Positions 1-64,000 of a stretch of 64,000 bases of DNA are shown here, piece after piece. The stretch comes from Nitrospirota bacterium (GTDB lineage: Bacteria > Nitrospirota > Thermodesulfovibrionia > Thermodesulfovibrionales > Dissulfurispiraceae). Made by a program: the position numbers and the translations under genes. The stretch spans positions 32,001-96,000 of the forward strand of contig JBFLWF010000004.1 of the NCBI GenBank assembly GCA_040758355.1. The letters run 5' to 3'. Under the pieces are notes generated by a model that was not told the origin of the DNA, ran no database searches, and saw only the letters and a list, made by a program, of their open reading frames with translations. Position 1 is the first letter of the stretch, and every line of letters begins with the position of its first letter.

Positions 1-224
1 TATCGGCTATATGCACGCATCTCGGCTGCATCGTGAATCAGGTAGATTGGGGATTCCTGTGTCCATGCCACGGCTCGAGATACAATGAGCATGGAAAGGT
101 CATTGGAGGTCCTGCACCGAGGAGCCTTGCATGGCTCGAGATAAGCGAGGCTATTGACGGCAGCCTTGAAGTTGACACGGCAAAGAGTGTTCCTGTCGGG
201 ACAAAGCTCAAACTTTATGCATAA
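1..224 (+). CDS. Rieske 2Fe-2S protein of a Rieske/cytochrome b complex (5' end outside window)
   Basis: Frame from nt 3 reads SAICTHLGC...CPCHGSRY...GPAP, i.e. both Rieske boxes; cytochrome b follows. Confidence 0.93.
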
Positions 225-244
225 AAAATAAAGAGGTCAAGGCT

Positions 245-1801
245 ATGAATGAAATGAAACAATCCGGAATCGATGTATTTAAACATAACATTAAGTCTTT
301 ACTGGGGTCGTTTGCAGGCTCCTATCTGAGAAGCGGCAAGCCCACATCCGACAAGTCGAGGGCGGCTGCAATGTTCAATAACTTTTTCCTCCATGTCCAG
401 GGGGTCAAGACGCACATAAATACCTTAAGACCGACTTATACATTGGGTCTGGGGCTTATATCCTTCTTCCTTTTGATCATCACCGTCATATCGGGCGTCC
501 TTCTTATGGTCTACTACAACCCATCGATAGAGCACGGGTATACCAGCGTAAAGGACATAAACTATGTGGTCTTTGCCGGCAAACTGATAAGGAATGTGCA
601 TAAATGGGCAGGCGAAGGAATGATAATCTTTGTCCTGCTGCACATGGCAAGGGTCTTCTACACAAGCTCATACAAAAAAGGAAGGGAATTCAACTGGGTT
701 GTCGGCATAGTACTGCTGATACTCACATTCGGAATCAACCTATCTGGTTATATGCTTCCATGGGATCAGCTTTCATACTGGGCATTGGTTATTGTTGCAA
801 ACATCATACAATCTCCAAAAGAGATCACAGACTCGCTGGGCATAACAAACTTCTTCGATATCGGCGGCTTCTCTAAAGAGCTATTCCTCGGCGGTTTAAC
901 TGCAGGCAAGGAATCCCTCACAAGGGTCTATCTACTCCATATAATGCTCTTTCCAATCTTTTTATTCATATTCCTCGGCGTGCATTTCTGGAGGATAAGA
1001 AAGGATGGAGGTCTCACAAAACCGGATGTGTTTGAGCCAAAGCCCATCGATGCAGGATTGGCAGCAATTCCTGAAAAAAGAGGAGGCATATTCCCTACAA
1101 ACAAGACATATGGCCTTATGGAGCTTGCCCATGGCAGGACGCCTGTTGTTGACAGGGATGTGGAAAACACCGTGCTCAGCTGGCCGAATCTCTTAATAGC
1201 AGAGGCAGCGTTGTTTGTATTCTGCCTTGCCGGCGTCACTGTTTATTCATTCTTTATAGACGCGCCGCTTAAAGAATTAGCTAATCCGATGATACCAGAA
1301 AACCCTGCAAAGGCGCCGTGGTATTTTCTTGGTCTTCAGGAACTTCTCTCATACTCTGCATTTATGGGCGGGGTAGGCCTTCCGGGATTGGCGCTCTTAG
1401 GGCTTGCACTTATACCGTATCTTGACAGGGAAGAACAGCATGTAGGAATCTGGTTTTCTAACAAACAGGGGAAGCGTGTTGCCATCGAGGCGCTGATTGC
1501 TGGCACGATTGTAGTAATCGGACTTCTTGCATTCGTGATAAATTTCGGATGGTTCAGGAACTGGTGGCCCAATGTTCCGCAGCTTTTAATCACCCTCATA
1601 AACCCGGGTAATATCTGGGTGGGCTTTATGATTGCGTGGTCGATTTATGTGATAAAGAGGACAGGTTCAACGAGGATGGGTGCAATAGCCTTATTCACGA
1701 TGTTCCTGATCAGCTTTCTGATTTATACATATGTAGGAACTGAATTAAGAGGGCCAAACTGGGATTTCTTCTGGTCGAAGAGCCAGTGGCCGGCTCATTA
1801 A
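245..1801 (+). CDS. petB: Cytochrome b (b6-like domain fused to subunit-IV-like domain) of a Rieske/cytb complex
   Basis: Heme His pairs RNVHKW...LLHMARV and LLHIM...GVHFW; GYMLPWDQ; APWY variant of the PEWY motif; many TM helices. Confidence 0.92.
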   Translation: MNEMKQSGIDVFKHNIKSLLGSFAGSYLRSGKPTSDKSRAAAMFNNFFLHVQGVKTHINTLRPTYTLGLGLISFFLLIITVISGVLLMVYYNPSIEHGYTSVKDINYVVFAGKLIRNVHKWAGEGMIIFVLLHMARVFYTSSYKKGREFNWVVGIVLLILTFGINLSGYMLPWDQLSYWALVIVANIIQSPKEITDSLGITNFFDIGGFSKELFLGGLTAGKESLTRVYLLHIMLFPIFLFIFLGVHFWRIRKDGGLTKPDVFEPKPIDAGLAAIPEKRGGIFPTNKTYGLMELAHGRTPVVDRDVENTVLSWPNLLIAEAALFVFCLAGVTVYSFFIDAPLKELANPMIPENPAKAPWYFLGLQELLSYSAFMGGVGLPGLALLGLALIPYLDREEQHVGIWFSNKQGKRVAIEALIAGTIVVIGLLAFVINFGWFRNWWPNVPQLLITLINPGNIWVGFMIAWSIYVIKRTGSTRMGAIALFTMFLISFLIYTYVGTELRGPNWDFFWSKSQWPAH

Positions 1802-1850
1802 TTAAGAGAGCAAGTGAGTGATCAAATTTTAAGATAAAAGAGGGAGAGAC

Positions 1851-3266
1851 ATGCGCAACAGGTTCTTTTTATGGATATTGTTTTTGTCCGGAGCAGTTCT
1901 CTTTGTTTTTACACTGATTGCTGCTTACAGGGAGATATCGCCTGAATGGAAGAGATATCAGGCGCAATACAAAGAGCAGATCATCAAACTCGCAAAAGAC
2001 GATGCAGTGAAAAAAAAGGCAAAGGAATTGGTTCCGGCAGTGCAGCAGATGTACCTTGGAGCCCTTAACAGGATTGACCGCTGCACGAGCTGCCATATAG
2101 GCGTCGAAAATCCGATGATGGCGAATGCCAAACTGCCGCTTAAGCAGCACAGCGGTGATTATTTAAAGAATCATCCACCTGATAAGTTTGGCTGCACTGT
2201 CTGCCATTACGGACAGGGCCGCGCCACAAACAAAAAAGAGGCGCATGCTGCAACCCGCGATACGCATTGGGACTTCCCGACCATGCCATTAAAGTATATA
2301 CAGAGTTCATGCACGCAATGCCATGATTACGAGATGCTGAGCGCAAAGGGCTATGACAATATCGTTAAGGGGGCAAAACTCTTCAGGGAAAAAGGGTGCA
2401 GGGGATGCCACAAACTAAATGGCATCGGAGGCGCTCTCGGCAAAAAGCTCGATGTTGTCGGCTCACAGCCGATTGCATACTTCCCGATGAGATTTGTCGA
2501 AGGCGACAAGACAACCTACAACTGGCACAAACAGCACTTCACCGATCCGAGGGCGCTTGTCCCGGAGAGCGAGATGAAGATCAATGTTAAGCCGGAGGAA
2601 ACGGATTTGCTGGCAACCTATGCGCTCTCACTCCGCGCAGGGGAGATGCCCAAAGATTACAGGAGAATAAAGGGTACAATGACTGTAGAAAAGCCCGACG
2701 AAGGCGAAGCGCTTTACAAGATGTTCTGCATCGCATGCCATACAGATGGCAAGGAGAGCTACTTTGATGAGATATTCAACCGCACAGTCCCTGCGATTAT
2801 GAAACCTGCGTTCTTAAAGACTGCCGATGAAAAGTACATCAAAAAGGTTATGGAAGATGGTCGTGCAGGCACACAGATGACCTCATGGAAGGCAACTGCC
2901 GGAGGACTTACCGATGCAGAGATTAACAAGATAATCACCTATATAACAAAGGATAGACCGGCTGCAAAACCCGAGAGGTTTGATTTTGCCGGATTTAAAA
3001 CGGATTTAAAACGCGGCGAAGATCTATACAATATCCGCTGTGCGCTCTGCCACGGCAAAAAAGGTCAGGGCGGTGAGGGATTCCTTGGGCTTAACCTGAG
3101 AAATCCTGTGGTGCAGGGCGCCGACCCCGAGTTTCTTGCCATAACGGTCAGGGATGGAAGGTCAGAGACATCCATGCCTCCATTCGGCAAAAAAGGCGTG
3201 GGGCTTACAGACCATGATATAGCAGATGTGGTCTCTTATGTAAAAACACTGTCAAAAAAGAAATGA
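1851..3266 (+). CDS. Membrane-anchored hexaheme cytochrome c
   Basis: N-terminal TM; six CxxCH (CTSCH, CTVCH, CTQCH, CRGCH, CIACH, CALCH). Confidence 0.9.
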   Translation: MRNRFFLWILFLSGAVLFVFTLIAAYREISPEWKRYQAQYKEQIIKLAKDDAVKKKAKELVPAVQQMYLGALNRIDRCTSCHIGVENPMMANAKLPLKQHSGDYLKNHPPDKFGCTVCHYGQGRATNKKEAHAATRDTHWDFPTMPLKYIQSSCTQCHDYEMLSAKGYDNIVKGAKLFREKGCRGCHKLNGIGGALGKKLDVVGSQPIAYFPMRFVEGDKTTYNWHKQHFTDPRALVPESEMKINVKPEETDLLATYALSLRAGEMPKDYRRIKGTMTVEKPDEGEALYKMFCIACHTDGKESYFDEIFNRTVPAIMKPAFLKTADEKYIKKVMEDGRAGTQMTSWKATAGGLTDAEINKIITYITKDRPAAKPERFDFAGFKTDLKRGEDLYNIRCALCHGKKGQGGEGFLGLNLRNPVVQGADPEFLAITVRDGRSETSMPPFGKKGVGLTDHDIADVVSYVKTLSKKK

Positions 3267-3300
3267 TTGAAATTAAATATAAAGTGTGAGAGGATTGGAG

Positions 3301-4059
3301 ATGAAAGTTAAAGTATTTGTATTGTCGGTTATTCTCTTAATGTCTCAACAAACAGTCTTTGGAGCAGAGGCTCAAAAGGGCGATTTAGGCAAGAAGGTTT
3401 ATGAAGAGCGCTGCCAGATTTGCCATGGCGCAAAAGGCGATGGCAAGGGACTGGTGGGCGTTATGAAGAGGTCGGAAAAGAGTGGAAGAATTATAAATGT
3501 AGAGGCGAGGGACTTTACCCTCGGTGTCTTCAGGTTCCGCACCACCTCAACCGGATGTCTGCCTGCAAATGAAGACCTTGTATCTTTAGTAAATAAGGGC
3601 ATTCCAAGGTCATTTATGCCGCCTCATAAAGACCAGCTTTCAATGGAAGAAAAGAAGGCTGTTGCCGACCATATAAAGACCTTTTCAACGAGGTGGAAAG
3701 AGGAAGAACCCTGCAAATCCATACCTGTAAAAAAACCAAAATGGGTTGGCAGTCGTTCTTCTGTTGAAAAGGGCAAAAAGATATATAAAGAGATGAAATG
3801 CTGGGAATGCCACGGCGATGATGGAAAAGGCAAAGGACCAAAGTCGGATACGATCAAAGACGACTGGGGAAAACCTATAGTGCCGTTTGATTTTACTACA
3901 GGCGCTACCAAGATGGGAGATGCCCCTGAAAATGTTTATACAGCATATACAACAGGACTTGACGGCACGGGTATGCCTTCATATGAGGACTCTCTGAAAG
4001 AGGACGAGAGATGGCATCTTGTCTCATATACGCTCAAATTGATGGGAAAGGTTAAGTAG
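3301..4059 (+). CDS. Periplasmic diheme cytochrome c (paralog 1)
   Basis: Signal peptide; CQICH and CWECH; ATG 3301 preferred over upstream GTG. Confidence 0.88.
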   Translation: MKVKVFVLSVILLMSQQTVFGAEAQKGDLGKKVYEERCQICHGAKGDGKGLVGVMKRSEKSGRIINVEARDFTLGVFRFRTTSTGCLPANEDLVSLVNKGIPRSFMPPHKDQLSMEEKKAVADHIKTFSTRWKEEEPCKSIPVKKPKWVGSRSSVEKGKKIYKEMKCWECHGDDGKGKGPKSDTIKDDWGKPIVPFDFTTGATKMGDAPENVYTAYTTGLDGTGMPSYEDSLKEDERWHLVSYTLKLMGKVK

Positions 4060-4218
4060 GGCCTCTGAAGGCCTTTATCTTACAGCACAAGGGGGTGAAT
4101 ATCGAAGAAAAAAGCACGGGGGAATTAGATTAAGGGGTAGCAGTATCTTTTAAACAGTCGGGTAAAAGGAGCAACAAACAGTATCAATAAAAATTGATAC
4201 AAACGGGGAGGCAGAAAA

Positions 4219-5004
4219 ATGAAAGATAATAGTAAAAAGTTAACGACTGCTACAATAATCTTTTTAATGCTTCTAACATTGATCGTTGGAGCAGTTGCTG
4301 TGGATGCAGCAGAGAATAAGACAATCGAGTTGGGCAAGAAGGTCTATGAAAAACGTTGTGTTATCTGCCACGGCCCTAAAGGCGATGGCAAGGGGCTGGT
4401 CGGCATCGTTCACAGGTACCAGAAGAGGGGTGCTGTACAGACTATTTTCCCGAGGGATTTTACAACAGGAGTTTATAGATTCCGCACAACTGCCACAGGT
4501 TGCCTGCCGACAAACGACGATCTTCTGAGAGTTGTAACAGGCGGTATTCCGAGGGCATACATGCCGTCTCATGAGGATGTGCCATTGGATGAAAGGAAAG
4601 CCGTCGCAGAGTATATCAAGACATTTTCAAAAAGGTGGAAAGAGGAAGAAGCGTGCAAGCCTTTTATCGTGAAAGCTCCCAAGTGGGTTGGAAATTCCGA
4701 ATCAACGGATAAAGGTAAAAAATTATACAAAGAGATGAAGTGCTGGGAGTGCCACGGCGAGCACGGCAAGGGTGACGGTCCCAAATCAGACAGGCTGAAA
4801 GACGACTGGGGAGATCCGATACTTCCATTTGATTTTACTACTGGTGCCCTTAAACTGGGGTTTGCTCCCGAAAATGTTTACACAGCATATACAACAGGAC
4901 TCGATGGTTCGGGCATGCCGTCTTATGAGGACTCAATGAGCGAGGAAGATAGATGGCATCTTGTATCGTATACCCTGATATTGATGGGACGCACCAAGAA
5001 ATAA
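4219..5004 (+). CDS. Periplasmic diheme cytochrome c (paralog 2)
   Basis: Signal peptide; CVICH and CWECH; collinear with 3301-4059. Confidence 0.88.
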   Translation: MKDNSKKLTTATIIFLMLLTLIVGAVAVDAAENKTIELGKKVYEKRCVICHGPKGDGKGLVGIVHRYQKRGAVQTIFPRDFTTGVYRFRTTATGCLPTNDDLLRVVTGGIPRAYMPSHEDVPLDERKAVAEYIKTFSKRWKEEEACKPFIVKAPKWVGNSESTDKGKKLYKEMKCWECHGEHGKGDGPKSDRLKDDWGDPILPFDFTTGALKLGFAPENVYTAYTTGLDGSGMPSYEDSMSEEDRWHLVSYTLILMGRTKK

Positions 5005-5042
5005 TTTCTTCATGAAACCGAGAAAAAGAAGGAGGTTTGGAA

Positions 5043-6899
5043 ATGTCTGAAAATAAAAATAAAGACAAAAAGCTTGACAGAAGAGGTTTTCTTAAATTTT
5101 TAGGCGTTGCCGGTGCTGCTGCAGGCGCAGGCATGATTACAAAGGAAATTATCCCGGATTCGGCAAAGAAGACCATTGTAGCAAAGGCTGAGGCTGCTGC
5201 CAACGGCAAGCAGAAGTATGAGGTAAAGCCCGGCGAGTATGATACACACTATGGCTTCTGGAGCGGAGGCCATTCGGGCGAGGTAAGGATTCTTGGTGTC
5301 CCTTCAATGCGCGAGCTCAAAAGGATACCGGTCTTTAACCTGGAGTGCGGCTCCGGCTGGGGATATACCAATGAGAGCAAGAAGCTCCTGAGAGGCGTTA
5401 CTGTTGGAGATACCCATCATGTCCACGGCTCTTATAAAAACGGCACATATGATGGCAAATACCTCTTTGTGAACGATAAGATCAACAACAGGGTTGCGAG
5501 GATAAGGATCGATTATATGGAGGTGGATGCGATACTTGAAGTGCCCAATATACAGGGAATGCACGGACTCTTCCCGCAGAGGCATCCAAAGACAGAATGG
5601 GTTGTTGTAAACAGCGAATTTCAGGTGCCTTTCCCCAACAGGCCGGAAGCGCCGCAAAAGGAGTATTATGGAGCACATACCATAATAGATGCAGAAAGGA
5701 TGGCAGTAATATGCCAGGTCATGATAGAGGAAAACCTTGACCTTGCTGCAACAGATTATCAGGGCAAATACTCGATGGCTACTTCCTACAACACGGAGCA
5801 GGGTGTTGTCATCTCAGAGATGCTCGCAGCCGACCATGACTACATGATTGTCTTTAACTGGGAAAGGATAAGGAATGCGCTGAAGAAAGGCAATTACAAG
5901 ACTATAAACGGCGTGAAGGTCATAGACGGAAGGAGGGGTAAATCCGACATAGTTTTAAGGATACCTGTTCCGAAGAACCCGCATGGCGTCAACATATCGC
6001 CTGACGGGAAATATGCTGTCTGCTCAGGAAAGGTCTCTCCGACATGTACGGTTGTCGACCTCTCAAAGTTGGACCTTGCCTATGCAGGAAAGATAAAGCC
6101 GGCAGAATGCGTAGTTGCAGAGCCGTTCATAGGGCTTGGTCCGCTGCATACAACATTTGACGGCAGGGGCAATGCCATAACATCCGTATTCATTGACAGC
6201 ACCAATGTGAAATGGAATATTGCCAAGGCAATTGAAGCAGAAAGGCAGGGACCCGAGGCAAAGAAGAAGAACCCGCATATTGTGGATGTCCTGGATGTCC
6301 ACTACCAGGTAGGACACATGATGGCATCAATGGCCGAGACAAAAGAGCCGGACGGCAAATGGCTCATATCGCTTAATAAGATGTCAAAGGACAGATTCAT
6401 CAATGTGGGCCCGCTGAAGCCCGAGTGTGAACAGCTTGTGGACTGTAGCGGCGACAAGCTCAAGATCGTTCATGACGGCTCGGCTTATATAGAGCCACAT
6501 GACGTTATCCTTGTGAGGAGGGATTTAATAGAGCCGCATGTAAAAGACCGTTACAATATGTTTGAACATCCACTTGCAACAACAAAGAGCGGGGTTGAGA
6601 GGAAGGGGAATGATGTTATTGTCAGAATGACAGCAAATGCCCCGATGTACGGGCTTCAGGAAGTCAGGGTGAAGAAAGGCAACAGGGTTACTGTCATTGT
6701 GACGAACAATGATGAGATATCCGATCTTACGCACGGCTTTGCCCTTGAACGCCACAACATCAGCTTTGTGGTCGCACCCTTCCAGACAAAATCAGCGACA
6801 TTCACAGCAGACAAGCCCGGCGTATACTGGGCATACTGCACAAACTTCTGCCATGCACTACACCTCGAGATGAGGATGAGGTTCATAGTGGAAGCATGA
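5043..6899 (+). CDS. nosZ: Nitrous-oxide reductase, Tat-exported
   Basis: RRGFLK signal; CuZ motifs DTHHVH, MHG, PKNPHG, GPLH, DVHYQVGH, EPHD; CuA HGF...CTNFCHALHLEM; AGGAGG 7 nt before ATG 5043. Confidence 0.97.
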   Translation: MSENKNKDKKLDRRGFLKFLGVAGAAAGAGMITKEIIPDSAKKTIVAKAEAAANGKQKYEVKPGEYDTHYGFWSGGHSGEVRILGVPSMRELKRIPVFNLECGSGWGYTNESKKLLRGVTVGDTHHVHGSYKNGTYDGKYLFVNDKINNRVARIRIDYMEVDAILEVPNIQGMHGLFPQRHPKTEWVVVNSEFQVPFPNRPEAPQKEYYGAHTIIDAERMAVICQVMIEENLDLAATDYQGKYSMATSYNTEQGVVISEMLAADHDYMIVFNWERIRNALKKGNYKTINGVKVIDGRRGKSDIVLRIPVPKNPHGVNISPDGKYAVCSGKVSPTCTVVDLSKLDLAYAGKIKPAECVVAEPFIGLGPLHTTFDGRGNAITSVFIDSTNVKWNIAKAIEAERQGPEAKKKNPHIVDVLDVHYQVGHMMASMAETKEPDGKWLISLNKMSKDRFINVGPLKPECEQLVDCSGDKLKIVHDGSAYIEPHDVILVRRDLIEPHVKDRYNMFEHPLATTKSGVERKGNDVIVRMTANAPMYGLQEVRVKKGNRVTVIVTNNDEISDLTHGFALERHNISFVVAPFQTKSATFTADKPGVYWAYCTNFCHALHLEMRMRFIVEA

Positions 6900-6911
6900 T
6901 TGTATAAACAA

Positions 6912-6947
6912 GAATTGGGGTCAGGAAATCGCTCCTGACCCCAATTC
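6912..6947 (+). terminator. Stem-loop after nosZ (terminator or mRNA stabiliser)
   Basis: GAATTGGGGTCAGGA / TCCTGACCCCAATTC perfect 15-bp inverted repeat. Confidence 0.7.
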
Positions 6948-7018
6948 AATTCTTGATTATAAGAACAGATAGTAATTTATGTTAAAGTATAAATTATAAT
7001 TAGAAAGAAGGAACTGCC

Positions 7019-8098
7019 ATGAGAAAAACCATACTATCACTAATATTCCTTTTTGTTTTCATTTACACAGGCATTGGGTACAGTGAGCAATGGAAACTGT
7101 TTGAACATAGATACAGCTATAAATTGGAGGATGTGCTTCAGGCATCGAAATTTGTACAGAAAAAGGGCTACTGGGAAGGTTACAAAGATAATAAACTCGT
7201 AGGTTATGTCTTTATATCCAAGGATTGGACGAGCAAATTGGTCGGTTATGCAGGTAAGCATCTCGAAACGCTTATCGGTATGGATACAAACGGAAACATT
7301 ACGGGCGTAAAACTTCTCTTTCACTCGGAGCCTATAGTCCTGATCGGCCTTAAAGAGGAGCATTATCTGGACTTTATAAAACAATATAAAGGGAAAAACA
7401 TAAAGAGCCCCCTGTCTGTGGGCAGGGAAATATCGATGGATGTCATTACAGGGGCTACGGTTACTGCTGTCGTTCAGAACTCGATAATCCTCGAGAGTGC
7501 GAGAAAGGTTGCCGATGCCACAGGCGTGCTGAAGGTTGCAAAAGGCAAAGGTCGGAAGCTCAGCCAGAAATATGCAGCGCTCACATGGGATGAACTGAAG
7601 AAATCAGGCGCACTTAAAAACATCGTGATAAGGCACAAAGACCTGGGAATCGAAGGCGAAGACCCCTTTCTCGACCTCTATGTCGGAGTTGCGACACAGC
7701 CTTCCATAGGCAGGAGTCTTCTCGGAGATGCTCTCTACAGGGATATCATGGGAAGGCTGAAGAACGGCGAATCTGCGATAGTCATATTTTCAAGAGGGAA
7801 AGGGTCGTTTAAAGGCACCGGATTTGTCCGCGGAGGCGTATTTGACAGATTTAATATTGAACAGGGCGCCAAGGTTCATATGCTGACGGACAAGGATTAC
7901 AGGGTCTTATCCGAACTCCATGCAAAGGGCGCTCCATCTATAGATGAAGGGGGCGTGTTCATTATCAGGGGCAGGGATTTTGATCCGACAGAGCCTTTTA
8001 AATTGAATCTTATACTCCCTTACCGTGTTTCTGTTGCCAAAAAGGAGTTCAAATCTTTTTATACGGAGTACGAGATTCCGGAGAGGTTTTTAGAATAA
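7019..8098 (+). CDS. NosR-like periplasmic FMN-binding protein (N-terminal half of NosR)
   Basis: Signal peptide; GYAGK, HSEPI, flavinylation motif DVITGATVT, SFKGTGFVRGGVFDR. Confidence 0.85.
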   Translation: MRKTILSLIFLFVFIYTGIGYSEQWKLFEHRYSYKLEDVLQASKFVQKKGYWEGYKDNKLVGYVFISKDWTSKLVGYAGKHLETLIGMDTNGNITGVKLLFHSEPIVLIGLKEEHYLDFIKQYKGKNIKSPLSVGREISMDVITGATVTAVVQNSIILESARKVADATGVLKVAKGKGRKLSQKYAALTWDELKKSGALKNIVIRHKDLGIEGEDPFLDLYVGVATQPSIGRSLLGDALYRDIMGRLKNGESAIVIFSRGKGSFKGTGFVRGGVFDRFNIEQGAKVHMLTDKDYRVLSELHAKGAPSIDEGGVFIIRGRDFDPTEPFKLNLILPYRVSVAKKEFKSFYTEYEIPERFLE

Positions 8099-8101
8099 TT
8101 C

Positions 8102-10366
8102 ATGTCATCGTTTAGCAGCTTATTAAAGCATATCTTCGAAGATACAATTGAGACACTGAAAATTATCCCATGGATGCAGATATGGGCGCAGAAATGGGCC
8201 TCGATTGCCGTCTTCGCAATATTCCTGTTCGCATTGATAATGATGATGGTTTTCAAGGACAGGCTTGCTAAAAACAGGAAGGTGCTGAATATAGTCGCTT
8301 ACGGTATACTGCCATTTTCGTTTATATATGTTGGACTCGTACTAAAGGCGCAGCCCACAACAACCAACATCGTTATATTGATCAATGGAATAAAAGAAGG
8401 GTCTTTTCCTTTAGGCCTCTTTATCATGGAGCCGTATATATTCCTGTCATTTCTCTTTATTCTTTTAACCATCCTTTTATGGGGCAGGGGCGTTTTCTGC
8501 GGCTGGCTCTGTCCATATGGTGCAATGGTTGAACTTTTAAATAAACTTTATGATAGGTTTTTCCGCAGATTCAGGTTGAGCCTTCCAGAGAAGATTCACT
8601 GGAAGCTTATTTACCTTAAATATGTAATATTCGCAATCATATTAGGCGTATCTTTCTACAACTTCATGCTTTCCGAATACCTTGCCGAGGTCGAACCCTT
8701 CAAGAGCTTTGTATTGAAACTTCACAGGCAGTGGTATTTTGTCCTTTATTTTATCCTGATAACAGCAGGCTCGGTAATAATATACAGGGCGTACTGTCGC
8801 TACCTCTGTCCCCTCGGCGCTGCTTTGAGCTTACCCTCATTCATTAAGTTGATACCTCTGATAAAACTCAAAAGACATGACACGTGTAGAATATGTAAGA
8901 TATGCGGCAGGAGCGAATGCAATTATCAGGCCATTACACCGCATGGCAATATTAAAGTTACCGAATGCCTTAGCTGTCTTGAATGTCAGATAAACTTCTG
9001 GGATGAGGACAAATGCCCTGCATTGATAAAAAAGAAAAAGGAGGGTCGCTCTACAGTCTTCAGCCTTTTACCGTTTGCTTTTTTAATTATATCTGCAATG
9101 CTATTTGTCCCTTCGCTGACATATGCAAAGGCTATAATTGTAGGGACCGATTATCGCACAATCGGCGATGCCCTGAAAAAGGCTAAAAATGGAGATGTCA
9201 TAGAGGTCAAGGCAGGAGAATACAGGGAGAGGCTTAAGATAGATAAGGCCGTGCATCTTAAGGGTATAAACAACCCTGCAATCATTGAAAGCGGAGGGCT
9301 TATAATCACGATAGCGGGCAGGGGCGTTACTGTAGAAGGGTTTACAATCAGAGACGAAAATCCAACATCCCAGTTAGAGAGCGCCGGGATATATATTTCC
9401 AAAGGTTCCGATGGGGCTGTTATAAAAAACAACCGCCTTTACAGCGTTATGCACGGCGTCTGGAGCGTTAGCGCCAGAGGCATAAGGGTGGAAAACAATT
9501 ACATCGAGAGCAAAAAGGATCTCGATAGGAACTACAGGGGTAATGGAATATATCTCGTAGACAGTCAGGAAGCAACTATTATAGGGAACAGAATGGATCA
9601 CTGCCGGGATGGAATGTACATAGAGGTTTCTCACGACGGGAAAATAATGGGCAATGATGTAACAAACTCCCGTTATGCAGTACACACAATGTGGGTGGAC
9701 AGGGTTGTTTTCTCTAAAAACAGGGCATCAGGCAATCTGGTTGGGTTTGCTATTATGTATTCAAAGCAATCCGAGATTACAGATAATATTGCTGTGGGCA
9801 ACAGCACGCACGGCATCCTTCTGATTCAGACTGTAAGGAGCTACATAGCAAGAAATACAGTAATAGGCAATACCAAAGGGGTCTACTTTTACAACTCGAT
9901 ATTTAACAACTTAGTCTCCAATCTTATAATGAATAATAGTCTTGGCCTGCATAACTGGGGAGGTTCCGAAGACAATGCCGTGAATAAGAATTCCTTTATC
10001 GGCAACGAGGTTCAGGTAAAGTTTGTTGCAGGCAGAAACCAGCAGTGGGATAATAACTACTGGAGCGATTATCTGGGATGGGATATGAACGCCGACGGCA
10101 TCGGCGATATGCCATTCGAATCCAATACAGTGGTTGACCATATCTTATGGAGATACCCTGCTGCCAAGTTGTTGTATGCAAGTCCTTCTTTCCAGTTTCT
10201 CTGGATGCTCGAAAAGCAGTTTCCGGTTCTGAAGGTTCCGAGGGTGTTTGATGCAAAACCATCCATGCTTCCGTTGCACAAAGACTGGAAGGAGTTAAAG
10301 GCCAAATATCCATACGCCCCTGAAAAATACTACGGTGAGATGGAAAAAATCCCTGTTGCCCATTGA
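8102..10366 (+). CDS. nosD: Fusion of NosR C-terminal membrane/4Fe-4S region with NosD
   Basis: GRGVFCGWLCPYG, EVEPFK, CRYLCPLG and CxxCxxC clusters; then beta-helix NosD with RGNGIYL, RYAVHTMW, NYWSDYLGWDMNADGIGD; one uninterrupted ORF. Confidence 0.88.
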   Translation: MSSFSSLLKHIFEDTIETLKIIPWMQIWAQKWASIAVFAIFLFALIMMMVFKDRLAKNRKVLNIVAYGILPFSFIYVGLVLKAQPTTTNIVILINGIKEGSFPLGLFIMEPYIFLSFLFILLTILLWGRGVFCGWLCPYGAMVELLNKLYDRFFRRFRLSLPEKIHWKLIYLKYVIFAIILGVSFYNFMLSEYLAEVEPFKSFVLKLHRQWYFVLYFILITAGSVIIYRAYCRYLCPLGAALSLPSFIKLIPLIKLKRHDTCRICKICGRSECNYQAITPHGNIKVTECLSCLECQINFWDEDKCPALIKKKKEGRSTVFSLLPFAFLIISAMLFVPSLTYAKAIIVGTDYRTIGDALKKAKNGDVIEVKAGEYRERLKIDKAVHLKGINNPAIIESGGLIITIAGRGVTVEGFTIRDENPTSQLESAGIYISKGSDGAVIKNNRLYSVMHGVWSVSARGIRVENNYIESKKDLDRNYRGNGIYLVDSQEATIIGNRMDHCRDGMYIEVSHDGKIMGNDVTNSRYAVHTMWVDRVVFSKNRASGNLVGFAIMYSKQSEITDNIAVGNSTHGILLIQTVRSYIARNTVIGNTKGVYFYNSIFNNLVSNLIMNNSLGLHNWGGSEDNAVNKNSFIGNEVQVKFVAGRNQQWDNNYWSDYLGWDMNADGIGDMPFESNTVVDHILWRYPAAKLLYASPSFQFLWMLEKQFPVLKVPRVFDAKPSMLPLHKDWKELKAKYPYAPEKYYGEMEKIPVAH

Positions 10367-10376
10367 GGTGAATTTA

Positions 10377-11273
10377 ATGCTTGAGTTAAGTGAAATATCG
10401 AAGAACTTCGGAGATGTAAAGGCAGTAGACTCTGTCTCGCTGAAGATGAAGGAAGGCGAGATGCTCGGTCTTGTGGGGCCCAATGGTTCCGGCAAGTCGA
10501 CACTGCTGAAGATAATGCTCGGAATTACAAGGCCGTCGTCAGGCAAGGTCCTTTTCAGCGGCAAAGAATTGGCAGAAAGGGATTGGAAGGAGATCAGAAA
10601 GAGAATAGGGTACATGCCAGAGAGGGTTAACTTTTATGACAACCTCACAGGAAAGGAGACCCTTGAGTTGTTTGCAAGAATCAAAGGAGGAAATCTTAAT
10701 AATATCTCTGAGCTATTAAAAAAGGTTGGCCTTGAGAATGCAGTTGACAGGAGGGTTGGAGGCTATTCCAAGGGGATGAGGCAGAGGCTGAACCTGGCAC
10801 AGGCATTGTCCAATGACCCTGACTTTTTAGTTCTCGATGAACCCACATCAGGGCTTGATCCTGTCGGGACAAAGGAATTCTACAGCATACTCGATGATGT
10901 AAGAACGAGGAAAAAGCTCACGGTCATCCTTTCATCCCATATACTGGCAGAGATTGAAGACAAGATAGACAGGGTCGCAGTGTTGAAGTCAGGATCTCTC
11001 AGGGCAGTGGGGAGTCTTGAAGAACTCTATTCCGGATTCAATCTCCCTTTAAAGATTTCAATAGCCCTTAAGGAAAGGAATGAATCTCTGGAAGATCTTT
11101 TGAAAAAGGAAGGGGCTATGGATATTGGATATAAAGAAGGCTATATTACAGCCAGCATTCAGAGGGAAGATAAACTGAGGCTGCTTTCGGCAGTAATGGA
11201 GAAAAAGGAAAGTTTTGTCGACCTTTCCATAAGAGAGCCGAACCTTGAGGAGGTATTCTTTGGTATTCACTAA
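10377..11273 (+). CDS. nosF: ABC ATPase NosF
   Basis: GPNGSGKS, YSKGMRQRL, LDEPTSGLDP; lies between nosD and nosY. Confidence 0.88.
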   Translation: MLELSEISKNFGDVKAVDSVSLKMKEGEMLGLVGPNGSGKSTLLKIMLGITRPSSGKVLFSGKELAERDWKEIRKRIGYMPERVNFYDNLTGKETLELFARIKGGNLNNISELLKKVGLENAVDRRVGGYSKGMRQRLNLAQALSNDPDFLVLDEPTSGLDPVGTKEFYSILDDVRTRKKLTVILSSHILAEIEDKIDRVAVLKSGSLRAVGSLEELYSGFNLPLKISIALKERNESLEDLLKKEGAMDIGYKEGYITASIQREDKLRLLSAVMEKKESFVDLSIREPNLEEVFFGIH

Positions 11274-12090
11274 TGCTATGAGGGCTATAGCCCATAAAGA
11301 ACTTTCCGATAAATTGAAGAGCAGGTGGGTCCTGGTGATTGCTGTGGGATTTGCTGCGCTCACCATTGTTATTTCATATTTTGGAGGGGCTACTGCAGGC
11401 GTTGCAGGGTTCAGGAGCATAGATGCAACCATTGCCAGTCTCACGAGCCTCGTAACCTACTTTATACCTATCTTAGCCCTCACCCTCGGCGGCGGAATAG
11501 TTGCGGATGAGCGTGATAAGGGCACGCTCGAGATATATCTATCGTCCCCTATATCCATCGGTGAATTCATCATGGGAAAATTCTTCGGCCTCGCCATTGC
11601 CCTCGCCATCTCCACACTTGTGGGTCTCGGCGTTTCCGGCGCAATATTGCTGATAAATCTGGGCTTCGGCGCAATAGGCAGTTACAGCATATTCATGCTC
11701 AACTCTGTAGTCCTCGGCCTTATTTTCCTGAGCGTCTCATTTTTAGTGTCCATTCTCTTCAATGAGAGGGCAAGGGTTATTGCCTTTACCGTATTCCTCT
11801 GGCTTTTCTTCGCAGTGCTTTATGACCTGGGTCTGGTGGGCCTTCTCATAATAACCAAAGGCACTGTCGGAAATGAAATATTTTCCACCCTCCTGACATT
11901 AAATCCAGTTGATGTGTATCGCATTCTGAACTTCTTATCCATCGGTGAACTCAAGGTGTTTTTAGGACTGGCATCTGTCGAGCTTCCGTCATACATGAAG
12001 ACGCCTGTCCTATGGGTCATATCGCTGCTGTGGGTGGTGCTGCCCCTTATTGCGAGCTATCGCCTCTTTAAAAGGAGATATCTGGCGTGA
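11260..12090 (+). CDS. nosY: ABC permease NosY (start TTG 11260 or ATG 11278)
   Basis: IAHKELSD, ERDKGTLE, GKFFG, LNPVDVYR; multi-TM. Confidence 0.88.
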   Translation: MVFTNAMRAIAHKELSDKLKSRWVLVIAVGFAALTIVISYFGGATAGVAGFRSIDATIASLTSLVTYFIPILALTLGGGIVADERDKGTLEIYLSSPISIGEFIMGKFFGLAIALAISTLVGLGVSGAILLINLGFGAIGSYSIFMLNSVVLGLIFLSVSFLVSILFNERARVIAFTVFLWLFFAVLYDLGLVGLLIITKGTVGNEIFSTLLTLNPVDVYRILNFLSIGELKVFLGLASVELPSYMKTPVLWVISLLWVVLPLIASYRLFKRRYLA

Positions 12091-12890
12091 AACAAAGAAT
12101 AAAAAACATGGAGGTTAGTATTGTGATTAAGTGTCTTGTAGGTGTTGTATCTGCCCTGCTGTTTTTTGCTGGTGCAGCAATGGGGCATGAGGTTGTGGAT
12201 GTTAAGAATGGTGCAACCATTAAAGGTGTGGTTAAGTTCAAGGGTACTATGCCGCCTGATGAGAGTATTGCCATTGACAGAAATGTGGAGGTCTGCGGAA
12301 AGGAGCAGAAGCTCAATAAATACACTATTACCAACTCGATGGTAAAGAATGTAGTCGTTTTTATAGATGAGCCGAAGAAGGGCAAGCCGATTCCTAAAAA
12401 TACAGCGGTTGCTCTCACCATAAATAAGTGCAGGGTAGAGCCGCTGGTAAGTGTTGGGTTTGTGGGCGGCAAGTTTTTACTCAGAAACGATGATGATATT
12501 CTTCACACTCTTCAGTTAAAGCTCTGGCTTGAGTATCAGAGAAGGGTTTCAGCAAGGCCATTAGAAAATGGCGCAACTATTTACAACATTGCCTTGCCGC
12601 TCAAGGGCAAAAAGATAGAGAAGCCCATAAAAGAATCTCATAGATACCAGCCGGATACAGGGGTCATCAGGGTGACGTCCAATTCCCATTCATGGATGAG
12701 GGGATATGTATTTGTATTTGACCATCCGTATGCAGCAGTGACCGATGAAAAAGGCTCCTTTGTAATAGACAACCTGCTGCCAGGCGAGTATGTCTTGAAG
12801 GTATGGCATGAAGGCTTTGGCTTTCAGGAAAAGAAGATAAAACTTTCACCCAATGAGACGGCAAATATCGAGATAGTGTATGAAAAATAG
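12087..12890 (+). CDS. Exported cupredoxin-like/carboxypeptidase-regulatory-like domain protein (paralog A)
   Basis: Signal peptide; NDDDILH, HSWMRGYV, HPYAAVTDEKGSF, WHE; start uncertain. Confidence 0.7.
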   Translation: MKQRIKNMEVSIVIKCLVGVVSALLFFAGAAMGHEVVDVKNGATIKGVVKFKGTMPPDESIAIDRNVEVCGKEQKLNKYTITNSMVKNVVVFIDEPKKGKPIPKNTAVALTINKCRVEPLVSVGFVGGKFLLRNDDDILHTLQLKLWLEYQRRVSARPLENGATIYNIALPLKGKKIEKPIKESHRYQPDTGVIRVTSNSHSWMRGYVFVFDHPYAAVTDEKGSFVIDNLLPGEYVLKVWHEGFGFQEKKIKLSPNETANIEIVYEK

Positions 12891-13788
12891 GTGGCTCATA
12901 GCCATATTTTTTGTATTTCTTATAGTACTGGCTGTTAATTACAGTGCAGTGGCCAGTGCATTGGAAAAAAGCGCCATGGATTTCAGCCTCAACAACTGGG
13001 ACGGCAGGACTGTATCCCTGAAAGACCTGAAGGGGAAGGTGGTGGTTCTCACCTTTTCATATGCCTACTGTTCTGCCAGATGCCCGATTATAACAGGCCG
13101 CCTTTATTACCTCGATAAAACGATGAATGCACCCGGAGACGTGGTATATCTCCATATGTCTGTTGATCCTGATAATGATACGCCAGAAAGGCGGAAGAAA
13201 TACTTTAACCTATACGGCATAGATGCAACAAAAGACGGCAGATGGATGTTTTTATCAGGCCAAAAAAACAAGATGTCAGAGATATGGGGATTTTATGGGG
13301 TAACGGCAAAGAAGGTTAAAGACAGGAGACTGCCTGAGAAATATTACATGCAGTATGACCCGAAGGTAGTGGTTATAGACAGCAACGGTCTTATCAGGTA
13401 TGAGGTCGGCTTTGATTTTTCGGAAGAAGAAATAAAGTCCCTGATCGAAAAAATATCCTCTAAACCTTCCATAAGGTTTTCTGAAACTAAATTCGATTTC
13501 GGCACGGTTAAAGAGGGGGATATTGTAAGTCATGACTTTGAATTCATTAATGAGGGCAATGGCGTTTTAAAGATAAAAGACCTTATTCCGGCCTGAAAGG
13601 CATGCACGAGCGCCTCTGCCAGTTCGGCAGAGATAGGACCGGGGGAAAAGGGAAAGATCACAGTGACTTTAAACACAAAGGGAAGGTCTGGCAGATGGAG
13701 CAGGACAGTAGAGGTCTGGACGAATGATCCTGAAAAGAAGATGGTAGTGCTTTCGGTCTCGGTTAATTCAATAAAGGAGCGGCAGTGA
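12880..13788 (+). CDS. SCO/SenC-DUF1573 fusion, probable selenoprotein (UGA at 13594-13596)
   Basis: SCO CSARCP; the DUF1573-like domain FDFGTV...FEFINEGNGVLKI continues past TGA as U-KACT...IGPGEKGKITV...VWTNDP to TGA 13788, which overlaps the next GTG start. Confidence 0.8.
13614..13632 (+). promoter_or_regulatory. Putative bacterial SECIS hairpin
   Basis: CTCTGCC-AGTTC-GGCAGAG, 7-bp stem, GU in loop, loop 24 nt after the UGA. Confidence 0.65.
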
Positions 13789-14792
13789 TAAATAGGAGGG
13801 AGTTTCTTGCAGGTTCATTGATGCTGGCCGGCTATGCAGCGATGGGGGGCAGTAATGTCTTTGCATTGCCTGTCAGTGATGCAAAGGTAAAGGCTGTAAG
13901 CATGAAAATAACATGCACGATGGAGGTGTTGAAACCGCCAAGGAATAAAAACATAAATATATGGACGCCCATTCCATCCGACAACAGCGAGCAGAAAATC
14001 TCTAACCTCTCTGTCAAATCGAGGATGCAATACAAAATGACAGAAGATATCTCTAATAGGAACAGGATGTTCTTTTTCAATACAGACAAACTGACAGCAG
14101 GCGAAGCCATAACCATGAAATATATGATGGTCAGGAAGACTGCGGATGTGGCCGAAGACAGAGACGAAAGGCCTGAAAAACATATCGAGCCGTCTGAATG
14201 GGAAAGATGGGATGACAATATCGCAAGATATGTCGATGAACTTGTGGGCAAAGAAAACGATCCTGTAAAGATAGGAAGAAAGATATACGATGCGCTTATA
14301 GACAGCCTCAAATATGTTCATGAGGCATGCGGGAGGGGAGTAAGCACATTGATGTTTGAAGAGAAGATCGGCAGGTGCGATGAGTTCCATGCCCTCTTCA
14401 GGAGCATGATGATGTATAAGAAGATTCCGGTTAAATGGGAACAGGGCATGGCCCTGCCATATCCATCTGTTATTAAAAAGAGTGGCGAGGTCGAAGCAGA
14501 CTGCATAAACGCCCATAGCTGGGTGAAATTCTATATAGGCGACAACAAATGGATGCCTGTGGATTTATCGGAGGCAAAGAGGAGACCTGACTTGAGGGAT
14601 TTCTATTTTGGCAAGCTTGCTGCCAACAGGGTCAAGATGTCCAATGGAAGGGGGATAACACTTAATCCGCCGCAGAAAAGCCCTATGAATACTTTTCCGT
14701 ATACTTATGCAGAGGCAGACGGCATACCGTTGATATACGGTCATAACTACAAAAACAGGATGAAATACGAAGTAATAAAGATCGAGGCATAA
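13785..14792 (+). CDS. Tat-exported transglutaminase-like protein
   Basis: RREFL signal; GRCDEFH, HSWVKF, WMPVD (Cys-His-Asp triad). Confidence 0.78.
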   Translation: MINRREFLAGSLMLAGYAAMGGSNVFALPVSDAKVKAVSMKITCTMEVLKPPRNKNINIWTPIPSDNSEQKISNLSVKSRMQYKMTEDISNRNRMFFFNTDKLTAGEAITMKYMMVRKTADVAEDRDERPEKHIEPSEWERWDDNIARYVDELVGKENDPVKIGRKIYDALIDSLKYVHEACGRGVSTLMFEEKIGRCDEFHALFRSMMMYKKIPVKWEQGMALPYPSVIKKSGEVEADCINAHSWVKFYIGDNKWMPVDLSEAKRRPDLRDFYFGKLAANRVKMSNGRGITLNPPQKSPMNTFPYTYAEADGIPLIYGHNYKNRMKYEVIKIEA

Positions 14793-14798
14793 ACGAAG

Positions 14799-15287
14799 AT
14801 GAAATGGTTAGTAGCACTAATTTTATCGATTTCTTTGATATTGCCGGCATATGCTACGGAAGGAGTGAAAGAAGGCACGCCGGCGCCGACATTTGTGCTC
14901 CTCGATGAGAATAACAAGAACGTTGATATTGGCACATTTATGGATAGGCCGACGATCATATATTTCACGCACAATGCCTGTTTTTACTGCACACAGTTGA
15001 TATTGTACCTGAAAAGGGCGCAGGCAAAATTTGGAGAGAAGAACCTTCGAATTATAGGCATAAATATTATGGCTAAAGACCAGAAGCTGATAAAGGCATA
15101 CAAGGAAGAACTCGGCTTTATCTTCCCAATGTTTGCCGGAAACAGGGAAGATGTCCTCAGGGCATACAGGATAAATTATGTTCCTGTCATAGTATTTGTG
15201 GACTCAAAAAAAATAGTAAGAAAGGTGGTGGGACATTACATACACGAGGATGAGCTTCACAGAAATATAAAAAATATAATGAAGTAA
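14799..15287 (+). CDS. Exported TlpA/AhpC-TSA-like thioredoxin-fold protein
   Basis: Signal peptide; GTPAPTF, CFYC, cis-Pro YVP. Confidence 0.8.
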   Translation: MKWLVALILSISLILPAYATEGVKEGTPAPTFVLLDENNKNVDIGTFMDRPTIIYFTHNACFYCTQLILYLKRAQAKFGEKNLRIIGINIMAKDQKLIKAYKEELGFIFPMFAGNREDVLRAYRINYVPVIVFVDSKKIVRKVVGHYIHEDELHRNIKNIMK

Positions 15288-15333
15288 TGTGCAGGGCATT
15301 GTCCTGACGATTACTCAAACGAGGAGGAAGAAG

Positions 15334-16092
15334 ATGAAAAAGATGAAGAAGGTTTTTGCATTAGTTGTAGTTTTCTCTATGTTGCTTGCAGCAACCTCTT
15401 TTGCCTATGAGGTTGTGGATGTTAAGGGTGGAGGGAGCATTAAGGGTAAGATCAAGGCAACAGAAAAGATAAAAGACCCTGTAATCCCCATTAAGATCAA
15501 ACCAAAACCGGATCCAAAAGAGACCGAGCAGGAAAAGGCTACCTGCGGCGAAAGCCAGCAGGCAGGGATGTATATTATATCGGCTGCAAATGAGGTAAAG
15601 AATGTCTTTGTTATAGTAGAGGATGTGAAGAAGGGAAAGGCTGCGCCAAAGGCTGACCTCACAATCGACAACAATAAATGTTATTTTGTGCCGCTCGTAG
15701 GCATCACCTATAAAGGTTCTGATTTTATAGTGAAGAACAGCGACCCCCTTCTGCACAACACAAACCTTGGGCTAAAGCTCGATGACAAGAGAAGCACCGT
15801 GTATAATCTTGCCCTTCCGAGGAAGGATCAGGTCATAAAAAAGCCTGCAAGGAGAACAGGCCTTCACGAGGTGAAATGCGATGCCCATGAGTGGATGAGG
15901 GCATATGTATATGTTTCGGAGCATCCGTATGTAGCCATAACAGATGCAAGCGGCAGCTTCGAGATAAAGGACCTGCCTCCCGGAAAATACAAGGTAAGGA
16001 TATGGCATGAAGGATTCAAAGAGGTTACAAAGGATGTGGATGTATCCGCAGGCAAGGCTTCGGACCTGAGTGTGACTCTTACAAAGAAATAA
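15334..16092 (+). CDS. Exported cupredoxin-like/carboxypeptidase-regulatory-like domain protein (paralog B)
   Basis: GAGGAGG RBS; signal peptide; NSDPLLHN, KCDAHEWM, HPYVAITD, WHE. Confidence 0.75.
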   Translation: MKKMKKVFALVVVFSMLLAATSFAYEVVDVKGGGSIKGKIKATEKIKDPVIPIKIKPKPDPKETEQEKATCGESQQAGMYIISAANEVKNVFVIVEDVKKGKAAPKADLTIDNNKCYFVPLVGITYKGSDFIVKNSDPLLHNTNLGLKLDDKRSTVYNLALPRKDQVIKKPARRTGLHEVKCDAHEWMRAYVYVSEHPYVAITDASGSFEIKDLPPGKYKVRIWHEGFKEVTKDVDVSAGKASDLSVTLTKK

Positions 16093-16107
16093 GATGATGC
16101 TATTGCA

Positions 16108-16146
16108 AATATCGCAGGGCTTGCTAATGGCAAGCCCTGCGATATT
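16108..16146 (+). terminator. Perfect 17-bp stem-loop inside the operon
   Basis: AATATCGCAGGGCTTGC-TAATG-GCAAGCCCTGCGATATT. Confidence 0.65.
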
Positions 16147-16165
16147 ATAATTTAATACAAAAATT

Positions 16166-16639
16166 ATGAGACAGCTTTTTTGGGTAATAGTAGTTCTGTG
16201 CCTTGCAGCATGTGCCAGGGATAAGGGAGAAAAACCCCTTCCTGTCGAGTTTACCAGAGACCATGCATGCAATGTATGCGGAATGATCATAGTGGATTTC
16301 CCAGGTGCAAAGGCGCAGATACATTATAAGAACAAGAAATACGATGCATTCTGCAGCACGCTGGATATGTTCCTGTTTTACCTTCAGCCTGACCGTCCGG
16401 GAAATATCGTTGCCGTCTATGTGAATGATATGGGGAAGTCCGATTGGGAACATCCAAAGGGCAACTGGATAGATGCTGAAAAGGCATTTTATGTTTACGG
16501 AGGGGATGTGATGGGGCCTATGGGCGAGGCACTGGTCCCATTTTCTGATATAAAGGATGCCGAGGCATACATAAAGAAACACGGAGGCAGGATAATCAGA
16601 TTCAATGACGTGACAATGGAGATCCTTAAGCCAAGGTGA
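16166..16639 (+). CDS. nosL: NosL copper chaperone lipoprotein
   Basis: Lipobox LAAC; CNVCGM, WIDAEKAFYV, GPMG, HGG. Confidence 0.9.
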   Translation: MRQLFWVIVVLCLAACARDKGEKPLPVEFTRDHACNVCGMIIVDFPGAKAQIHYKNKKYDAFCSTLDMFLFYLQPDRPGNIVAVYVNDMGKSDWEHPKGNWIDAEKAFYVYGGDVMGPMGEALVPFSDIKDAEAYIKKHGGRIIRFNDVTMEILKPR

Positions 16640-16648
16640 AATTCTTAA

Positions 16649-16960
16649 ATGAAGGCCAATAAACTGATAATAACGATTGCCTTCCTTTTGGTATCATCCC
16701 TGCTTATTATTTTAAGCGAGTGGCATTTATGGAGAAATTATGAGTCTGTGAAGATGAAGGCGTTTCAAGGCTATGTGTGCGGGCTTGGGCTCGGTGCCGC
16801 TGTAAATCCTGCATGGGGTTTCATAAACTATGATGCGAGAATCGATTCTGTGGACGAGACACAATTATGGCCCATACCCGGAGGGTATAGCTATTCCCCT
16901 GACAGGGGGCTGTCTGTAAGTGATTTCAGAGAGCTTGCTTTTGAAGTAAGCCGCAAATAG
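16649..16960 (+). CDS. Small hypothetical membrane-anchored protein
   Basis: Fits operon spacing; N-terminal TM; GLGLGA, WPIPGGY. Confidence 0.6.
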   Translation: MKANKLIITIAFLLVSSLLIILSEWHLWRNYESVKMKAFQGYVCGLGLGAAVNPAWGFINYDARIDSVDETQLWPIPGGYSYSPDRGLSVSDFRELAFEVSRK

Positions 16961-16983
16961 AACCGATGAGGAGGTAGATAACG

Positions 16984-17424
16984 ATGAAGAAGACATTCCT
17001 ATCAACATTAATATTTTTATTCACAGTGACGGTATTGACGGGATTTGTCTTTGCCGAAGGTAAAAAGGCAAAGGCTGCTAAGAGCACCTCTGCAAGCAAT
17101 ATCCTTTATGTATGCAACTGCGGTCCTGAGTGTAAGTGTAATACCGTATCGACAAAGACCGGCAAATGTGCATGCGGCGCCGAGCTTGTCCCGATGCATA
17201 TCCTGAAGATCGAAAATGACGAGGCCATACTCTGCACATGCGGCAAGGACTGCACATGCAAGCTTGATCCTAACGACCCTTCAAAGTGCGGCTGTGGAAA
17301 GCAGGTAAGAAGGGTCAGCATAAAGGGCATGTATGCGTGCAGTTGCGGCGCTGGCTGCGAGTGCAATACTGTGTCTGACAAGCCAGGCAAGTGCAAGTGC
17401 GGCGCTGATTTGAAAAAGATATAG
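16984..17424 (+). CDS. Exported Cys-rich metallothionein-like protein
   Basis: GAGGAGG RBS; signal peptide; 18 Cys as nine CxC in three repeats. Confidence 0.75.
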   Translation: MKKTFLSTLIFLFTVTVLTGFVFAEGKKAKAAKSTSASNILYVCNCGPECKCNTVSTKTGKCACGAELVPMHILKIENDEAILCTCGKDCTCKLDPNDPSKCGCGKQVRRVSIKGMYACSCGAGCECNTVSDKPGKCKCGADLKKI

Positions 17425-17436
17425 ACGGAGGTCTTA

Positions 17437-17937
17437 ATGAACAGAAGAGGTATTTTTGTTTTTTTTGTTTTAGTATTTTTTTGTATCCCGGCAGTAAGTG
17501 TTTTATCTGCCGAGAAACTCGATATTGAACATCCTTTTAAGAGTCCGAAAAAATATACCGAAAAGGAGAAATGCGACAACTGCGGTATGAACTTGAATAA
17601 GTTTGCAAGGACGAGGTACGAGTTTCAGACATCGAAGGGTACATTCCATACATGCTCGATACAATGTGTTGCTGTAATGGGCATGAAGCTGAAAGAGGAA
17701 CCAAAAAATGTGAAAGCGGCTGAATATCTCCATCCGGAGCATATGCTCGATGCTGAAAAGGCATTTTTTGTCGTGGGTTCTACAGCGCCCGGGACAATGA
17801 CCACAAAGAGCAAGATAGCATTTCCATCGAAGAAAGAGGCAGAAAGGTTTGCTGCCAAATACGGCGGCACTGTGACCAATTATGAAGGCGCCCTGTCCGA
17901 GGCAAAGAAGGGTGTTTATGTCGGGCACAACCACTAA
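17437..17937 (+). CDS. nosL: Second NosL-family protein
   Basis: CDNCGM, CSIQC, DAEKAFFVVGS, GTM, AERFAAKYGG. Confidence 0.8.
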   Translation: MNRRGIFVFFVLVFFCIPAVSVLSAEKLDIEHPFKSPKKYTEKEKCDNCGMNLNKFARTRYEFQTSKGTFHTCSIQCVAVMGMKLKEEPKNVKAAEYLHPEHMLDAEKAFFVVGSTAPGTMTTKSKIAFPSKKEAERFAAKYGGTVTNYEGALSEAKKGVYVGHNH

Positions 17938-17964
17938 TCGAACAAAAGGCAATCGGTAGACTCT

Positions 17965-19131
17965 TTGAAGCACTTTAATCTTCTATATACTGCTATAGGG
18001 AATATAACAAGACACAGGCTGAGGAGTATTGTTGTGATCCTCTGCCTTGTGGCTATCCTGTTTCCGTTCATATCCGCAATTGCCATCCTGGACGGCGTTA
18101 AGTCCCAATCCCGCATTTCTGTGAATGAGGGGGCAAACATATATGTGACAATGGACATGTACGGCAGAAACGGTGTTACCCCCATCGAAATGGTCGAACC
18201 GATAAAAAAGGTAGATGGCGTCATAAAGGCAGTTCCGAGGGCCATCGGCAGGATATACATCAGCGGCAAGCTGGCAGTCCTGCTCGGAATACCAATTGAT
18301 GAATTGTCATCGGTAAGTTTTATCAGGGGAACATTGCCGAAGGCCGGTGAAATAGTCATCGGCAAAGGCATGGCAGATGCCCTCAATCTGAATATCAACG
18401 ACAGCATAACCATTGGAGTAAGGATAATGGCCATTATCGATGATACACCGTATATAATAAAAAGGCAGTATCGCATAGCAGGGATATTCGAACCACAATC
18501 AGGCATATGGGCATCCGACCTTGTTATGATGGATATCGATGATGCCAATTCGGTTTTTGAGACAGAGGGCTTTGCAACAGACATTGCTGTGTATGTAAAG
18601 CCCGGATATGAGTCGTCTGTGAGTAAAAGCATTCAGAAAATAAATCCCTTTTTCAGGATACAGACTAAAGGGCTTGTTAAGACCTATTTTGAGAGGGGAT
18701 TTAATATAAAGGGCGGCATCTTTGCCGCCCTTTACACTCTGGCCTTTGCCCTCGCTATCCCTGCAATCCTTGTCTCATCGGGCTTTGGCATGTCAGAGAG
18801 GAGGAAGGAGATAGGGATATTGAAGGCAGCCGGCTGGCAGACCCATGATGTTCTCGAGATGGTTCTTTTTGAGAATATTGTCCTTGCTATGATAAGCGCT
18901 CCGCTTTCCTTTATTATCTCATTCGTATGGGTGAGGTTATTCAACGGCTTTTTCATCGCCCAATTCTTTATTGCAGGCATAGAGAGCATCCCTTCATTCC
19001 CTGTGCCGTCTAAATTCATGCCTTTGCCGTTTTTGCTCTCCATATTCTTTTCCCTTGTCCTCACAATGGTAGGGAGCATCTATTCTGCGTGGAGGGCAGC
19101 CACTGTTCCACCTGCCGAGGCATTGAGATGA
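17965..19131 (+). CDS. FtsX/MacB-type ABC permease
   Basis: 1+3 TM with periplasmic domain; ERRKEIGILKAAGW; PPAEALR. Confidence 0.85.
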   Translation: MKHFNLLYTAIGNITRHRLRSIVVILCLVAILFPFISAIAILDGVKSQSRISVNEGANIYVTMDMYGRNGVTPIEMVEPIKKVDGVIKAVPRAIGRIYISGKLAVLLGIPIDELSSVSFIRGTLPKAGEIVIGKGMADALNLNINDSITIGVRIMAIIDDTPYIIKRQYRIAGIFEPQSGIWASDLVMMDIDDANSVFETEGFATDIAVYVKPGYESSVSKSIQKINPFFRIQTKGLVKTYFERGFNIKGGIFAALYTLAFALAIPAILVSSGFGMSERRKEIGILKAAGWQTHDVLEMVLFENIVLAMISAPLSFIISFVWVRLFNGFFIAQFFIAGIESIPSFPVPSKFMPLPFLLSIFFSLVLTMVGSIYSAWRAATVPPAEALR

Positions 19132-19799
19132 GTTTTATTCGGTGCGAAGGCGTATGGAAGATCTACAACGAGGCCAAGCCCTATGAGGTCAGGGCACTCG
19201 AGGATGCGAGTTTGGACATCGAGAAGGGTTCTTTTGCCATTTTCACAGGGCCATCAGGTTCCGGCAAGACAACCCTTATAAGCATAATAGGCTGCATTGA
19301 CAGACAGACAAGGGGAAGGGTATATATAGATGGAAAGGACCTGACCGATTTATCGGACATCGCACTTTCTTCATTAAGACGGAAAAGGATAGGTTTTGTA
19401 TTCCAGAACTTCAATCTCATACAGGGGCTTCCTGCATGGGAGAATGTATCCATGCCACTCATACCGATGGGAATGAAGGAGAATGATAGAAAACACACAG
19501 CAATTGAACTCCTGAAAAAAGTGGGATTGTCAGAGAGGTCTGAGCATTCGCCTGAAGAGATGAGCGGAGGAGAACAGCAGAGGGTTGCCATTGCAAGGGC
19601 ACTGGTCAACAATCCTGACATAATCATCCTCGATGAGCCTACATCGAATATAGATATCGATGCCGCATGTCTACTGATAGATATCCTTTCGGATTTAAAG
19701 CGGGAAGGCAAAACAATTCTCATGGCATCCCATGACGAAGGCATGCTGAAAATTGCCGATATAATCCATGAACTGAAACGCGGCCGTTTAGTAAAATGA
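19128..19799 (+). CDS. LolD/MacB-type ABC ATPase
   Basis: GPSGSGKT, MSGGEQQRV, LDEPT; ATGA overlap at 19128. Confidence 0.9.
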   Translation: MSFIRCEGVWKIYNEAKPYEVRALEDASLDIEKGSFAIFTGPSGSGKTTLISIIGCIDRQTRGRVYIDGKDLTDLSDIALSSLRRKRIGFVFQNFNLIQGLPAWENVSMPLIPMGMKENDRKHTAIELLKKVGLSERSEHSPEEMSGGEQQRVAIARALVNNPDIIILDEPTSNIDIDAACLLIDILSDLKREGKTILMASHDEGMLKIADIIHELKRGRLVK

Positions 19800-20803
19800 T
19801 ACTCAACGCTTTCACCATAATAATGCTCTTTATTGCAGTCCTCACAGGCGTCCTCGCCATCCCCCTCGGCATCCTCTCCTTTAAGGTTTATCAGAAATGG
19901 GGCAATGTCCTTTATGACGAGGAAAAGACCGCTATTATAAACAGGTCTTATCTCCTCGGTCTCATGGCCACTGTAATACTCTTTGTAAGGCTCCTTTCGT
20001 GGCCTTTGTTTTATGTGGCACTCCAGAGCTATGTTCCTGATGTCCACGGCGCAATGTGCATCTTTGGTGTTACAAGGCTCCAGCCAAATTTAACGGGGAT
20101 TGTCCAGGTATTAAAGCCCCTTGTATTTTTCTCGATTGGGGCATGGCTCCTCCTGAACCGCCTTGACAGGGCGACTGAGACCTCTCCGCTCTTCAGGAGG
20201 AAATTCCTCTTTCTTTCCATTGTGAGCGTTATGATAATCATGGACAGCACAGGAGACCTGATATACCTTACGGGATTTGATGTAAAGACATTTGTTTCTT
20301 GCTGCACTACCTACTTTGATCTGCCGGAAAGGCCTACAGCCGTGATTACAGAGTCATTATTGGGTGAAGGTTATGACCGCTATATGCTTCCCCTGTATTA
20401 TCTATCCGGCGCTTTATTCATTGCCGTGCAGTTTATCTCGTACCACCGCATGAGGAAAGGCTTTTCACATTCTATTAAGATCGGAATAATCGGCTTCGTC
20501 ATAGCTGTGATAAACGCAGTGATTACCGTTCTATCCATGTTTGAGGTTATTGCCCCTGAGATTATGAATATGCCTTTGCATCACTGCATCTATTGCATGT
20601 GGCAATATTCACCGCATTCCATTCTGATGACAACTCTATTTATTATTGGCACATTCTCGCCTGGATGGTCCCTTATCCTCAATGTAACAGGAAGGGACAA
20701 AGAGACAACGGCAGTTCTTGAAAGTTACCTTAAGAATCTCAATATACTCGGCATCGCAGGAATAGGCGCATCAGTATTAATGGCTACAGTGCATTTAGTC
20801 TGA
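19796..20803 (+). CDS. Polytopic membrane protein with Cys/His motifs
   Basis: Many TMs; HGAMC, SCCT, HHCIYC. Confidence 0.7.
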   Translation: MILNAFTIIMLFIAVLTGVLAIPLGILSFKVYQKWGNVLYDEEKTAIINRSYLLGLMATVILFVRLLSWPLFYVALQSYVPDVHGAMCIFGVTRLQPNLTGIVQVLKPLVFFSIGAWLLLNRLDRATETSPLFRRKFLFLSIVSVMIIMDSTGDLIYLTGFDVKTFVSCCTTYFDLPERPTAVITESLLGEGYDRYMLPLYYLSGALFIAVQFISYHRMRKGFSHSIKIGIIGFVIAVINAVITVLSMFEVIAPEIMNMPLHHCIYCMWQYSPHSILMTTLFIIGTFSPGWSLILNVTGRDKETTAVLESYLKNLNILGIAGIGASVLMATVHLV

Positions 20804-20906
20804 TTAAGGGACACACAATCCACATTTCGGGGCAATGATGTCCCATTTATCAGAGATGCATACCGTAATCTATAACCTATAGCCTTGTTTTTCAACGGCT
20901 TTTTTA

Positions 20907-20922
20907 TGGCATCTATTTTGCA
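20907..20922 (+). promoter_or_regulatory. Sigma54 -24/-12 promoter
   Basis: TGGCATCTATTTTGCA (GG-N10-GC). Confidence 0.6.
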
Positions 20923-20960
20923 ACGATATTGCATCGATGCCCTAAAACTGCAACTTCAAG

Positions 20961-20989
20961 TTGACATCCAACAGGGAGGTTTATAAAAT
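20961..20989 (+). promoter_or_regulatory. Sigma70 promoter, predicted start at the ATG (leaderless)
   Basis: TTGACA-17 nt-TAAAAT, ATG 7 nt downstream. Confidence 0.6.
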
Positions 20990-20995
20990 TAAATA

Positions 20996-21277
20996 ATGAG
21001 GCTGATTTCAGTAATAATTCTGATCGCCCTGAGCCTGTCGGTGATACCGCAGACGGTTGTTATACACCCATATGCCGGCACAGAGACGTCTATTTCGGTG
21101 CTTAATGTCTGCAACGGCTCCGGCACAGGCGTTCTGAGCAGCCTTGATATGCCATTTGTTAATGAATGTCCGTGCAAGCTTGTTCCATCGAGCTTTGCCG
21201 GTTTCCACGATATTCCAAATCCCATATTTAATCGATTCTTGGTAGCCTTTCAAAAAGAGCGCCCCCCTAAAGTCTAA
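20996..21277 (+). CDS. Putative metal-sensing leader/arrest peptide, copy 1
   Basis: Signal-like N-terminus, LNVCN, ECPCK, ends FQKERPPKV; paralog at 26965. Confidence 0.7.
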   Translation: MRLISVIILIALSLSVIPQTVVIHPYAGTETSISVLNVCNGSGTGVLSSLDMPFVNECPCKLVPSSFAGFHDIPNPIFNRFLVAFQKERPPKV

Positions 21278-21436
21278 TCTGTAGTTCCGAAGTTGCGAGT
21301 TGCTTTCATCTTACAGGCATTTCTGTGTCTGTATTTCGGATTGTCCATTAGGACATTCCTCCCCGTTTGACTCGGCTCCACTTCGGGAATCAACGCAAGA
21401 TCATAATCAAAAATTTCTGAAGTGGAGTCTTTTTTT
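21275..21436 (+). ncRNA. Structured cis-regulatory RNA / attenuator, copy 1
   Basis: 120-nt block nearly identical to 27250-27370; 17-bp terminator 21374-21429 plus T7; competing pairing of 21285-21301 with 21369-21388. Confidence 0.7.
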
Positions 21437-21459
21437 AAGATTTATCAGGAGGGTTTATA

Positions 21460-21642
21460 ATGGAAACAAACAATGAAGATGTAAATATGGGTTCGCTTTT
21501 AATTGAAACAGGTACAACAATTGCTTCTTTAATCCTGTTTCCGGTTCTGGCTCAGAGCTTGAAAATTCCCCCTGCACTTGTGCATGCTTTAAGAGTGATA
21601 AAAGCGAGAAGAAATGAATTAAGGGTTGAAACTACGAAATAA
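21460..21642 (+). CDS. Small hypothetical protein
   Basis: AGGAGG RBS; first ORF after the attenuator. Confidence 0.5.
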   Translation: METNNEDVNMGSLLIETGTTIASLILFPVLAQSLKIPPALVHALRVIKARRNELRVETTK

Positions 21643-21826
21643 AAATAAAGCAGATTTTAGCGGGTTGACAGAGAAGAGAAACTGTAAACTTAGATGCGAT
21701 CTCTGTCAGCTTGAGATAGAAGGGAAGCCGTTTGTTTTACATACAAAAGAAGGGGATAGATATTTCTGCTGTAAGGGCTGTATAGGAGTGTATGAAATTC
21801 TGCACTGGAATGAACTATCAAAATAA
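21626..21826 (+). CDS. Stand-alone metal-binding domain (CcoI N-terminal/TRASH-like)
   Basis: CDLC...YFCCKGC. Confidence 0.65.
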   Translation: MKLRNKNKADFSGLTEKRNCKLRCDLCQLEIEGKPFVLHTKEGDRYFCCKGCIGVYEILHWNELSK

Positions 21827-22004
21827 GGCAGACGTCAGGAGGTGATGGATATGGCTTCAAGGTTTAGATTCATAATACCGAGGGTAGCCCACTGTAGCGA
21901 GGGTTGCCATAGATAGTCCCGGGCATGACTTTAAACTGCCTGTTAGGAGCTTCTGGATAGCATGTGCCACCTGTAGCTTAAGACAGGAAGTTTTACGGGA
22001 GAAC

Positions 22005-22033
22005 TTGACGGAAGCAGGATTTCATATTACACT
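22005..22033 (+). promoter_or_regulatory. Sigma70 promoter
   Basis: TTGACG-17 nt-TACACT. Confidence 0.5.
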
Positions 22034-22068
22034 TGAGGTACGATTTGAAGAAATTCAGGGGGTGTGTT

Positions 22069-22446
22069 ATGGATCCGAAGATGATGGAAGAGTGCGCAAA
22101 GATGATGCAGGCTATGCAAGCTGGGGAAGGCAGTAAAATGGCTGCGGGTGCGACAGCAGGTGGTTATTTTCTGGGAAAGGGGATATTACGGAGACTCTTC
22201 GCAAGCCCTCTGGCAGTATTCGGCATCGGCGCTGCAGCAGGGATATTGGCTTATAAATATAGAAAAGAGATAATTAATGCCGTTGAACCTGCCAGGAAGG
22301 AAATTGTAAAGGCAGCCATGAAGGCGGCCGATGTTGGAAAGGATTTTGTCCTTGAGCAGAAAGAGAAGCTCTCCGATATAATCGCCGAAATAAAGGAGGA
22401 AGAGGAGGAAAAGGCCAAAAAACCCAAGGAAGCCCCTGAGAGATAA
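22069..22446 (+). CDS. Hypothetical membrane-associated protein of the P-type ATPase operon
   Basis: Met-rich N-terminus, Gly/Ala hydrophobic segments, charged tail. Confidence 0.65.
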   Translation: MDPKMMEECAKMMQAMQAGEGSKMAAGATAGGYFLGKGILRRLFASPLAVFGIGAAAGILAYKYRKEIINAVEPARKEIVKAAMKAADVGKDFVLEQKEKLSDIIAEIKEEEEEKAKKPKEAPER

Positions 22447-22450
22447 AGAT

Positions 22451-22996
22451 ATGAAAGGCCCGGGATCTGTTATAGATGATATCTACTTGCGTTATTCCGG
22501 AAAGGGGCATCTCAGGTTTTCCATCCCCCATGAGATATGTGGCGATGAGGCATCTGCTGTAATAGAGCAGGAGCTCATCCGGAAGGAAGGAGTTTACAGG
22601 GTCAGTGTATTTAAAAAGAGCAAGAAACTCTCGATCCGGTTTGATGAGACGGTTACGGGATTTAAAGATATATGCCTGAGCCTTAAGGAGATCGTGGAGG
22701 GGCTGCCCGAAACATCCCTGCAGAAGCCTGCCATTTCCGATCCCCCGGCCTTCTGGAGTGGACTGAAGGCAAAGATTAAGAAGGGGGAGAAGATACTTAG
22801 CGGTAAAATACCGATAACTAAAAAGGCAGAAAAAGAAGTAATAACCATCCTCAATGAAATTGCCGTATTCTACCTGATAGCACTCCACAGGGATGTTATC
22901 ACGAAAAAGCTGATCAAGAGCCCTCTTAAATATATTGGTGCATGGCTTACCCTCTTTTATCTTATTTTTCTCTATGTAAGACACAAGAAAGGCTGA
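22451..22996 (+). CDS. HMA-like domain protein
   Basis: GHLRF...EGVYRVSV...LSIRFD ferredoxin-like pattern; C-terminal TM. Confidence 0.6.
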   Translation: MKGPGSVIDDIYLRYSGKGHLRFSIPHEICGDEASAVIEQELIRKEGVYRVSVFKKSKKLSIRFDETVTGFKDICLSLKEIVEGLPETSLQKPAISDPPAFWSGLKAKIKKGEKILSGKIPITKKAEKEVITILNEIAVFYLIALHRDVITKKLIKSPLKYIGAWLTLFYLIFLYVRHKKG

Positions 22997-22997
22997 G

Positions 22998-25460
22998 ATG
23001 ACCGAAAAAACGCTCCCTTTCACCGTAGTCCACACACTTAAAAGGAGGTTGAGGGTCAAGGTCCCTGTTATAAGGAAAGACCCTCAAAAGGCATATATCC
23101 TTGAGATACTTTTGCGGAAGAGACCGGGGATAAAGGGTGTCAAATCCATTCCTCATACAGCAGGGGTTGTTATCCTTTTCGATCCATGCGAGCTTTCTCT
23201 AAATGACCTCCTCATGTTTTTAAAGGGTGTTGTCTCTGCACTCCCTGAGAAAAGGCTGTCATTCTTCAATAAGAAACATAGAAAAAAAACAACCTCATCC
23301 TTGCCATCAAGAGAGGTGAACCTTGCAATAGAAGGCATGACATGTCTGGCCTGTGCCCTCCTGATAGAGCTTGTTCTGAACAGGCATGATGATATAGAAA
23401 AGGCCTCAGTCAACTTCGCATCATCAACAGCCACGGTGCTTGGAGCGGCTTCGAGGGAGGAGATATTCGATTCCATCAAGAGGCTGGGTTATACGCCGCG
23501 GCCAATGGATACGCTCAGCCAGAGAAGGCTTCTCATGGAAAGGGAAAAGGAGCGCTTGAGAGAGGCAAAGAGGAGATTTATCTTCTCATCTCTGCTTACA
23601 CTTCCGGTTGTTGCAGCAGGCATGGCCATGCCAAGGTCGTTTGTTCCAAGATTTATCTCATTTCTGTTTGCCACGCCTGTGGTCTTCGGGGCAGGCAAAA
23701 CATTTTTTGCAAAGGCCATTAATCTGTCCAGGCAGGGAGCGACCAGCATGGATACCCTTATAGCCCTCGGCTCTGGTTCTGCATATTTCTACAGTACGGC
23801 AGCATTCCTTACAGGGAAAAGGGGTCTGTACTTTGATGCAGCGGCAGGGATAATAACGCTTATACTCTTTGGCAGATACCTCGAGGAAAAGGCAAAAGGC
23901 AAGGCAAGTGAAGCCGTAAGAAAGCTCATTGAACTCCAACCACTCACAGCCACAGTGATAAGGGACGGCGAGGAGAAAAGGATCGGGATTGATGAAGTGG
24001 TTGTTTACGATGAAATAATCGCGCGTTCCGGAGAAAGGATCCCTGTGGATGGAGAGGTTATTTTTGGAACTGCAGCAGTGGATGAATCCCTTGTTACCGG
24101 CGAGAGCATGCCGGTTGCTAAAAAACCAAAAAGCATGGTGACAGGTGGAACCATAAACATAAGCGGCACGATACGATTTAAGGCAACTGCCGTGGGAGCA
24201 GACACAATACTTTCCGGGATAATCAAAATGGTTGACCATGCACAGTCCTCAAAGGTTCCGGTCCAGCGACTGGCCGATAAGGTCTCCTCTGTCTTTATCC
24301 CTGTTGTTATGGGGATATCGGGAATGACATTTTTAGGATGGTTGCTCAGGGGCTATTCATTGTCAGCGTCCATGATGAATTCGGTCTCTGTGCTGTTAAT
24401 AGCCTGCCCGTGCTCCCTTGGCCTTGCCACACCCACGGCTATAATGGCAGGGACCGGAAGGGCGGCCAGGGAAGGGATATTTATAAGAAATGCAGAGGCT
24501 TTGGAAACTGCCTGTAAAATAGATGTCCTGATCATGGACAAGACAGGCACGATTACCGAGGGAATGCCTGCAGTGACAGACTTCCTGAACATCTCTAAGA
24601 TGAAAGATGATAAGGTGATACAATTTGCTGCCTCTGCCGAGTATTATTCAGAACACCATCTGGGCAATGCAGTCGTGGACTATGCAAGGTCAAAGGATAT
24701 AAGAATTGTTGAGGCATCTAAATTTAAATCCTTTATCGGCAAAGGGATTAAGGCGGTTGTAAATAAAAAGGAGGTAGTGGTTGGTAATGCTGTCCTGTTT
24801 AAAAACCAGAAAATACCTTTAGGAGGGTTGTTGAAAGAGGCAAGCCGATTGAGCGAACAAGGCAAGACCCCTGTTTTTATAGGAGTAGATGGTAAGGCTG
24901 TTGGTCTCCTTGCCATTTCAGACAGCCCCAGAAAGACATCCTCTGATGCAATAAAAAAACTCGGGTCAATGGGCATAGAGACCATCATGGTCACAGGCGA
25001 CAATCCGAGGACAGCCAGATATATTGCCGAAATGGTCGGAATAGAACATGTCATTGCCCACGCAGTCCCGGAGCAGAAGGTAAAGATAATAAAATCGCTG
25101 AGAGAAAAGGGGAGGGTCGTTGGGATGATAGGCGATGGCATTAATGATGCCCCAGCCCTTGCTACTGCGGATGTTGGGTTTGCCATAGGCACAGGCACAG
25201 ATATAGCGATTGAGACTGCCCAGGTTACCCTTGTGGGCGGGGATATCTCCAAGGTGCTGGATGCCATCTCTCTCAGCAGAAAAACAATGACCATTATCAA
25301 ACAGAACCTCTTCTGGGCATTTGCCTATAATACCCTCTCCATACCGCTGGCAGCCTTTGGTGCATTAAGCCCCACCATAGCTGCAGGGGCGATGGCCTTG
25401 AGTTCTGTTTCGGTTGTAACCAATTCCCTCAGATTGCAGAAATATAAGAGTGATATATAG
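22998..25460 (+). CDS. copA: Cu(I)-type heavy-metal P1B ATPase
   Basis: GMTCLAC, TGES, CPC, DKTGT, GDGINDAP, YN and MALSS. Confidence 0.9.
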   Translation: MTEKTLPFTVVHTLKRRLRVKVPVIRKDPQKAYILEILLRKRPGIKGVKSIPHTAGVVILFDPCELSLNDLLMFLKGVVSALPEKRLSFFNKKHRKKTTSSLPSREVNLAIEGMTCLACALLIELVLNRHDDIEKASVNFASSTATVLGAASREEIFDSIKRLGYTPRPMDTLSQRRLLMEREKERLREAKRRFIFSSLLTLPVVAAGMAMPRSFVPRFISFLFATPVVFGAGKTFFAKAINLSRQGATSMDTLIALGSGSAYFYSTAAFLTGKRGLYFDAAAGIITLILFGRYLEEKAKGKASEAVRKLIELQPLTATVIRDGEEKRIGIDEVVVYDEIIARSGERIPVDGEVIFGTAAVDESLVTGESMPVAKKPKSMVTGGTINISGTIRFKATAVGADTILSGIIKMVDHAQSSKVPVQRLADKVSSVFIPVVMGISGMTFLGWLLRGYSLSASMMNSVSVLLIACPCSLGLATPTAIMAGTGRAAREGIFIRNAEALETACKIDVLIMDKTGTITEGMPAVTDFLNISKMKDDKVIQFAASAEYYSEHHLGNAVVDYARSKDIRIVEASKFKSFIGKGIKAVVNKKEVVVGNAVLFKNQKIPLGGLLKEASRLSEQGKTPVFIGVDGKAVGLLAISDSPRKTSSDAIKKLGSMGIETIMVTGDNPRTARYIAEMVGIEHVIAHAVPEQKVKIIKSLREKGRVVGMIGDGINDAPALATADVGFAIGTGTDIAIETAQVTLVGGDISKVLDAISLSRKTMTIIKQNLFWAFAYNTLSIPLAAFGALSPTIAAGAMALSSVSVVTNSLRLQKYKSDI

Positions 25461-25887
25461 TATGCTGGTTTCTGTTATCAAGACAATTCTTGCAGTATTG
25501 CTGGTGTTTTATTATACTCATGCCTGCCGGCAGTATGAACCTGATTATGGACCCGACTGTGATATTGACAGGGGTCCCTGTACTAAAAGGATTGACAATA
25601 TAGAGATTGCCATTGACATAAACCCAAAGCCTGTGGAGGCAATGAAAGAACTCTCATTCACTGTTAATTTAAGAGGCAGCAGTGGCCATGAAAAATTAAT
25701 TGTCGACCTCGTTATGCCTGGCATGTATATGGGGGAAAACAGGGTTTTATTGAAAAAGTCTGCTGACGGTGAATTTACCGGCGTAGGTATAATACCGAGA
25801 TGTCCCAGCGGGAAAAGGCTGTGGCGTGCCACGATAGAAATACCCGATATAGGGAAAGTTGATTTTTTATTCAATGTTAAAAAGTGA
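25450..25887 (+). CDS. Exported YtkA/FixH-like hypothetical protein
   Basis: N-terminal hydrophobic segment; MPGMYMG, IPRCPSG. Confidence 0.6.
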   Translation: MIYSMLVSVIKTILAVLLVFYYTHACRQYEPDYGPDCDIDRGPCTKRIDNIEIAIDINPKPVEAMKELSFTVNLRGSSGHEKLIVDLVMPGMYMGENRVLLKKSADGEFTGVGIIPRCPSGKRLWRATIEIPDIGKVDFLFNVKK

Positions 25888-26563
25888 TTCCCTTTATATT
25901 TTGATGTTTACCTCAGGCCTCCTCGGCGGTTTTGGACATTGCATCGGCATGTGCGGCCCGATTGTAGCTACATATTCGCTGAATTTAAAGGGCAGGTACC
26001 TTCCCCATCTGCTCTACAATCTGGGAAGGATCACCACTTATACCATCATCGGCGGGATAATGGGATTAACAGGTTCATTTGTTGGTGTTGTTAAATTCAT
26101 AAAAGGCCTTCAGAATATAACGATGGCATTTGCCGGGATAATGATGGTCCTCATGGGGCTTGGTATTGGTGGATGGTTGCCATTTTTAAAAGGCAAAAAC
26201 ACCCCTTCTCTGATCCCTTTTATAGCCCGTGCAATGCGATCGATTTCCGAGGTGAAGACAATAAGTGCATTTTACCCAATGGGTGTTATACTCGGGTTTC
26301 TTCCCTGCGGAATCCTTTATACTGCCTTTATTGCAGCAGCGGGTGTGGGCATGGAATCCGGGAATCAAATCGAGGGATTTCTGAAAGGGATGCTCATGTT
26401 GTTTTTATTCGGGGTCGGCACATTTCCATCTCTTTTTCTCTTTGGGAAGTTTGTCTCAGTTATAGGCGAAAAGTTGAGGGGAAAGCTATATAAAGGCTCT
26501 GCAATCCTGATTATTTTGATGGGGATCATATTTGTTTACAGGTCATTAAAACTGTGGTACTAA
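25874..26563 (+). CDS. DsbD_2/UreH-like membrane protein
   Basis: GHCIGMCG, YNLGRITTY, GFLPCG, FGVGT. Confidence 0.85.
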   Translation: MLKSDSLYILMFTSGLLGGFGHCIGMCGPIVATYSLNLKGRYLPHLLYNLGRITTYTIIGGIMGLTGSFVGVVKFIKGLQNITMAFAGIMMVLMGLGIGGWLPFLKGKNTPSLIPFIARAMRSISEVKTISAFYPMGVILGFLPCGILYTAFIAAAGVGMESGNQIEGFLKGMLMLFLFGVGTFPSLFLFGKFVSVIGEKLRGKLYKGSAILIILMGIIFVYRSLKLWY

Positions 26564-26574
26564 AACTTTAATAT

Positions 26575-26702
26575 GCGGAAAACAAAGCATTTTCGCTTCA
26601 TTCTCGGCAGGCATCCAGCCTGCCTCCGAAGCAAAGACAGCCCGCTTAGGCATCCATGCCACGCTTGGGCTGTCCAAGTCGCTCCAATACTTTGTCTTCC
26701 GC
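26575..26702. repeat. Nested-palindrome dispersed repeat; partial inverted copy at 44839-44902
   Basis: Outer arms GCGGAAAACAAAG / CTTTGTCTTCCGC with inner hairpins; 55/64 identity to the second copy. Confidence 0.7.
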
Positions 26703-26827
26703 TTTGACTTGCGTAATTTATGAATTATAGGCTAAAAGAGGAGAAAATTGCGGCATAAATGTCACAGTGTGTTTGTGCAGGGGAATATGCCTTGCTGAAA
26801 ATAAAGCGTTTTTTCTCTGGTTTTAAT

Positions 26828-26843
26828 AGGCATAATATTTGCT
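26828..26843 (+). promoter_or_regulatory. Sigma54 -24/-12 promoter
   Basis: AGGCATAATATTTGCT (GG-N10-GC). Confidence 0.55.
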
Positions 26844-26964
26844 CTACACATATAATAATTTAATATTATTCTTTGGATTGAAGAAGTGCAGTTAGTTAAA
26901 TGGTAAGATTTTATAATTATAATTTGATATTGACATGGAAAGATTGCATAGTTTAAATTTCCAC

Positions 26965-27252
26965 ATGAAAATTAAAAGCATATTGGTTCTGATTGCTATA
27001 ATTGTCTCAATAGCATCGCCATTTCATCCCGCTGTTTCCTATGCATCAGACAGCAATGGAACAAAGATCTTCACTCTCGATGTATGCAACGCATCGAGCC
27101 CATCCCTGTCCGTAAATGCAGATATGCCGTTCGTTTACGAATGTCCGTGTAAACATATCTCTTTAGGATTTGCCAGCTTTTATGAAGGGTTAAACCCTGT
27201 ATTCAATACATTCCTTGTTGTCTTCCAGAAAGAATATCCTCCGGAAGTATAA
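26965..27252 (+). CDS. Putative metal-sensing leader/arrest peptide, copy 2
   Basis: MKIKSILVL signal, LDVCN, ECPCK, FQKEYPPEV; TTGACA at 26930 and a -10-like box at 26953-26959 just before the ATG. Confidence 0.7.
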   Translation: MKIKSILVLIAIIVSIASPFHPAVSYASDSNGTKIFTLDVCNASSPSLSVNADMPFVYECPCKHISLGFASFYEGLNPVFNTFLVVFQKEYPPEV

Positions 27253-27412
27253 TCTGTAGTTCCGAAGTTGCGAGTTGTTTTTCATCTTACAGGCATTTCT
27301 GTGTCTGTATTTCGGATTGTCCATTAGGACATTCCTCCCCGTTTGACTCGGCTCCACTTCGGGAATCAACTAAATCCATTTAAATTAATTTCTGGGGTGG
27401 AGCCACCTTTTT
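27250..27412 (+). ncRNA. Structured cis-regulatory RNA / attenuator, copy 2
   Basis: Same block as 21275-21394; 17-bp stem 27350-27404 with pairing-preserving changes, then a T-run. Confidence 0.7.
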
Positions 27413-27437
27413 AAAAAATCATAATCAGGAGGGTTGG

Positions 27438-29525
27438 ATGAGGTGTTTTCTATTGATATTATTATCTGTAGTGCTTTCTTGCAGCATTGTATTTGCAGAA
27501 GAAGCAAAGAAGCTTGAGGAAGTTGTTGTAACCGCAACGAGGACCGAGAGAACAACGGAAGAAATTCCAGCAGGCGTAAGCGTTGTGACAAAAGAGGATA
27601 TAAAAGACATGAGGATGTTCGGAGTAAGAGAGGCGCTTACAGGCATTGCGGGCGTACAGTCAGAGACAAAGAACGGAGGCTATGATGCGCGACTGATAAT
27701 AAGGGGCGCAGGCCTTAAGGCGAGATACGGCATAAGAGAGATCATGGTACTCCTTGACGGTGTTCCTCTCACAGATCCGGATGGCATGACAAATCTTGAT
27801 CGTGTCGACACCCAGCTTGTTGACAGGGTTGATGTTGTGAAAGGGCCAAATTCGACTCTTTACGGCGCAAATGCAGCAGGCGGCGTTATCAACATCATTA
27901 CCAAAAACCCATTTGAAGAAATAAAAAGCGTAAAAATCGGTTACGGCAGCGACAATACGCAGTTGTATAACCTGATTTACGGGACAAGTTTTGGCGGAAA
28001 AACTTATATCACGCTTTCCGGAAGCAGGCGCTCAACCGATTCATGGAGGGCATGGAATGAGTTCAGCACCAATCAGGCAGGCTTGAAACTCGGACACATG
28101 TTTGATGACAAAACCCTGCTTGAGGCGAACATCAGTTATACAAAGTCCGATTTTCAGCTACCGGGCGTGCTTACAAAGCCACAGTTTGACAGCGATATCA
28201 CACAGCTTACCAGCGAGAGGTGGAGACATTCCGGCAGGTACAGCGAGGTATTAAATACAAGCCTGAAGTTTGAAAAAGAGATTGGCAATGTGAAACTGAA
28301 GCCTCTTGCCTATTTCCAGTCATGGCATCATTACCATCCGGTTACGGCATTTATCAATGACGGAGGAGCAAATGTCTATGGCGCGGATATTCAGCTTGAC
28401 ATAAAGCACAAGATAGCAGGCATGGAAGGGGTGCTGACAGCAGGAATTACAGGACAGATAGATGAGGCGAGCGGAGATAAATATACTTATAGGGATGTGT
28501 TTCCATCTACCGCAAGATATCCTTCCACAGCAACCCTTGAGTATACCCTTTCCGATGAAAAGGATGCGCTTGCTGAAAAGAGCAGCGATACTACAACGAA
28601 GTGGGGTATTTATCTTCAGGAATCAATAAGGCCGTCTGATAAATGGATAATAGACCTCGGAGTGAGATACGACGAGGTGGGTTTTGATATCAGTACGGAC
28701 ACTTATATAAAGTATCGCTATGCCCCTCCTGGCGCTCCTAACAGGTATTATGCGAGCACAGAGACAATCAGAAGAGATAAGACTTTTGACTATGTGAGTC
28801 CGAGAGCAGGTGTTGTTTATAAGCTGAGCAAGATTTTTAATCTCTACGGCAATATTTCGACAGGGTTTCAGACTCCACAGTCATCTGAACTCAGCACCAG
28901 TTCAGACCTGAATCCTTCCGTGACTACCAATTACGAGGCAGGAGTAAAGGCAAGGTTTGACGGAGGACACAGTTTTGACCTTTCCCTATTTCATGCAATA
29001 GTGGATGACGAGATCGTGCAGATAAGGCAGCCTGACACCAGCACGACCTACAGCAATGCAGGCGAAACAAGAAAGAGGGGTGTTGAATTATCGGGCAGGG
29101 CGCAGGTATTAAAAGGTCTTTTCCTCGGGGGCTCTTATACATACAGCGATTTTAAATTTGTGAAGTTTACAGAGGTAATAAGCGGCGTCAACAGGAGCAG
29201 GGATGACAACAGATACCCTTATATCCCGATGCATCAATACAGCCTGTATGCTTACTACAAACACCCATCAGGCTTCAAGTTCAAGGTCGATACCTACACA
29301 TGGGGGAAATATTTTGTGGACAATGCAAACTCCGATACTTATAAAGGATATACATTCCTTACAAATGCCCTTATCGGATATGAGATGAAGAATTTTGATA
29401 TAACCTTTGATGTAAACAATGTCTTTGACAAGAGGTATGCCATGGAGGTGACAAAGGAGACAGACTTGAAATATCGGCCTGGAGCGCCTATGTCAATGAT
29501 GGGAAGGATAACATATAAATTTTAA
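27438..29525 (+). CDS. TonB-dependent outer-membrane receptor
   Basis: TonB box EEVVVTA, plug VVKGPNSTLYGANAAGGVINIIT, NVFDKRY, C-terminal F. Confidence 0.93.
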   Translation: MRCFLLILLSVVLSCSIVFAEEAKKLEEVVVTATRTERTTEEIPAGVSVVTKEDIKDMRMFGVREALTGIAGVQSETKNGGYDARLIIRGAGLKARYGIREIMVLLDGVPLTDPDGMTNLDRVDTQLVDRVDVVKGPNSTLYGANAAGGVINIITKNPFEEIKSVKIGYGSDNTQLYNLIYGTSFGGKTYITLSGSRRSTDSWRAWNEFSTNQAGLKLGHMFDDKTLLEANISYTKSDFQLPGVLTKPQFDSDITQLTSERWRHSGRYSEVLNTSLKFEKEIGNVKLKPLAYFQSWHHYHPVTAFINDGGANVYGADIQLDIKHKIAGMEGVLTAGITGQIDEASGDKYTYRDVFPSTARYPSTATLEYTLSDEKDALAEKSSDTTTKWGIYLQESIRPSDKWIIDLGVRYDEVGFDISTDTYIKYRYAPPGAPNRYYASTETIRRDKTFDYVSPRAGVVYKLSKIFNLYGNISTGFQTPQSSELSTSSDLNPSVTTNYEAGVKARFDGGHSFDLSLFHAIVDDEIVQIRQPDTSTTYSNAGETRKRGVELSGRAQVLKGLFLGGSYTYSDFKFVKFTEVISGVNRSRDDNRYPYIPMHQYSLYAYYKHPSGFKFKVDTYTWGKYFVDNANSDTYKGYTFLTNALIGYEMKNFDITFDVNNVFDKRYAMEVTKETDLKYRPGAPMSMMGRITYKF

Positions 29526-29528
29526 AAA

Positions 29529-29566
29529 GGGGGATTCAGTAAGGGGGACAAAGTCCCCCTTACTGA
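29529..29566. repeat. Short palindromic element (family also at 29629, 31745, 38595, 63481)
   Basis: GGGGGATTC prefix, then TCAGTAAGGGGGAC-AAA-GTCCCCCTTACTGA. Confidence 0.65.
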
Positions 29567-29568
29567 TT

Positions 29569-30603
29569 ATGGAAATGCGATTCTTTTTGAGTTTAGTTGT
29601 AGTTTTAATTGCAGTGGTCAATTCTGAAGGAAATTTCGGAAGGGGGACAAAGTCCCCCTTCCGTGCAGAGGCTATGTTCCTCTCCGAAAATCCTCCTGCC
29701 GGACATTCAGGCGGCCATAAAGAGCACAGGGGTGGAGAAAGAAGCGATAGGAAAAGCGGGCAAAGAGGCGGCGAACATTCGGAGCACAGGGCTGCGCCCG
29801 TAAAAAAGTTTTATCTCAATATTCATGACCTTTCTGACAGCGCAAAGGCTTATGTCCTGCGGCCTGATGGCTCAATAACAGAAGGCAGATTAAGCCATGA
29901 CGAAGGCGCATGGAGCGTTACATTCGATACAAAACCGATGGACGGCTCGATGGATGGGGTTTTTAATGTCTATGTAGTGGACAAGCAGGTTTCCGACGGA
30001 ACGCTCCTTATCAGGGTTGCAAAGATGAATGCAATAAACCATAGCTGCGGATGGGGACATAAGTACAAATTCGATAAGGAAAGGCAGAGGCCGAAACATC
30101 TTGATTCAATACCGCTTGAGATAGTAGGTCATGACCTGTGGAACAGCTACTTTCATACGCAGACAATGTCAGGCGATAAATTTGTTTTTTCTGTGTTGCA
30201 TAACGGAAAGCCTGTCAGTGCCTCTGTTAAAGTGCGGACTCAGAGCGGATGGATGAAGATGTTCAAGACCGATGACGACGGCAAGGGTTCATTCCAGCTT
30301 ATAAGGGATTATTACCCTGAAAAGTGGAATGATTTCAAGGCAAGGAAGAGGAGCGGTTTCGTAATCACGGCAGAGTATGAGGCCGATGAAAAAGGCATGT
30401 ATGAAGGCAAGAGCTATAACAGGATCAAGCTTGTAACGACCATTCCATGGAGATACCAGCCCCAGCGCAGTGAATATACATCTTACGCATATGGTCTGGG
30501 AATAGCAGTTGCCTTTGCTATTGCCGGAGGTCTTGCTGTTTATATTCACCGTGAGAGGCGCAAGAGGCCTTACAGAGAGGTAAGGTTTAATGAGAAGAAT
30601 TAG
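29569..30603 (+). CDS. Periplasmic His-rich DUF4198-like protein with C-terminal membrane anchor
   Basis: Signal peptide, GHSGGHKEH...EHSEH, HSCGWGH, PLEI...NGKP...TDDDGK, C-terminal TM. Confidence 0.6.
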   Translation: MEMRFFLSLVVVLIAVVNSEGNFGRGTKSPFRAEAMFLSENPPAGHSGGHKEHRGGERSDRKSGQRGGEHSEHRAAPVKKFYLNIHDLSDSAKAYVLRPDGSITEGRLSHDEGAWSVTFDTKPMDGSMDGVFNVYVVDKQVSDGTLLIRVAKMNAINHSCGWGHKYKFDKERQRPKHLDSIPLEIVGHDLWNSYFHTQTMSGDKFVFSVLHNGKPVSASVKVRTQSGWMKMFKTDDDGKGSFQLIRDYYPEKWNDFKARKRSGFVITAEYEADEKGMYEGKSYNRIKLVTTIPWRYQPQRSEYTSYAYGLGIAVAFAIAGGLAVYIHRERRKRPYREVRFNEKN

Positions 30604-31582
30604 GGAGTTTATCTATAGCGCAGACATAAATCGCTTCAGGATTTACTTCCAAGTATTCGCTTTCGGACTGCTCATATACGGAGGCTATCTGGCCATTGAT
30701 ATAAGCACAAACCTCCCGACCTTTGCCTGTCCTTTTGTAGGAAACAGCAGGGGAGGAACCTGCTATCTGTATCCGCTTCAACATCAGGTCAATATGCCTT
30801 TTGCACAGTTTATAGGCGGAAGGGGCATCGCCTTTTTGACAGGGCTTATAACGTTTGTGCTTCTGTTCATGCTTTTCAACAAGGCGTGGTGCGGGTTTGC
30901 ATGTCCCCTCGGCACAATTCAGGACTGGATAACAAAGCTGCGGAGCAAGCTCGGCACAAGATACAGCACATACCCTGAAGGCACATTTAACGGGCTGAAA
31001 AAAATAAAGTATATACTTCTTGCTCTACTCATTCTGTTGACGCTGGGCATGAGCAACGCTGTCCCGGGTATTGGGAAACTCTCCGAGGACTTCATGACTC
31101 CTTACTGTATGCTATGTCCAGGAAGGACAGTGCTTCCGATTTTCAATGGGGACATAAAACAACTCGTTGTGGATTTCAGTTCAAAGACAAAGCTTACCCT
31201 CACAGCGCTCGGCATGGCCGTTACAGGGACTTTTTTTGTGGGGGCGTTCGTTAAAAAACGCTTTTTCTGTTTTTTCTGTCCAATGAGCGCACTGCATTAC
31301 ATATTTTCGAAGGCTGGACTTTTGAGACTGATTAAGGACGGCTCAAAGTGTACGAAATGCGGCAACTGCTACAGGGTCTGCGATGTGGGGATAAAAGAGA
31401 TAGCGGATGACGTGGTCAGCAAAAACATAGTGAAGGATGACTGCATGATGTGTTTTAAATGCGTTGCAGCTTGCCCTGAGGAGAAGTGTCTTGATGTGAA
31501 ATTTTTAGGTTTGCCTGTTTATCGCTCTACAGAGCAGGGCTTTTTCAAAAGAATGGAGGGAAAAGTTAAAAATGGAAATTGA
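30590..31582 (+). CDS. NapH/MauN-like membrane 4Fe-4S protein
   Basis: CGFACP, CMLCP, CFFCP and two CxxCxxCxxxC. Confidence 0.85.
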   Translation: MRRIREFIYSADINRFRIYFQVFAFGLLIYGGYLAIDISTNLPTFACPFVGNSRGGTCYLYPLQHQVNMPFAQFIGGRGIAFLTGLITFVLLFMLFNKAWCGFACPLGTIQDWITKLRSKLGTRYSTYPEGTFNGLKKIKYILLALLILLTLGMSNAVPGIGKLSEDFMTPYCMLCPGRTVLPIFNGDIKQLVVDFSSKTKLTLTALGMAVTGTFFVGAFVKKRFFCFFCPMSALHYIFSKAGLLRLIKDGSKCTKCGNCYRVCDVGIKEIADDVVSKNIVKDDCMMCFKCVAACPEEKCLDVKFLGLPVYRSTEQGFFKRMEGKVKNGN

Positions 31583-32888
31583 AAGACTCGAAAGAATAAA
31601 AAAGACAACTGCGGTTCATCTCGCAATGGAGGCAAAGGATGCCCTGAAAAAGATAACAGAGGATTTCCCGGATAATCCTGATGCAATGGAATACTTTTAT
31701 TCCCTGCTTCATAAGTTTTATACAGATGGCGAGCTTTTTAAAGAGGGGGTTCGTGGGGTAGACAAAGTCTCCACCACGCTCATAGGAACGATGTGCATTC
31801 AGGTTCCTGAAGAGCTTATCTATGCAGCAGGAGCAAGACCGATAAGATTATGCAGCGGCGCTTACGCATATGATCAGACAGGCGCTGAATTCATGCCTGC
31901 GAAGTCATGCTCTCTGGTTAAGGCAACACTGGGGATGCTGAATATCAAAAATATGCCTTTCAAGGATTCATTGAGCGCCATAATAGTCTCTACAACCTGC
32001 GACCAGAAGAAAAAGGCGGCGGATATGCTAAAAGAAATGGGCTATAAGACATATACGCTCGAAATGCCTTCGGTAAAAGATACCGAGGAGGCGCGCTTTT
32101 ACTGGCAGAACTCGGTAAAGAATTTTGCATCTGCGATTGAGGATATATCCGGAAACAGGATTACAAAAAAAGGATTGAACGAAGCAGTGATGAAGACTAA
32201 CAGGGCAAGGGCTGAATTCAGGAGATTCAATAACTTCAGGAAGAGCGCACATCCGCTTATATACGGAAAAGACTCATTTGTTGTAGCCAATGCCTACTTC
32301 TTTGACGGCATCGAACAATGGACAGAGGCGCTTGCAAAACTCAACGCCGAACTCGAAGATAGAGACAATAGAGGGGTATCGGTTGCTAATAGGCATGCGC
32401 CGAGGATTTTGTTTACCGGCTCTCCTGCGATATTTCCAAATCTCAAGCTTCCTCTGCTTATAGAGCAGTCGGGCGGGGTTATCGTTGCCGATGAGGTATG
32501 CTCTTCTTCAAGGCTTCTGTATGACTCTGTGAGCTTCGATGAAGGCAATCTCTATGACATGATCCCTGCCATCGCAGACAGATATTTAAAGCCGTGCACC
32601 TGCCCATGTTTTGCGGAAAATGAAGACAGGAAGAGGAAACTGCTCGAAATGGTAAGAGGCTTTAATGTTGACGGCGTTGTGTATCAGGCATTTTCAGGAT
32701 GTCATCTATACGAGATGGAGCATAAGTCTGTAGGAAAATTGCTTGAAGCAGAAGGGGTTCCGATGCTCTATATAGAGACCGATTACAGCCCTGAAGATAC
32801 CGGACAGTTGTCCACGAGGATTGAGGCGTTCATGGAGTCTATTAAAAACAGGAAGAGAAGTAAATTGCAAGGAGGATGTGACAGGTGA
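31572..32888 (+). CDS. 2-hydroxyacyl-CoA dehydratase-family protein, double-cubane-cluster (DCCP)-like
   Basis: GTMCIQVPEELIYAAG, RLC, SC, TTCDQKKK, EVC, CTCPC, GCH, IETDYS, TRIEAF. Confidence 0.8.
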   Translation: MEIERLERIKKTTAVHLAMEAKDALKKITEDFPDNPDAMEYFYSLLHKFYTDGELFKEGVRGVDKVSTTLIGTMCIQVPEELIYAAGARPIRLCSGAYAYDQTGAEFMPAKSCSLVKATLGMLNIKNMPFKDSLSAIIVSTTCDQKKKAADMLKEMGYKTYTLEMPSVKDTEEARFYWQNSVKNFASAIEDISGNRITKKGLNEAVMKTNRARAEFRRFNNFRKSAHPLIYGKDSFVVANAYFFDGIEQWTEALAKLNAELEDRDNRGVSVANRHAPRILFTGSPAIFPNLKLPLLIEQSGGVIVADEVCSSSRLLYDSVSFDEGNLYDMIPAIADRYLKPCTCPCFAENEDRKRKLLEMVRGFNVDGVVYQAFSGCHLYEMEHKSVGKLLEAEGVPMLYIETDYSPEDTGQLSTRIEAFMESIKNRKRSKLQGGCDR

Positions 32889-33700
32889 AATATTTTGCCG
32901 GCATTGATATAGGCTCTACAGCAATAAAGATAGTCCTGATAGACGAATCAGGGGACATAGTTGCACACCAGACTTCCCCTACAGGCAGCCATTTCCATAA
33001 GAACACGCTGGACAGTTTCCATATGCTGCTTGAAAGGACAGGCACAAAAAAAGAAGACGTAGCCTATATCACATCCACCGGTTACGGCAGGAAGCTTTTT
33101 AAAGAGGCTGATGAGTCCATAAGTGAGATAACCGCAAATGCCGCAGGCGCCAGAATTATCGGAAAAGATTACGGAGCGGTGCGGACAATCATCAATATAG
33201 GAGGACAGGACTCAAAGGTGATACTCATCGATGATGCAGGCCATGTAAAAAACTTTACAATGAATGACAAGTGTGCCGCAGGCACAGGAAGATTCCTTGA
33301 AATGACTGCGAGGAATTTAGGTGTGGAGGTTGATGAACTGGGGACAATGCACCTGAACGCAAAAGATATTCCCTTAACCATCAACAGCACCTGCACTGTC
33401 TTTGCCGAATCAGAGATAATAAGCCTTTTGGCAAACGGACATGAAAGGGAGGAGATTATAGCAGGAGTTCACTATTCCATTGCAAGGAGGATAGTGCGCC
33501 TTGCAAAGCGGATAGGCATTGAAGACATGGTCTTTTTTGACGGCGGCCCGGCTATGAACAGGGGGCTTGTTGCAGCCATGGAAGACGAGTTGATGAGAAG
33601 TATCATAGTGCCTGAGATACCCCAAATTACCACTGCACTCGGTGCAGCAGTCATTGCCAGAGAAGCTTTTCTTGCAGAAGGAGAGAAGGTTCATGCATGA
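32885..33700 (+). CDS. BadF/BadG/BcrA/BcrD-type ATP-dependent activator/reductase
   Basis: GIDIGST, TGYGR, IGGQDSK, MNDKCAAGTGRFLE, STCTVFAESE. Confidence 0.92.
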   Translation: MKYFAGIDIGSTAIKIVLIDESGDIVAHQTSPTGSHFHKNTLDSFHMLLERTGTKKEDVAYITSTGYGRKLFKEADESISEITANAAGARIIGKDYGAVRTIINIGGQDSKVILIDDAGHVKNFTMNDKCAAGTGRFLEMTARNLGVEVDELGTMHLNAKDIPLTINSTCTVFAESEIISLLANGHEREEIIAGVHYSIARRIVRLAKRIGIEDMVFFDGGPAMNRGLVAAMEDELMRSIIVPEIPQITTALGAAVIAREAFLAEGEKVHA

Positions 33701-34304
33701 TGCAGCAGGTCTGTTTTTATTAGGACTGCTTTACGGGACAACCGTCTGCAGCCTCACATGCCTGCCCTATCTCGGCCCTTATCTTTTAAGCACCGGCAGG
33801 GGATTTACGGACGGCATGAAATCATCGCTTTTGTTTCTGTCAGGAAAACTGATCTGTTATATGTTTATAGGAGGACTTTCCGCATATCTCGGGAACGTCC
33901 TGATGCTTGACAAAAGCATGTCTGCAAAATTGATTATGGGCATAGCAATTATTGCCTTCGGCCTCTCCATCCCTTTTGTGAGCAGGGGAGAATGTTGCAA
34001 TAAAAGGCAGGTTATGGGTAAAAACATTTCTCTGTTTCTGGTAGGCATATCTACAAGCCTTATACCATGCCCTCCGCTTGTTACAATGTTTCTGCTCGCT
34101 GCAAAGAACGGCTCTTTAATCTCCGGGATCTCTTATGGCCTGATTTATGGATTGGGATTAACCATTTCTCCGCTTATTATTGCAGGCGGGGGATTATCTG
34201 TAATTTCAAAAATTATCAAGACAGAGGTCAAGGGCTTTGTACCATATCTGCAGGGCATCTCTGTAGTGATGATAGTGATAATGGGTGCAAGAATACTTAT
34301 TTAG
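33693..34304 (+). CDS. DsbD_2/UreH-like membrane protein
   Basis: CSLTCLP, IPCPP, six TMs. Confidence 0.7.
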   Translation: MHDAAGLFLLGLLYGTTVCSLTCLPYLGPYLLSTGRGFTDGMKSSLLFLSGKLICYMFIGGLSAYLGNVLMLDKSMSAKLIMGIAIIAFGLSIPFVSRGECCNKRQVMGKNISLFLVGISTSLIPCPPLVTMFLLAAKNGSLISGISYGLIYGLGLTISPLIIAGGGLSVISKIIKTEVKGFVPYLQGISVVMIVIMGARILI

Positions 34305-34320
34305 GAGGTTTGTATAAAAA

Positions 34321-34764
34321 ATGGAATGGCTTAACAGTATAGTCGATTATGGTGTGATAGGGTTTCTGACCCTATTGAGCATTGTAGCAATTGCTATAGC
34401 AGTTGAACGGCGTCTTGTCTACAAAAACATCAGGCTTGAGGATTTCTCCGACAAAAAGGAACTTGAGCTTGCTCTTACGAAAAAGCTGCATATAATAGCC
34501 ACAATCGGCAGCAATGCGCCGTATATTGGTTTGCTCGGAACCGTGTTGGGGATTATGGTCACCTTCTACACTATGGGGCAGGAAGGCTTTATGGCAACAG
34601 GAAAGATAATGCTGGGCCTTGCCCTTGCATTGAAGGCAACTGCAGTTGGTCTGCTTGTTGCGATACCTGCTGTTACGATTTACAACTTTCTTTTAAGGAG
34701 AGTGAAGGTGCTCATGATGCAGTGGGAGATAAAGTTTGCAAAGGAGGAGGAAAAATCCCAATAA
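34321..34764 (+). CDS. exbB: ExbB
   Basis: ATIGSNAPYIGLLGTVLGIM, LKATAVGL. Confidence 0.92.
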   Translation: MEWLNSIVDYGVIGFLTLLSIVAIAIAVERRLVYKNIRLEDFSDKKELELALTKKLHIIATIGSNAPYIGLLGTVLGIMVTFYTMGQEGFMATGKIMLGLALALKATAVGLLVAIPAVTIYNFLLRRVKVLMMQWEIKFAKEEEKSQ

Positions 34765-34877
34765 CCAATCTTCAAAATAACAAATAAATTCTAAATGTCA
34801 AATTCTAATAATCAAACATTTGGAGTTTGGAGTTTATTTGGATTTTGTGATTTGTAGTTTGGGATTTGTTTTTAGAT

Positions 34878-35258
34878 ATGGAAGATAAAGAGTTTGATTA
34901 TATGAATGTCATCCCACTCGTGGATGTGATGCTTGTGCTCCTCACCATCGTGCTTACAACATCCACATTTATAGCCACAGGGGTTATCCCTGTTGAACTG
35001 CCAAAGGCATCAAAGGGCAGCGAGGAGACGTTAAAGACATTGACTATAGAGATAGACAAAAGGGGCGTTATATACCTGAATTCAAGGATTGTGTCAATTA
35101 ATGATATAAGGGAAAACATGAAGTCAATGGACAAATCCACGCCAATATTAATAAGGGCTGACAGGGATATTGCCCTTCAGGTCTTTGTAAATGTGCTCGA
35201 TGTCGTGAAAAACCTCGGATTTAAGAGGGTCAGCCTTCAGACAGAGGAGAGGAGATGA
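34878..35258 (+). CDS. exbD: ExbD
   Basis: MNVIPLVDVMLVLL, LPKA, IRAD. Confidence 0.92.
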   Translation: MEDKEFDYMNVIPLVDVMLVLLTIVLTTSTFIATGVIPVELPKASKGSEETLKTLTIEIDKRGVIYLNSRIVSINDIRENMKSMDKSTPILIRADRDIALQVFVNVLDVVKNLGFKRVSLQTEERR

Positions 35259-35962
35259 CCCATCAATCTAAGGGATTACGGTTCTCCCTTATTCTCCATG
35301 CAGTGGTGATTGCATTTATCATCGCTTTCAGCAGCTCCATTGTACCGATAAACAAACCCATTGTTATCGACTTTAATATAGAGGATTCAGCCGATGCACC
35401 AAAAAAAAGCTCAAAGGAACTGCCTGCTCCTAAACCTGCAGTCAGAAGCCAGAAGCCTGAGGTCAAGGAACAGAAAAAAGAAATAGAAAAACCAGCTCCG
35501 GTAGCTGACGTGCATCCCACTCCGATAACAGAGTCTCAGGTGCCGATTCCTTCGGTTCAGCCACGCACCGAGCAAGTTGTTGCTAAAAATGAAGGACATA
35601 CCGCTGTATCTTCAAGAACAGACGCTTCTTCTGGCAGTAAAAAAGATACCGATGCAGTTGGAAATTCGGAAGAGAAGGCGAGGATGAGATATCTCAAGGA
35701 GCATTTTGGATATATAAGGGACACAATAATGAAGAATCTCTCTTACCCGCACATGGCAAGGAGGATGGGTTGGGAAGGCAGGGTGACAGTATCTTTTATT
35801 GTCTATGAAAGCGGACATGTGGAGAATATAAAAATATTAGAGAGTTCAGGATTTGGAGTACTTGATAAAAACGCAATGGAGACCATAAAAAGGGTGTGTC
35901 CGCTTCCCAAACCGCCTGTCAGGGCGGAATTGATAATGCCTATAGTGTACAGGTTGGAGTAA
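35255..35962 (+). CDS. tonB: TonB
   Basis: N-terminal TM SLILH, Pro/Lys linker, YPHMARRMGWEG, SSGFGVLD. Confidence 0.9.
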   Translation: MTHQSKGLRFSLILHAVVIAFIIAFSSSIVPINKPIVIDFNIEDSADAPKKSSKELPAPKPAVRSQKPEVKEQKKEIEKPAPVADVHPTPITESQVPIPSVQPRTEQVVAKNEGHTAVSSRTDASSGSKKDTDAVGNSEEKARMRYLKEHFGYIRDTIMKNLSYPHMARRMGWEGRVTVSFIVYESGHVENIKILESSGFGVLDKNAMETIKRVCPLPKPPVRAELIMPIVYRLE

Positions 35963-35981
35963 GGAAATGGTATAATTATAA

Positions 35982-37880
35982 ATGACATTCCACAAAAAAC
36001 TTACGAGACTCGACCTTACTCTAAAGGTCAGTATCTTAATAATCGTAATCGTACTTTCCACAAGCACTGTCCTGAACCTCGTATTTAGAGATTTTTTCAA
36101 GAATTATAGCATGGATGCCGTCTATCAGCATATCGTGTTTTTCTCAAGGACCGAAGGCAGACACTATGGTCACCACATCCTTGATGGGAACATCAAGATA
36201 ATACATAAGCACATACTGGATAACATATTGGCCCATAAAAACATCAATAATATCCACGTATACGACAGAGATGGCTGCCTGATCGTTGACAGATCTGGTT
36301 TAAAAAGAGAGAGACCCACTGATAAATGGATACAGGATTGTCTCAAATCTATGACAACGGTAAATAGGTTTGAGGGTTATCTTTTCAGGCACTTTGAGCC
36401 GATGACAGTTGAGGGGAAGGTAGCAGGCTTCCTGTATATAGAATTTAATGCTGATTTTCTGCTGACTGTACTGGCAAAGGGTAGAAACTTTTTTATTTAT
36501 ATGACAGGCATCCTAATATTGATTTTCGTATCGATAGGCGTGGTCATTTCAAAGAGGCTGATATCGCCGCTGATAGACATTACAGAGGCATCAAAGAGGG
36601 TTGCAGAAGGAGATCTTTCTGTATCTGTCCCTGTGAAAGCAAGGGATGAGCGAGGCATCCTGTCCGAAAACTTCAATCTGATGGTGAATAGACTGAAAGA
36701 AGCGCAGGCAGAGATTACAAACTATGCCAGAAATCTTGAGCATGTAGTAGAGCTGCGTACAGAGCGATTGAATAGTGCATTAAAGGAATTGCGGGAGGGG
36801 AAGGAATTCATTGAGAGGATATTCTCCACTGTCGGTGCATTGATTGTTGTTCTAAATGCAGAGGGAAGGATTGTTATGTTTAACAGGGAATGCGAGGATG
36901 TTACAGGATTCGGAGAGGATGAAGCGAAGGGGAAATATGTCTGGGACTTCCTCCTGCCAGAAAGATTCATCGCTCCTGTAATGGCGGTGTTTGCTGATCT
37001 GACAAACCAGAAATTACCCAATTCCCTTGAAAACCCATGGCTGACAAAAGACGGCAAAGAAAGGAATATACTCTGGAATAATACAGTTATCCCCGATGAA
37101 AATGGACAGATCAGATATGTTATCGGAACAGGCATCGACATCACAGAGAAAAAACTCATGGAAGAATACCTGATGGAATCCCAGAGATTGCGGTCAATAG
37201 CCACGCTTATAACAGGACTATCGCACAATTTCAATAATATACTCGTTGGCGTGCTTGGTTATGCAGGGCTGTTAAAGATGAAAATCGCATCTGGCGATAT
37301 TACTGACGCCGCGAAATATATCAAGATAATCGAGAGCTCTGCGGAAAAGGCATCAGATCTCATAAGACACCTTATGCTCTTCTCAAAAAAAGCAGAATAC
37401 GAGGTAAGAGAGATAAGTCTTAATGATGTTGTTAATGATGTCTTGAAAATAATTGCCCATTCATTTCTTTCATCCATCTCCATTAAAACCAACCTTCAGG
37501 AAGAACTTTATAAGATTAATGCCGACAGAAATAAGATACAGCAGGTCATCCTGAACATATGTCTCAATGCCAGGGATGCAATGCCCGAAGGCGGTGTATT
37601 AGAGATAGAGATATTCAATGAGGAGGTCTCAGAGGATATATTGCCGGTTAAGAAGGGCAGATATGCTGTCATAAGGATAAGCGACACAGGATGCGGCATG
37701 GATGAGGAGACAAAAGCGAGGATGTACGAGCCTTTCTTTACCACAAAAGGGCTGCTTGAGCACTTAGGCATGGGGCTTTCAATAGCATACAGCATTATTA
37801 AAGACCACAACGGCCATATCAGTGTTGACACCGAAATGGGCAGGGGAACGACCTTTAAAATCTATTTGCCGGCAGCATAG
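35982..37880 (+). CDS. HAMP-PAS sensor histidine kinase
   Basis: Two TMs, HAMP, PAS, SHNFNN, NARDAM, DTGCGM, PFFTTK. Confidence 0.9.
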   Translation: MTFHKKLTRLDLTLKVSILIIVIVLSTSTVLNLVFRDFFKNYSMDAVYQHIVFFSRTEGRHYGHHILDGNIKIIHKHILDNILAHKNINNIHVYDRDGCLIVDRSGLKRERPTDKWIQDCLKSMTTVNRFEGYLFRHFEPMTVEGKVAGFLYIEFNADFLLTVLAKGRNFFIYMTGILILIFVSIGVVISKRLISPLIDITEASKRVAEGDLSVSVPVKARDERGILSENFNLMVNRLKEAQAEITNYARNLEHVVELRTERLNSALKELREGKEFIERIFSTVGALIVVLNAEGRIVMFNRECEDVTGFGEDEAKGKYVWDFLLPERFIAPVMAVFADLTNQKLPNSLENPWLTKDGKERNILWNNTVIPDENGQIRYVIGTGIDITEKKLMEEYLMESQRLRSIATLITGLSHNFNNILVGVLGYAGLLKMKIASGDITDAAKYIKIIESSAEKASDLIRHLMLFSKKAEYEVREISLNDVVNDVLKIIAHSFLSSISIKTNLQEELYKINADRNKIQQVILNICLNARDAMPEGGVLEIEIFNEEVSEDILPVKKGRYAVIRISDTGCGMDEETKARMYEPFFTTKGLLEHLGMGLSIAYSIIKDHNGHISVDTEMGRGTTFKIYLPAA

Positions 37881-37951
37881 ATGGAGGGGCGAGGGGGTGC
37901 AAAGAAATAGATATGATGAAATGGCTCGAAATGATACAGCCTTCGGCGCGG

Positions 37952-37967
37952 TGGCATGCGCTTTGCA
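37952..37967 (+). promoter_or_regulatory. Sigma54 -24/-12 promoter
   Basis: TGGCATGCGCTTTGCA. Confidence 0.55.
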
Positions 37968-38032
37968 ACATATATTAAAATAAATAAAGTTATATGCTGG
38001 TTGCGGCATTATTGCCCCAAAATGTAGACTAA

Positions 38033-38464
38033 ATGTCCCTTATGAAACTTTTATATATCGCATTATCGTTGCTACTCCTCATATCATGCTCAAGGCAGCC
38101 TGTCTATCCGGTGCCTGCCATAGAGGGCACGGATATAGTTATAGATGCAGGGACGCTCGAGCCGGATATCCCAAAATTCTATACGTATCATTACCGTAAT
38201 AAGAATATAAACTTCTTTGTTATCAAGATAAACGGTAAAATCCTCTCGTTCCTCGATGCATGTATAAATTGTTATCCTGCAAAACTCGGGTACAGGTTTG
38301 ACAGCGGGTACATAATTTGCAAAAGATGTAGCGTGAGATATTCGGTATCCGAGGTAGAGAAGGGATTTGGCGGTTGCTTCCCGATTCGTATTTCAGGTCA
38401 TCTTAAAGGCAGCAAATACCTCATCCCTGTTTCAGTGCTCCAGAGAGAGTCTGGCAAGTTCTGA
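38033..38464 (+). CDS. DUF2318-like Fe-S/metal-binding lipoprotein
   Basis: Lipobox ISC; DACINC, ICKRC, GGCFP. Confidence 0.75.
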   Translation: MSLMKLLYIALSLLLLISCSRQPVYPVPAIEGTDIVIDAGTLEPDIPKFYTYHYRNKNINFFVIKINGKILSFLDACINCYPAKLGYRFDSGYIICKRCSVRYSVSEVEKGFGGCFPIRISGHLKGSKYLIPVSVLQRESGKF

Positions 38465-38524
38465 ACTGGGAATATGTGACTTAAGTTACTGACAGGTGTT
38501 TAATGATATGGATAAACTTTCCTT

Positions 38525-38634
38525 GCCCCTCCAAAACCCCTCAATGGCTGGGGCCTGTTTGGCATGAGACCTCCTTATTAAATACGGGCCCAGAGGGGAG
38601 TCGCGGGGGAGATAATTTCTCCCCCACTTTTTTT
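38525..38634 (+). ncRNA. Candidate small RNA with anti-Shine-Dalgarno loop
   Basis: Crp/Fnr-like site and promoter upstream, long hairpin exposing ACCTCCTTA, terminator 38606-38634. Confidence 0.45.
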
Positions 38635-38678
38635 AGGTTCTTGACGGAAGGCAGCAATAGAACATAAGATAAGTTATA

Positions 38679-39281
38679 GTGGTCAGGGAGCCTAAAAACT
38701 CAACAACTCTAATCAATGAAGTTGTTAATGATCGCAGAAAACTCAGGTCATTAATATCACTCCTGTACGATTCCGACATAGAAAATCGCTTCATGGCTGC
38801 AAAGGCATTAGGGGAAGTAGCCAGAGTCAAGCCCGAATTTATCATCTCCATATGGCGGCGCATCCTTGATGCAACCGACGATACCATGAGCTGCTGGGGA
38901 GTTGCAGAGGCCCTCGGAGAGATTGCGAGGAACATGCCTGAACTAAGGGGAAAGATCCTTCTTAGATTAAGAAAATTTCAAAAAGACGAGTCCACCTGTC
39001 AGGGATTTATATGGGCAATTTGCAGGATAGGACAGGTGGAGATAGATCGTGTAAAAGAGTTCATGCCTGATTTGATAAGTTTTCTTGAATCGAGAGAGCC
39101 ATGTATGTTGGGTCAGGCAATATGGGCACTGGGTGAATTAAGAATAACAGAGGCAATGGATAAGATAAAAACCTTTCTTAACGACAACAGGCAGACATGG
39201 GTTTATAACAACGACTCGGCATGCATAAAGACCGTCGGTCAAATTGCAGAAGAAGCTGTTAGGAAACTAAATAATTTTTGA
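38679..39281 (+). CDS. HEAT-repeat protein (DVU0298-like)
   Basis: Repeated AAKALGE / AEALGEI / AIWALGEL. Confidence 0.75.
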   Translation: MVREPKNSTTLINEVVNDRRKLRSLISLLYDSDIENRFMAAKALGEVARVKPEFIISIWRRILDATDDTMSCWGVAEALGEIARNMPELRGKILLRLRKFQKDESTCQGFIWAICRIGQVEIDRVKEFMPDLISFLESREPCMLGQAIWALGELRITEAMDKIKTFLNDNRQTWVYNNDSACIKTVGQIAEEAVRKLNNF

Positions 39282-39304
39282 GCTGTATCAGTAATTTTTC
39301 CCTA

Positions 39305-39320
39305 TATGATTTACATCATA
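39305..39320 (+). promoter_or_regulatory. Crp/Fnr-family operator
   Basis: TATGAT-N4-ATCATA palindrome about 42 nt upstream of the predicted start (-10 TACTCT at 39343). Confidence 0.6.
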
Positions 39321-39382
39321 GCACTGACCTGCCAATCGGCTGTACTCTAATAATAGAATCACAAAAAATTTGGAGGTAAACC

Positions 39383-39829
39383 ATGATTAACGAATGTCCA
39401 TCATGTTCAACAATTGGAGTAGTACAGGATAGCGCAGAGGCAAGTTATAAGCTCTCGCACTGGCCTATACAGATTAAGCTCATAGGAACGGTTGCTCCGT
39501 TCCTGAACAATGCAGACCTGCTTGTAGCAGCCGACTGCACAGCCTTTGCAGGCACAGAAGTTTACAGGAACTATATGAAGGATAAAAAGGTCCTCATAGG
39601 CTGCCCCAAGCTGGACGACGCAATGTTTTATGTGGATAAGTTCACAGAGATATTCAGCAACATTCCTATTCAGAAGGTCACATGCCTGAGGATGGAGGTT
39701 CCGTGCTGCGGCGGGATGACGGCGGTTTTGAAGGAGGCGATAAACAGGTCTGGCAAAAATATACCTCTGACTGAAACGATCATCGGCGTGAAAGGCGATC
39801 TGCTTGGTGAAAGAACGATCATTGAGTAG
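39383..39829 (+). CDS. Cys-rich Fe-S protein (hcp-associated ferredoxin C-terminal-like domain)
   Basis: HWPIQIKL, AADC, GCPKLD, MEVPCCGG. Confidence 0.75.
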   Translation: MINECPSCSTIGVVQDSAEASYKLSHWPIQIKLIGTVAPFLNNADLLVAADCTAFAGTEVYRNYMKDKKVLIGCPKLDDAMFYVDKFTEIFSNIPIQKVTCLRMEVPCCGGMTAVLKEAINRSGKNIPLTETIIGVKGDLLGERTIIE

Positions 39830-39831
39830 AG

Positions 39832-40221
39832 ATGGCAAAGATCGATGGTAAATGCAGAGAGGTAATGGATAAAACAGAATGGGTTGCCATCGTGACCTCT
39901 GGTGCCGATGGCCCCAATCTGGTAGCGACATGGGGAGAGTATGTGAGAACCATCGGGATAAAAGATGGTGAAGTAATTATCATCCCGGCAGGGGCGTACC
40001 ACAAAACAGAGGAAAATCTAAAAAACAATAATCGTATAGAACTTTTAATTGCCTCAAAACAGGTACAGGGAGCATACAGTCGTCTCGGACAGGGTTGTAA
40101 AATTTCCGGGAAAGGTGAAATTCAAGTCAAAGGGGAAATAGCCGAGATGGTAAAGGCGAAATTTCCCTGGGCAAGAGGAGCACTTGTTATAAAAGTGGAA
40201 GAAGTTAGAAGCCAGCTCTAA
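39832..40221 (+). CDS. FMN-binding split-barrel (pyridoxamine 5'-phosphate oxidase-like) protein
   Basis: AIVT...PNLVATW, IPAG, TEENL, FPWARGAL. Confidence 0.75.
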   Translation: MAKIDGKCREVMDKTEWVAIVTSGADGPNLVATWGEYVRTIGIKDGEVIIIPAGAYHKTEENLKNNNRIELLIASKQVQGAYSRLGQGCKISGKGEIQVKGEIAEMVKAKFPWARGALVIKVEEVRSQL

Positions 40222-40226
40222 GACTA

Positions 40227-41834
40227 CTATTTCACCTTTGCAAGTATCTTGATAAATGCCTTCAGAATTTCAGGGTCGTAGTTCCTTGCCTCTTTTGCGA
40301 AGACCGTCAGGGCCTGAAAGGGCGTCATGTTCGCCCTGTAAGGCCTGTTTGTCGTCAGTAGGTCGTATGCATCGGCAATGGCAGTTATTTTTCCGAAGAT
40401 CGGTATCTTATCCCCTGACACCCCGTGCGGATACCCCTTGCCTGTGAGTTTTTCGTGATGGTGCAAAACAGCCGAATACGACTCTATAGGAATGGCTTCA
40501 TGTTTGCGCAGTATTTTTACGCCCTCGGTTACATGGGTTTTAAATATCTCAAACTCTCTCATGCCCAATCTTCCCTGCTTGTTCACTATGTCCTCGCTGA
40601 TGGCGCCATGTCCTATATCATGCAGCAATGCACCGATTCCAAGCTTCTCGATGTTATCCCGGTTAAGACCCAATGCAACCCCTGCGCCTATGCTCATTAC
40701 AGCCACATTGACCGAGTGGATATGGGTGTAATAGTCACCGCTGTTCAGTGAAAAGAGGATATAAACAGAGTCGTTATTTTCCATGATACAATCGATAATC
40801 CGGTTTGCGATTGTAATGGCTGCCTGCATCTTTTCTTTATCTTCAGGGCTTGCAAGGAGTTCGCTTATTACTATATTGGCATTTTCTTTCAATATGTGTG
40901 TCTTTTTTAGATTATCGGATGCAGAGAATATGGCATGGAGCTTCTTTTGATAAACCGGCATATCGGATTTTTTTATGAGGATATGTTTTGCTGTATTCAG
41001 ATTATTTTCATCCACTGTGACTATTTTTTCAGGAGAGGCCTCGATAAGAGGGTCGTATACGAAATCGTTTGCCGTGAACAGACTGAAATCTATATCCTTC
41101 ATTTGTAAAAGAACGGTTTTATCCACGGGGTGATAGCTCTTTTTATTGAAGGAATACTCTTTAAATGAGACAATGTCCTCCCTATCGAAGACCTTCCTTT
41201 TTACCCTGTTCTTTTCGACATAGTCGTCGAGGGAGGATAGTTCGTCGGCCCTTATATAGATTCTGGATATGCCTTTCTCTTCGAAAAACTCCTGGGCAAT
41301 GCTGTCGCACGACAGCCCCTCTGCAAATAGATACTTTATCCCTTCTTCATCTCTTGTAAAAATCTCAAATGGGAACAATGTGCCATCGATGAGTTTGTTC
41401 AGGGGTATGTCTGTAAATTTTGTGTCAAAGTTAATCTGGTTTTTCTTCAAGAGTTCCCTTTCCCACTGGAAGACGAAGTTTATTATTAATTCCCTTATCT
41501 TATCGCTTGTATTGATGAACTTTATGAATGTCTGATAATGGTTGTTTTTTGTTTTTTCAACCCTGAGGACTTCTCCATAAACCCAGATGGTGATCTTTGA
41601 CGGCAGGTACAGGGCCATTATCATTTCGAGCATGTCGCCCCTGCTGTATTCCTTTGCGGACTTGAAACTCATGCCGCCTCCGCTTATATTGACGATGCAT
41701 GGCTTCAAGTCGCTGAAATCCTCTACCCTTGCAGCCACAGAATCCTTCAGGTGCGGCGGTACGACATTCACTTTCAACGGTATAAAGGTATCTATTCTGA
41801 AATATTCTCTTTTGTAAGTAGCCTTTCCTGCCAT
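40227..41834 (-). CDS. PilZ + HD-GYP c-di-GMP phosphodiesterase
   Basis: REYFR and NISGGG (PilZ); LLHDIG, HHEKLTGKGYP, ADAYD, RPYR. Confidence 0.88.
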   Translation of the reverse strand: MAGKATYKREYFRIDTFIPLKVNVVPPHLKDSVAARVEDFSDLKPCIVNISGGGMSFKSAKEYSRGDMLEMIMALYLPSKITIWVYGEVLRVEKTKNNHYQTFIKFINTSDKIRELIINFVFQWERELLKKNQINFDTKFTDIPLNKLIDGTLFPFEIFTRDEEGIKYLFAEGLSCDSIAQEFFEEKGISRIYIRADELSSLDDYVEKNRVKRKVFDREDIVSFKEYSFNKKSYHPVDKTVLLQMKDIDFSLFTANDFVYDPLIEASPEKIVTVDENNLNTAKHILIKKSDMPVYQKKLHAIFSASDNLKKTHILKENANIVISELLASPEDKEKMQAAITIANRIIDCIMENNDSVYILFSLNSGDYYTHIHSVNVAVMSIGAGVALGLNRDNIEKLGIGALLHDIGHGAISEDIVNKQGRLGMREFEIFKTHVTEGVKILRKHEAIPIESYSAVLHHHEKLTGKGYPHGVSGDKIPIFGKITAIADAYDLLTTNRPYRANMTPFQALTVFAKEARNYDPEILKAFIKILAKVK

Positions 41835-41855
41835 TTTTAATTATGACAGTTGGAT

Positions 41856-43217
41856 TTAACTATTTTCCAGCCCGTATTTTTTCAGTTTTCTCCACAGGGA
41901 TACCCGGTCTATGCCGAGTATCTGTGCTGCAATAGTCTTATTGCCGCCCACTTCGTTTAACACCCACTGGATGTAAGCCGTCTCCTGATCCTCGAGGGAG
42001 GGAATCTTGCCCTCCTTCTTTCTGAATGTCTTTATGTTCAACTCACGAAGGTCTTCAGGGAGATGGGCAATCTCTATAACATTTTCTGTAGTGAGGGCGA
42101 CTCCCCTTTCTATTATATTTTCGAGCTCCCTCACATTGCCGGGAAAGTCATAGTTCATCAATATGGCAATCACATCATGGGAAATTTCCGTGACGTCTTT
42201 TTTCATAAGAGCAGCATATTTTTTTAAAAAGTAGTAGCTCAGGAGCGGTATGTCATCCTTCCTTTCGGAAAGGGGCGAAATATAGAGCGAGACAACATTG
42301 AGCCTGAAATAAAGGTCCTGCCTGAATTGTCCGCCCTTTATAGCATCCTGAACATCCCTGTTCGTTGCTGCTATGAATCTCACATCCACCTTTATCGGCT
42401 TTGTTGCACCGAGCCTCAGCACTTCCCTCTCCTGAATAACCCTCAATAACTTAACCTGCATGGATGGGGGCATCTCTGTTATCTCGTCCAAAAACAGCGT
42501 CCCGCCGGATGCCATTTCTATCAACCCCTTTTTCATCGTGGTTGCGCCTGTAAATGCACCTTTTTCGTGGCCGAACAATTCATTGCCGAGGAGTTCTTCT
42601 GTGAATGCACCGCAGTTTATTGCAAAGAAAGGCCCCTCCGACCGTTTGCTGTTGAAGTGTATATAGCGTGCAAAAAGCTCCTTGCCTGTGCCGCTCTCAC
42701 CGCTTATAAGTACATTGCAGTCTGTCGGCGCAATCTGCCTTGCCGTATCAAGAAGCCTTTGCATATTGGCATCCTGAGTAATTATTTTTACCTTTCCCTG
42801 ATATTTTTCTATCTGCTCCCTTAACTGGGCATTTTCCTTTTTGAGCCTTACCTTTTCGCATGCCTCTCTTACGACCTTTCTTACCTCGTCAAGTTTGAAT
42901 GGTTTTGCGATGTAATAGAATGCGCCCTGTTTCATTGCGTTTACTGCCGACTCAAGGGTTGCATAGCCTGTTATCATTATTACCTCTGTGTCTGGATAAA
43001 GCTCATGGCATCGCTTCAATATCTGCATGCCGTCGACCTTTTCCATCCTTAAATCTGTAAGCACAACATCGAACCTCTGCTCATTGAGCAATTTTAAGGC
43101 ATTCTGTCCGCTCTGCGTTCCGACTACTTCATAGCCCTCCTTTTTCATCACATGTTCGAGATTCTTAAGGGCAATCTTTTCGTCATCAACTATTAATATC
43201 GTTGTATGGTTTTGCAT
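41856..43217 (-). CDS. Sigma54-dependent NtrC-family response regulator
   Basis: Receiver, GESGTGKE, GAFTGA, Fis-type HTH. Confidence 0.93.
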   Translation of the reverse strand: MQNHTTILIVDDEKIALKNLEHVMKKEGYEVVGTQSGQNALKLLNEQRFDVVLTDLRMEKVDGMQILKRCHELYPDTEVIMITGYATLESAVNAMKQGAFYYIAKPFKLDEVRKVVREACEKVRLKKENAQLREQIEKYQGKVKIITQDANMQRLLDTARQIAPTDCNVLISGESGTGKELFARYIHFNSKRSEGPFFAINCGAFTEELLGNELFGHEKGAFTGATTMKKGLIEMASGGTLFLDEITEMPPSMQVKLLRVIQEREVLRLGATKPIKVDVRFIAATNRDVQDAIKGGQFRQDLYFRLNVVSLYISPLSERKDDIPLLSYYFLKKYAALMKKDVTEISHDVIAILMNYDFPGNVRELENIIERGVALTTENVIEIAHLPEDLRELNIKTFRKKEGKIPSLEDQETAYIQWVLNEVGGNKTIAAQILGIDRVSLWRKLKKYGLENS

Positions 43218-43238
43218 TGTCATTACTCCTTTACTCAT

Positions 43239-44723
43239 CTACTCTTTTATCGGCAATCTTATTAAAAACGTCGTCCCTTTTCCTGCCTCGCTGTCTACAG
43301 CAATGCAGCCGTCATGCTCTTCTATGATTTCGTGGACAATGAATAATCCCAATCCAGAACCTTTCCCAACATCCTTTGTGGTGAAGAATGGGTCGAATAC
43401 CTTTGACAATAACTCATGTGGTATTCCTTCTCCTGTATCCCTTATCTCGATGTCCACGGTATCCTCTTCGAGAGTACACTTGCCGCGATACTTGAGATAG
43501 TTGTATATCTCTGTTTCGGCCTCTATCTTATCAATTGCCCTCCGCTTCTGCGCCCTGATAGATACGGTTCCCTCATCGGCAATGGATTCTATTGCGTTTT
43601 TTATGAGGTTCAGGAATGCCTGTTGTATTCGCTGTTTATCCGCGAAAATGAAGATGTCATCCAGCATGTCGATGCCTATGCTCACCTTTGTTGGAACCTG
43701 TCCCTTTACGAACCTGATGGTCTCTTCAAAGAGGGTTCTTAAGGGAATCTTTTCTTTTTTGAACTCCTTATCGCGCGAGAATTCCAGCAGGGAGCGGACT
43801 ATATTCCGGGCCCTATCTGTCTGTTCTTCTATCTGCAGCAGGAGATCCTTTTTATATTCCATATGGGCATCTTCGATTTCCTCTTTAAGTATTTCGCATG
43901 ATGTGGATATGTTTGACAAAGGATTATTCAGCTCGTGGGCGACTCCTGAAAGGAGTGTTCCGAGGGATGTGAGTTTTTCCGATTGTACGAGATGCCTCTG
44001 CCTCAATTCCAGTTCCCTGAGCATTTTGTTAAAGGCATTGGTGAGTGAAACGATTTCCCTGTCCTTTGATCTTATCTGTATGCTCTCGAATTTTCCTTCT
44101 GCAATTACTTCCATGCTGTTTTCGAGTTGTTTGAGCGGCCTGACGACCATTCTCGAAAGCACCTGTCCGATGGCTATGCCTAAAAGCGAGAGGGAGATAA
44201 TCGAAAAGATGAGGATGCTCTGTGAATTGTACAGCATCGCCTGAAGATTTCTTCTCTCTGCCTTTGATATGTCTTCGGCTGCTGTTATTATGTCCTTGCC
44301 GGTTTTTCTTATTTTACCCTCAAGGATTGTTTTTTGAATGCTGTGCCTTCTGTTTAAGCCGGCATATTCTTCCACAAGTTCTTTATATAGTTTAAGATCG
44401 TTTTTTAGGGATGATATCTGCTGTGGGCTGGCAATTGTTTCGAAGCCCTCGATATTTTTTTCGAGCAAGTCCTGTGCTTTTTTTACATACTCGGTGTTTT
44501 CGTAATAATCTGCCTCCTGGTTGTACAGAAAGTAATTCTTTTCAAACCTCCTGATCTCCAGCGTTGTGTCGAAAAATTCCGATATGGCTTCCCCGAACAT
44601 TATCTTTTTTTCCATGAACCTGAGCTCTATAAATGTGAATATAGACAGGCCGATTATGAGGGCCAGTATGGCGTAATAACCAAATGTAATCTTCTGTCTT
44701 ATGCTCGGCTGGTATTTAAACAT
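43239..44723 (-). CDS. HAMP sensor histidine kinase
   Basis: AHELNNPL, NAIE, DTGEG, PFFTTK, GSGLGL. Confidence 0.92.
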   Translation of the reverse strand: MFKYQPSIRQKITFGYYAILALIIGLSIFTFIELRFMEKKIMFGEAISEFFDTTLEIRRFEKNYFLYNQEADYYENTEYVKKAQDLLEKNIEGFETIASPQQISSLKNDLKLYKELVEEYAGLNRRHSIQKTILEGKIRKTGKDIITAAEDISKAERRNLQAMLYNSQSILIFSIISLSLLGIAIGQVLSRMVVRPLKQLENSMEVIAEGKFESIQIRSKDREIVSLTNAFNKMLRELELRQRHLVQSEKLTSLGTLLSGVAHELNNPLSNISTSCEILKEEIEDAHMEYKKDLLLQIEEQTDRARNIVRSLLEFSRDKEFKKEKIPLRTLFEETIRFVKGQVPTKVSIGIDMLDDIFIFADKQRIQQAFLNLIKNAIESIADEGTVSIRAQKRRAIDKIEAETEIYNYLKYRGKCTLEEDTVDIEIRDTGEGIPHELLSKVFDPFFTTKDVGKGSGLGLFIVHEIIEEHDGCIAVDSEAGKGTTFLIRLPIKE

Positions 44724-44838
44724 GTCTTATTTTAACAGTCCCGTATTGCAAAAAGCAACATGATTCATTTTAGGTGCAACGGTTGGATTTTTCAGGCGGT
44801 ATTTAATCCCGATTATTCGCAAATTAAGACGGCCATGC

Positions 44839-44902
44839 CGGAAGGCAAAGCATTGGAGCGACTTCGGCAGCCCATGCGTAACATGGATGTTTAAGCGGGC
44901 TG
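44839..44902. repeat. Inverted partial copy of the 26575-26702 repeat
   Basis: 55/64 identical to the reverse complement of 26638-26701. Confidence 0.7.
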
Positions 44903-44922
44903 GCGCTGTTTCGGGAGCCACA

Positions 44923-45029
44923 GTTGCAATCTGCAACAAAAGACCGATTTTAGGAAAATCTTGCAACACCAGAAAACGCAAATAAATCAAATGGTTATAG
45001 TGAGTTCTCCATCTGGCACGGAAAATGAT
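44923..45029 (+). promoter_or_regulatory. Probable enhancer palindrome plus sigma54 promoter
   Basis: GTTGCA-ATC-TGCAAC at 44923; CTGGCACG -24 box at 45013 with a degenerate -12. Confidence 0.5.
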
Positions 45030-45069
45030 ATTAGGAAAGGTAAAAATCAACAAAAAGGAGGAGTGAAAG

Positions 45070-45240
45070 ATGAAGGGTTTAACGGAAAAGCTGGAGAGAA
45101 TATTCTCGGCGGTAACATTTGCTGAGGCGGGAGAGTCCGAGACCGCAAGACAGACGCTGAAGGAAGAAGTAGAGGCCGAAAAGCCTGCTGTCAAATCTCA
45201 AAAGGGCATTCGGGTTCCGGTAACTGCAACCGAGTCATAA
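45070..45240 (+). CDS. 56-aa protein with AVTFAEAGE motif (not in ORF track)
   Basis: AAGGAGGAG RBS; MKGLTEKLERIFSAVTFAEAGESETARQ...; motif shared with the ORFs at 45249 and 51249. Confidence 0.7.
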   Translation: MKGLTEKLERIFSAVTFAEAGESETARQTLKEEVEAEKPAVKSQKGIRVPVTATES

Positions 45241-45248
45241 GGCAGGTT

Positions 45249-45719
45249 ATGGCGAAGCTGAGTAAGAAAATCGAGGACTTGATGTCGGCAGTCTCTTTTG
45301 CGGAAGAAGGTGAGTTCGATACTGCAAAGGAGATGTTAAAGGAAGAAAGAAGGGTGCTGTTGGCTGTGAAAAAAGGGCAGATGGATAAGAAGACATTCAG
45401 ATATGCCGTAAATGCCTGTAAAAGGATCGGTGCACATCTGGACATCCTTTGCATATCTCCTATAGAGGTCGCAGACCCTGTCCTTGAGGAATGCCTTTCA
45501 GAGATAAAGAGGGAAGGCATAAATTACAGACTGATGTATAAAAACGGCTGCTTAAAACAGGAAATAATCGACTACACAAATTCGAAAAAGGGAGTACTCT
45601 TTGCCGTCACCGAGTCTTCAGACTATCTGAATGTTGATTGCAGAGGCAAGGGTAAAAAGCTTTCCGAGGCGTGGCAGAATCTCAAGTGCCCGCTCGTGGT
45701 GGTTGCAGGCGGAGTCTAA
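45249..45719 (+). CDS. FAE-motif protein with degenerate Usp-like domain
   Basis: SAVSFAEEGEFDTAKE; ends CPLVVV. Confidence 0.7.
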   Translation: MAKLSKKIEDLMSAVSFAEEGEFDTAKEMLKEERRVLLAVKKGQMDKKTFRYAVNACKRIGAHLDILCISPIEVADPVLEECLSEIKREGINYRLMYKNGCLKQEIIDYTNSKKGVLFAVTESSDYLNVDCRGKGKKLSEAWQNLKCPLVVVAGGV

Positions 45720-45804
45720 ATAAGTAATTAAGTAAATGGGTGAATAAGTGATAACTCAATAACTTAATAACTTAATAACTTAAACATAAGAAGGAGGAAA
45801 TAAA

Positions 45805-46053
45805 ATGGGGAGTGGTTATGGAAAGAAGAAGCCCATTGGAAAGATGGTAATCATGGGCATTGTTTCGATAGCGCTGTATACAGCACTGCTGTTGAATCAA
45901 GAGACATTTAATAATTATTTCGGGAGAGGCGGCTTATACACCATACTGCCTATAGCAACAGCGTTTATATTCTCTTTCATACATGGTTCCTTTACAGGTA
46001 ATTTCTGGACAGTTCTGGGAGTAGAAGCTGCCAAGAAGAAGGAGGTCAAATAG
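45805..46053 (+). CDS. Small two-TM membrane protein
   Basis: AGGAGG RBS; FSFIHGSFTGNFW. Confidence 0.75.
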   Translation: MGSGYGKKKPIGKMVIMGIVSIALYTALLLNQETFNNYFGRGGLYTILPIATAFIFSFIHGSFTGNFWTVLGVEAAKKKEVK

Positions 46054-46054
46054 G

Positions 46055-47143
46055 ATGCATGATATTGTTAATGCAGCGGCTAATTTTATCAACCTCGATA
46101 TAGTGAATATAACTTACCTGTTTCTGGTAGGTTTTGTCGGTGGTCTTGTAAGCGGGTTTATCGGCTCGGGCGGTGCATTCGTTCTCACACCTGGCATGAT
46201 GAGCCTGGGCGTGCCGGGCCTTGTGGCAGTTGCAAGCAATATGTGCCACAAGTTCCCCAAGGCATTGGTCGGCGCAATCAAGCGCGCAAAGTACGGACAG
46301 GTTGATGTAAAACTTGGCATAGTGCTCGGCATCTCTGCCGAGGCCGGCGTTCTTTATGGAGCACATATACAGGAAAACATTAAGAAGGCATTCGGTGATG
46401 CAGGCTCAAACCTGTATGTCAGCGCTGCCTTTGTAGTGATTCTCGCTGTTGTGGGAACATTTGTATTGAGGGATGCATGGAAAACCTACAAATCTGGAAG
46501 TACTCACGAGGAAGAGAAGGTTACGAAGATTGCAAAATGGGTACAGTCAATTAACATCCCCGGTACGATGGTATATTTCAAGAGCCTTAATGCGAGGATT
46601 TCGGTGCTGTTCACCATTCCCCTCGGTTTTGCTACAGGCATGCTTGCAGCAACAATCGCAGTGGGAGGCTTCATCGGTGTTCCTTCTATGATCTATGTCC
46701 TCGGTGCGCCAAGCCTTATGGCATCCGCAACCGAGTTGGTTATTGCCTTTGTAATGGGATTGGGAGGCTCGTTCAAATATGCAATGCACGGTCTTGTTGA
46801 CATTCGCCTTGCAATGATCATCCTCGGCGGCTCTCTCTTCGGCATACAGTTGGGCGCAATAGGAACAACATATGTAAAGCCCTTCATGATTAAGGTGGTA
46901 ATGGGCGTTATAATGGTAATAGTCCTCTTCAGCCGTGCATTAATGGTGCCTGTATATATGTCCCAGTTAGGGCTTATCGGACAATTGGGCGATACCACTG
47001 TAAAGGCATTGAAGAGCACAAGCTTTGCCATAATGATATTCGCATTGGCACTCGGTGCATTTATAGTCCTGAAGGCGATGTGGCAGGGACGCAGAGCAGA
47101 AAAATTGTCTGCACAGGAAGTTATCGGACATAGCAAAGTGTAA
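46055..47143 (+). CDS. TauE/SafE (sulfite exporter) family protein
   Basis: GFIGSGGAFVLTP, AVGGFIGVP; multi-TM. Confidence 0.88.
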   Translation: MHDIVNAAANFINLDIVNITYLFLVGFVGGLVSGFIGSGGAFVLTPGMMSLGVPGLVAVASNMCHKFPKALVGAIKRAKYGQVDVKLGIVLGISAEAGVLYGAHIQENIKKAFGDAGSNLYVSAAFVVILAVVGTFVLRDAWKTYKSGSTHEEEKVTKIAKWVQSINIPGTMVYFKSLNARISVLFTIPLGFATGMLAATIAVGGFIGVPSMIYVLGAPSLMASATELVIAFVMGLGGSFKYAMHGLVDIRLAMIILGGSLFGIQLGAIGTTYVKPFMIKVVMGVIMVIVLFSRALMVPVYMSQLGLIGQLGDTTVKALKSTSFAIMIFALALGAFIVLKAMWQGRRAEKLSAQEVIGHSKV

Positions 47144-47162
47144 CTATGGGCCGAGTATAGTT

Positions 47163-48017
47163 ATGGGAAGGTATAAGAAAATGTTAGTGGCAATTGACGG
47201 CTCTGAATCCAGCATGCATGCATTGAAGGAGTCGTTCAAACTTGCCAGAAATGAAAAGAGCTGGATAACTGTTGTTTCTGTTGTGCCCGAGTATAAAGGC
47301 GACCTCGACCTGGTAGCGGTTGGAAATGTTATGGCATCCATGAGAAGACCCTGTGAAGATGCCCTTCATAAGGCTGAAGAACTGGCAAAGGCCGAAGGCG
47401 CATTGATAAAAACCGTGTGTGAAGAAGGCGAGGCATACGAGAGAATTATTGACCTTGCAGAGACAGAAAACTGCGAGCTGATAATAATGGGAAGAAGGGG
47501 ATCGAGCCGCCTTGAAAGGGCACTTGTCGGAAGCGTTACTGCAAGGGTCATAGGCTATAGCCAGAGGGATGTCCTTGTCGTGCCAAAAGATGCCGAAATA
47601 GGCTGGAGGAAAATCCTTGTAGCTACAGATGGCTCTAAATACAGCAAGACCGCAATATTGAGGGCAGTGGATTTTGCATCTGCATATGGAGGGGAGCTTA
47701 AAGTTCTCTCCATCGTTGATCTGCCTTCGGAATTTTATGGAGAAGCACCTCAGGCTGTTGAGGATCTGATAAAAAAGGCAAAGACATATGTTGAAGACGC
47801 AGCTAAACAGGCAGAATCAGAAGGGATAAATGTCGAGACATTTGTCAGGGAAGGCGAGGCTTACATGATGATACTTGATGTTGCAGAAGACCTCAATGCA
47901 GATGCCATAGTAATGGGGTCTCATGGAAGAACAGGATTAAGAAGGCTCCTTATGGGAAGCATTACCGAGAAGGTCATCGGGTATGCGTCTTGCCCTGTGC
48001 TTGTGGTAAAGTCGTAG
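47163..48017 (+). CDS. Tandem universal stress protein
   Basis: Two Usp domains (AIDGS/ATDGS; GSVT/GSIT; CPVLVV). Confidence 0.92.
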   Translation: MGRYKKMLVAIDGSESSMHALKESFKLARNEKSWITVVSVVPEYKGDLDLVAVGNVMASMRRPCEDALHKAEELAKAEGALIKTVCEEGEAYERIIDLAETENCELIIMGRRGSSRLERALVGSVTARVIGYSQRDVLVVPKDAEIGWRKILVATDGSKYSKTAILRAVDFASAYGGELKVLSIVDLPSEFYGEAPQAVEDLIKKAKTYVEDAAKQAESEGINVETFVREGEAYMMILDVAEDLNADAIVMGSHGRTGLRRLLMGSITEKVIGYASCPVLVVKS

Positions 48018-48023
48018 GGAGGA

Positions 48024-49637
48024 ATGTCGCTCAAGAAAAAAATAGCCCTCGGTTTTTTAATAAGCGCGTTTATCATTGCCATCCTCGCAGCATTCGAATA
48101 CATCAATTTCATCGAGATAAAAAAAGAGATAAGGAACCTTGAGCTTACCGACACAATAAGAAGCAAATCCCTTCAATTGAGAAGGCACGAGAAGAATTTC
48201 TTCCTCTACGGGATGCCGAAAGCTGTTGAGGAGTCAGAGGCTATTCATAAATATCTGAATGAGCTAAATGCCATCCTTGACAATAATCTCACAATTGATA
48301 AGACGGGCAAACTTTCCTATCTTAAGAAACGAATAAAGGAATATGGCGGAAGGTTCAATAAAATAGAGTCTTCAGTAAAAGACCTGACAGATGAGTTCGA
48401 AAAGATAAAGGACTCTTATGCCAGATACCATAAATTTTTCCCGCTCATAGAATCGACCTTTCTGGAGAGGCCGCATCAGGCAGCGGAATTTTTAGAGAAG
48501 GTTTTTTTATTGCCGCCTAATCACAGGCTTGTTATGGGACCGAGGGAGCTATATTCAGATATACAGATTCTCAGGAAGGACGGAGAAGACATAATCAATA
48601 TATCCAAGGATCTGGATAAAGTTGCGAGGGAAAATACAGAAGGCGTTATTCACATGTCTCAGATTGCGATCCTCATATTTTTCCCGTTGTTTCTTGTTGT
48701 AGGGATCGGGATGCTCTTTGTTATAAGCAATAATGTCGTGAACAGATTAAGACTGCTCATAGACTTTGTAGAGAAAACAGGGAAAGGGGATTACTCCCAC
48801 ATACCTGTTTCGTCCCAGAAGGCGGGGTCTCCAAAAAATCTAAGGATTTTTTGGGGTGAAGGTGACGAGGTTGGCGTTCTCATTCGAGAATTTAATGACA
48901 TGGAAAATCAACTGTCTCAGAGGGAAGAGGAGCTGGACAGAAAGAACAAAGAACTGCTCCAGTCCAAGAAGCTGGCAGCCATAGGAACCCTTGCATCGGG
49001 TGTTGCACATGAACTCAATAATCCGCTCAACAATATCTACATCTCTGCCCAGGTACTCGAAAGGGAGGCAAAGGATGAATGCTCTCCCATGATAAAGGAG
49101 ACCTTAGACGATATTATCGGTCAGACTTTAAGGGTGAAGCGCATCGTCGGCGACCTCCTCGAATTTGCAAGAGGTAAAGAACCTCAATCGAGGGAATTTG
49201 AACTTAATGAGCTTTTGATGGGGGCATACAAACTCGTAAGCACGACTACAAATACCGAAGGTATTAATTTCGTGATGGATACCGATCCTGCTGGTGTAAT
49301 AATAAATGCAGACAATGAACAGATGGAAAGGGTTTTTATTAACTTATTTACCAATGCCGTTGATGCCATGTCTGGAAAGGGCAGTCTGGACGTGAAGGTC
49401 ATGAAAGAAGCGGATTCCGTGACAATAAAGGTGTCGGATACCGGAAGAGGCATGCCTGCCGATGCTGTGGAAAAGATATTTGAGCCGTTTTATACTACAA
49501 AGGATAAGGGCACGGGTCTTGGGCTTGCCATTGTCTTTAATATAATCAAAAAACACGGCGGCGATATATCGGTAGAAAGCGGAGAGGGAAGGGGAACAAT
49601 TTTCACCATAACATTACCCGAGGAAAGACAGCCATGA
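48024..49637 (+). CDS. HAMP sensor histidine kinase
   Basis: AHELNNPL, NAVDAM, DTGRG, GTGLGL; sensor motif RRHEKNF resembles RRFEKNY of the kinase at 43239. Confidence 0.92.
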   Translation: MSLKKKIALGFLISAFIIAILAAFEYINFIEIKKEIRNLELTDTIRSKSLQLRRHEKNFFLYGMPKAVEESEAIHKYLNELNAILDNNLTIDKTGKLSYLKKRIKEYGGRFNKIESSVKDLTDEFEKIKDSYARYHKFFPLIESTFLERPHQAAEFLEKVFLLPPNHRLVMGPRELYSDIQILRKDGEDIINISKDLDKVARENTEGVIHMSQIAILIFFPLFLVVGIGMLFVISNNVVNRLRLLIDFVEKTGKGDYSHIPVSSQKAGSPKNLRIFWGEGDEVGVLIREFNDMENQLSQREEELDRKNKELLQSKKLAAIGTLASGVAHELNNPLNNIYISAQVLEREAKDECSPMIKETLDDIIGQTLRVKRIVGDLLEFARGKEPQSREFELNELLMGAYKLVSTTTNTEGINFVMDTDPAGVIINADNEQMERVFINLFTNAVDAMSGKGSLDVKVMKEADSVTIKVSDTGRGMPADAVEKIFEPFYTTKDKGTGLGLAIVFNIIKKHGGDISVESGEGRGTIFTITLPEERQP

Positions 49638-50983
49638 ACTTTAAGATTCTCATTGCAGAGGATGAAGATATAACGCTGAAGCATCTTGTCCATACCCTTA
49701 CAAAAGAAGGATATGAGGTGGCCGGCACAAAGAACGGCTGTGAGGCCATTGAAAAAATGGAGCATGAACATTTTGATGTGCTCATAACTGACATCAAGAT
49801 GCCGGAGATGAACGGAATAGAGCTTTTGGAAAATGCAAAGAAAAAGGACTACGAAATAGAGGTCTTAATCGTTACAGGTTTCGGCAGCATAGGCTCTGCA
49901 GTAGAAGCAATGAAGAAAGGGGCATACGAATACATCACAAAGCCCTTTGATCTGGATGAACTGATCCTCAAGATAAAGAATCTATACGAAAGAAAGATGC
50001 TGAAAAAAGAGAATGTGGCGTTAAAGGCATTTTTCGGCATGAACAAAAAGGTTTCCATTATCGCAAAGAGCGAGAGCATGAAGCACATACTTGATGTTAT
50101 CGAAAGCATCAAGGACTCCGACTGCAATGTCCTCCTAACAGGAGAAAGCGGCGTTGGAAAGAGCCTTCTGGCAAAGATAATCCATTTTACGAGCAGGAGG
50201 CAGAACATGCCATTCCTTTCCATAAACTGCGCCACCCTTACAGAAGAGCTTCTTGCCAGCGAACTGTTTGGACACGAAAGGGGTGCTTTTACAGGTGCGA
50301 TAAGGACAAAACAGGGACTTGTGGAAATTGCCGATAAAGGCACGCTTTTCCTCGATGAGATTGCAGAGATGGCAACAAACCTTCAGGCAAAGCTCCTCAA
50401 GGTAATAGAAGAGGGAGAATTCTTCAGGGTCGGAGGAACAAGGCCCATAAAGGTGGATGTGAGATTCATAGCAGCAACAAATCAGAATGTGAGGAGCGCC
50501 ATATCCGAAGGGAAGTTCAGGGAAGACCTTTACTACAGGCTGAATGTAATGGAGATATTCATTCCGCCCTTAAGGGACCGCGGGGATGACATCGAGCCGT
50601 TGAGCAGCTATTTTCTGCAGAAACATCTACCCAAATCCAGTAAAAAGATAAAAGGCATTTCGAAAGAGGCAATGAGCATCCTCAGGCATTACAGTTTTCC
50701 TGGCAATGTAAGGGAACTTGAGAATATCATCGAGAGGGCCATAATCCTTGAGAGGAGCACCCTTATTACCCCTGAAAGCCTTCCCCGGAGCATCGCCATG
50801 TTCCAGATAGAAACCATCGAGCCGGGGAAGATTAAGACCATGGACGAAATTAACAGGGAGTATGCGGAAAAGGTTGTGGAAATGTTCGGAGGCAATAAGT
50901 CGAAGGCTGCGGAGGTGCTTGGCATATCGAGGACAAGCCTCTGGAGGGTATTAAAAGAGGAACAGTCCGTTGATTCAAACTGA
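49634..50983 (+). CDS. Sigma54-dependent NtrC-family response regulator
   Basis: Receiver, GESGVGKS, GAFTGA, HTH. Confidence 0.93.
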   Translation: MNFKILIAEDEDITLKHLVHTLTKEGYEVAGTKNGCEAIEKMEHEHFDVLITDIKMPEMNGIELLENAKKKDYEIEVLIVTGFGSIGSAVEAMKKGAYEYITKPFDLDELILKIKNLYERKMLKKENVALKAFFGMNKKVSIIAKSESMKHILDVIESIKDSDCNVLLTGESGVGKSLLAKIIHFTSRRQNMPFLSINCATLTEELLASELFGHERGAFTGAIRTKQGLVEIADKGTLFLDEIAEMATNLQAKLLKVIEEGEFFRVGGTRPIKVDVRFIAATNQNVRSAISEGKFREDLYYRLNVMEIFIPPLRDRGDDIEPLSSYFLQKHLPKSSKKIKGISKEAMSILRHYSFPGNVRELENIIERAIILERSTLITPESLPRSIAMFQIETIEPGKIKTMDEINREYAEKVVEMFGGNKSKAAEVLGISRTSLWRVLKEEQSVDSN

Positions 50984-51196
50984 TCCTCTCAGAGGACACA
51001 CCAACGATACCTTAAGCCATTCGCAAATTTAAAGTATCTCACACTTTAGTTGTTCCAGATTAAAATAACAATGTCTATCAGTGTGCAATATTCCATGCCT
51101 ACTTTTCTATAACAAGCGTTCACTTTTGTTCAAAATTGAAACATCAAAATATCCTCCTGTCTTAAGAATGTTTTTAAAAAACAAACACTTGCCAGC

Positions 51197-51212
51197 AGGC
51201 ATGCCTCTTGCC
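51197..51212 (+). promoter_or_regulatory. Sigma54 -24/-12 promoter
   Basis: AGGCATGCCTCTTGCC; imperfect palindrome TGTTCAAAATTGAAACA upstream. Confidence 0.6.
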
Positions 51213-51248
51213 CTTATTGTTCTTAGATTTCAAATGCAGGAGGTGGCG

Positions 51249-51749
51249 ATGAAGAGAAAACAGCTTTTGTTTGTCGCCTATCATGACGAGGGTTTTGACG
51301 AAGGGCTTTCTTATGCCCTCGACCTTGCAAGGACCATGAACGACACCATTACTGTATTGATGATTTACAAGAGAAAGGCGATGGAAAGATTTGAAGACAT
51401 GATGGCAGCGGTTACCTTTGCAGAGGCCAATGAACATAAAACAGCGAGGGAACTGATAAAGGAGGATTATGAGAGAAACAATGAGGACTATGAAAGAAAG
51501 ATTGCTGGATTAAAAGAGAGGTGCGCTCAGGCAGGTGTTACAGCAGATGTCAGCTTTGCAGTGATGGATGTATTGTCCGCTGTAAGAAATTTCCTCAGGC
51601 ACTGCACCGGTGTTGACATGGTTCTGTTGAGTCCGGGCATCACGAATGACGGCAGAGTTACGTCAAAGGAATTGAACAGGCTCGTAAAAATTGCATCAAG
51701 GCCTATTGTTACCATGGCCAAACAACCGAAACACGCATATGTTGCTTAA
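51249..51749 (+). CDS. Usp-like protein with internal AVTFAEA motif
   Basis: AGGAGG RBS before ATG 51249; MAAVTFAEANEHKTARE; RPIVT. Confidence 0.7.
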   Translation: MKRKQLLFVAYHDEGFDEGLSYALDLARTMNDTITVLMIYKRKAMERFEDMMAAVTFAEANEHKTARELIKEDYERNNEDYERKIAGLKERCAQAGVTADVSFAVMDVLSAVRNFLRHCTGVDMVLLSPGITNDGRVTSKELNRLVKIASRPIVTMAKQPKHAYVA

Positions 51750-51774
51750 GAAAATAAAAAAGGAGGAGTAGTAA

Positions 51775-52692
51775 ATGTATCTTTATTTGCCGGTGGCTTT
51801 GACGAGTATTAACATCTTAATCCCTGTATGTCTCGGCCTTGCTGTAGGCCTGCTTTCAGGACTCTTCGGGGTCGGAGGCGGTTTTTTGATGACGCCTCTT
51901 TTAATAATGTTCGGCATACCTTCAACGGTTGCTGCAGCAACAGACTCAAACCAGATAGTGGCAGCATCCACTTCAGGTACATATGCACACTGGAAAGTGG
52001 GCAATGTGGATTTTAAGATGGGTTTTCATCTGCTTATAGGAGGATTTATCGGAGGCCTCTTAGGAGTTCAGGCTATAAAAATCTTAAGGGCAATGGGAAA
52101 TGCGGACTTTGTGATAAAGATGACATATGTATTGATGCTTGGCATTGTCGGCACATACATGTTTATCGAGAGTTTACAGAGCTTAAAGAAAAAGAAGGCA
52201 GAAGAAGAGGAGCCGAAAAGGGAGTCTGGTGTTACCAGATTTCTTAAGTCATTGCCGCTTCAGACGCACTACGAGAAATCGGGCGTTACCCATTCAGCAA
52301 TTGTTCCCATTGTCTTTGGAGGCTTTGTTGGAGTCCTTGCAGCAGTTATGGGTGTGGGAGGAGGCTTCTTAATGGTTCCTGTAATGGTTTATATCCTCAG
52401 AATGCCTATGCATGTTGTTGTGGGCACAAGTCTTTTTCAGATACTGTTTAACTGCATAGAGGTTACGTTCCTTCAGGCATACACCAATCACAATGTGGAT
52501 TTTATCCTTGCAGTGCTGCTGCTTTTGGGATCAACAATAGGGGCTCAGGTCGGAGCCGTGTTCGGAAGGAAACTAAAGGGCGAACAGTTGAAGATAATTC
52601 TTGCAGTGATAGTGCTTGTGGTAACAGTAAAGATAATCTTTGAGATCACATTAACCCCGTCATTATTGCTTGGACAGGCAGGAGGACACTAA
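51775..52692 (+). CDS. TauE/SafE family protein
   Basis: MYLYLPVA, GLFGVGGGFLMTP, GVGGGFLMVP, GTSLFQI. Confidence 0.9.
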   Translation: MYLYLPVALTSINILIPVCLGLAVGLLSGLFGVGGGFLMTPLLIMFGIPSTVAAATDSNQIVAASTSGTYAHWKVGNVDFKMGFHLLIGGFIGGLLGVQAIKILRAMGNADFVIKMTYVLMLGIVGTYMFIESLQSLKKKKAEEEEPKRESGVTRFLKSLPLQTHYEKSGVTHSAIVPIVFGGFVGVLAAVMGVGGGFLMVPVMVYILRMPMHVVVGTSLFQILFNCIEVTFLQAYTNHNVDFILAVLLLLGSTIGAQVGAVFGRKLKGEQLKIILAVIVLVVTVKIIFEITLTPSLLLGQAGGH

Positions 52693-53474
52693 TGAATTTT
52701 AAATTTCAGATTTCAAATTTCAGATTTTTAATTTTAATTATTTTTTTGTTTTTTGCAGATAAGGCGTCTGCAGAGCTTACTGCAACTGCAAATCATGACT
52801 ACATAAAGATAAACTTTTTTTATCATGGAAGCACAGTAAGCGTAAAAGGCATATCGGACCCCGGAGCCGACCTTGTTATAAAAATAACCTCTCCTGAAGG
52901 CCATCAGGCATTGCGCAAAAAGGGAAAGGTGGCAGGTCTCCTCTGGATGAATGTGGGAGAATTGAAATTAGAACATGCGCCTAATCTCTATTTTCTGTAC
53001 AGCACAAAGAACATTGATGATATTTTAAGTCCCGAAGAGAGGGATAAGCATATGCTCGGATACGCTTCCCTAAACAGGCATATAGAAATTTCGCCAGTCC
53101 AGAGCGAGGAAGAGAAAAACAGATGGTTTAACGAATTTGTGAAATTCAAGGAAAGTTCTAAGCTTTACGGTCTGTCAACCGGGAAGATATTACTAACAGA
53201 AAAGGACGGCAAACAGAATTACTATATCCTGACAGAATGGCCGTACCAGGCGGCTCATGGTAATTATACGGTCACCGTCTATGCCGTCAAAGATAAGAGG
53301 GTTGTGGAAAAGGCAGAGGCCAATGTGATGGTGGAACAGGTGGGTACGGTAAAGACCCTTGCCAATATGGCCAAGAACAACGGGGCATTGTACGGCATCA
53401 TATCTATAGTTGCAGCACTGGGAGCAGGCTTCGGAGTGGGCATGATATTCAGAAAGGGCGGAGGAGCACACTAA
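52692..53474 (+). CDS. TIGR02186-like periplasmic partner of TauE
   Basis: Signal peptide, RKKGKVAGLLWMN, GNYTV, C-terminal LYG-TM. Confidence 0.75.
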   Translation: MNFKFQISNFRFLILIIFLFFADKASAELTATANHDYIKINFFYHGSTVSVKGISDPGADLVIKITSPEGHQALRKKGKVAGLLWMNVGELKLEHAPNLYFLYSTKNIDDILSPEERDKHMLGYASLNRHIEISPVQSEEEKNRWFNEFVKFKESSKLYGLSTGKILLTEKDGKQNYYILTEWPYQAAHGNYTVTVYAVKDKRVVEKAEANVMVEQVGTVKTLANMAKNNGALYGIISIVAALGAGFGVGMIFRKGGGAH

Positions 53475-54331
53475 TGTATAAAAACATATTAGTAGCTTTT
53501 GATGGCTCGGAAGTCAGCAGGGCAGCGCTCATAGAATCCTCAAACTGGATAAAGCGGCATGGCGGTAAAGTCATCATGGTTCATGCGGTCTATTTTGACG
53601 AAGAGGAGTTTAGCCTTGCACCAGAACAGAGGGAAGAGCGTTTTGAACTTGGTAAAAAGGTGTGCTATCAGACGAGGGAGACAATCTCATCCGAGTTCGG
53701 TATAGAAGTGGAATCCCTCGTATGCGAGGGTGAACCACCTGATGTGATAACTGATATTGCGGCGGGGAAAAAGGCGGATCTTATCGCTATGGGAACCTAT
53801 GGCAGAAAGGGATTGAAAAGACTGGTCATGGGGAGTGTGACATCGAAGGTGATCATAAATGCACCCTGCGATGTCATGGTCGTAAAGAGGCCCTGCAGTG
53901 AATGCACAGGTGAGTATGAATCAATCCTTGTACCCTTTGATGGCTCTCAATTCAGCAAAAAGGCCCTTGAGCATGCCTGCGAGCTGTCAAGAAAGGATAA
54001 TGCAGAGATAACCGTTCTGTACGTAATTCCGCGTTATGAGGAAATGGTAGGGTTTTTCAGGACAGAATCCATAAAGCAAAATCTTTATCAGGAGGCCCAG
54101 AAAATCATGGATGAAGCGAAAAAGATTGCCGTTTCCAATGGTGTATCCATAAGTACGACAATTCAGGAAGGGCAGGCAGCAGAAAAGATTATAGAAACTG
54201 CCAATGCTTTAAAGAATGATTTGATGATCATGGGAAGTTACGGGTGGAGGGGGATCAATAAGGTGATTATCGGTAGTACAACCGAAAGGGTGATAATGAA
54301 TGCCTCATGCCCAGTGCTGGTTGTGAAATAA
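53474..54331 (+). CDS. Tandem universal stress protein
   Basis: Two Usp domains. Confidence 0.92.
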   Translation: MYKNILVAFDGSEVSRAALIESSNWIKRHGGKVIMVHAVYFDEEEFSLAPEQREERFELGKKVCYQTRETISSEFGIEVESLVCEGEPPDVITDIAAGKKADLIAMGTYGRKGLKRLVMGSVTSKVIINAPCDVMVVKRPCSECTGEYESILVPFDGSQFSKKALEHACELSRKDNAEITVLYVIPRYEEMVGFFRTESIKQNLYQEAQKIMDEAKKIAVSNGVSISTTIQEGQAAEKIIETANALKNDLMIMGSYGWRGINKVIIGSTTERVIMNASCPVLVVK

Positions 54332-54380
54332 ACAACGAAATGGAGTATTGGAGTAATGGAGTATTGAGAGGTGATAGAAG

Positions 54381-54800
54381 ATGAAAGGATATAGAAAGAT
54401 TTTAATAGCAGTGAATGGCTCAAAGGATGTTCTTAAAGAAGGATTGCAGCTTGCACATGATGAAAAATGCTGGGTTACTGTTGTGAAGGTTATCCCTCCC
54501 TATGATGGAGACCTGAATCTTGTGGGCATTAAGAATATCGAGAATGTGCTGGACGGCGATGGAGCGAAGGCCATCTCCGAGATGAAGGATATTGCAAAAA
54601 AAGAGGGTGCATTGATAAAGACGAGGCTCGAAAAAGGCGAGATCGATAAAAAGATCGTAGAGGTCGCTGAAGACGAGAGATGCGATCTAATCATAATGGG
54701 AGCAGACAAGAAGAGCTGGATTAAAAAGATTTTAGGCAATAATGTTGTGGAAAAGGTCATCAATCAGGCCCCCTGCCCTGTACTGGTGGTAGAGGCATAA
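54381..54800 (+). CDS. Universal stress protein
   Basis: YRKILIAVNGS...DLIIMG...APCPVLVV. Confidence 0.9.
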   Translation: MKGYRKILIAVNGSKDVLKEGLQLAHDEKCWVTVVKVIPPYDGDLNLVGIKNIENVLDGDGAKAISEMKDIAKKEGALIKTRLEKGEIDKKIVEVAEDERCDLIIMGADKKSWIKKILGNNVVEKVINQAPCPVLVVEA

Positions 54801-54911
54801 TTCAAAGAGCTTGCACTTGCCAATTGTTTTACTATCCCCAGATGCAGCAACAAAAATAAAAATTTCATAAGGTGTATAATAGGGTTCAGAACATTCAAAG
54901 GGGAGGTAAAT

Positions 54912-55088
54912 ATGTTCGGTCTTGGATTGCCTGAGATGATGGTTGTCCTTGTTATTGCCCTTGTGGTATTTGGCCCCAGCAAGCTTCCGTCCCTCGGAAA
55001 GAGTCTTGGAGAGGCAATAAGAGGGTTCAAGAAAGGGCTTGCGGAAGAGCCATCTGAAGAAAAAAAGAAGATAGAAGCGAATAATTAG
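54912..55088 (+). CDS. tatA: Twin-arginine translocase TatA (58 aa, not in ORF track)
   Basis: GGGAGG RBS; MFGLGLPE...VVFGPSKLPSLGKSLGEAIRGFKK. Confidence 0.93.
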   Translation: MFGLGLPEMMVVLVIALVVFGPSKLPSLGKSLGEAIRGFKKGLAEEPSEEKKKIEANN

Positions 55089-55099
55089 AAACACTCGGC

Positions 55100-55498
55100 A
55101 TGTCTGAGATGATCGAAGATAAAAAGTCTTCAAAGGTGCGCAATCGCCGTGTGCACATGGCGAATGAGAGGACATTTCTTGCATGGATAAGGACGAGCAT
55201 AGGGATAATGGCCTTTGGTTTTGTTGTTGAGAAGTTCGCTTTATTCGTAAAACAGATATCATATCTTTTAGGTAAAGAAGTCATCCCTCCTCCACGCGGA
55301 TATTCATCATTCTTCGGAATCTCTCTTGTGGCTCTCGGTGCTTTGATGGGTGTACTCGCATTTATCAGGTATAAGAAAGTTGAGAAGCAAATAGATAAAG
55401 ATACATATCAGCCCTCGTTAATACTCGACGTACTGCTCACCATCTCTGTCCTTGCAATCGGGATATTTCTTGTAATATATCTGATTCATAGTGTTTAA
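55100..55498 (+). CDS. DUF202/YidH membrane protein
   Basis: ANERTFLAWIRT. Confidence 0.9.
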   Translation: MSEMIEDKKSSKVRNRRVHMANERTFLAWIRTSIGIMAFGFVVEKFALFVKQISYLLGKEVIPPPRGYSSFFGISLVALGALMGVLAFIRYKKVEKQIDKDTYQPSLILDVLLTISVLAIGIFLVIYLIHSV

Positions 55499-55565
55499 GA
55501 CTCCTTTAAAATTTCAGGCAAAAGTTTTATAATACCAAGCCTTTTAAGAGGAGTATAATTTAAAC

Positions 55566-57380
55566 ATGCTCGAAAAAGAATCGCCCATAAAAGGAATCAT
55601 AAAATCACTCGGTCTCGTCTTTGGAGACATCGGGACAAGCCCTATTTATACGCTCACTGTTATCTTCCTCCTTACAAAGCCTACCCAACAAAATGTGATG
55701 GGTGTTCTTTCTCTTATCGTCTGGACACTAATTATACTCGTAACAGTCGAATACGCATGGCTTGCCATGAGCCTCGGAAAGAAAGGCGAGGGCGGCACTA
55801 TCGTGCTAAAGGAATTGCTCGTACCTCTGCTTAAGTCAGGCCGGAAGGCGTCATTCGTTGCGCTTCTCTCTTTCATAGGAATATCTCTTCTTGTCGGTGA
55901 TGGAGTTATTACACCAGCTATAAGCATACTCAGTGCAGTTGAGGGTTCGCTTCTCATTCCGGGATTTGAGAAGACGCCTCAGACGGTGCTCATACTTATA
56001 GCTGCCATTATCGCAATCACGCTATTTTCCTTTCAAAGAAAAGGAACGGGTAAGGTGGCAGGGGCCTTCGGTCCTATAATGGTTATCTGGTTTCTGTCCC
56101 TTTCGGTATCCGGTATCATATCTATTCTGCAGGTGCCGTCTGTTGTAAAGGCGGTGAATCCTTACTATGCCTTTAAGTTTTTTGCTGACAACGGGGTTTC
56201 TGGTTATCTTGTCCTTTCGGAGGTTATTCTCTGTGCGACTGGAGGGGAGGCCATGTATGCTGACATGGGACATCTGGGAAGAAAGCCTATACTTAAAGCA
56301 TGGAGCTTTGTTTTTATCGCCCTGTTGACGAACTATTTTGGACAGGGGGCATATATACTGCAGCATCCAGAGGCAAAGAATATACTTTTCAGTATGGTGT
56401 TTCATCAGGCGCCGCTTCTTTATGTTCCTTTTCTTTTATTGAGCATTGTTGCGACTATCATTGCATCTCAGGCAATGATCAGCGGCATGTTTTCCATAGT
56501 ATATCAGGGAATAAGTACCCGCATTATGCCCATGTTTAAAGTTGACTACACTTCTGAAGAAATGAGGGCACAGATATACATAGGCTCTGTAAACTGGTTT
56601 CTCCTTTTAGCAGTGCTGTTTATCATGTTTGAGTTTGGGGAGTCCAGCAAGCTTGCGGCTGCTTATGGCTTTGCGGTGAACGGAGATATGATCCTTACCG
56701 CTTTTTTGATGACATTGATTTTTTTCCTTAGAGGAAAGAGGTTAAATGCCATAATTTCCATGTTTATAATTGTTGTAGTTCTTTTGTTCTTTGGGGCAAA
56801 TATTTCAAAGATACCCCACGGCGGCTACTGGTCTATAATACTCGCCTCTATCCCTTTTTTAACAATAATGCTTTATACCAGAGGGCAGAGACGGCTTTAT
56901 AAGATGATGAAGTTCATGCCTTTAGAGGAGTTTCTTAATAAGTTTACAAAGGCATATCCCACAATAGCAAAGATAAAAGGCACTGCACTTTTTCTTATAA
57001 GGGATATTAAGGAGATACCCTTTTATATCACACAGACAATGTTCTATCACGGCATTATATACGAGGACAACATATTTGTATCCATAATCAAGCGAGACGA
57101 TCCCTTTGGTGTTACCGGATACTTCAAAGAGGACATTACAAAGGGTCTCAGGCTGTTTGAGATTCAGTACGGATACATGGAAGTAGTGGATGTTGAGGAG
57201 CTATTGAGGGAAGCAGGGATAGATGAAAAGACGATATTCTACGGCATAGAGGACATAACTACAAGAAGTGCTGTATGGAAGATGTTTTCCATAATAAAGA
57301 AAGTAACGCCTGCGTTCGTCCAGTTCTATAAACTCCCATCCCGAAAGCTGCACGGGGTTATTACGAGGGTCGAGATGTAG
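55566..57380 (+). CDS. kup: KUP/HAK/KT potassium transporter
   Basis: GDIGTSPIY, GEGG, GDGVITPAIS, TGGEAMYADMGH. Confidence 0.95.
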   Translation: MLEKESPIKGIIKSLGLVFGDIGTSPIYTLTVIFLLTKPTQQNVMGVLSLIVWTLIILVTVEYAWLAMSLGKKGEGGTIVLKELLVPLLKSGRKASFVALLSFIGISLLVGDGVITPAISILSAVEGSLLIPGFEKTPQTVLILIAAIIAITLFSFQRKGTGKVAGAFGPIMVIWFLSLSVSGIISILQVPSVVKAVNPYYAFKFFADNGVSGYLVLSEVILCATGGEAMYADMGHLGRKPILKAWSFVFIALLTNYFGQGAYILQHPEAKNILFSMVFHQAPLLYVPFLLLSIVATIIASQAMISGMFSIVYQGISTRIMPMFKVDYTSEEMRAQIYIGSVNWFLLLAVLFIMFEFGESSKLAAAYGFAVNGDMILTAFLMTLIFFLRGKRLNAIISMFIIVVVLLFFGANISKIPHGGYWSIILASIPFLTIMLYTRGQRRLYKMMKFMPLEEFLNKFTKAYPTIAKIKGTALFLIRDIKEIPFYITQTMFYHGIIYEDNIFVSIIKRDDPFGVTGYFKEDITKGLRLFEIQYGYMEVVDVEELLREAGIDEKTIFYGIEDITTRSAVWKMFSIIKKVTPAFVQFYKLPSRKLHGVITRVEM

Positions 57381-57549
57381 TTAGAAAATTGGAGAAATTA
57401 GTCAATAAGTAATTGAGTCATTGAGTCATTGGAAATTTTTAATAACTTAATAACTTATTTACTCAATTTCTAATTTCTGCAACTGGGGTTTACTTTTTTT
57501 ATTGTCTTATGCTACAAAATTAGCGATTGTTAAGAAATTGTAAACCGAT

Positions 57550-57852
57550 ATGACACTTGGCATACTTGTTACTACCGACAAATACAGGGATGATGTTGTG
57601 GGCATCACAGAGGCAGCAGTTGGCAGGGGACATCGGGTTGTTCTCTTTTTCATGGATGAAGGCTGCCGGTTGATAACAGACAGCAGAATTGTTTCCCTCA
57701 AAGACAGAGACGGCGTTTCCATGAGTCTCTGTGACTTTAACCGGAAGAAGATGGGGATTTCTGATGAAGAAGTTCCAGAGGGGATTATCTGCGGAAGCCA
57801 GTATGACAATGCGGTTATGAACAGGGAATCGGATAAAGTGATAGTTCTTTAG
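57550..57852 (+). CDS. DsrE/TusD-like sulfur-relay protein
   Basis: LFFMDEGC, SLC, GSQY, DKVIVL. Confidence 0.75.
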   Translation: MTLGILVTTDKYRDDVVGITEAAVGRGHRVVLFFMDEGCRLITDSRIVSLKDRDGVSMSLCDFNRKKMGISDEEVPEGIICGSQYDNAVMNRESDKVIVL

Positions 57853-57910
57853 CTGATAGCTGATAGCTGATAGCTCATAGCTGAAAATAAATAACTATGA
57901 GCTATGAGCC

Positions 57911-58189
57911 ATGAGCCATGAGCAAAAGAAAATAGCGGTAATTGTGAGGGAAAGACAGTCCGAGGCTTTGCGCATGGGCATAGGACTTTCAGTGCTAAAT
58001 GATGTGGATATATACATATTTGACAGAAAACTTGAAGCATCCGATGATATTTCATTAAACCTCGAAATGATCAAAGAAATGAGATTGTGCCTCTATACAA
58101 ATACTGCTTTAAATGAAGGTATAGAGTATATTCCAACAGAAGATATTGCGAAAAGACTTCTAAAATATGATAATATTTTGCCGTATTAA
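57911..58189 (+). CDS. DsrF/TusC-like protein
   Basis: KKIAVIV...EALRMGIGL...YDNILPY. Confidence 0.6.
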   Translation: MSHEQKKIAVIVRERQSEALRMGIGLSVLNDVDIYIFDRKLEASDDISLNLEMIKEMRLCLYTNTALNEGIEYIPTEDIAKRLLKYDNILPY

Positions 58190-58191
58190 TA

Positions 58192-58359
58192 ATGAAAATA
58201 CTTCATATATTAAAGACAGAACCCGAAGACAGCGTTAAGAAGATAATCGAAGAACATAGAAAAGGCAATGATGTGGAAGTCCTTAGCATGAATGAAAATA
58301 AAAATTACGACCTGATTGTAGAGTTTATAGAGAAGGCAGACAAGGTCATGGTCTGGTAA
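58192..58359 (+). CDS. DsrH/TusB-like 55-aa protein (not in ORF track)
   Basis: MKILHILK...NYDLIVEFIEKADKVMVW; starts 2 nt after the previous stop. Confidence 0.65.
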   Translation: MKILHILKTEPEDSVKKIIEEHRKGNDVEVLSMNENKNYDLIVEFIEKADKVMVW

Positions 58360-58401
58360 AACAAGCCTTTGGCTTGTCAATAAACAATACAGGAGGTTTA
58401 A

Positions 58402-59499
58402 ATGGAGGGGATACCACAGGCAAGCATTATGGTCTTGCTCAGCGGTGTGCTGGTAGGCGTTTTGCTCGGTTTTGTGCTTCAACGCGGCAGGTATTGAATG
58501 AACTCAGCGTTCAGAGACGTGATCTTTGTAAACGATATAACATTGCTGAGGGCATGGCTTCTGGCATTGGTAATTTCTATTATCGGTGCTAACTTTATTG
58601 AGGACATTGGACTTATGGGTGCTGACGGCTTAAGGCGTCAGGCATTTGCCCCTGTTGCAGCCATTGTTGGCGGCTATATCTTCGGTCTCGGAATAGTGAG
58701 GGCAGGCGGATGCGGCAGCGGCGTTCTGTACAAACAGGGTGAAGGGCAATTTGCTGCATTTGTTGCTGCACTCGGTTTTGGTGCAGGGCTTATAGCGACA
58801 ATGCATGGCCCGCTTAAGCCTGTAATGAAGTTTTTGAAAAGCTATAAGATGTCTGTAGGTACGGATGCGGATGGCGAACCAATAATGAGCCCTGCATTAT
58901 GGGATATATTTGGAGGCGGAAATATCAAGTGGATAGTTATTGCTGTGATTGCAGCGATAATAATTCCCATTGTGCTTAAGGGCAGGCCGTTTGCAAAAGG
59001 ACCCAAGAAGGGATGGTCATGGTCATTGGGTGGGTTTATACTCGGATTTGTCGTCATCTTTGCCTGGTGGACATCTTACTATTGGGGTGGGCAGGCAAGG
59101 GGACTTTCATTCTCCGGCCCGACATCTGATTTCTTTTTATTTACTCTTATTGGAAACAGTCAGGCGCCCTTTGACCCGATGTTCAATATCTTCGGCATAG
59201 GCATAGCTACATGGAGCGCACTGTATGTTATAGGTGTTCCGATAGGTGCATACATTAGCTCAAGAGGTCTCGGTGAATTTAAATTAACTGCTCCAAAGGA
59301 CCCGAGCGAACTGGTGAGGGTATTTACTGGAGGTATTATCATGGGATTCGGCGGCGCAGTTGCGGGTGGCTGAACTGTGGGTCATTCCTTGACAGGTATG
59401 TCAAGTCTGGCTTTACAGAGCATAGTCGCTACGGTGTTTATAATCCTCGGCAACTGGACAATGACTTACTTCATGTTCATAAAGCCGATGAAGGATTAG
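58402..59499 (+). CDS. yeeE: YeeE/YedE (TsuA-like) transporter with two selenocysteines (UGA at 58495 and 59371), 365 aa
   Basis: AGGAGG RBS; LQRGRY-U, AGGCGSG and AGG-U-TVGH occupy the three conserved Cys motifs; hydrophobic frame is open on both sides of each UGA. Confidence 0.88.
58508..58534 (+). promoter_or_regulatory. Putative SECIS for UGA 58495
   Basis: CAGAGA-CGTGA-TCTTTG on a CGTT/AACG lower stem; loop 20 nt after the UGA. Confidence 0.6.
59388..59405 (+). promoter_or_regulatory. Putative SECIS for UGA 59371
   Basis: CTTGACA-GGTA-TGTCAAG perfect stem; GGU loop 21 nt after the UGA. Confidence 0.72.
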
Positions 59500-59609
59500 C
59501 GGGCAAGAGGGAAGCGGAAATTCCCCTTTGGGAATCGGTTTCCTGTTTTAGGAAAGAGATTTGTTGTTGAAAACTTTAAGTTTGTTGTAAAATTAAGCAA
59601 ATGCATGCA

Positions 59610-59625
59610 TGGCATGTTAATTGCT
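59610..59625 (+). promoter_or_regulatory. Sigma54 -24/-12 promoter
   Basis: TGGCATGTTAATTGCT. Confidence 0.7.
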
Positions 59626-59655
59626 AAAATAAATAACGAAAGGAGGTGAAGTTGG

Positions 59656-59880
59656 ATGAAGAAGGTTTTAGCCCTGATCGTAGCACTGCTCTTCGTATTC
59701 GCTGTCTCAACAGTAGCTTTCGCTGCAGAGAAGGCAGACGCCCCTAAGGCTGAGAAGGCAGACAAGAAGGCAGACAAGAAGGCAGACAAGAAGGATAAGA
59801 AGGACGAGAAGAAAGACGAGAAGAAGGAAGATAAGAAGGACGCAGCACCAAAGAAGAAGAAAGCAATCGAGGGCTGCTAA
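59656..59880 (+). CDS. Small exported Lys/Asp/Glu-rich peptide ending in EGC
   Basis: AGGAGGTG RBS, AFA signal peptide, ADKK repeats, own promoter and terminator. Confidence 0.8.
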   Translation: MKKVLALIVALLFVFAVSTVAFAAEKADAPKAEKADKKADKKADKKDKKDEKKDEKKEDKKDAAPKKKKAIEGC

Positions 59881-59895
59881 TTCAGTTAACAATAA

Positions 59896-59930
59896 AGGGT
59901 GGAAGCTGAATGCTTCCACCCTATTTTTTT
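59896..59930 (+). terminator. Rho-independent terminator
   Basis: AGGGTGGAAGC-TGAAT-GCTTCCACCCT plus T7. Confidence 0.85.
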
Positions 59931-59944
59931 GACCAAAAAGAAGA

Positions 59945-60691
59945 ATGAGGAACTGGAAAGACAATATTTATTTCATTCTTGTTGAACCGAAAGAATCGGG
60001 CAATATCGGCGCATCTGCAAGGGCGATAAAGAATATGGGGTTTAAAAACCTCTGTCTTGTAAATCCTCCGTCTGTTATTACCGACGAGGCAAGGTGGCTT
60101 GCGTGCAATGCCCTCGATGTCCTGAATTCTGCAGAGATCTTTAACAGCCTTACAGATGCTGTAAAAGACAAGCCTATTATCGCAGGGACAAGCCGCAGAA
60201 AAGGCCGCCGAAGGGGTGTTTTCCTGAATGTTGAGGAAGGAGCTGGACGGCTTCATGACATTGCCCTGAAGAATAAAGTGGCTATCTTATTTGGCAGAGA
60301 GGATAGAGGGTTATATAACGAAGAAGTTGAAGAATGCGGATTTCTTATCACAATACCAACCAGCAAGGAGCAGCCTTCATTGAATTTAGCCCAGGCAGTA
60401 TTGATTGTCGCATATGAGCTTTCAAAATCAGAATACAGCGTTCAGCAGTCAGCAGTCAGCAGTCAGAAATCAAAGGCTGAAAGACTCTCAAGTCATAATG
60501 AACTAACTGCCTTATATTCAAGGATATCGAAAATATTAAAGCTTCTTGAGTATATTCCTAAAGGCGACAGAAACCTTGAAAAGAAGATCATGCAGAACCT
60601 GAAGCACTTCATAGGAAGGGCGGGGCTCACTGATTGGGAATTAAAAATGCTGCACGGAATATGCTCGCAGATAGAAAAGAAGATAAAATAA
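59945..60691 (+). CDS. trmJ: TrmJ/LasT SPOUT RNA methyltransferase
   Basis: GNIGASARAIKNMG, FGREDRGL, SLNLAQAV. Confidence 0.9.
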   Translation: MRNWKDNIYFILVEPKESGNIGASARAIKNMGFKNLCLVNPPSVITDEARWLACNALDVLNSAEIFNSLTDAVKDKPIIAGTSRRKGRRRGVFLNVEEGAGRLHDIALKNKVAILFGREDRGLYNEEVEECGFLITIPTSKEQPSLNLAQAVLIVAYELSKSEYSVQQSAVSSQKSKAERLSSHNELTALYSRISKILKLLEYIPKGDRNLEKKIMQNLKHFIGRAGLTDWELKMLHGICSQIEKKIK

Positions 60692-60889
60692 AGGTTGCCC
60701 AAGTCAGCAAAGCAGGCACGGCTACTAAAGCCTTTATCAATGCGATGAGATTATTTTGCTGCCTGTTTATACTGCTGAATGCAAAGGGTGATGCTGAATT
60801 TGCCCTTAAACAGTGGGAGGGCTCGGCTCTGAGGTATCGCTGATAAAGGCTTCTCACCCATGCCTGCTTTTTTTTCTGCAGGTGTTTCC

Positions 60890-61114
60890 TTATTTCTGCA
60901 GTCTCGGTTTTGCCCCTAATTTATACAGGATGTTTGCCATGAGGCAAAAGCCTGTTAGGGCGAATATAATTAAGTTTACTCCAACAAGCCCTGTTAAAAT
61001 CAACCAGTACGGGCTGTGGATAGCTGCCAATATAGCGCTGGATAGGGCAAATATGCCTCCTATGAGCCACGTCAGCCTCTCCAGATACCAGCTATCGGTT
61101 TTTGCGATATACAT
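60890..61114 (-). CDS. DUF2892 (YgaP-like) membrane protein
   Basis: AGGAGG RBS; LER...two TMs...TGFCLM. Confidence 0.85.
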   Translation of the reverse strand: MYIAKTDSWYLERLTWLIGGIFALSSAILAAIHSPYWLILTGLVGVNLIIFALTGFCLMANILYKLGAKPRLQK

Positions 61115-61133
61115 CTTATGCCTCCTGTTTTTG

Positions 61134-64000
61134 TTATTTAGGGATGAAGGACATTGATTTGCTTTTATATACATAATAAAGCACAGGAACCATTGTCCTT
61201 GAAAGCAGTGTTGCTGCTACTTCTCCTGCCATCAGCGAAATCGCCATTCCCTGGAATATCGGGTCAAATAGTATCACCGATGAGCCCACGACAACTGCAG
61301 CAGCAGTAAGTAGCATTGGCCTGAACCTTATTATTCCTGCCTGCACAACCGCCTCTTTGAGCGGCACTCCTTCCGAGAGCTTCAGCTCTATGAAGTCAAC
61401 GAGTATGATCGAATTCCTTACAACTATTCCTGCTCCTGCTATGAACCCTATCATCGATGTAGCGGTGAAGAATGCCCCCATGATGGCATGTCCCGGAAGT
61501 ATTCCGACAAGCGAAAGAGGAATAGGGGCCATTATCACAAGGGGGATCATGAATGACTTAAACCATCCAACAACCATTACATATATCAAGATCATAACCG
61601 CTGCGAATGCTATCCCTAAATCCCTGAATACCTCATATGTGATGTGCCATTCTCCGTCCCACTTCATGGAATATTTATCCTCAAGCCATGGTTGTATTGC
61701 AGAATATTGTTTTAATCCATATCCTTCGGGAAGCTTTAGTTTTTTGATGGCATCCTTCATCTTCAATATGGCATACACAGGGCTTTCTTCAGTCCCTGCA
61801 ACTTCGCCTGTGACATAGACGACCCTCTTCAGGTTTTTTCTGTAGATTGTCTTATCCTCGATGCCTTCTCTGACTTTTACAAGCTCGGCAACGGGAACCT
61901 GAATTCCTGATTGTGACAGGACCGTTATTTCCCTTAAATCATTTATGCTCGCCCTCTGGGAAATTGGAGTCCTCAGATGCAGTTCCACCGGCTCTTTATC
62001 CTTCTCGATGTGCGCAAGGCCTGCAGAAGCGCCGTTTAAGACCATATGGAGCGTCTGTGCCACTTTTTCCGTGTCTATTCCATGATATGCAGCCTTTTCT
62101 TTATCGACCTCGAATATGAGCTTCTTCTGGTCATCCTCCACATACCAGTCAACATCAACCACTCCTTTTGTGTCTTCGAAGACGTTTTTAATCTGTTTTG
62201 CAATATCAATCTGCCTGTTGAAATCAGGGCCATAAATTTCTGCAACGAGGGTGCTGAGGACAGGCGGGCCAGGAGGTATTTCTACAACCTTAATTTTTGC
62301 ATTGTATTTATCACCTATTTTTTTAATCTCTGGCCTCAGCCTTTTTGCAATTTCATGGCTCTGCGCCTTCCTTTCATCTTTAGGAACAAAGTTCACCTGA
62401 ATGTCTGCAACATTGCTCCCTGACCGCATAAAATAGTGCCTCACAAGGCCGTTGAAATTAAAAGGCGCTGCTGTGCCTGCATATACCTGATAGTTTGTGA
62501 CCTCAGGCACTGTCTTTAGATATTCTCCTATCTCCCTCGATAATGCAGCACTCTTTTCGAGGGTTGTGCCTTCCGGCATATCGATGATCACCTGAAGCTC
62601 GCTCTTGTTGTCGAATGGAAGCATCTTTACAGTGACGAGTTTAAGGGGAACAAGCATGAATGCAGCTCCCAGTAAAAGCATGACAATGCCTAAAAATAGC
62701 GTTCTCTTTTTTCCGTTTTCAAGAAGTCCTCTGAGATTTCTTTCATAAGCTCTGTTAAGAGCAGCAATTATCTTGTTTTCTTTTTCTTTGCTGACTGCTG
62801 ACTGCTGACTGCTGACTGCTGACTTGCGGAGCACTATATAGCTCAGCCACGGACTGATGATGAATGCAATGAGCAATGAAAGGAGCATTGCTGCCGATGC
62901 GCCAACCGGGATGGGGCGCATGTAAGGCCCCATCAGCCCTGAGACGAATGCCATTGGAAGGAGAGCTGCAATAACCGTAAATGTGGCGAGTATCGTGGGA
63001 TTGCCCACCTCATCCACGGCAGATACCGCTGTTTCGGTATCGACCTTTCCCATCTTGAAATGGCGGTGTATGTTTTCCACAACAACAATGGCATCGTCGA
63101 CAAGGATACCGATAGAAAATATGAGTGCAAAGAGAGTGACCCTGTTTAAGGTATATCCGTACATGTAGTTCACGAGTATTGTAAGTGCAAGTGTTACAGG
63201 CACTGCCACGCCTACAACTATTGATTCCCTCCAGCCCAGTGCAAGGGCTATGAGGATTGTTACGGAGATGGCGGCAATGAACATATGCTCGAGGAGTTCA
63301 TCCGACTTTTCCTTTGCAGTGTCTCCATAGTTTCTCGTGGGTGTTATCTCGATGCCGGATGGTATGACATTGCCCTTGATTGCCTCTATCTTTTTTAATG
63401 CCCTTTCTGCAATGTGTGTGGCGTTTGTGCCTTTCTTTTTTGCTATGGCGATGGTTACTGCTTCATATGTGCCTGTCCCCGGGGGGTTCGCGGGGGAGAT
63501 TCCATCTCCCCCGCGTTTAGCAGGGCCAAATCCCATGAATACATAGTTCGCAGGCTCTTCAGGGCCGTCGGTTATTTTTGCCACTTCCCTCAGATATACA
63601 GGCTTTCCATTGAATACACTCACAACCACATTCCCAACTTCCTGTGCGTCCTTGAGAAATCCGCCTGTCTCAACGAGTAATTCTTTATTTGATGAAGGGA
63701 ATGCACCTGATGGCAGGACAAAGTTTGCCTTCTGGAGAATATCTGTTATCTGTAAAGGAGAGACATTGTATGCCCTCAGCCGTGAAGGCTCTAAATTTAT
63801 CCTTACCTGTCTTTTCTGCCCTCCGATTATGTTGAATTCGGCTATATCACTGTCTTTTTTTAATTCATCAGCGACCTCAACCGCGACCCTTCTTAATTCA
63901 TAGCCTGTATACCTGTCGCTCCAGAGGGTGAATGAGAGAATCGGGACATCATCTATGGATTTCGGTTTTACAAGGGGCTGCGACACTCCATGCGGAATCT
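61134..64000 (-). CDS. RND efflux permease, AcrB/CusA family (5' end outside window)
   Basis: [36 protein letters not shown]. Confidence 0.93.

Follow-up and report, generated by a model that had tools for sequence, protein, structure and literature searches.

The nine open-reading frames that the preliminary description placed in this 64,000-nucleotide stretch of Nitrospirota DNA (the window) are all present where it put them, on the forward strand. They begin with a 695-residue TonB-dependent receptor (27438..29525; PF00593 and Plug), followed by a periplasmic protein of the DUF4198 fold with a C-terminal membrane anchor (29569..30603; weak DUF4198 match plus fold match), a membrane Fe-S protein of the NapH/CcoG/NosR type (30590..31582; Fer4_5 and a 4Fe-4S dicluster), a 438-residue DCCP (31572..32888; HGD-D, NF040772), its 271-residue DCCP-R, an archerase-type ASKHA ATPase (32885..33700; BcrAD_BadFG/TIGR00241), a six-helix membrane protein of the DsbD_2 family (33693..34304; DsbD_2 match), exbB (34321..34764; TIGR02805, 160 bits against a cut-off of 135), exbD (34878..35258; ExbD match) and tonB (35255..35962; TonB_C). 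The intergenic gaps from receptor to tonB are, in order, 43, −14, −11, −4, −8, 16, 101 and −4 nt, in line with the several overlaps described earlier. The DsbD_2 and exbD genes probably start at the ATG codons at 33693 and 34878, the latter with an in-frame TTG also at 34866. The absence of fermentation genes from the window was likewise borne out, as a Pfam scan of its 54 open-reading frames found no CoA-transferase or fermentation family. The whole genome contains one DCCP.

The transcription unit probably starts earlier, with a 95-residue leader open-reading frame (26965..27252, forward strand) and a terminator-like hairpin in the leader-receptor interval (27350–27404; with its U-run 27350..27412, forward strand). 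The leader has a signal or transmembrane helix, an invariant L-[DN]-V-C and, 50–52 residues past its single invariant Cys, a Pro-Pro near the C-terminus ([RY]PP). As judged from its sequence, it is a candidate stalling leader built like CruR except that only one Cys is invariant. CruR has 45 residues from CXXC to RAPP (PMC9426467), a spacing also counted in the leaders of two related loci, L111 and L120; the window leader lacks this CruR/DUF2946 pattern, in which a C-terminal RAPP follows CXXC at that distance, and has no Pfam match, including to PF11162. A paralogue at 20996–21277 heads a P1B-ATPase operon, and further members stand at the head of sulfur/selenium-transfer, split-Soret cytochrome and CbiM/NikR loci, which makes the family an imperfect marker of copper. 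The hairpin, a 17-bp stem with a U-run, is a candidate attenuator or terminator (folding z = −4.2, a stability that none of 200 shuffles reached), and similar hairpins stand behind other leaders, with stems changed in L034 and L080. It matched no Rfam family; an Rfam scan of window positions 19000–40000 returned nothing beyond a chance sraA match, and no Rfam element, including the cobalamin riboswitch, was found in 14 loci. At its other end, the unit may extend past tonB to a histidine kinase gene (19-nt gap) and an FtrD-like Fe-S protein gene (38033..38464, forward strand; Pfam). The FtrD-like gene directly follows tonB in several relatives (L062, L080, L204 and L205), and in the window the inserted kinase gene parts the two.

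Assignment of the reductase genes to a DCCP/DCCP-R pair, and not to the acyl-CoA dehydratases, was supported by the seven-Cys motif, the NF040772 family model and a structure model. The seven Cys of the DCCP (75, 94, 113, 143, 310, 344 and 377; spacings 18/18/29/166/33/32), when aligned as had been proposed, match those of 6ENO one-to-one, and all seven are kept in 67 of 67 full-length relatives. The first spacing is one short of the published motif (CX19CX18-19CX29CX166-170CX32-34CX32C), and a literal pattern search therefore failed. The NF040772 score was 370.6 bits against a cut-off of 350; eight of eight relatives scored 350–371 bits, and the more distant L003 and L216 fell below the cut-off. 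The predicted structure superposes on 6ENO with a Z of 49.7 (rmsd 1.9 Å, 408 residues, 33% identity), aligning from residue 9/12, with modelled helices at 2–30 and 37–52. The seven-Cys motif and, in the model, an N-terminal extension are shared with the Carboxydothermus hydrogenoformans DCCP (6ENO, 7YYL, 7YZM), as is a single-subunit gene followed by that of an ASKHA [4Fe-4S] ATPase (PMC7317905, PMC9351452). The window subfamily differs in its signature, C342-x-C344-P with Q145 instead of the C344-x-C of the C. hydrogenoformans type, and lacks the CPY Cys128. K146, R314 and Y380 are conserved, the protein has neither signal peptide nor membrane helix, and DCCP-R, whose gene overlaps that of DCCP, conserves the cluster Cys130 and Cys170. 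The fold is homologous to that of BzdN (PDB 8S02; Z 41.9 to the window DCCP model), whose [8Fe-9S] cluster is an ATP-charged electron store (PMC11971306), the precedent on which the relay suggested below is modelled. BzdN, however, forms a heterodimer with catalytic BzdO and serves a CoA-ester substrate, whereas the window encodes no second subunit. The genome holds one subunit only, and it missed the cut-offs of the dehydratase and benzoyl-CoA reductase families (TIGR03190 for BzdN, 103 against 454 bits; HadC, 107 against 700).

The anchored periplasmic protein, described earlier as His-rich, contains 14 His and hydrophobic helices at both termini. Its DUF4198 score of 23 bits lies below the cut-off of 34 and a PDB sequence search with a DUF4198-like alignment gave no match, so that it was placed by fold search only; the structure model (pLDDT 85.8) gave a Z of 17.6 to Zcp and 14.5 to a Ni-bound DUF4198 protein, with the next match at 7.2, placing the predicted structure within the DUF4198/Zcp fold. 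Zcp (PDB 9MHI-9MHN) is also periplasmic and superposes with an rmsd of 2.8 Å over 196 residues, but its site is a His29/His31/His142 triad, whereas relatives of the window protein share an invariant H158-x-C160-x-x-G-H164 and H196. Zcp binds Zn, Cu, Co and Ni in vitro and, unlike the membrane-anchored cassette protein, is monocistronic and Zur-regulated (PMC12663993).

The membrane Fe-S protein has four predicted transmembrane helices, oriented by hydropathy and the positive-inside rule, with C101xxxC105P and C227xxC230P on the cytoplasmic side and two [4Fe-4S] motifs within C254–C295. Its Fer4_5 CxxxCP motifs and C-terminal 2x[4Fe-4S] domain are those of CcoG, NapH and NosR, and it clusters with the C-terminal domain of the window's NosR, but it carries four extra invariant Cys (C47, C58, C173 and C176), plus a near-invariant H65, on inferred periplasmic loops. 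It may work like NapH or CcoG despite missing the NapH equivalog cut-offs by far (TIGR02163, 69 against 213 bits; NF007013, 67 against 234) and having no Pfam match to the FixG_C domain of CcoG. Cupric reductase activity is described for CcoG, whose membrane Fe-S family is related (PMC8267372). The DsbD_2 protein conserves C19xxxC23, C101 and C126 and may act as a thiol-lined carrier of metal or pass on thiol electrons. The closest solved relative of the receptor is YncD/PqqU; its clade keeps His298-x-His300, His324 and His609 and no conserved Cys, and the OprC model TIGR01778 was absent among the best 25 families listed for it. The same receptor clade occurs without DCCP in G348, G452 and G022, there accompanied by a YHS protein and another Fer4_5 protein.

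The survey of relatives covered metagenome contigs (80 kept of 480) and genome searches with HMM-guided gene calling, including a scan of genome contigs with the single protein that yielded 3 loci. A NapH-like gene lies directly upstream of DCCP in 62 of 63 non-redundant relatives against 0 of 14 ordinary DCCPs, and a DUF4198-fold gene two upstream in 54 of 54 against 0 of 13. DCCP-R is downstream in both types (60/61 and 14/15), while DsbD_2 comes next after it in 53 of 55 against 0 of 14, and a TonB receptor is nearby in 30 of 33 against 1 of 11. Unlike ordinary DCCP loci, that of the window DCCP links it to a membrane Fe-S protein, a putative metal-binding protein of the periplasm, DsbD_2 and TonB import. 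When the membrane protein alone was used as query, a DCCP adjoined it in 10 of 10 fetched loci from another phylum. In a tree built by a quick method and midpoint-rooted, with the 6ENO and YjiM rows left out, a long branch (SH-aLRT 100) sets the subfamily apart from the rest. Divergent relatives (DCCP 31–40% identical) and a variant in Sulfurovum lack the HSCxxGH motif, and some adjoin classical DUF4198 or ABC-permease genes; the variant cassette has a cultured carrier, Sulfurovum mangrovi ST1-3. These results confirm that the cassette is real and widely conserved, with nearly fixed gene order, in several phyla. The preliminary description had named three observations that would speak against it, namely grouping with true acyl-CoA dehydratases, missing DCCP ligands and unconserved gene order, and none of them was made. 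Our literature searches found no description of the cassette, and the ESM Atlas gave unnamed or automatically named clusters only. Comparative genomics had already connected DCCPs with metal-related uptake at the SAO locus, which has adjacent double-cubane proteins but an ABC importer and selenoproteins, in anaerobic fermenters; the word TonB does not occur in the main text (bioRxiv 10.1101/2022.07.06.499078). The cassette genes very probably form one functional system, and that this system serves metal acquisition is likely.

What we observe is a set of five parts with their motifs (the anchored DUF4198-fold protein, the NapH-type Fe-S protein, DCCP, DCCP-R and DsbD_2), in fixed order and linked to TonB import. 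The best reading appears to be the one first suggested for the locus, reductive release of metal from an imported complex, and we tentatively propose that the cassette behind these receptors is an ATP-driven device for such release, most likely of copper in this clade. The metal would enter the periplasm through the receptor as a tight complex and be held there by the DUF4198-fold protein at its His/Cys site. At the expense of ATP, DCCP-R would charge the [8Fe-9S] cluster with electrons of very low potential, which the cluster would store as it does in BzdN and which would then pass by way of the cytoplasmic [4Fe-4S] pair and the Cys motifs of the membrane protein to the periplasmic Cys4/His site and there reduce the metal or its ligand. 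DsbD_2 would then carry the freed soft ion or relay thiol electrons, and the customer in this genome would be NosZ, supplied by way of the products of the neighbouring P1B ATPase, NosL and SCO genes. We put the outward direction of electron flow at somewhat below an even chance. A point against the proposal is that reduction of Cu(II) to Cu(I) does not normally need such low potentials.

Copper as the cargo in this clade seems to us about equally likely to be right or wrong. The 46 loci with long flanks include 13 that carry copper markers (Csp1 in 4, PCuAC in 4, CXXC...R[AG]PP leaders in 5 and OprC in 1). These markers are concentrated in proteobacterial loci that are related to one another, and cannot be counted as independent. 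CruR-type leaders head four proteobacterial cassettes (L099, L111, L117 and L120), and a second receptor in L093 passes the OprC model (TIGR01778, 803 against 472 bits). The Bordetella cruR-crtA-PepSY operon resembles this arrangement in having a leader, a TonB receptor and a putative membrane reductase, but its redox part is a PepSY_TM protein in place of the DCCP chain, and the window differs in a receptor closer to YncD/PqqU and a leader without CXXC or RAPP (PMC9426467, PMC12914433). RegA-like genes adjoin the cassette in L093 and L101. A RegA-type box, by what we take to be its consensus, occurred in 10 of 43 upstream regions (shuffle mean 0.28, maximum 2), and none with the 3-nt centre was found upstream of the window leader or of 10 Nitrospirota-type leaders; a look-alike with a 4-nt centre, noticed post hoc, lies at 26749. 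With consensus sequences that we likewise assumed, Fur, Zur, NikR, CueR, ModE and Irr boxes were not enriched; in the 43 upstream regions there was no Fur or NikR box and 0–1 Zur-like match to the E. coli-type consensus. With a permissive threshold, 9 FNR boxes were counted where a single shuffle gave 4, and a sigma-70 promoter scan was at chance (21 against 23). NosZ is the only clear copper-site match in this genome, the sole COX1-family gene being NorB-like. An enrichment of heme-copper oxidases in the G469 phylum (3 of 5 close carriers against 52 of 251) was set aside as too weak, two of the three being near kin.

Carboxydothermus DCCP is catalytic in vitro (PMC7317905), and electrons might run the opposite way, from the NapH-like protein to DCCP-R, with DCCP acting on a small imported ligand or a metal-sulfur or organometal species that is cleaved or reduced in the cytoplasm after entry through DsbD_2, in the same uptake context. 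The conserved K146, R314 and Y380 favor this scheme, as does the modelled alignment to 6ENO from residue 9, with what is probably the N-terminal extension that shuts the CoA channel in class I. NapH proper is a quinol dehydrogenase, but transfer from quinol to DCCP-R is uphill, and the four invariant Cys on the inferred periplasmic loops would be needless in a purely cytoplasm-facing donor; we regard this reading as rather unlikely. A similarly low probability attaches to a cargo other than copper, such as nickel, cobalt, tetrapyrrole- or chelate-bound iron, or a sulfur or selenium compound, with specificity set by the adjoining receptor. The receptors are interchangeable, forming 11 groups at 35% identity of which one is a recognised copper receptor, and the neighbours include CobN/MotA/DUF2149 genes (4 of 46 loci), Cys/Met-metabolism genes (3 of 46) and rhodanese (2 of 46), besides the genes of Ni/Co type and the classical DUF4198 genes next to divergent relatives. 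Carriers without evident copper enzymes point the same way: G469, G711, G582 and G468 have neither nosZ nor a COX1-family gene and G467 only a weak match in the NOR range, although these genomes may be incomplete. High-scoring DCCPs co-occur with SelD (bioRxiv 10.1101/2022.07.06.499078), and 9 of 10 carriers examined have it, but since 95 of 101 genomes of the class do, the co-occurrence is uninformative and was dropped as a selenium test. CruR-type leaders are present at two of the four CobN loci as well, and the missing cobalamin riboswitches and Fur or NikR boxes (by E. coli-type consensus) likewise speak against another element.

The cassette could instead supply low-potential electrons, in the manner of DsbD, to periplasmic thiols or maturing metalloenzymes, the receptors being merely co-regulated. 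NosR is thought to supply electrons to NosZ, and the clustering of the membrane protein with the NosR domain, the conserved membrane Cys of DsbD_2 and the RegA-type redox boxes are consistent with such a role. Thiol reduction, however, needs no ATP-driven potentials, the conserved core has no thioredoxin-like partner, and the receptor linkage of 30/33 speaks against it; we consider the idea improbable. Reduction of N2O, azide or a similar small gas by DCCP within the nos locus, the more speculative suggestion made earlier, is very improbable. DCCP reduces azide in vitro (PMC9351452), the operon lies ~20 kb from nosZ, and both class-sample carriers have nosZ against a baseline of 21/201. A gas needs no TonB receptor, however, and DCCP is cytoplasmic while NosZ is exported. 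No nosZ, nosD, nosL or copA homologue flanks the 46 non-redundant loci, and nosZ occurs in only 4 of 13 cassette-bearing genomes examined. A better reading of the nos connection in the window is that the cassette supplies NosZ with copper. Least probable of all is that the pair is a subunit of a 2-hydroxyacyl-CoA dehydratase or benzoyl-CoA reductase of the ordinary kind and its activase, lying by chance next to transport genes. HGD-D and BcrAD_BadFG matches, and an ATPase scoring higher on HadI than on DCCP-R, fit that reading, but it is already contradicted by the invariant Cys, the single subunit and the family models far below cut-off, by the modelled fold (Z 49 to DCCP against 40–42 to HadC/BzdN) and by the fixed synteny.

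A bolder version, which we think less likely than not, is that the cassette represents a new class of uptake machine in which an ATP-charged [8Fe-9S] cluster and a dedicated membrane wire export nitrogenase-grade electrons to the periplasm, there to break inert complexes imported by the receptors, with copper bound by sulfide, thiolate or macrocycle. It would give the homodimeric DCCP its first physiological role and offer N2O-reducing and microaerophilic bacteria a route to copper where it is locked away. We know of no other nutrient uptake in which ATP drives electrons of such low potential outward. Through its fixed partners, this subfamily sets the question of DCCP's natural role in a concrete genetic setting, with partner proteins and, for the variant, a carrier in culture. 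Copper limitation raises N2O emission in anoxic, sulfidic habitats, and if the cargo is copper, the cassette would bear on NosZ metallation of N2O reducers there.

The nine genes that the preliminary description had placed at window positions 27438-35962 lie there on a single strand, with overlaps at five of the eight junctions, and they matched Pfam and NCBIfam entries for a TonB receptor, DUF4198 (weakly), a Fer4_5/dicluster membrane protein, HGD-D, a BcrAD-type ATPase, DsbD_2, ExbB, ExbD and TonB. The double-cubane-type reductase proposed for this operon was confirmed as a double-cubane cluster protein (DCCP) by seven aligned cysteines, a passing NF040772 score (370.6 against a cut-off of 350) and a fold match to DCCP. 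The 438-aa protein matched the Carboxydothermus DCCP structures 7YYL and 6ENO at an E value of 1e-69, with BzdN, HadC and MbdN at 1e-26 or worse. Cysteines 75, 94, 113, 143, 310, 344 and 377 fit the seven-cysteine motif in the available text of PMC7317905, the first spacing, 18, being the same as in the aligned 6ENO chain, and all seven were present in 67 of 67 full-length relatives. The AlphaFold model (pLDDT 88.6) aligned with a DCCP structure from residue 9 onward (Z 49.7, rmsd 1.9 Å over 408 residues). Both cluster cysteines are kept in the adjoining ATPase, DCCP-R, and a search of the DCCP and DCCP-R sequences for a membrane or export signal found none. The source genome has a single DCCP; on its contig C14, at 35027-36772, two adjoining BcrAD-type ATPase domains are encoded with no DCCP match beside them.

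DCCP matches were present in 44 of 401 genomes of the same phylum, five of which, including the source genome, were at least 57% identical and the others about 35% or less. Loci were fetched from the four other close genomes and from 16 of the 39 genomes with ordinary DCCPs (long contigs preferred); the 80 top-ranking loci among 480 metagenomic ones and three genome loci were added. Merging at 95% identity gave 73 subfamily and 15 ordinary loci, with positions counted only where the flank was sufficient. A quick tree divided the subfamily from ordinary DCCPs by a long branch (SH-aLRT 100), and the cassette order, for which the preliminary description had called for a survey, proved conserved among non-redundant relatives. 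A NapH-like gene occupied position -1 in 62/63 subfamily loci versus 0/14 ordinary loci, a DUF4198-like gene position -2 in 54/54 versus 0/13, and DsbD_2 position +2 in 53/55 versus 0/14, whereas DCCP-R followed at +1 in both (60/61 and 14/15). A TonB receptor lay within eight genes in 30 of 33 subfamily loci compared to 1 of 11 ordinary ones, and tonB/exb genes were near the cassette in 23 of 33. At ordinary loci of the same phylum (L038-L053), rhodanese or YedF-like genes often come after the DCCP-DCCP-R pair, which agrees with the reported link to selenium/sulfur.

Named relatives include Spirochaetia, Desulfobulbaceae, Rhodocyclaceae, Ca. Loosdrechtia and Gammaproteobacteria, with cassette loci ranging from 35 to 67% G+C. 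The distribution is patchy, as the subfamily was found in none of four other genomes of the source genus. With the membrane Fe-S protein as the sole query, 11 of 401 genomes matched in the phylum of G469, another cassette carrier; the DCCP gene adjoined the membrane Fe-S gene in all 10 newly fetched loci (one cut by a contig end, one split) and a receptor was present in eight, with DCCP identity falling to 31%. DCCP-R was absent after DCCP within the fetched stretch at two loci (L230 in genome G711 and L232 in G528), and at L236 (G597) the DCCP gene is broken into two ORFs. In a variant from Sulfurovum mangrovi ST1-3, the DUF4198-like domain is fused to a second Fer4_5 protein.

Besides its signal helix, the 344-aa DUF4198-like protein carries a C-terminal anchor, and its H158-x-C160-x-x-G-H164 motif and H196 are invariant across 42 aligned relatives. 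Its fold resembles that of the DUF4198-family protein Zcp (Z 17.6) and a Ni-bound DUF4198 protein (Z 14.5), the following match scoring 7.2; the available part of PMC12663993 reports Zn binding by Zcp and, in vitro, also binding of Co, Ni and Cu. The 330-aa membrane Fe-S protein has four helices. The positive-inside rule would place its two CxxxCP/CxxCP motifs and both [4Fe-4S] motifs on the cytoplasmic side and the four invariant Cys (47, 58, 173 and 176), together with His65, on the periplasmic side. These four cysteines are also kept in seven aligned divergent or variant relatives, and the cassette DsbD_2 keeps C19, C23, C101 and C126.

In the mechanism that we propose, DCCP-R would spend ATP to reduce the DCCP cluster and the membrane protein would be a wire bringing DCCP electrons outward to release metal. 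Such a wire is suggested by the fixed neighbour with its cytoplasmic ferredoxin domain and periplasmic cysteines, with an anchored, putative metal-binding protein and a TonB receptor close by, and by analogy with known systems. We hold it tentatively, at slightly less than even odds. DCCP-R is reported to hydrolyse ATP to reduce a cluster beyond the reach of dithionite and Ti(III) (PMC7317905, PMC9351452, both in part). In BzdN the same type of cluster serves as an electron store and not as an active site, as far as the available text of PMC11971306 describes it. Operons of CrtA, a Bordetella TonB receptor, have PepSY reductases in the position where the cassette would place its wire (partial text of PMC12914433), and the cupric reductase CcoG (accessible sections of PMC8267372) is taken as an analogue of the membrane protein. 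Electrons might instead flow inward to DCCP as a cytoplasmic catalyst, which we think unlikely.

Copper is the most likely cargo of the uptake system. Copper markers were carried by 13 of the 46 non-redundant loci for which long flanks were available (Csp1 in 4, PCuAC in 4, CXXC...R[AG]PP leaders in 5 and OprC in 1), and the leader heads the cassette gene run in L099, L111, L117 and L120, being also present in L109. The CXXC-to-RAPP spacing of 45 residues in L111 and L120 is that of the Bordetella copper sensor CruR (PMC9426467, in part). In the source genome, crude scanning for copper-site motifs picked out NosZ alone, the sole COX1-family gene having a NorB-type HLWVE motif, and NosZ fits as the copper customer. 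That the cassette handles another element we consider improbable, but several observations speak against reading it simply as copper uptake: the copper markers cluster in proteobacterial loci that are related to one another; receptors adjoining the cassette fall into 11 groups at 35% identity; three genomes have the window's receptor clade in an operon that lacks DCCP, and of 9 genomes with this clade 3 have nosZ, versus 21 of 201; 4 of the 46 loci have CobN/MotA/DUF2149 genes in their flanks; divergent relatives lack the His/Cys motif of the DUF4198-like protein, two of them adjoining classical DUF4198 genes; the carriers G467, G468, G469, G582 and G711 (completeness not given) had no nosZ and no strong oxidase match; and the window's own leader type is spread over operons of varied function.

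The DCCP-free operon, seen at L204-L206 (G452, G348 and G022) and at L041 (G202) with receptors 64-67% identical to the window's, comprises a leader, the receptor, a YHS-domain protein (at two of three loci), another Fer4_5 membrane protein, exbB-exbD-tonB and an FtrD-like gene, has nap or nos-accessory genes as neighbours, and is possibly an ATP-free alternative to the cassette. The CobN-like chelatase, MotA and DUF2149 genes inserted beside the cassette at L099, L105, L114, L117 and L118, two under CruR-type leaders, make up a chelatase-like module in what is apparently a copper-regulated context. On contig C10 of the source genome (~68000-79600, L214), a CbiMNQO-type transporter, a TonB receptor, MotA-like and DUF2149-like genes and a 1350-aa CobN-sized gene form one run, a separate Co/Ni-type uptake locus.

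The preliminary description had also raised, more speculatively, N2O as a DCCP substrate next to the nos locus. This is unlikely: four of the 13 carriers tested had nosZ (the source genome G000, G187, G007 and G555), and none of 46 cassette loci had a nos gene in its flanks. Upstream of the cassette lies a nosZ cluster of clade I that includes NosR, NosD, NosL and SCO genes, in which NosR is split (7019-10366), its N-terminal part being a 359-aa gene and its C-terminal Fe-S part fused to NosD in one 754-aa ORF. Directly 5′ of the TAT-type nosZ, at 245-5004, an ExtP-like cytochrome b and three c-type cytochrome genes form a clade II-like electron-supply module ahead of what is a clade I enzyme.

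A leader ORF at 26965-27252 precedes the operon and has a paralogue (20996-21277) heading an upstream P1B-ATPase operon that contains a second DsbD_2; downstream (in 27253-27412 and 21278-21450) the two share ~100 nt that are nearly identical and end in a terminator-like hairpin. The family, with a single Cys followed by PP 50-52 residues later, occurs in 63 of the 201 genomes from the same class, heads metal- and sulfur-handling operons and is probably a lineage-specific attenuator. Among the genes listed as following the leader in 40 regions were NosL-like, SCO, CopD and FtrD genes as well as split-Soret cytochromes, rhodaneses, TusA/YedF, ThiF and CbiM. A YeeE/YedE sulfur transporter (Pfam) is encoded elsewhere in the window, at 58498-59373. 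The palindrome GCG[AG]C-N5-G[CT]CGC, which we take to be a RegA/PrrA site, occurred in 10 of 43 cassette upstream regions (shuffle mean 0.28, maximum 2 in 100) and in 7 of 116 control upstream regions, several of which share the same stretch between genes. RegA-like genes adjoin L093 and L101 (194 and 164 bits; cut-off 250), while 43 upstream regions gave no Fur or NikR box and at most one Zur-like match, and no riboswitch was found in 14 loci. We count these regulatory results, and the leader's paralogue ahead of the P1B-ATPase operon, in favour of copper. A similar palindrome with a 4-nt centre, a pattern chosen post hoc, lies at 26749-26766 (5′ of the leader) and 38002-38019 (5′ of an FtrD-like gene); with one mismatch allowed, the genome has five such sites, these two included.

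In the literature searched, which left out most subscription papers, the cassette was not found described; its proteins could be listed in the supplements of PMC7317905 and of bioRxiv 10.1101/2022.07.06.499078, a comparative study of DCCP neighbourhoods whose subject, in the part available, is the SAO locus. The cassette defines a real, conserved and apparently undescribed membrane-coupled DCCP subfamily that appears to serve TonB-dependent uptake.

Follow-up and report, generated by a model that had tools for sequence, protein, structure and literature searches.

The YeeE/TsuA-family gene and its neighbours

The window, a stretch of 64,000 nucleotides from a Nitrospirota bacterium, carries at 58402-59499 on its forward strand a 365-codon reading frame, which ends at a TAG and contains two internal stops, both TGA; with the two UGA codons read through as selenocysteine (Sec), the frame would specify a membrane protein of the YeeE/TsuA family (PF04143). 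A ribosome-binding site, AGGAGG, lies at 58391-58396 (+), 5 nt 5' of the ATG. The first TGA is codon 32 (58495-58497, +), in the context QRGRY-U-MNSAF, and the second is codon 324 (59371-59373, +), in the context AGG-U-TVGH; between them, codon 104 (58711-58713, +) is a TGC, such that cysteine is kept in the motif GGCGSG. A first-pass annotation of this DNA had placed TGA codons at the QRGRY and AGG motifs, left the middle GGC motif as cysteine and proposed a full-length product of 365 residues with a good ribosome-binding site; all of this was borne out when the frame was read. With translation table 11 the interval instead gives two ORFs, one of 291 aa (58498-59373) and one of 40 aa (59377-59499).

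The read-through protein matched PF04143 (Sulf_transp) at 238.5 bits against a cut-off of 27 (E = 1.7e-70), the match extending over the whole profile (1-310 of 310). Spirochaeta-type TsuA was the top NCBIfam model, at 252.5 bits. Because the cut-offs of the TsuA equivalog models NF052577 and NF041049 were not reached (252.5 versus 400 and 149.2 versus 645, respectively), the substrate of E. coli TsuA is not transferable to the window protein; nor were the cut-offs of the YedE/FdhT models NF033796 (a partial match of 83 bits versus 350) and TIGR04112 (41.2 versus 200) reached.

To relate the frame to solved structures, phmmer was utilized; residues 13-361 aligned with residues 3-330 of Spirochaeta thermophila YeeE (6LEO; E = 5e-48), and U32, C104 and U324 fell on C22, C91 and C293, respectively, in agreement with the three-cysteine equivalence claimed earlier. 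According to the passages of Tanaka et al. 2020 that deal with the pore, the three cysteines of YeeE stand in line across a constriction of ~15 Å, and C293, the "first cysteine", touches bound thiosulfate on the periplasmic side in 6LEO (PMC7449682). C91 occupies the central pore; C22, the cytoplasmic "third cysteine", is described in part of Ikei et al. 2024 as lying opposite the active cysteine of YeeD, its TusA-like partner, and cysteine spacings of 8.6 and 6.7 Å are given there (PMC11073785). Mutational results quoted in the same part of PMC7449682 are that E. coli YeeE cannot do without any of the three cysteines and that in the S. thermophila protein (StYeeE) the C91A and C293A variants are inactive and C22A still complements.

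S. thermophila YeeE/TsuA (6LEO, 6LEP, 8J4C and 8K1R) and E. coli YeeE/TsuA belong to the same Pfam family as the window protein over the full length. The pore residues of StYeeE/TsuA and of the window protein correspond one to one, and the motifs QRGR-x-C, AGGC-x-SG and AGGC-x-x-GH are common to both; unlike in StYeeE/TsuA and E. coli TsuA, the outer two cysteines are predicted to be selenocysteines in the window protein. On this alignment the predicted Sec residues thus occupy the entrance and the exit of the pore, and Cys its centre.

Three small genes precede the transporter gene on the same strand. The first (57550-57852, +) encodes a DsrE-like protein of 100 aa. Its match to Pfam DsrE was weak (E = 0.022); its AlphaFold model (pLDDT 96.1) is predicted to adopt a DsrE fold, with YchN, DsrE/DsrF-like proteins and DsrEFH (2hy5_A, TMq 0.87) as the top Foldseek matches, and two cysteines, Cys39 and Cys61, were invariant in 10 of 10 sequences. 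The product of the second gene (57911-58189, +; 92 aa) has no conserved cysteine and is predicted to have a DsrE/DsrF-like fold and to be DsrF-like (model pLDDT 94.2; Foldseek matches 1jx7_A at E = 8.3e-5 and 2hy5_B at TMq 0.70). The third (58192-58359, +; 55 aa) is conserved with the other two; no family match was returned for it in the profile search, and it is possibly DsrH-like. Pairwise BLASTP of the three ORFs against the Pfam-recognised DsrE, DsrE and DsrH proteins of a related locus (L030) revealed no similarity.

Of 73 related loci, 9 have this DsrE/F-like trio directly 5' of the transporter gene, and one more has the middle gene alone; in 13 sampled loci the neighbours were variable, and mostly unrelated genes. 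No TusA match was obtained among the ORFs adjoining the window gene; seven TusA-family genes are present on other contigs of the genome, which also carries dsrAB and dsrC. The window gene therefore differs from characterised tsuA-tsuB pairs, in that no TusA-like tsuB/yeeD gene adjoins it and DsrE/F-like genes precede it. A closer likeness is to the yeeE-tusA-dsrEFH type II (YTD) cluster, in which a DsrE-like gene with conserved cysteine likewise adjoins yeeE, and whose type II DsrEFH is attributed mainly to Desulfobacterota and Nitrospirota in the relevant passages of PMC13293266. The window locus differs from that cluster in being without tusA, and its third gene is possibly DsrH-like. The string "seleno" occurs 0 times in the available portion of the same paper.

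Conservation of the TGA codons and the downstream hairpins

A scan of species-representative genomes yielded 73 related loci, nearly all from metagenome-assembled genomes (MAGs) titled Nitrospirota or Thermodesulfovibrionales. Together with the window these gave 74 rows: 26 Sec-Cys-Sec, 13 Cys-Cys-Sec, 30 all-Cys, none Sec-Cys-Cys, and five partial. Both TGAs aligned with TGC/TGT columns in the homologues, the central cysteine column was TGC or TGT in all 70 rows covering it, and no other in-frame stop was present in any of the 74 rows. Sec at the periplasmic position alone is, by the 13 Cys-Cys-Sec loci, common; Sec at the cytoplasmic position alone did not occur in the DNA of the 74 rows, and one database protein (P0021), which begins just past the first Cys position and has Cys at the third, may be of the Sec-Cys-Cys form. 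A GGAGG-like motif was found 5' of the start in 20 of the 26 Sec-Cys-Sec rows, the match in the remaining six having started within the gene, with the start codon not placed.

A separate sample of the phylum covered 401 genomes, 145 of which had a match at E <= 1e-40. Among the matches listed, which leave aside 22 weaker ones, 27 carried two TGAs, 10 carried one and the rest none, and no other type of stop was seen. Within the window's own family, 25 of 34 other genomes possessed a two-TGA copy. The first-pass annotation had treated UGAs that were not conserved in relatives as the mark of a pseudogene; in the homologues the UGAs are conserved, and are replaced only by cysteine codons.

The sequence on either side of the two TGAs was then compared across the 26 Sec-Cys-Sec rows. 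Nucleotide differences at the three codon positions numbered 2004/761/4625 before TGA1 and 2041/409/6403 after TGA2, and the middle segment showed the same pattern. The segments 5' of TGA1 and 3' of TGA2 thus change in the manner of coding sequence, in one frame with the rest of the gene.

A quick maximum-likelihood tree of the 69 full-length rows (LG+G4, SH-aLRT support only, midpoint root) was calculated with Sec read as Cys, so that the trait columns were without signal, and with the partial rows L049, L052 and L082-L084 omitted. All 26 double-Sec rows grouped in a clade of 29 rows, whose other members were two Cys-Cys-Sec rows and one all-Cys row. Its sister was an all-Cys clade of 17, and a more distant clade was made up of 12 all-Cys and 11 Cys-Cys-Sec rows. 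An all-Cys paralogue of 60-70% identity was present in 13 of the 27 genomes with a two-TGA gene. None was detected in the window genome at E <= 1e-40; two distant YeeE/YedE-family genes lie on another of its contigs, each followed by a TusA-like gene.

The earlier claim that a GU-loop hairpin follows each TGA by 20-21 nt held at both places, the loops beginning 20 nt after TGA1 and 21 nt after TGA2. SECIS-like hairpin 1 (58510-58530, +) has the stem CAGAGA/UCUUUG (58512-58517/58523-58528) and the loop CGUGA (58518-58522); SECIS-like hairpin 2 (59388-59405, +) has a stem at 59388-59394/59399-59405 and the loop GGUA (59395-59398), which across rows reads GGUR. The 15-mer core of hairpin 1, AGAGACGTGATCTTT, was shared unchanged by 27 of 27 Sec forms and by 0 of 47 Cys forms; many of the Cys forms encode the peptide RDVIF, as the Sec forms do, with other codons. 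In 24 distinct Sec rows the closing pair was CG (14) or UA (10) and was never broken, and it can form in 10 of 45 Cys-form rows. Overall pairing of hairpin 1 was 87.5% in Sec forms versus 58.6% in Cys forms.

For hairpin 2, 85.3% of cells were paired in Sec forms versus 50.4% in 30 Cys forms, and 30.6-41.1% were paired in a control in which the partner was slid. Compensatory changes were seen at three pairs (GC 28/CG 8, CG 24/UA 9 and GC 11/CG 7), and RNAalifold independently predicted the helix; covariation accordingly refers to these three pairs in hairpin 2 and to one pair in hairpin 1. Single-sequence folding against shuffles gave z values of -1.76 after TGA1 and -1.79 after TGA2, neither significant alone; it is the comparison across relatives that rises above chance. 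Kinship among the rows inflates shuffle statistics. More weight falls on the way Sec forms differ from Cys forms, which indicates RNA-level constraint 3' of both TGAs, with the predicted hairpins kept only in TGA forms. A search of 58000-60000 against Rfam, at E up to 10, returned no SECIS or other credible family. The sole Rfam matches in that interval were weak, and lay on a terminator at 59885-59986.

The window genome (99% complete) was searched for the machinery of Sec insertion, whose absence had been named at the outset as evidence against the reading. All of the components sought were present: selB (385 bits, cut-off 242), selA (638 bits), selD (328 bits), which itself contains one in-frame TGA with a hairpin after it, and a tRNA-Sec whose anticodon is TCA. 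Reassignment of TGA throughout the genome was considered as well and was rejected; TGA terminates 12 of the 36 ORFs of at least 250 aa within the window, and the code is therefore not reassigned.

Together these data strongly support the assignment of both in-frame TGAs as selenocysteine codons. The double-Sec integral membrane transporter that had been put forward from the letters of the DNA alone is likewise favoured by the comparative evidence, namely the conservation of the UGAs, their exchange with Cys, the hairpins and the Sec machinery.

Predicted function and alternative readings of the locus

We consider it very probable that the window gene specifies a full-length YeeE/TsuA membrane protein in which both UGAs are decoded as Sec by means of SelB and the hairpins; the protein would act as a sulfur importer. 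SelB would decode each UGA as Sec, aided by the hairpin that lies within the coding sequence just downstream, and the two Sec residues would take the outer places among the three chalcogen residues lining the narrow centre of an hourglass pore. In such a pore Sec324 would serve for substrate capture on the periplasmic side, Cys104 would hold the middle position, and Sec32 would form the cytoplasmic exit, directed toward the cysteine of a TusA-like acceptor. The cargo would be sulfur in a reduced form, either thiosulfate or sulfane sulfur/polysulfide, and the imported sulfur would pass to the adjoining DsrE/DsrF-like proteins and to one of the seven TusA homologues encoded elsewhere.

Sulfur import into a cytoplasmic network of sulfur carriers is suggested by the DsrE/F-like neighbours, the TusA genes and dsrAB/dsrC taken together. 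Unlike the hosts of StYeeE and E. coli TsuA, the host of the window gene is anaerobic and bears dsrAB, and for this reason a dissimilatory role appears as likely as an assimilatory one. Selenolates, compared with thiols, are deprotonated and are better nucleophiles and leaving groups; the two Sec residues may therefore speed both capture at the entrance of the pore and release at its exit.

A genuine double selenoprotein might instead carry a selenium species (selenite, selenide or a selenosulfide), akin to YedE/FdhT. Sulfur and selenium species are chemically alike, and the window protein does have its partial match to NF033796. The family also includes YedE, which is described in a review as a predicted selenium-related transporter. 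We regard a selenium substrate as improbable all the same: the scores against both YedE models fell far below their cut-offs and below the score of the TsuA model, no selD, yedF or other selenium-metabolism gene adjoins the window gene or the genes of the 13 sampled loci, and the neighbours that are informative are sulfur-trafficking genes (DsrE/F/H, TusA and rhodanese). In addition, the all-Cys paralogues in 13 of the 27 two-TGA genomes give the look of a pair of Sec and Cys isoforms, more than of a function specific to selenium.

Still less probable is a reading in which the UGAs are true stops, such that a leader of 31 residues is followed by a restart at UGAAUG and a protein of 291 aa that ends at TGA2. 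An ATG does follow TGA1 directly in 27 of 27 Sec forms, and public gene calls have exactly this start and end: among the 120 best database matches, 58 were gene calls of 280-295 aa, which start MN[ST]A[FY], at the Met after TGA1, and end in AGG, before TGA2. These are the fragments that automated annotation had been expected to produce. That Met, however, is part of the family motif C-M-N and is found equally in Cys forms. Moreover, a ribosome-binding site stands before codon 1, purifying selection acts in the same frame on the codons 5' of TGA1 and 3' of TGA2, TGA is confined to Cys columns, and the downstream hairpins are specific to TGA forms. A product of 291 aa would also be missing its first helix and its last ones, along with two of the three pore residues that are essential.

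A pseudogene with two nonsense mutations, which the two in-frame stops under table 11 would allow, is scarcely credible, since the TGAs recur at these two columns in 25 further loci and 26 further genomes (overlapping collections with no more than one genome for each species, reaching down to ~70% identity), frameshifts and other stops are absent, and all three segments are under purifying selection.

Pore chemistry and place among known selenoproteins

Returning to the double-Sec sulfur importer, a possible and more tentative extension is that sulfur moves along Sec-Cys-Sec by a covalent chalcogen relay, which would feed sulfur oxidation or disproportionation through DsrC/DsrAB. The periplasmic selenolate would attack a sulfane sulfur, whether of polysulfide, of elemental sulfur or at the outer position in thiosulfate, and Se-S/S-S exchange across the 15-Å constriction would bring it to the cytoplasmic selenolate and from there to a carrier of the TusA or DsrE type. 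As hydrogen-bond donors selenolates are poor, but they are excellent nucleophiles, and the repeated, conserved use of Sec consequently points to chemistry over guidance. The published model for YeeE is of another kind; in the passages that set it out, transient S-H-S hydrogen bonds are formed at three cysteines ~7 Å apart (PMC7449682). Li et al. 2024, in the portion available, doubt direct covalent transfer over gaps of ~7 Å, and covalent handover of sulfur is left undecided in the corresponding part of the work on SoxT (PMC11582611).

YeeE/YedE is itself a catalogued family of predicted selenoproteins. The entries in Zhang et al. 2026 (PMC13188914) and Zhang 2022 (PMC9312934) list it under PF04143, with the motif GUxSG, one Sec and the example WP_012471001.1, and supplementary file 4 of Peng et al. 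2016 records a YeeE/YedE selenoprotein family in 5 organisms; neither name, "YeeE" nor "YedE", occurs in the main text of Zhang & Gladyshev 2008 or in that of Peng et al. 2016. In the part of the 2026 review that covers classification, different Sec positions are treated as separate subfamilies, PF04143 has one entry, and the selenoproteome is overwhelmingly single-Sec (PMC13188914).

Like this catalogued family, the window protein belongs to PF04143, and its Sec residues, predicted by comparative genomics, replace conserved pore cysteines. We infer that the catalogued GUxSG motif corresponds to the central cysteine only, which stands in GGCGSG in the window protein. The window protein differs from the catalogued form in having two predicted Sec residues, at the other two positions, and in its GxxSG motif, which is GGCGSG, with Cys in 70 of 70 rows. 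The 13 Cys-Cys-Sec Nitrospirota loci resemble it, with Sec predicted at the periplasmic, substrate-capturing Cys and a downstream hairpin that is the same as hairpin 2 of the window; the window form would have Sec at the cytoplasmic cysteine as well, served by a separate hairpin. No description of a double-Sec YeeE was found in the literature searched. The window gene would thus seem to be a variant, in Sec position, of a catalogued selenoprotein family, and its double-Sec form appears to be new.

Should this assignment hold, a polytopic membrane protein with two predicted Sec residues would be added to the known selenoproteome, in a form that is widespread across a family of sulfur-cycling Nitrospirota, in which 25 of the 34 other sampled genomes carry it. 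Because public gene calls truncate the protein to ~290 aa, metabolic reconstructions carry a broken transporter; those affected are of Nitrospirota sulfate reducers and sulfur disproportionators. If the relay were true, Sec would have been placed at all three pore positions across lineages (at the centre in the catalogued form, at the periplasmic end alone, and at both ends), and pores of the YeeE family would use nucleophilic chemistry rather than hydrogen-bond guidance alone. A natural form with Sec at the entrance and exit, together with all-Cys paralogues in the same genomes, would amount to a ready-made experiment on the mechanism of the pore, for which selenium gives spectroscopic and crystallographic handles.

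Selenophosphate synthetase in the genome of the window

The genome from which the window derives (G000) carries selD on the reverse strand (C13:51565-52479). An in-frame TGA lies inside this gene, in the context GAG-U-AAKMG, and is followed on its 3' side by a GGUCC/GGACC hairpin; selenophosphate synthetase is therefore itself a selenoprotein in this genome.

Sequences flanking the transporter gene

Upstream of the transporter gene, the stretch at 57846-57930 was predicted to fold as RNA at -37 kcal/mol (z -7.96), and none of 200 shuffled sequences folded as well. The folded stretch overlaps the first ATG of the small DsrE/DsrF-like ORF that begins at 57911; another repeat-rich stretch, resembling it, lies at approximately 57405-57470. 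Just 3' of the transporter gene is an ORF of 74 amino acids (59656-59880), which matched the acid-shock protein Asr weakly (38 bits, below the cut-off of 50), as it did ExtJ of a selenite/tellurite reduction operon (21.9 bits, below the cut-off of 52.5). Beyond this ORF, at 59896-59922, lies a strong hairpin that resembles a two-way terminator.

Related transporter genes and their residue states

Two distant YeeE/YedE-family genes are present in the same genome (G000:C15:35222-36563 and C15:42904-44197; loci L086-L088, L093, L097), both free of in-frame stops and each with a TusA-like gene on its 3' side; their best NCBIfam models were YedE/FdhT and TsuA, with all scores below cut-off. At a related locus, a Cys-Cys-Sec form of the transporter sits inside a fuller sulfur-relay cluster (L030:1379-6110), together with an ArsR-type regulator, two DsrE-family genes, DsrH and a multihaem cytochrome c-like gene, with TusA farther along. 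The Sec-Cys-Cys form was found at none of the 73 related loci from the species-representative genome scan. The database match P0021 is a gene call of 331 amino acids that starts (MNSAF) immediately past the first Cys/Sec position and carries Cys in its third motif; it may represent that form.

Cysteine paralogues of the double-Sec transporter

No Cys paralogue was detected in the window's genome at E <= 1e-40. Among the matches listed, an all-Cys paralogue of 60-70% identity accompanies the double-Sec gene in 13 of the 27 genomes that carry the latter (G013, G090, G114, G068, G130, G163, G178, G193, G220, G268, G308, G342 and G392). The two genes may constitute a pair of isoforms, one selenium-dependent and the other selenium-independent.
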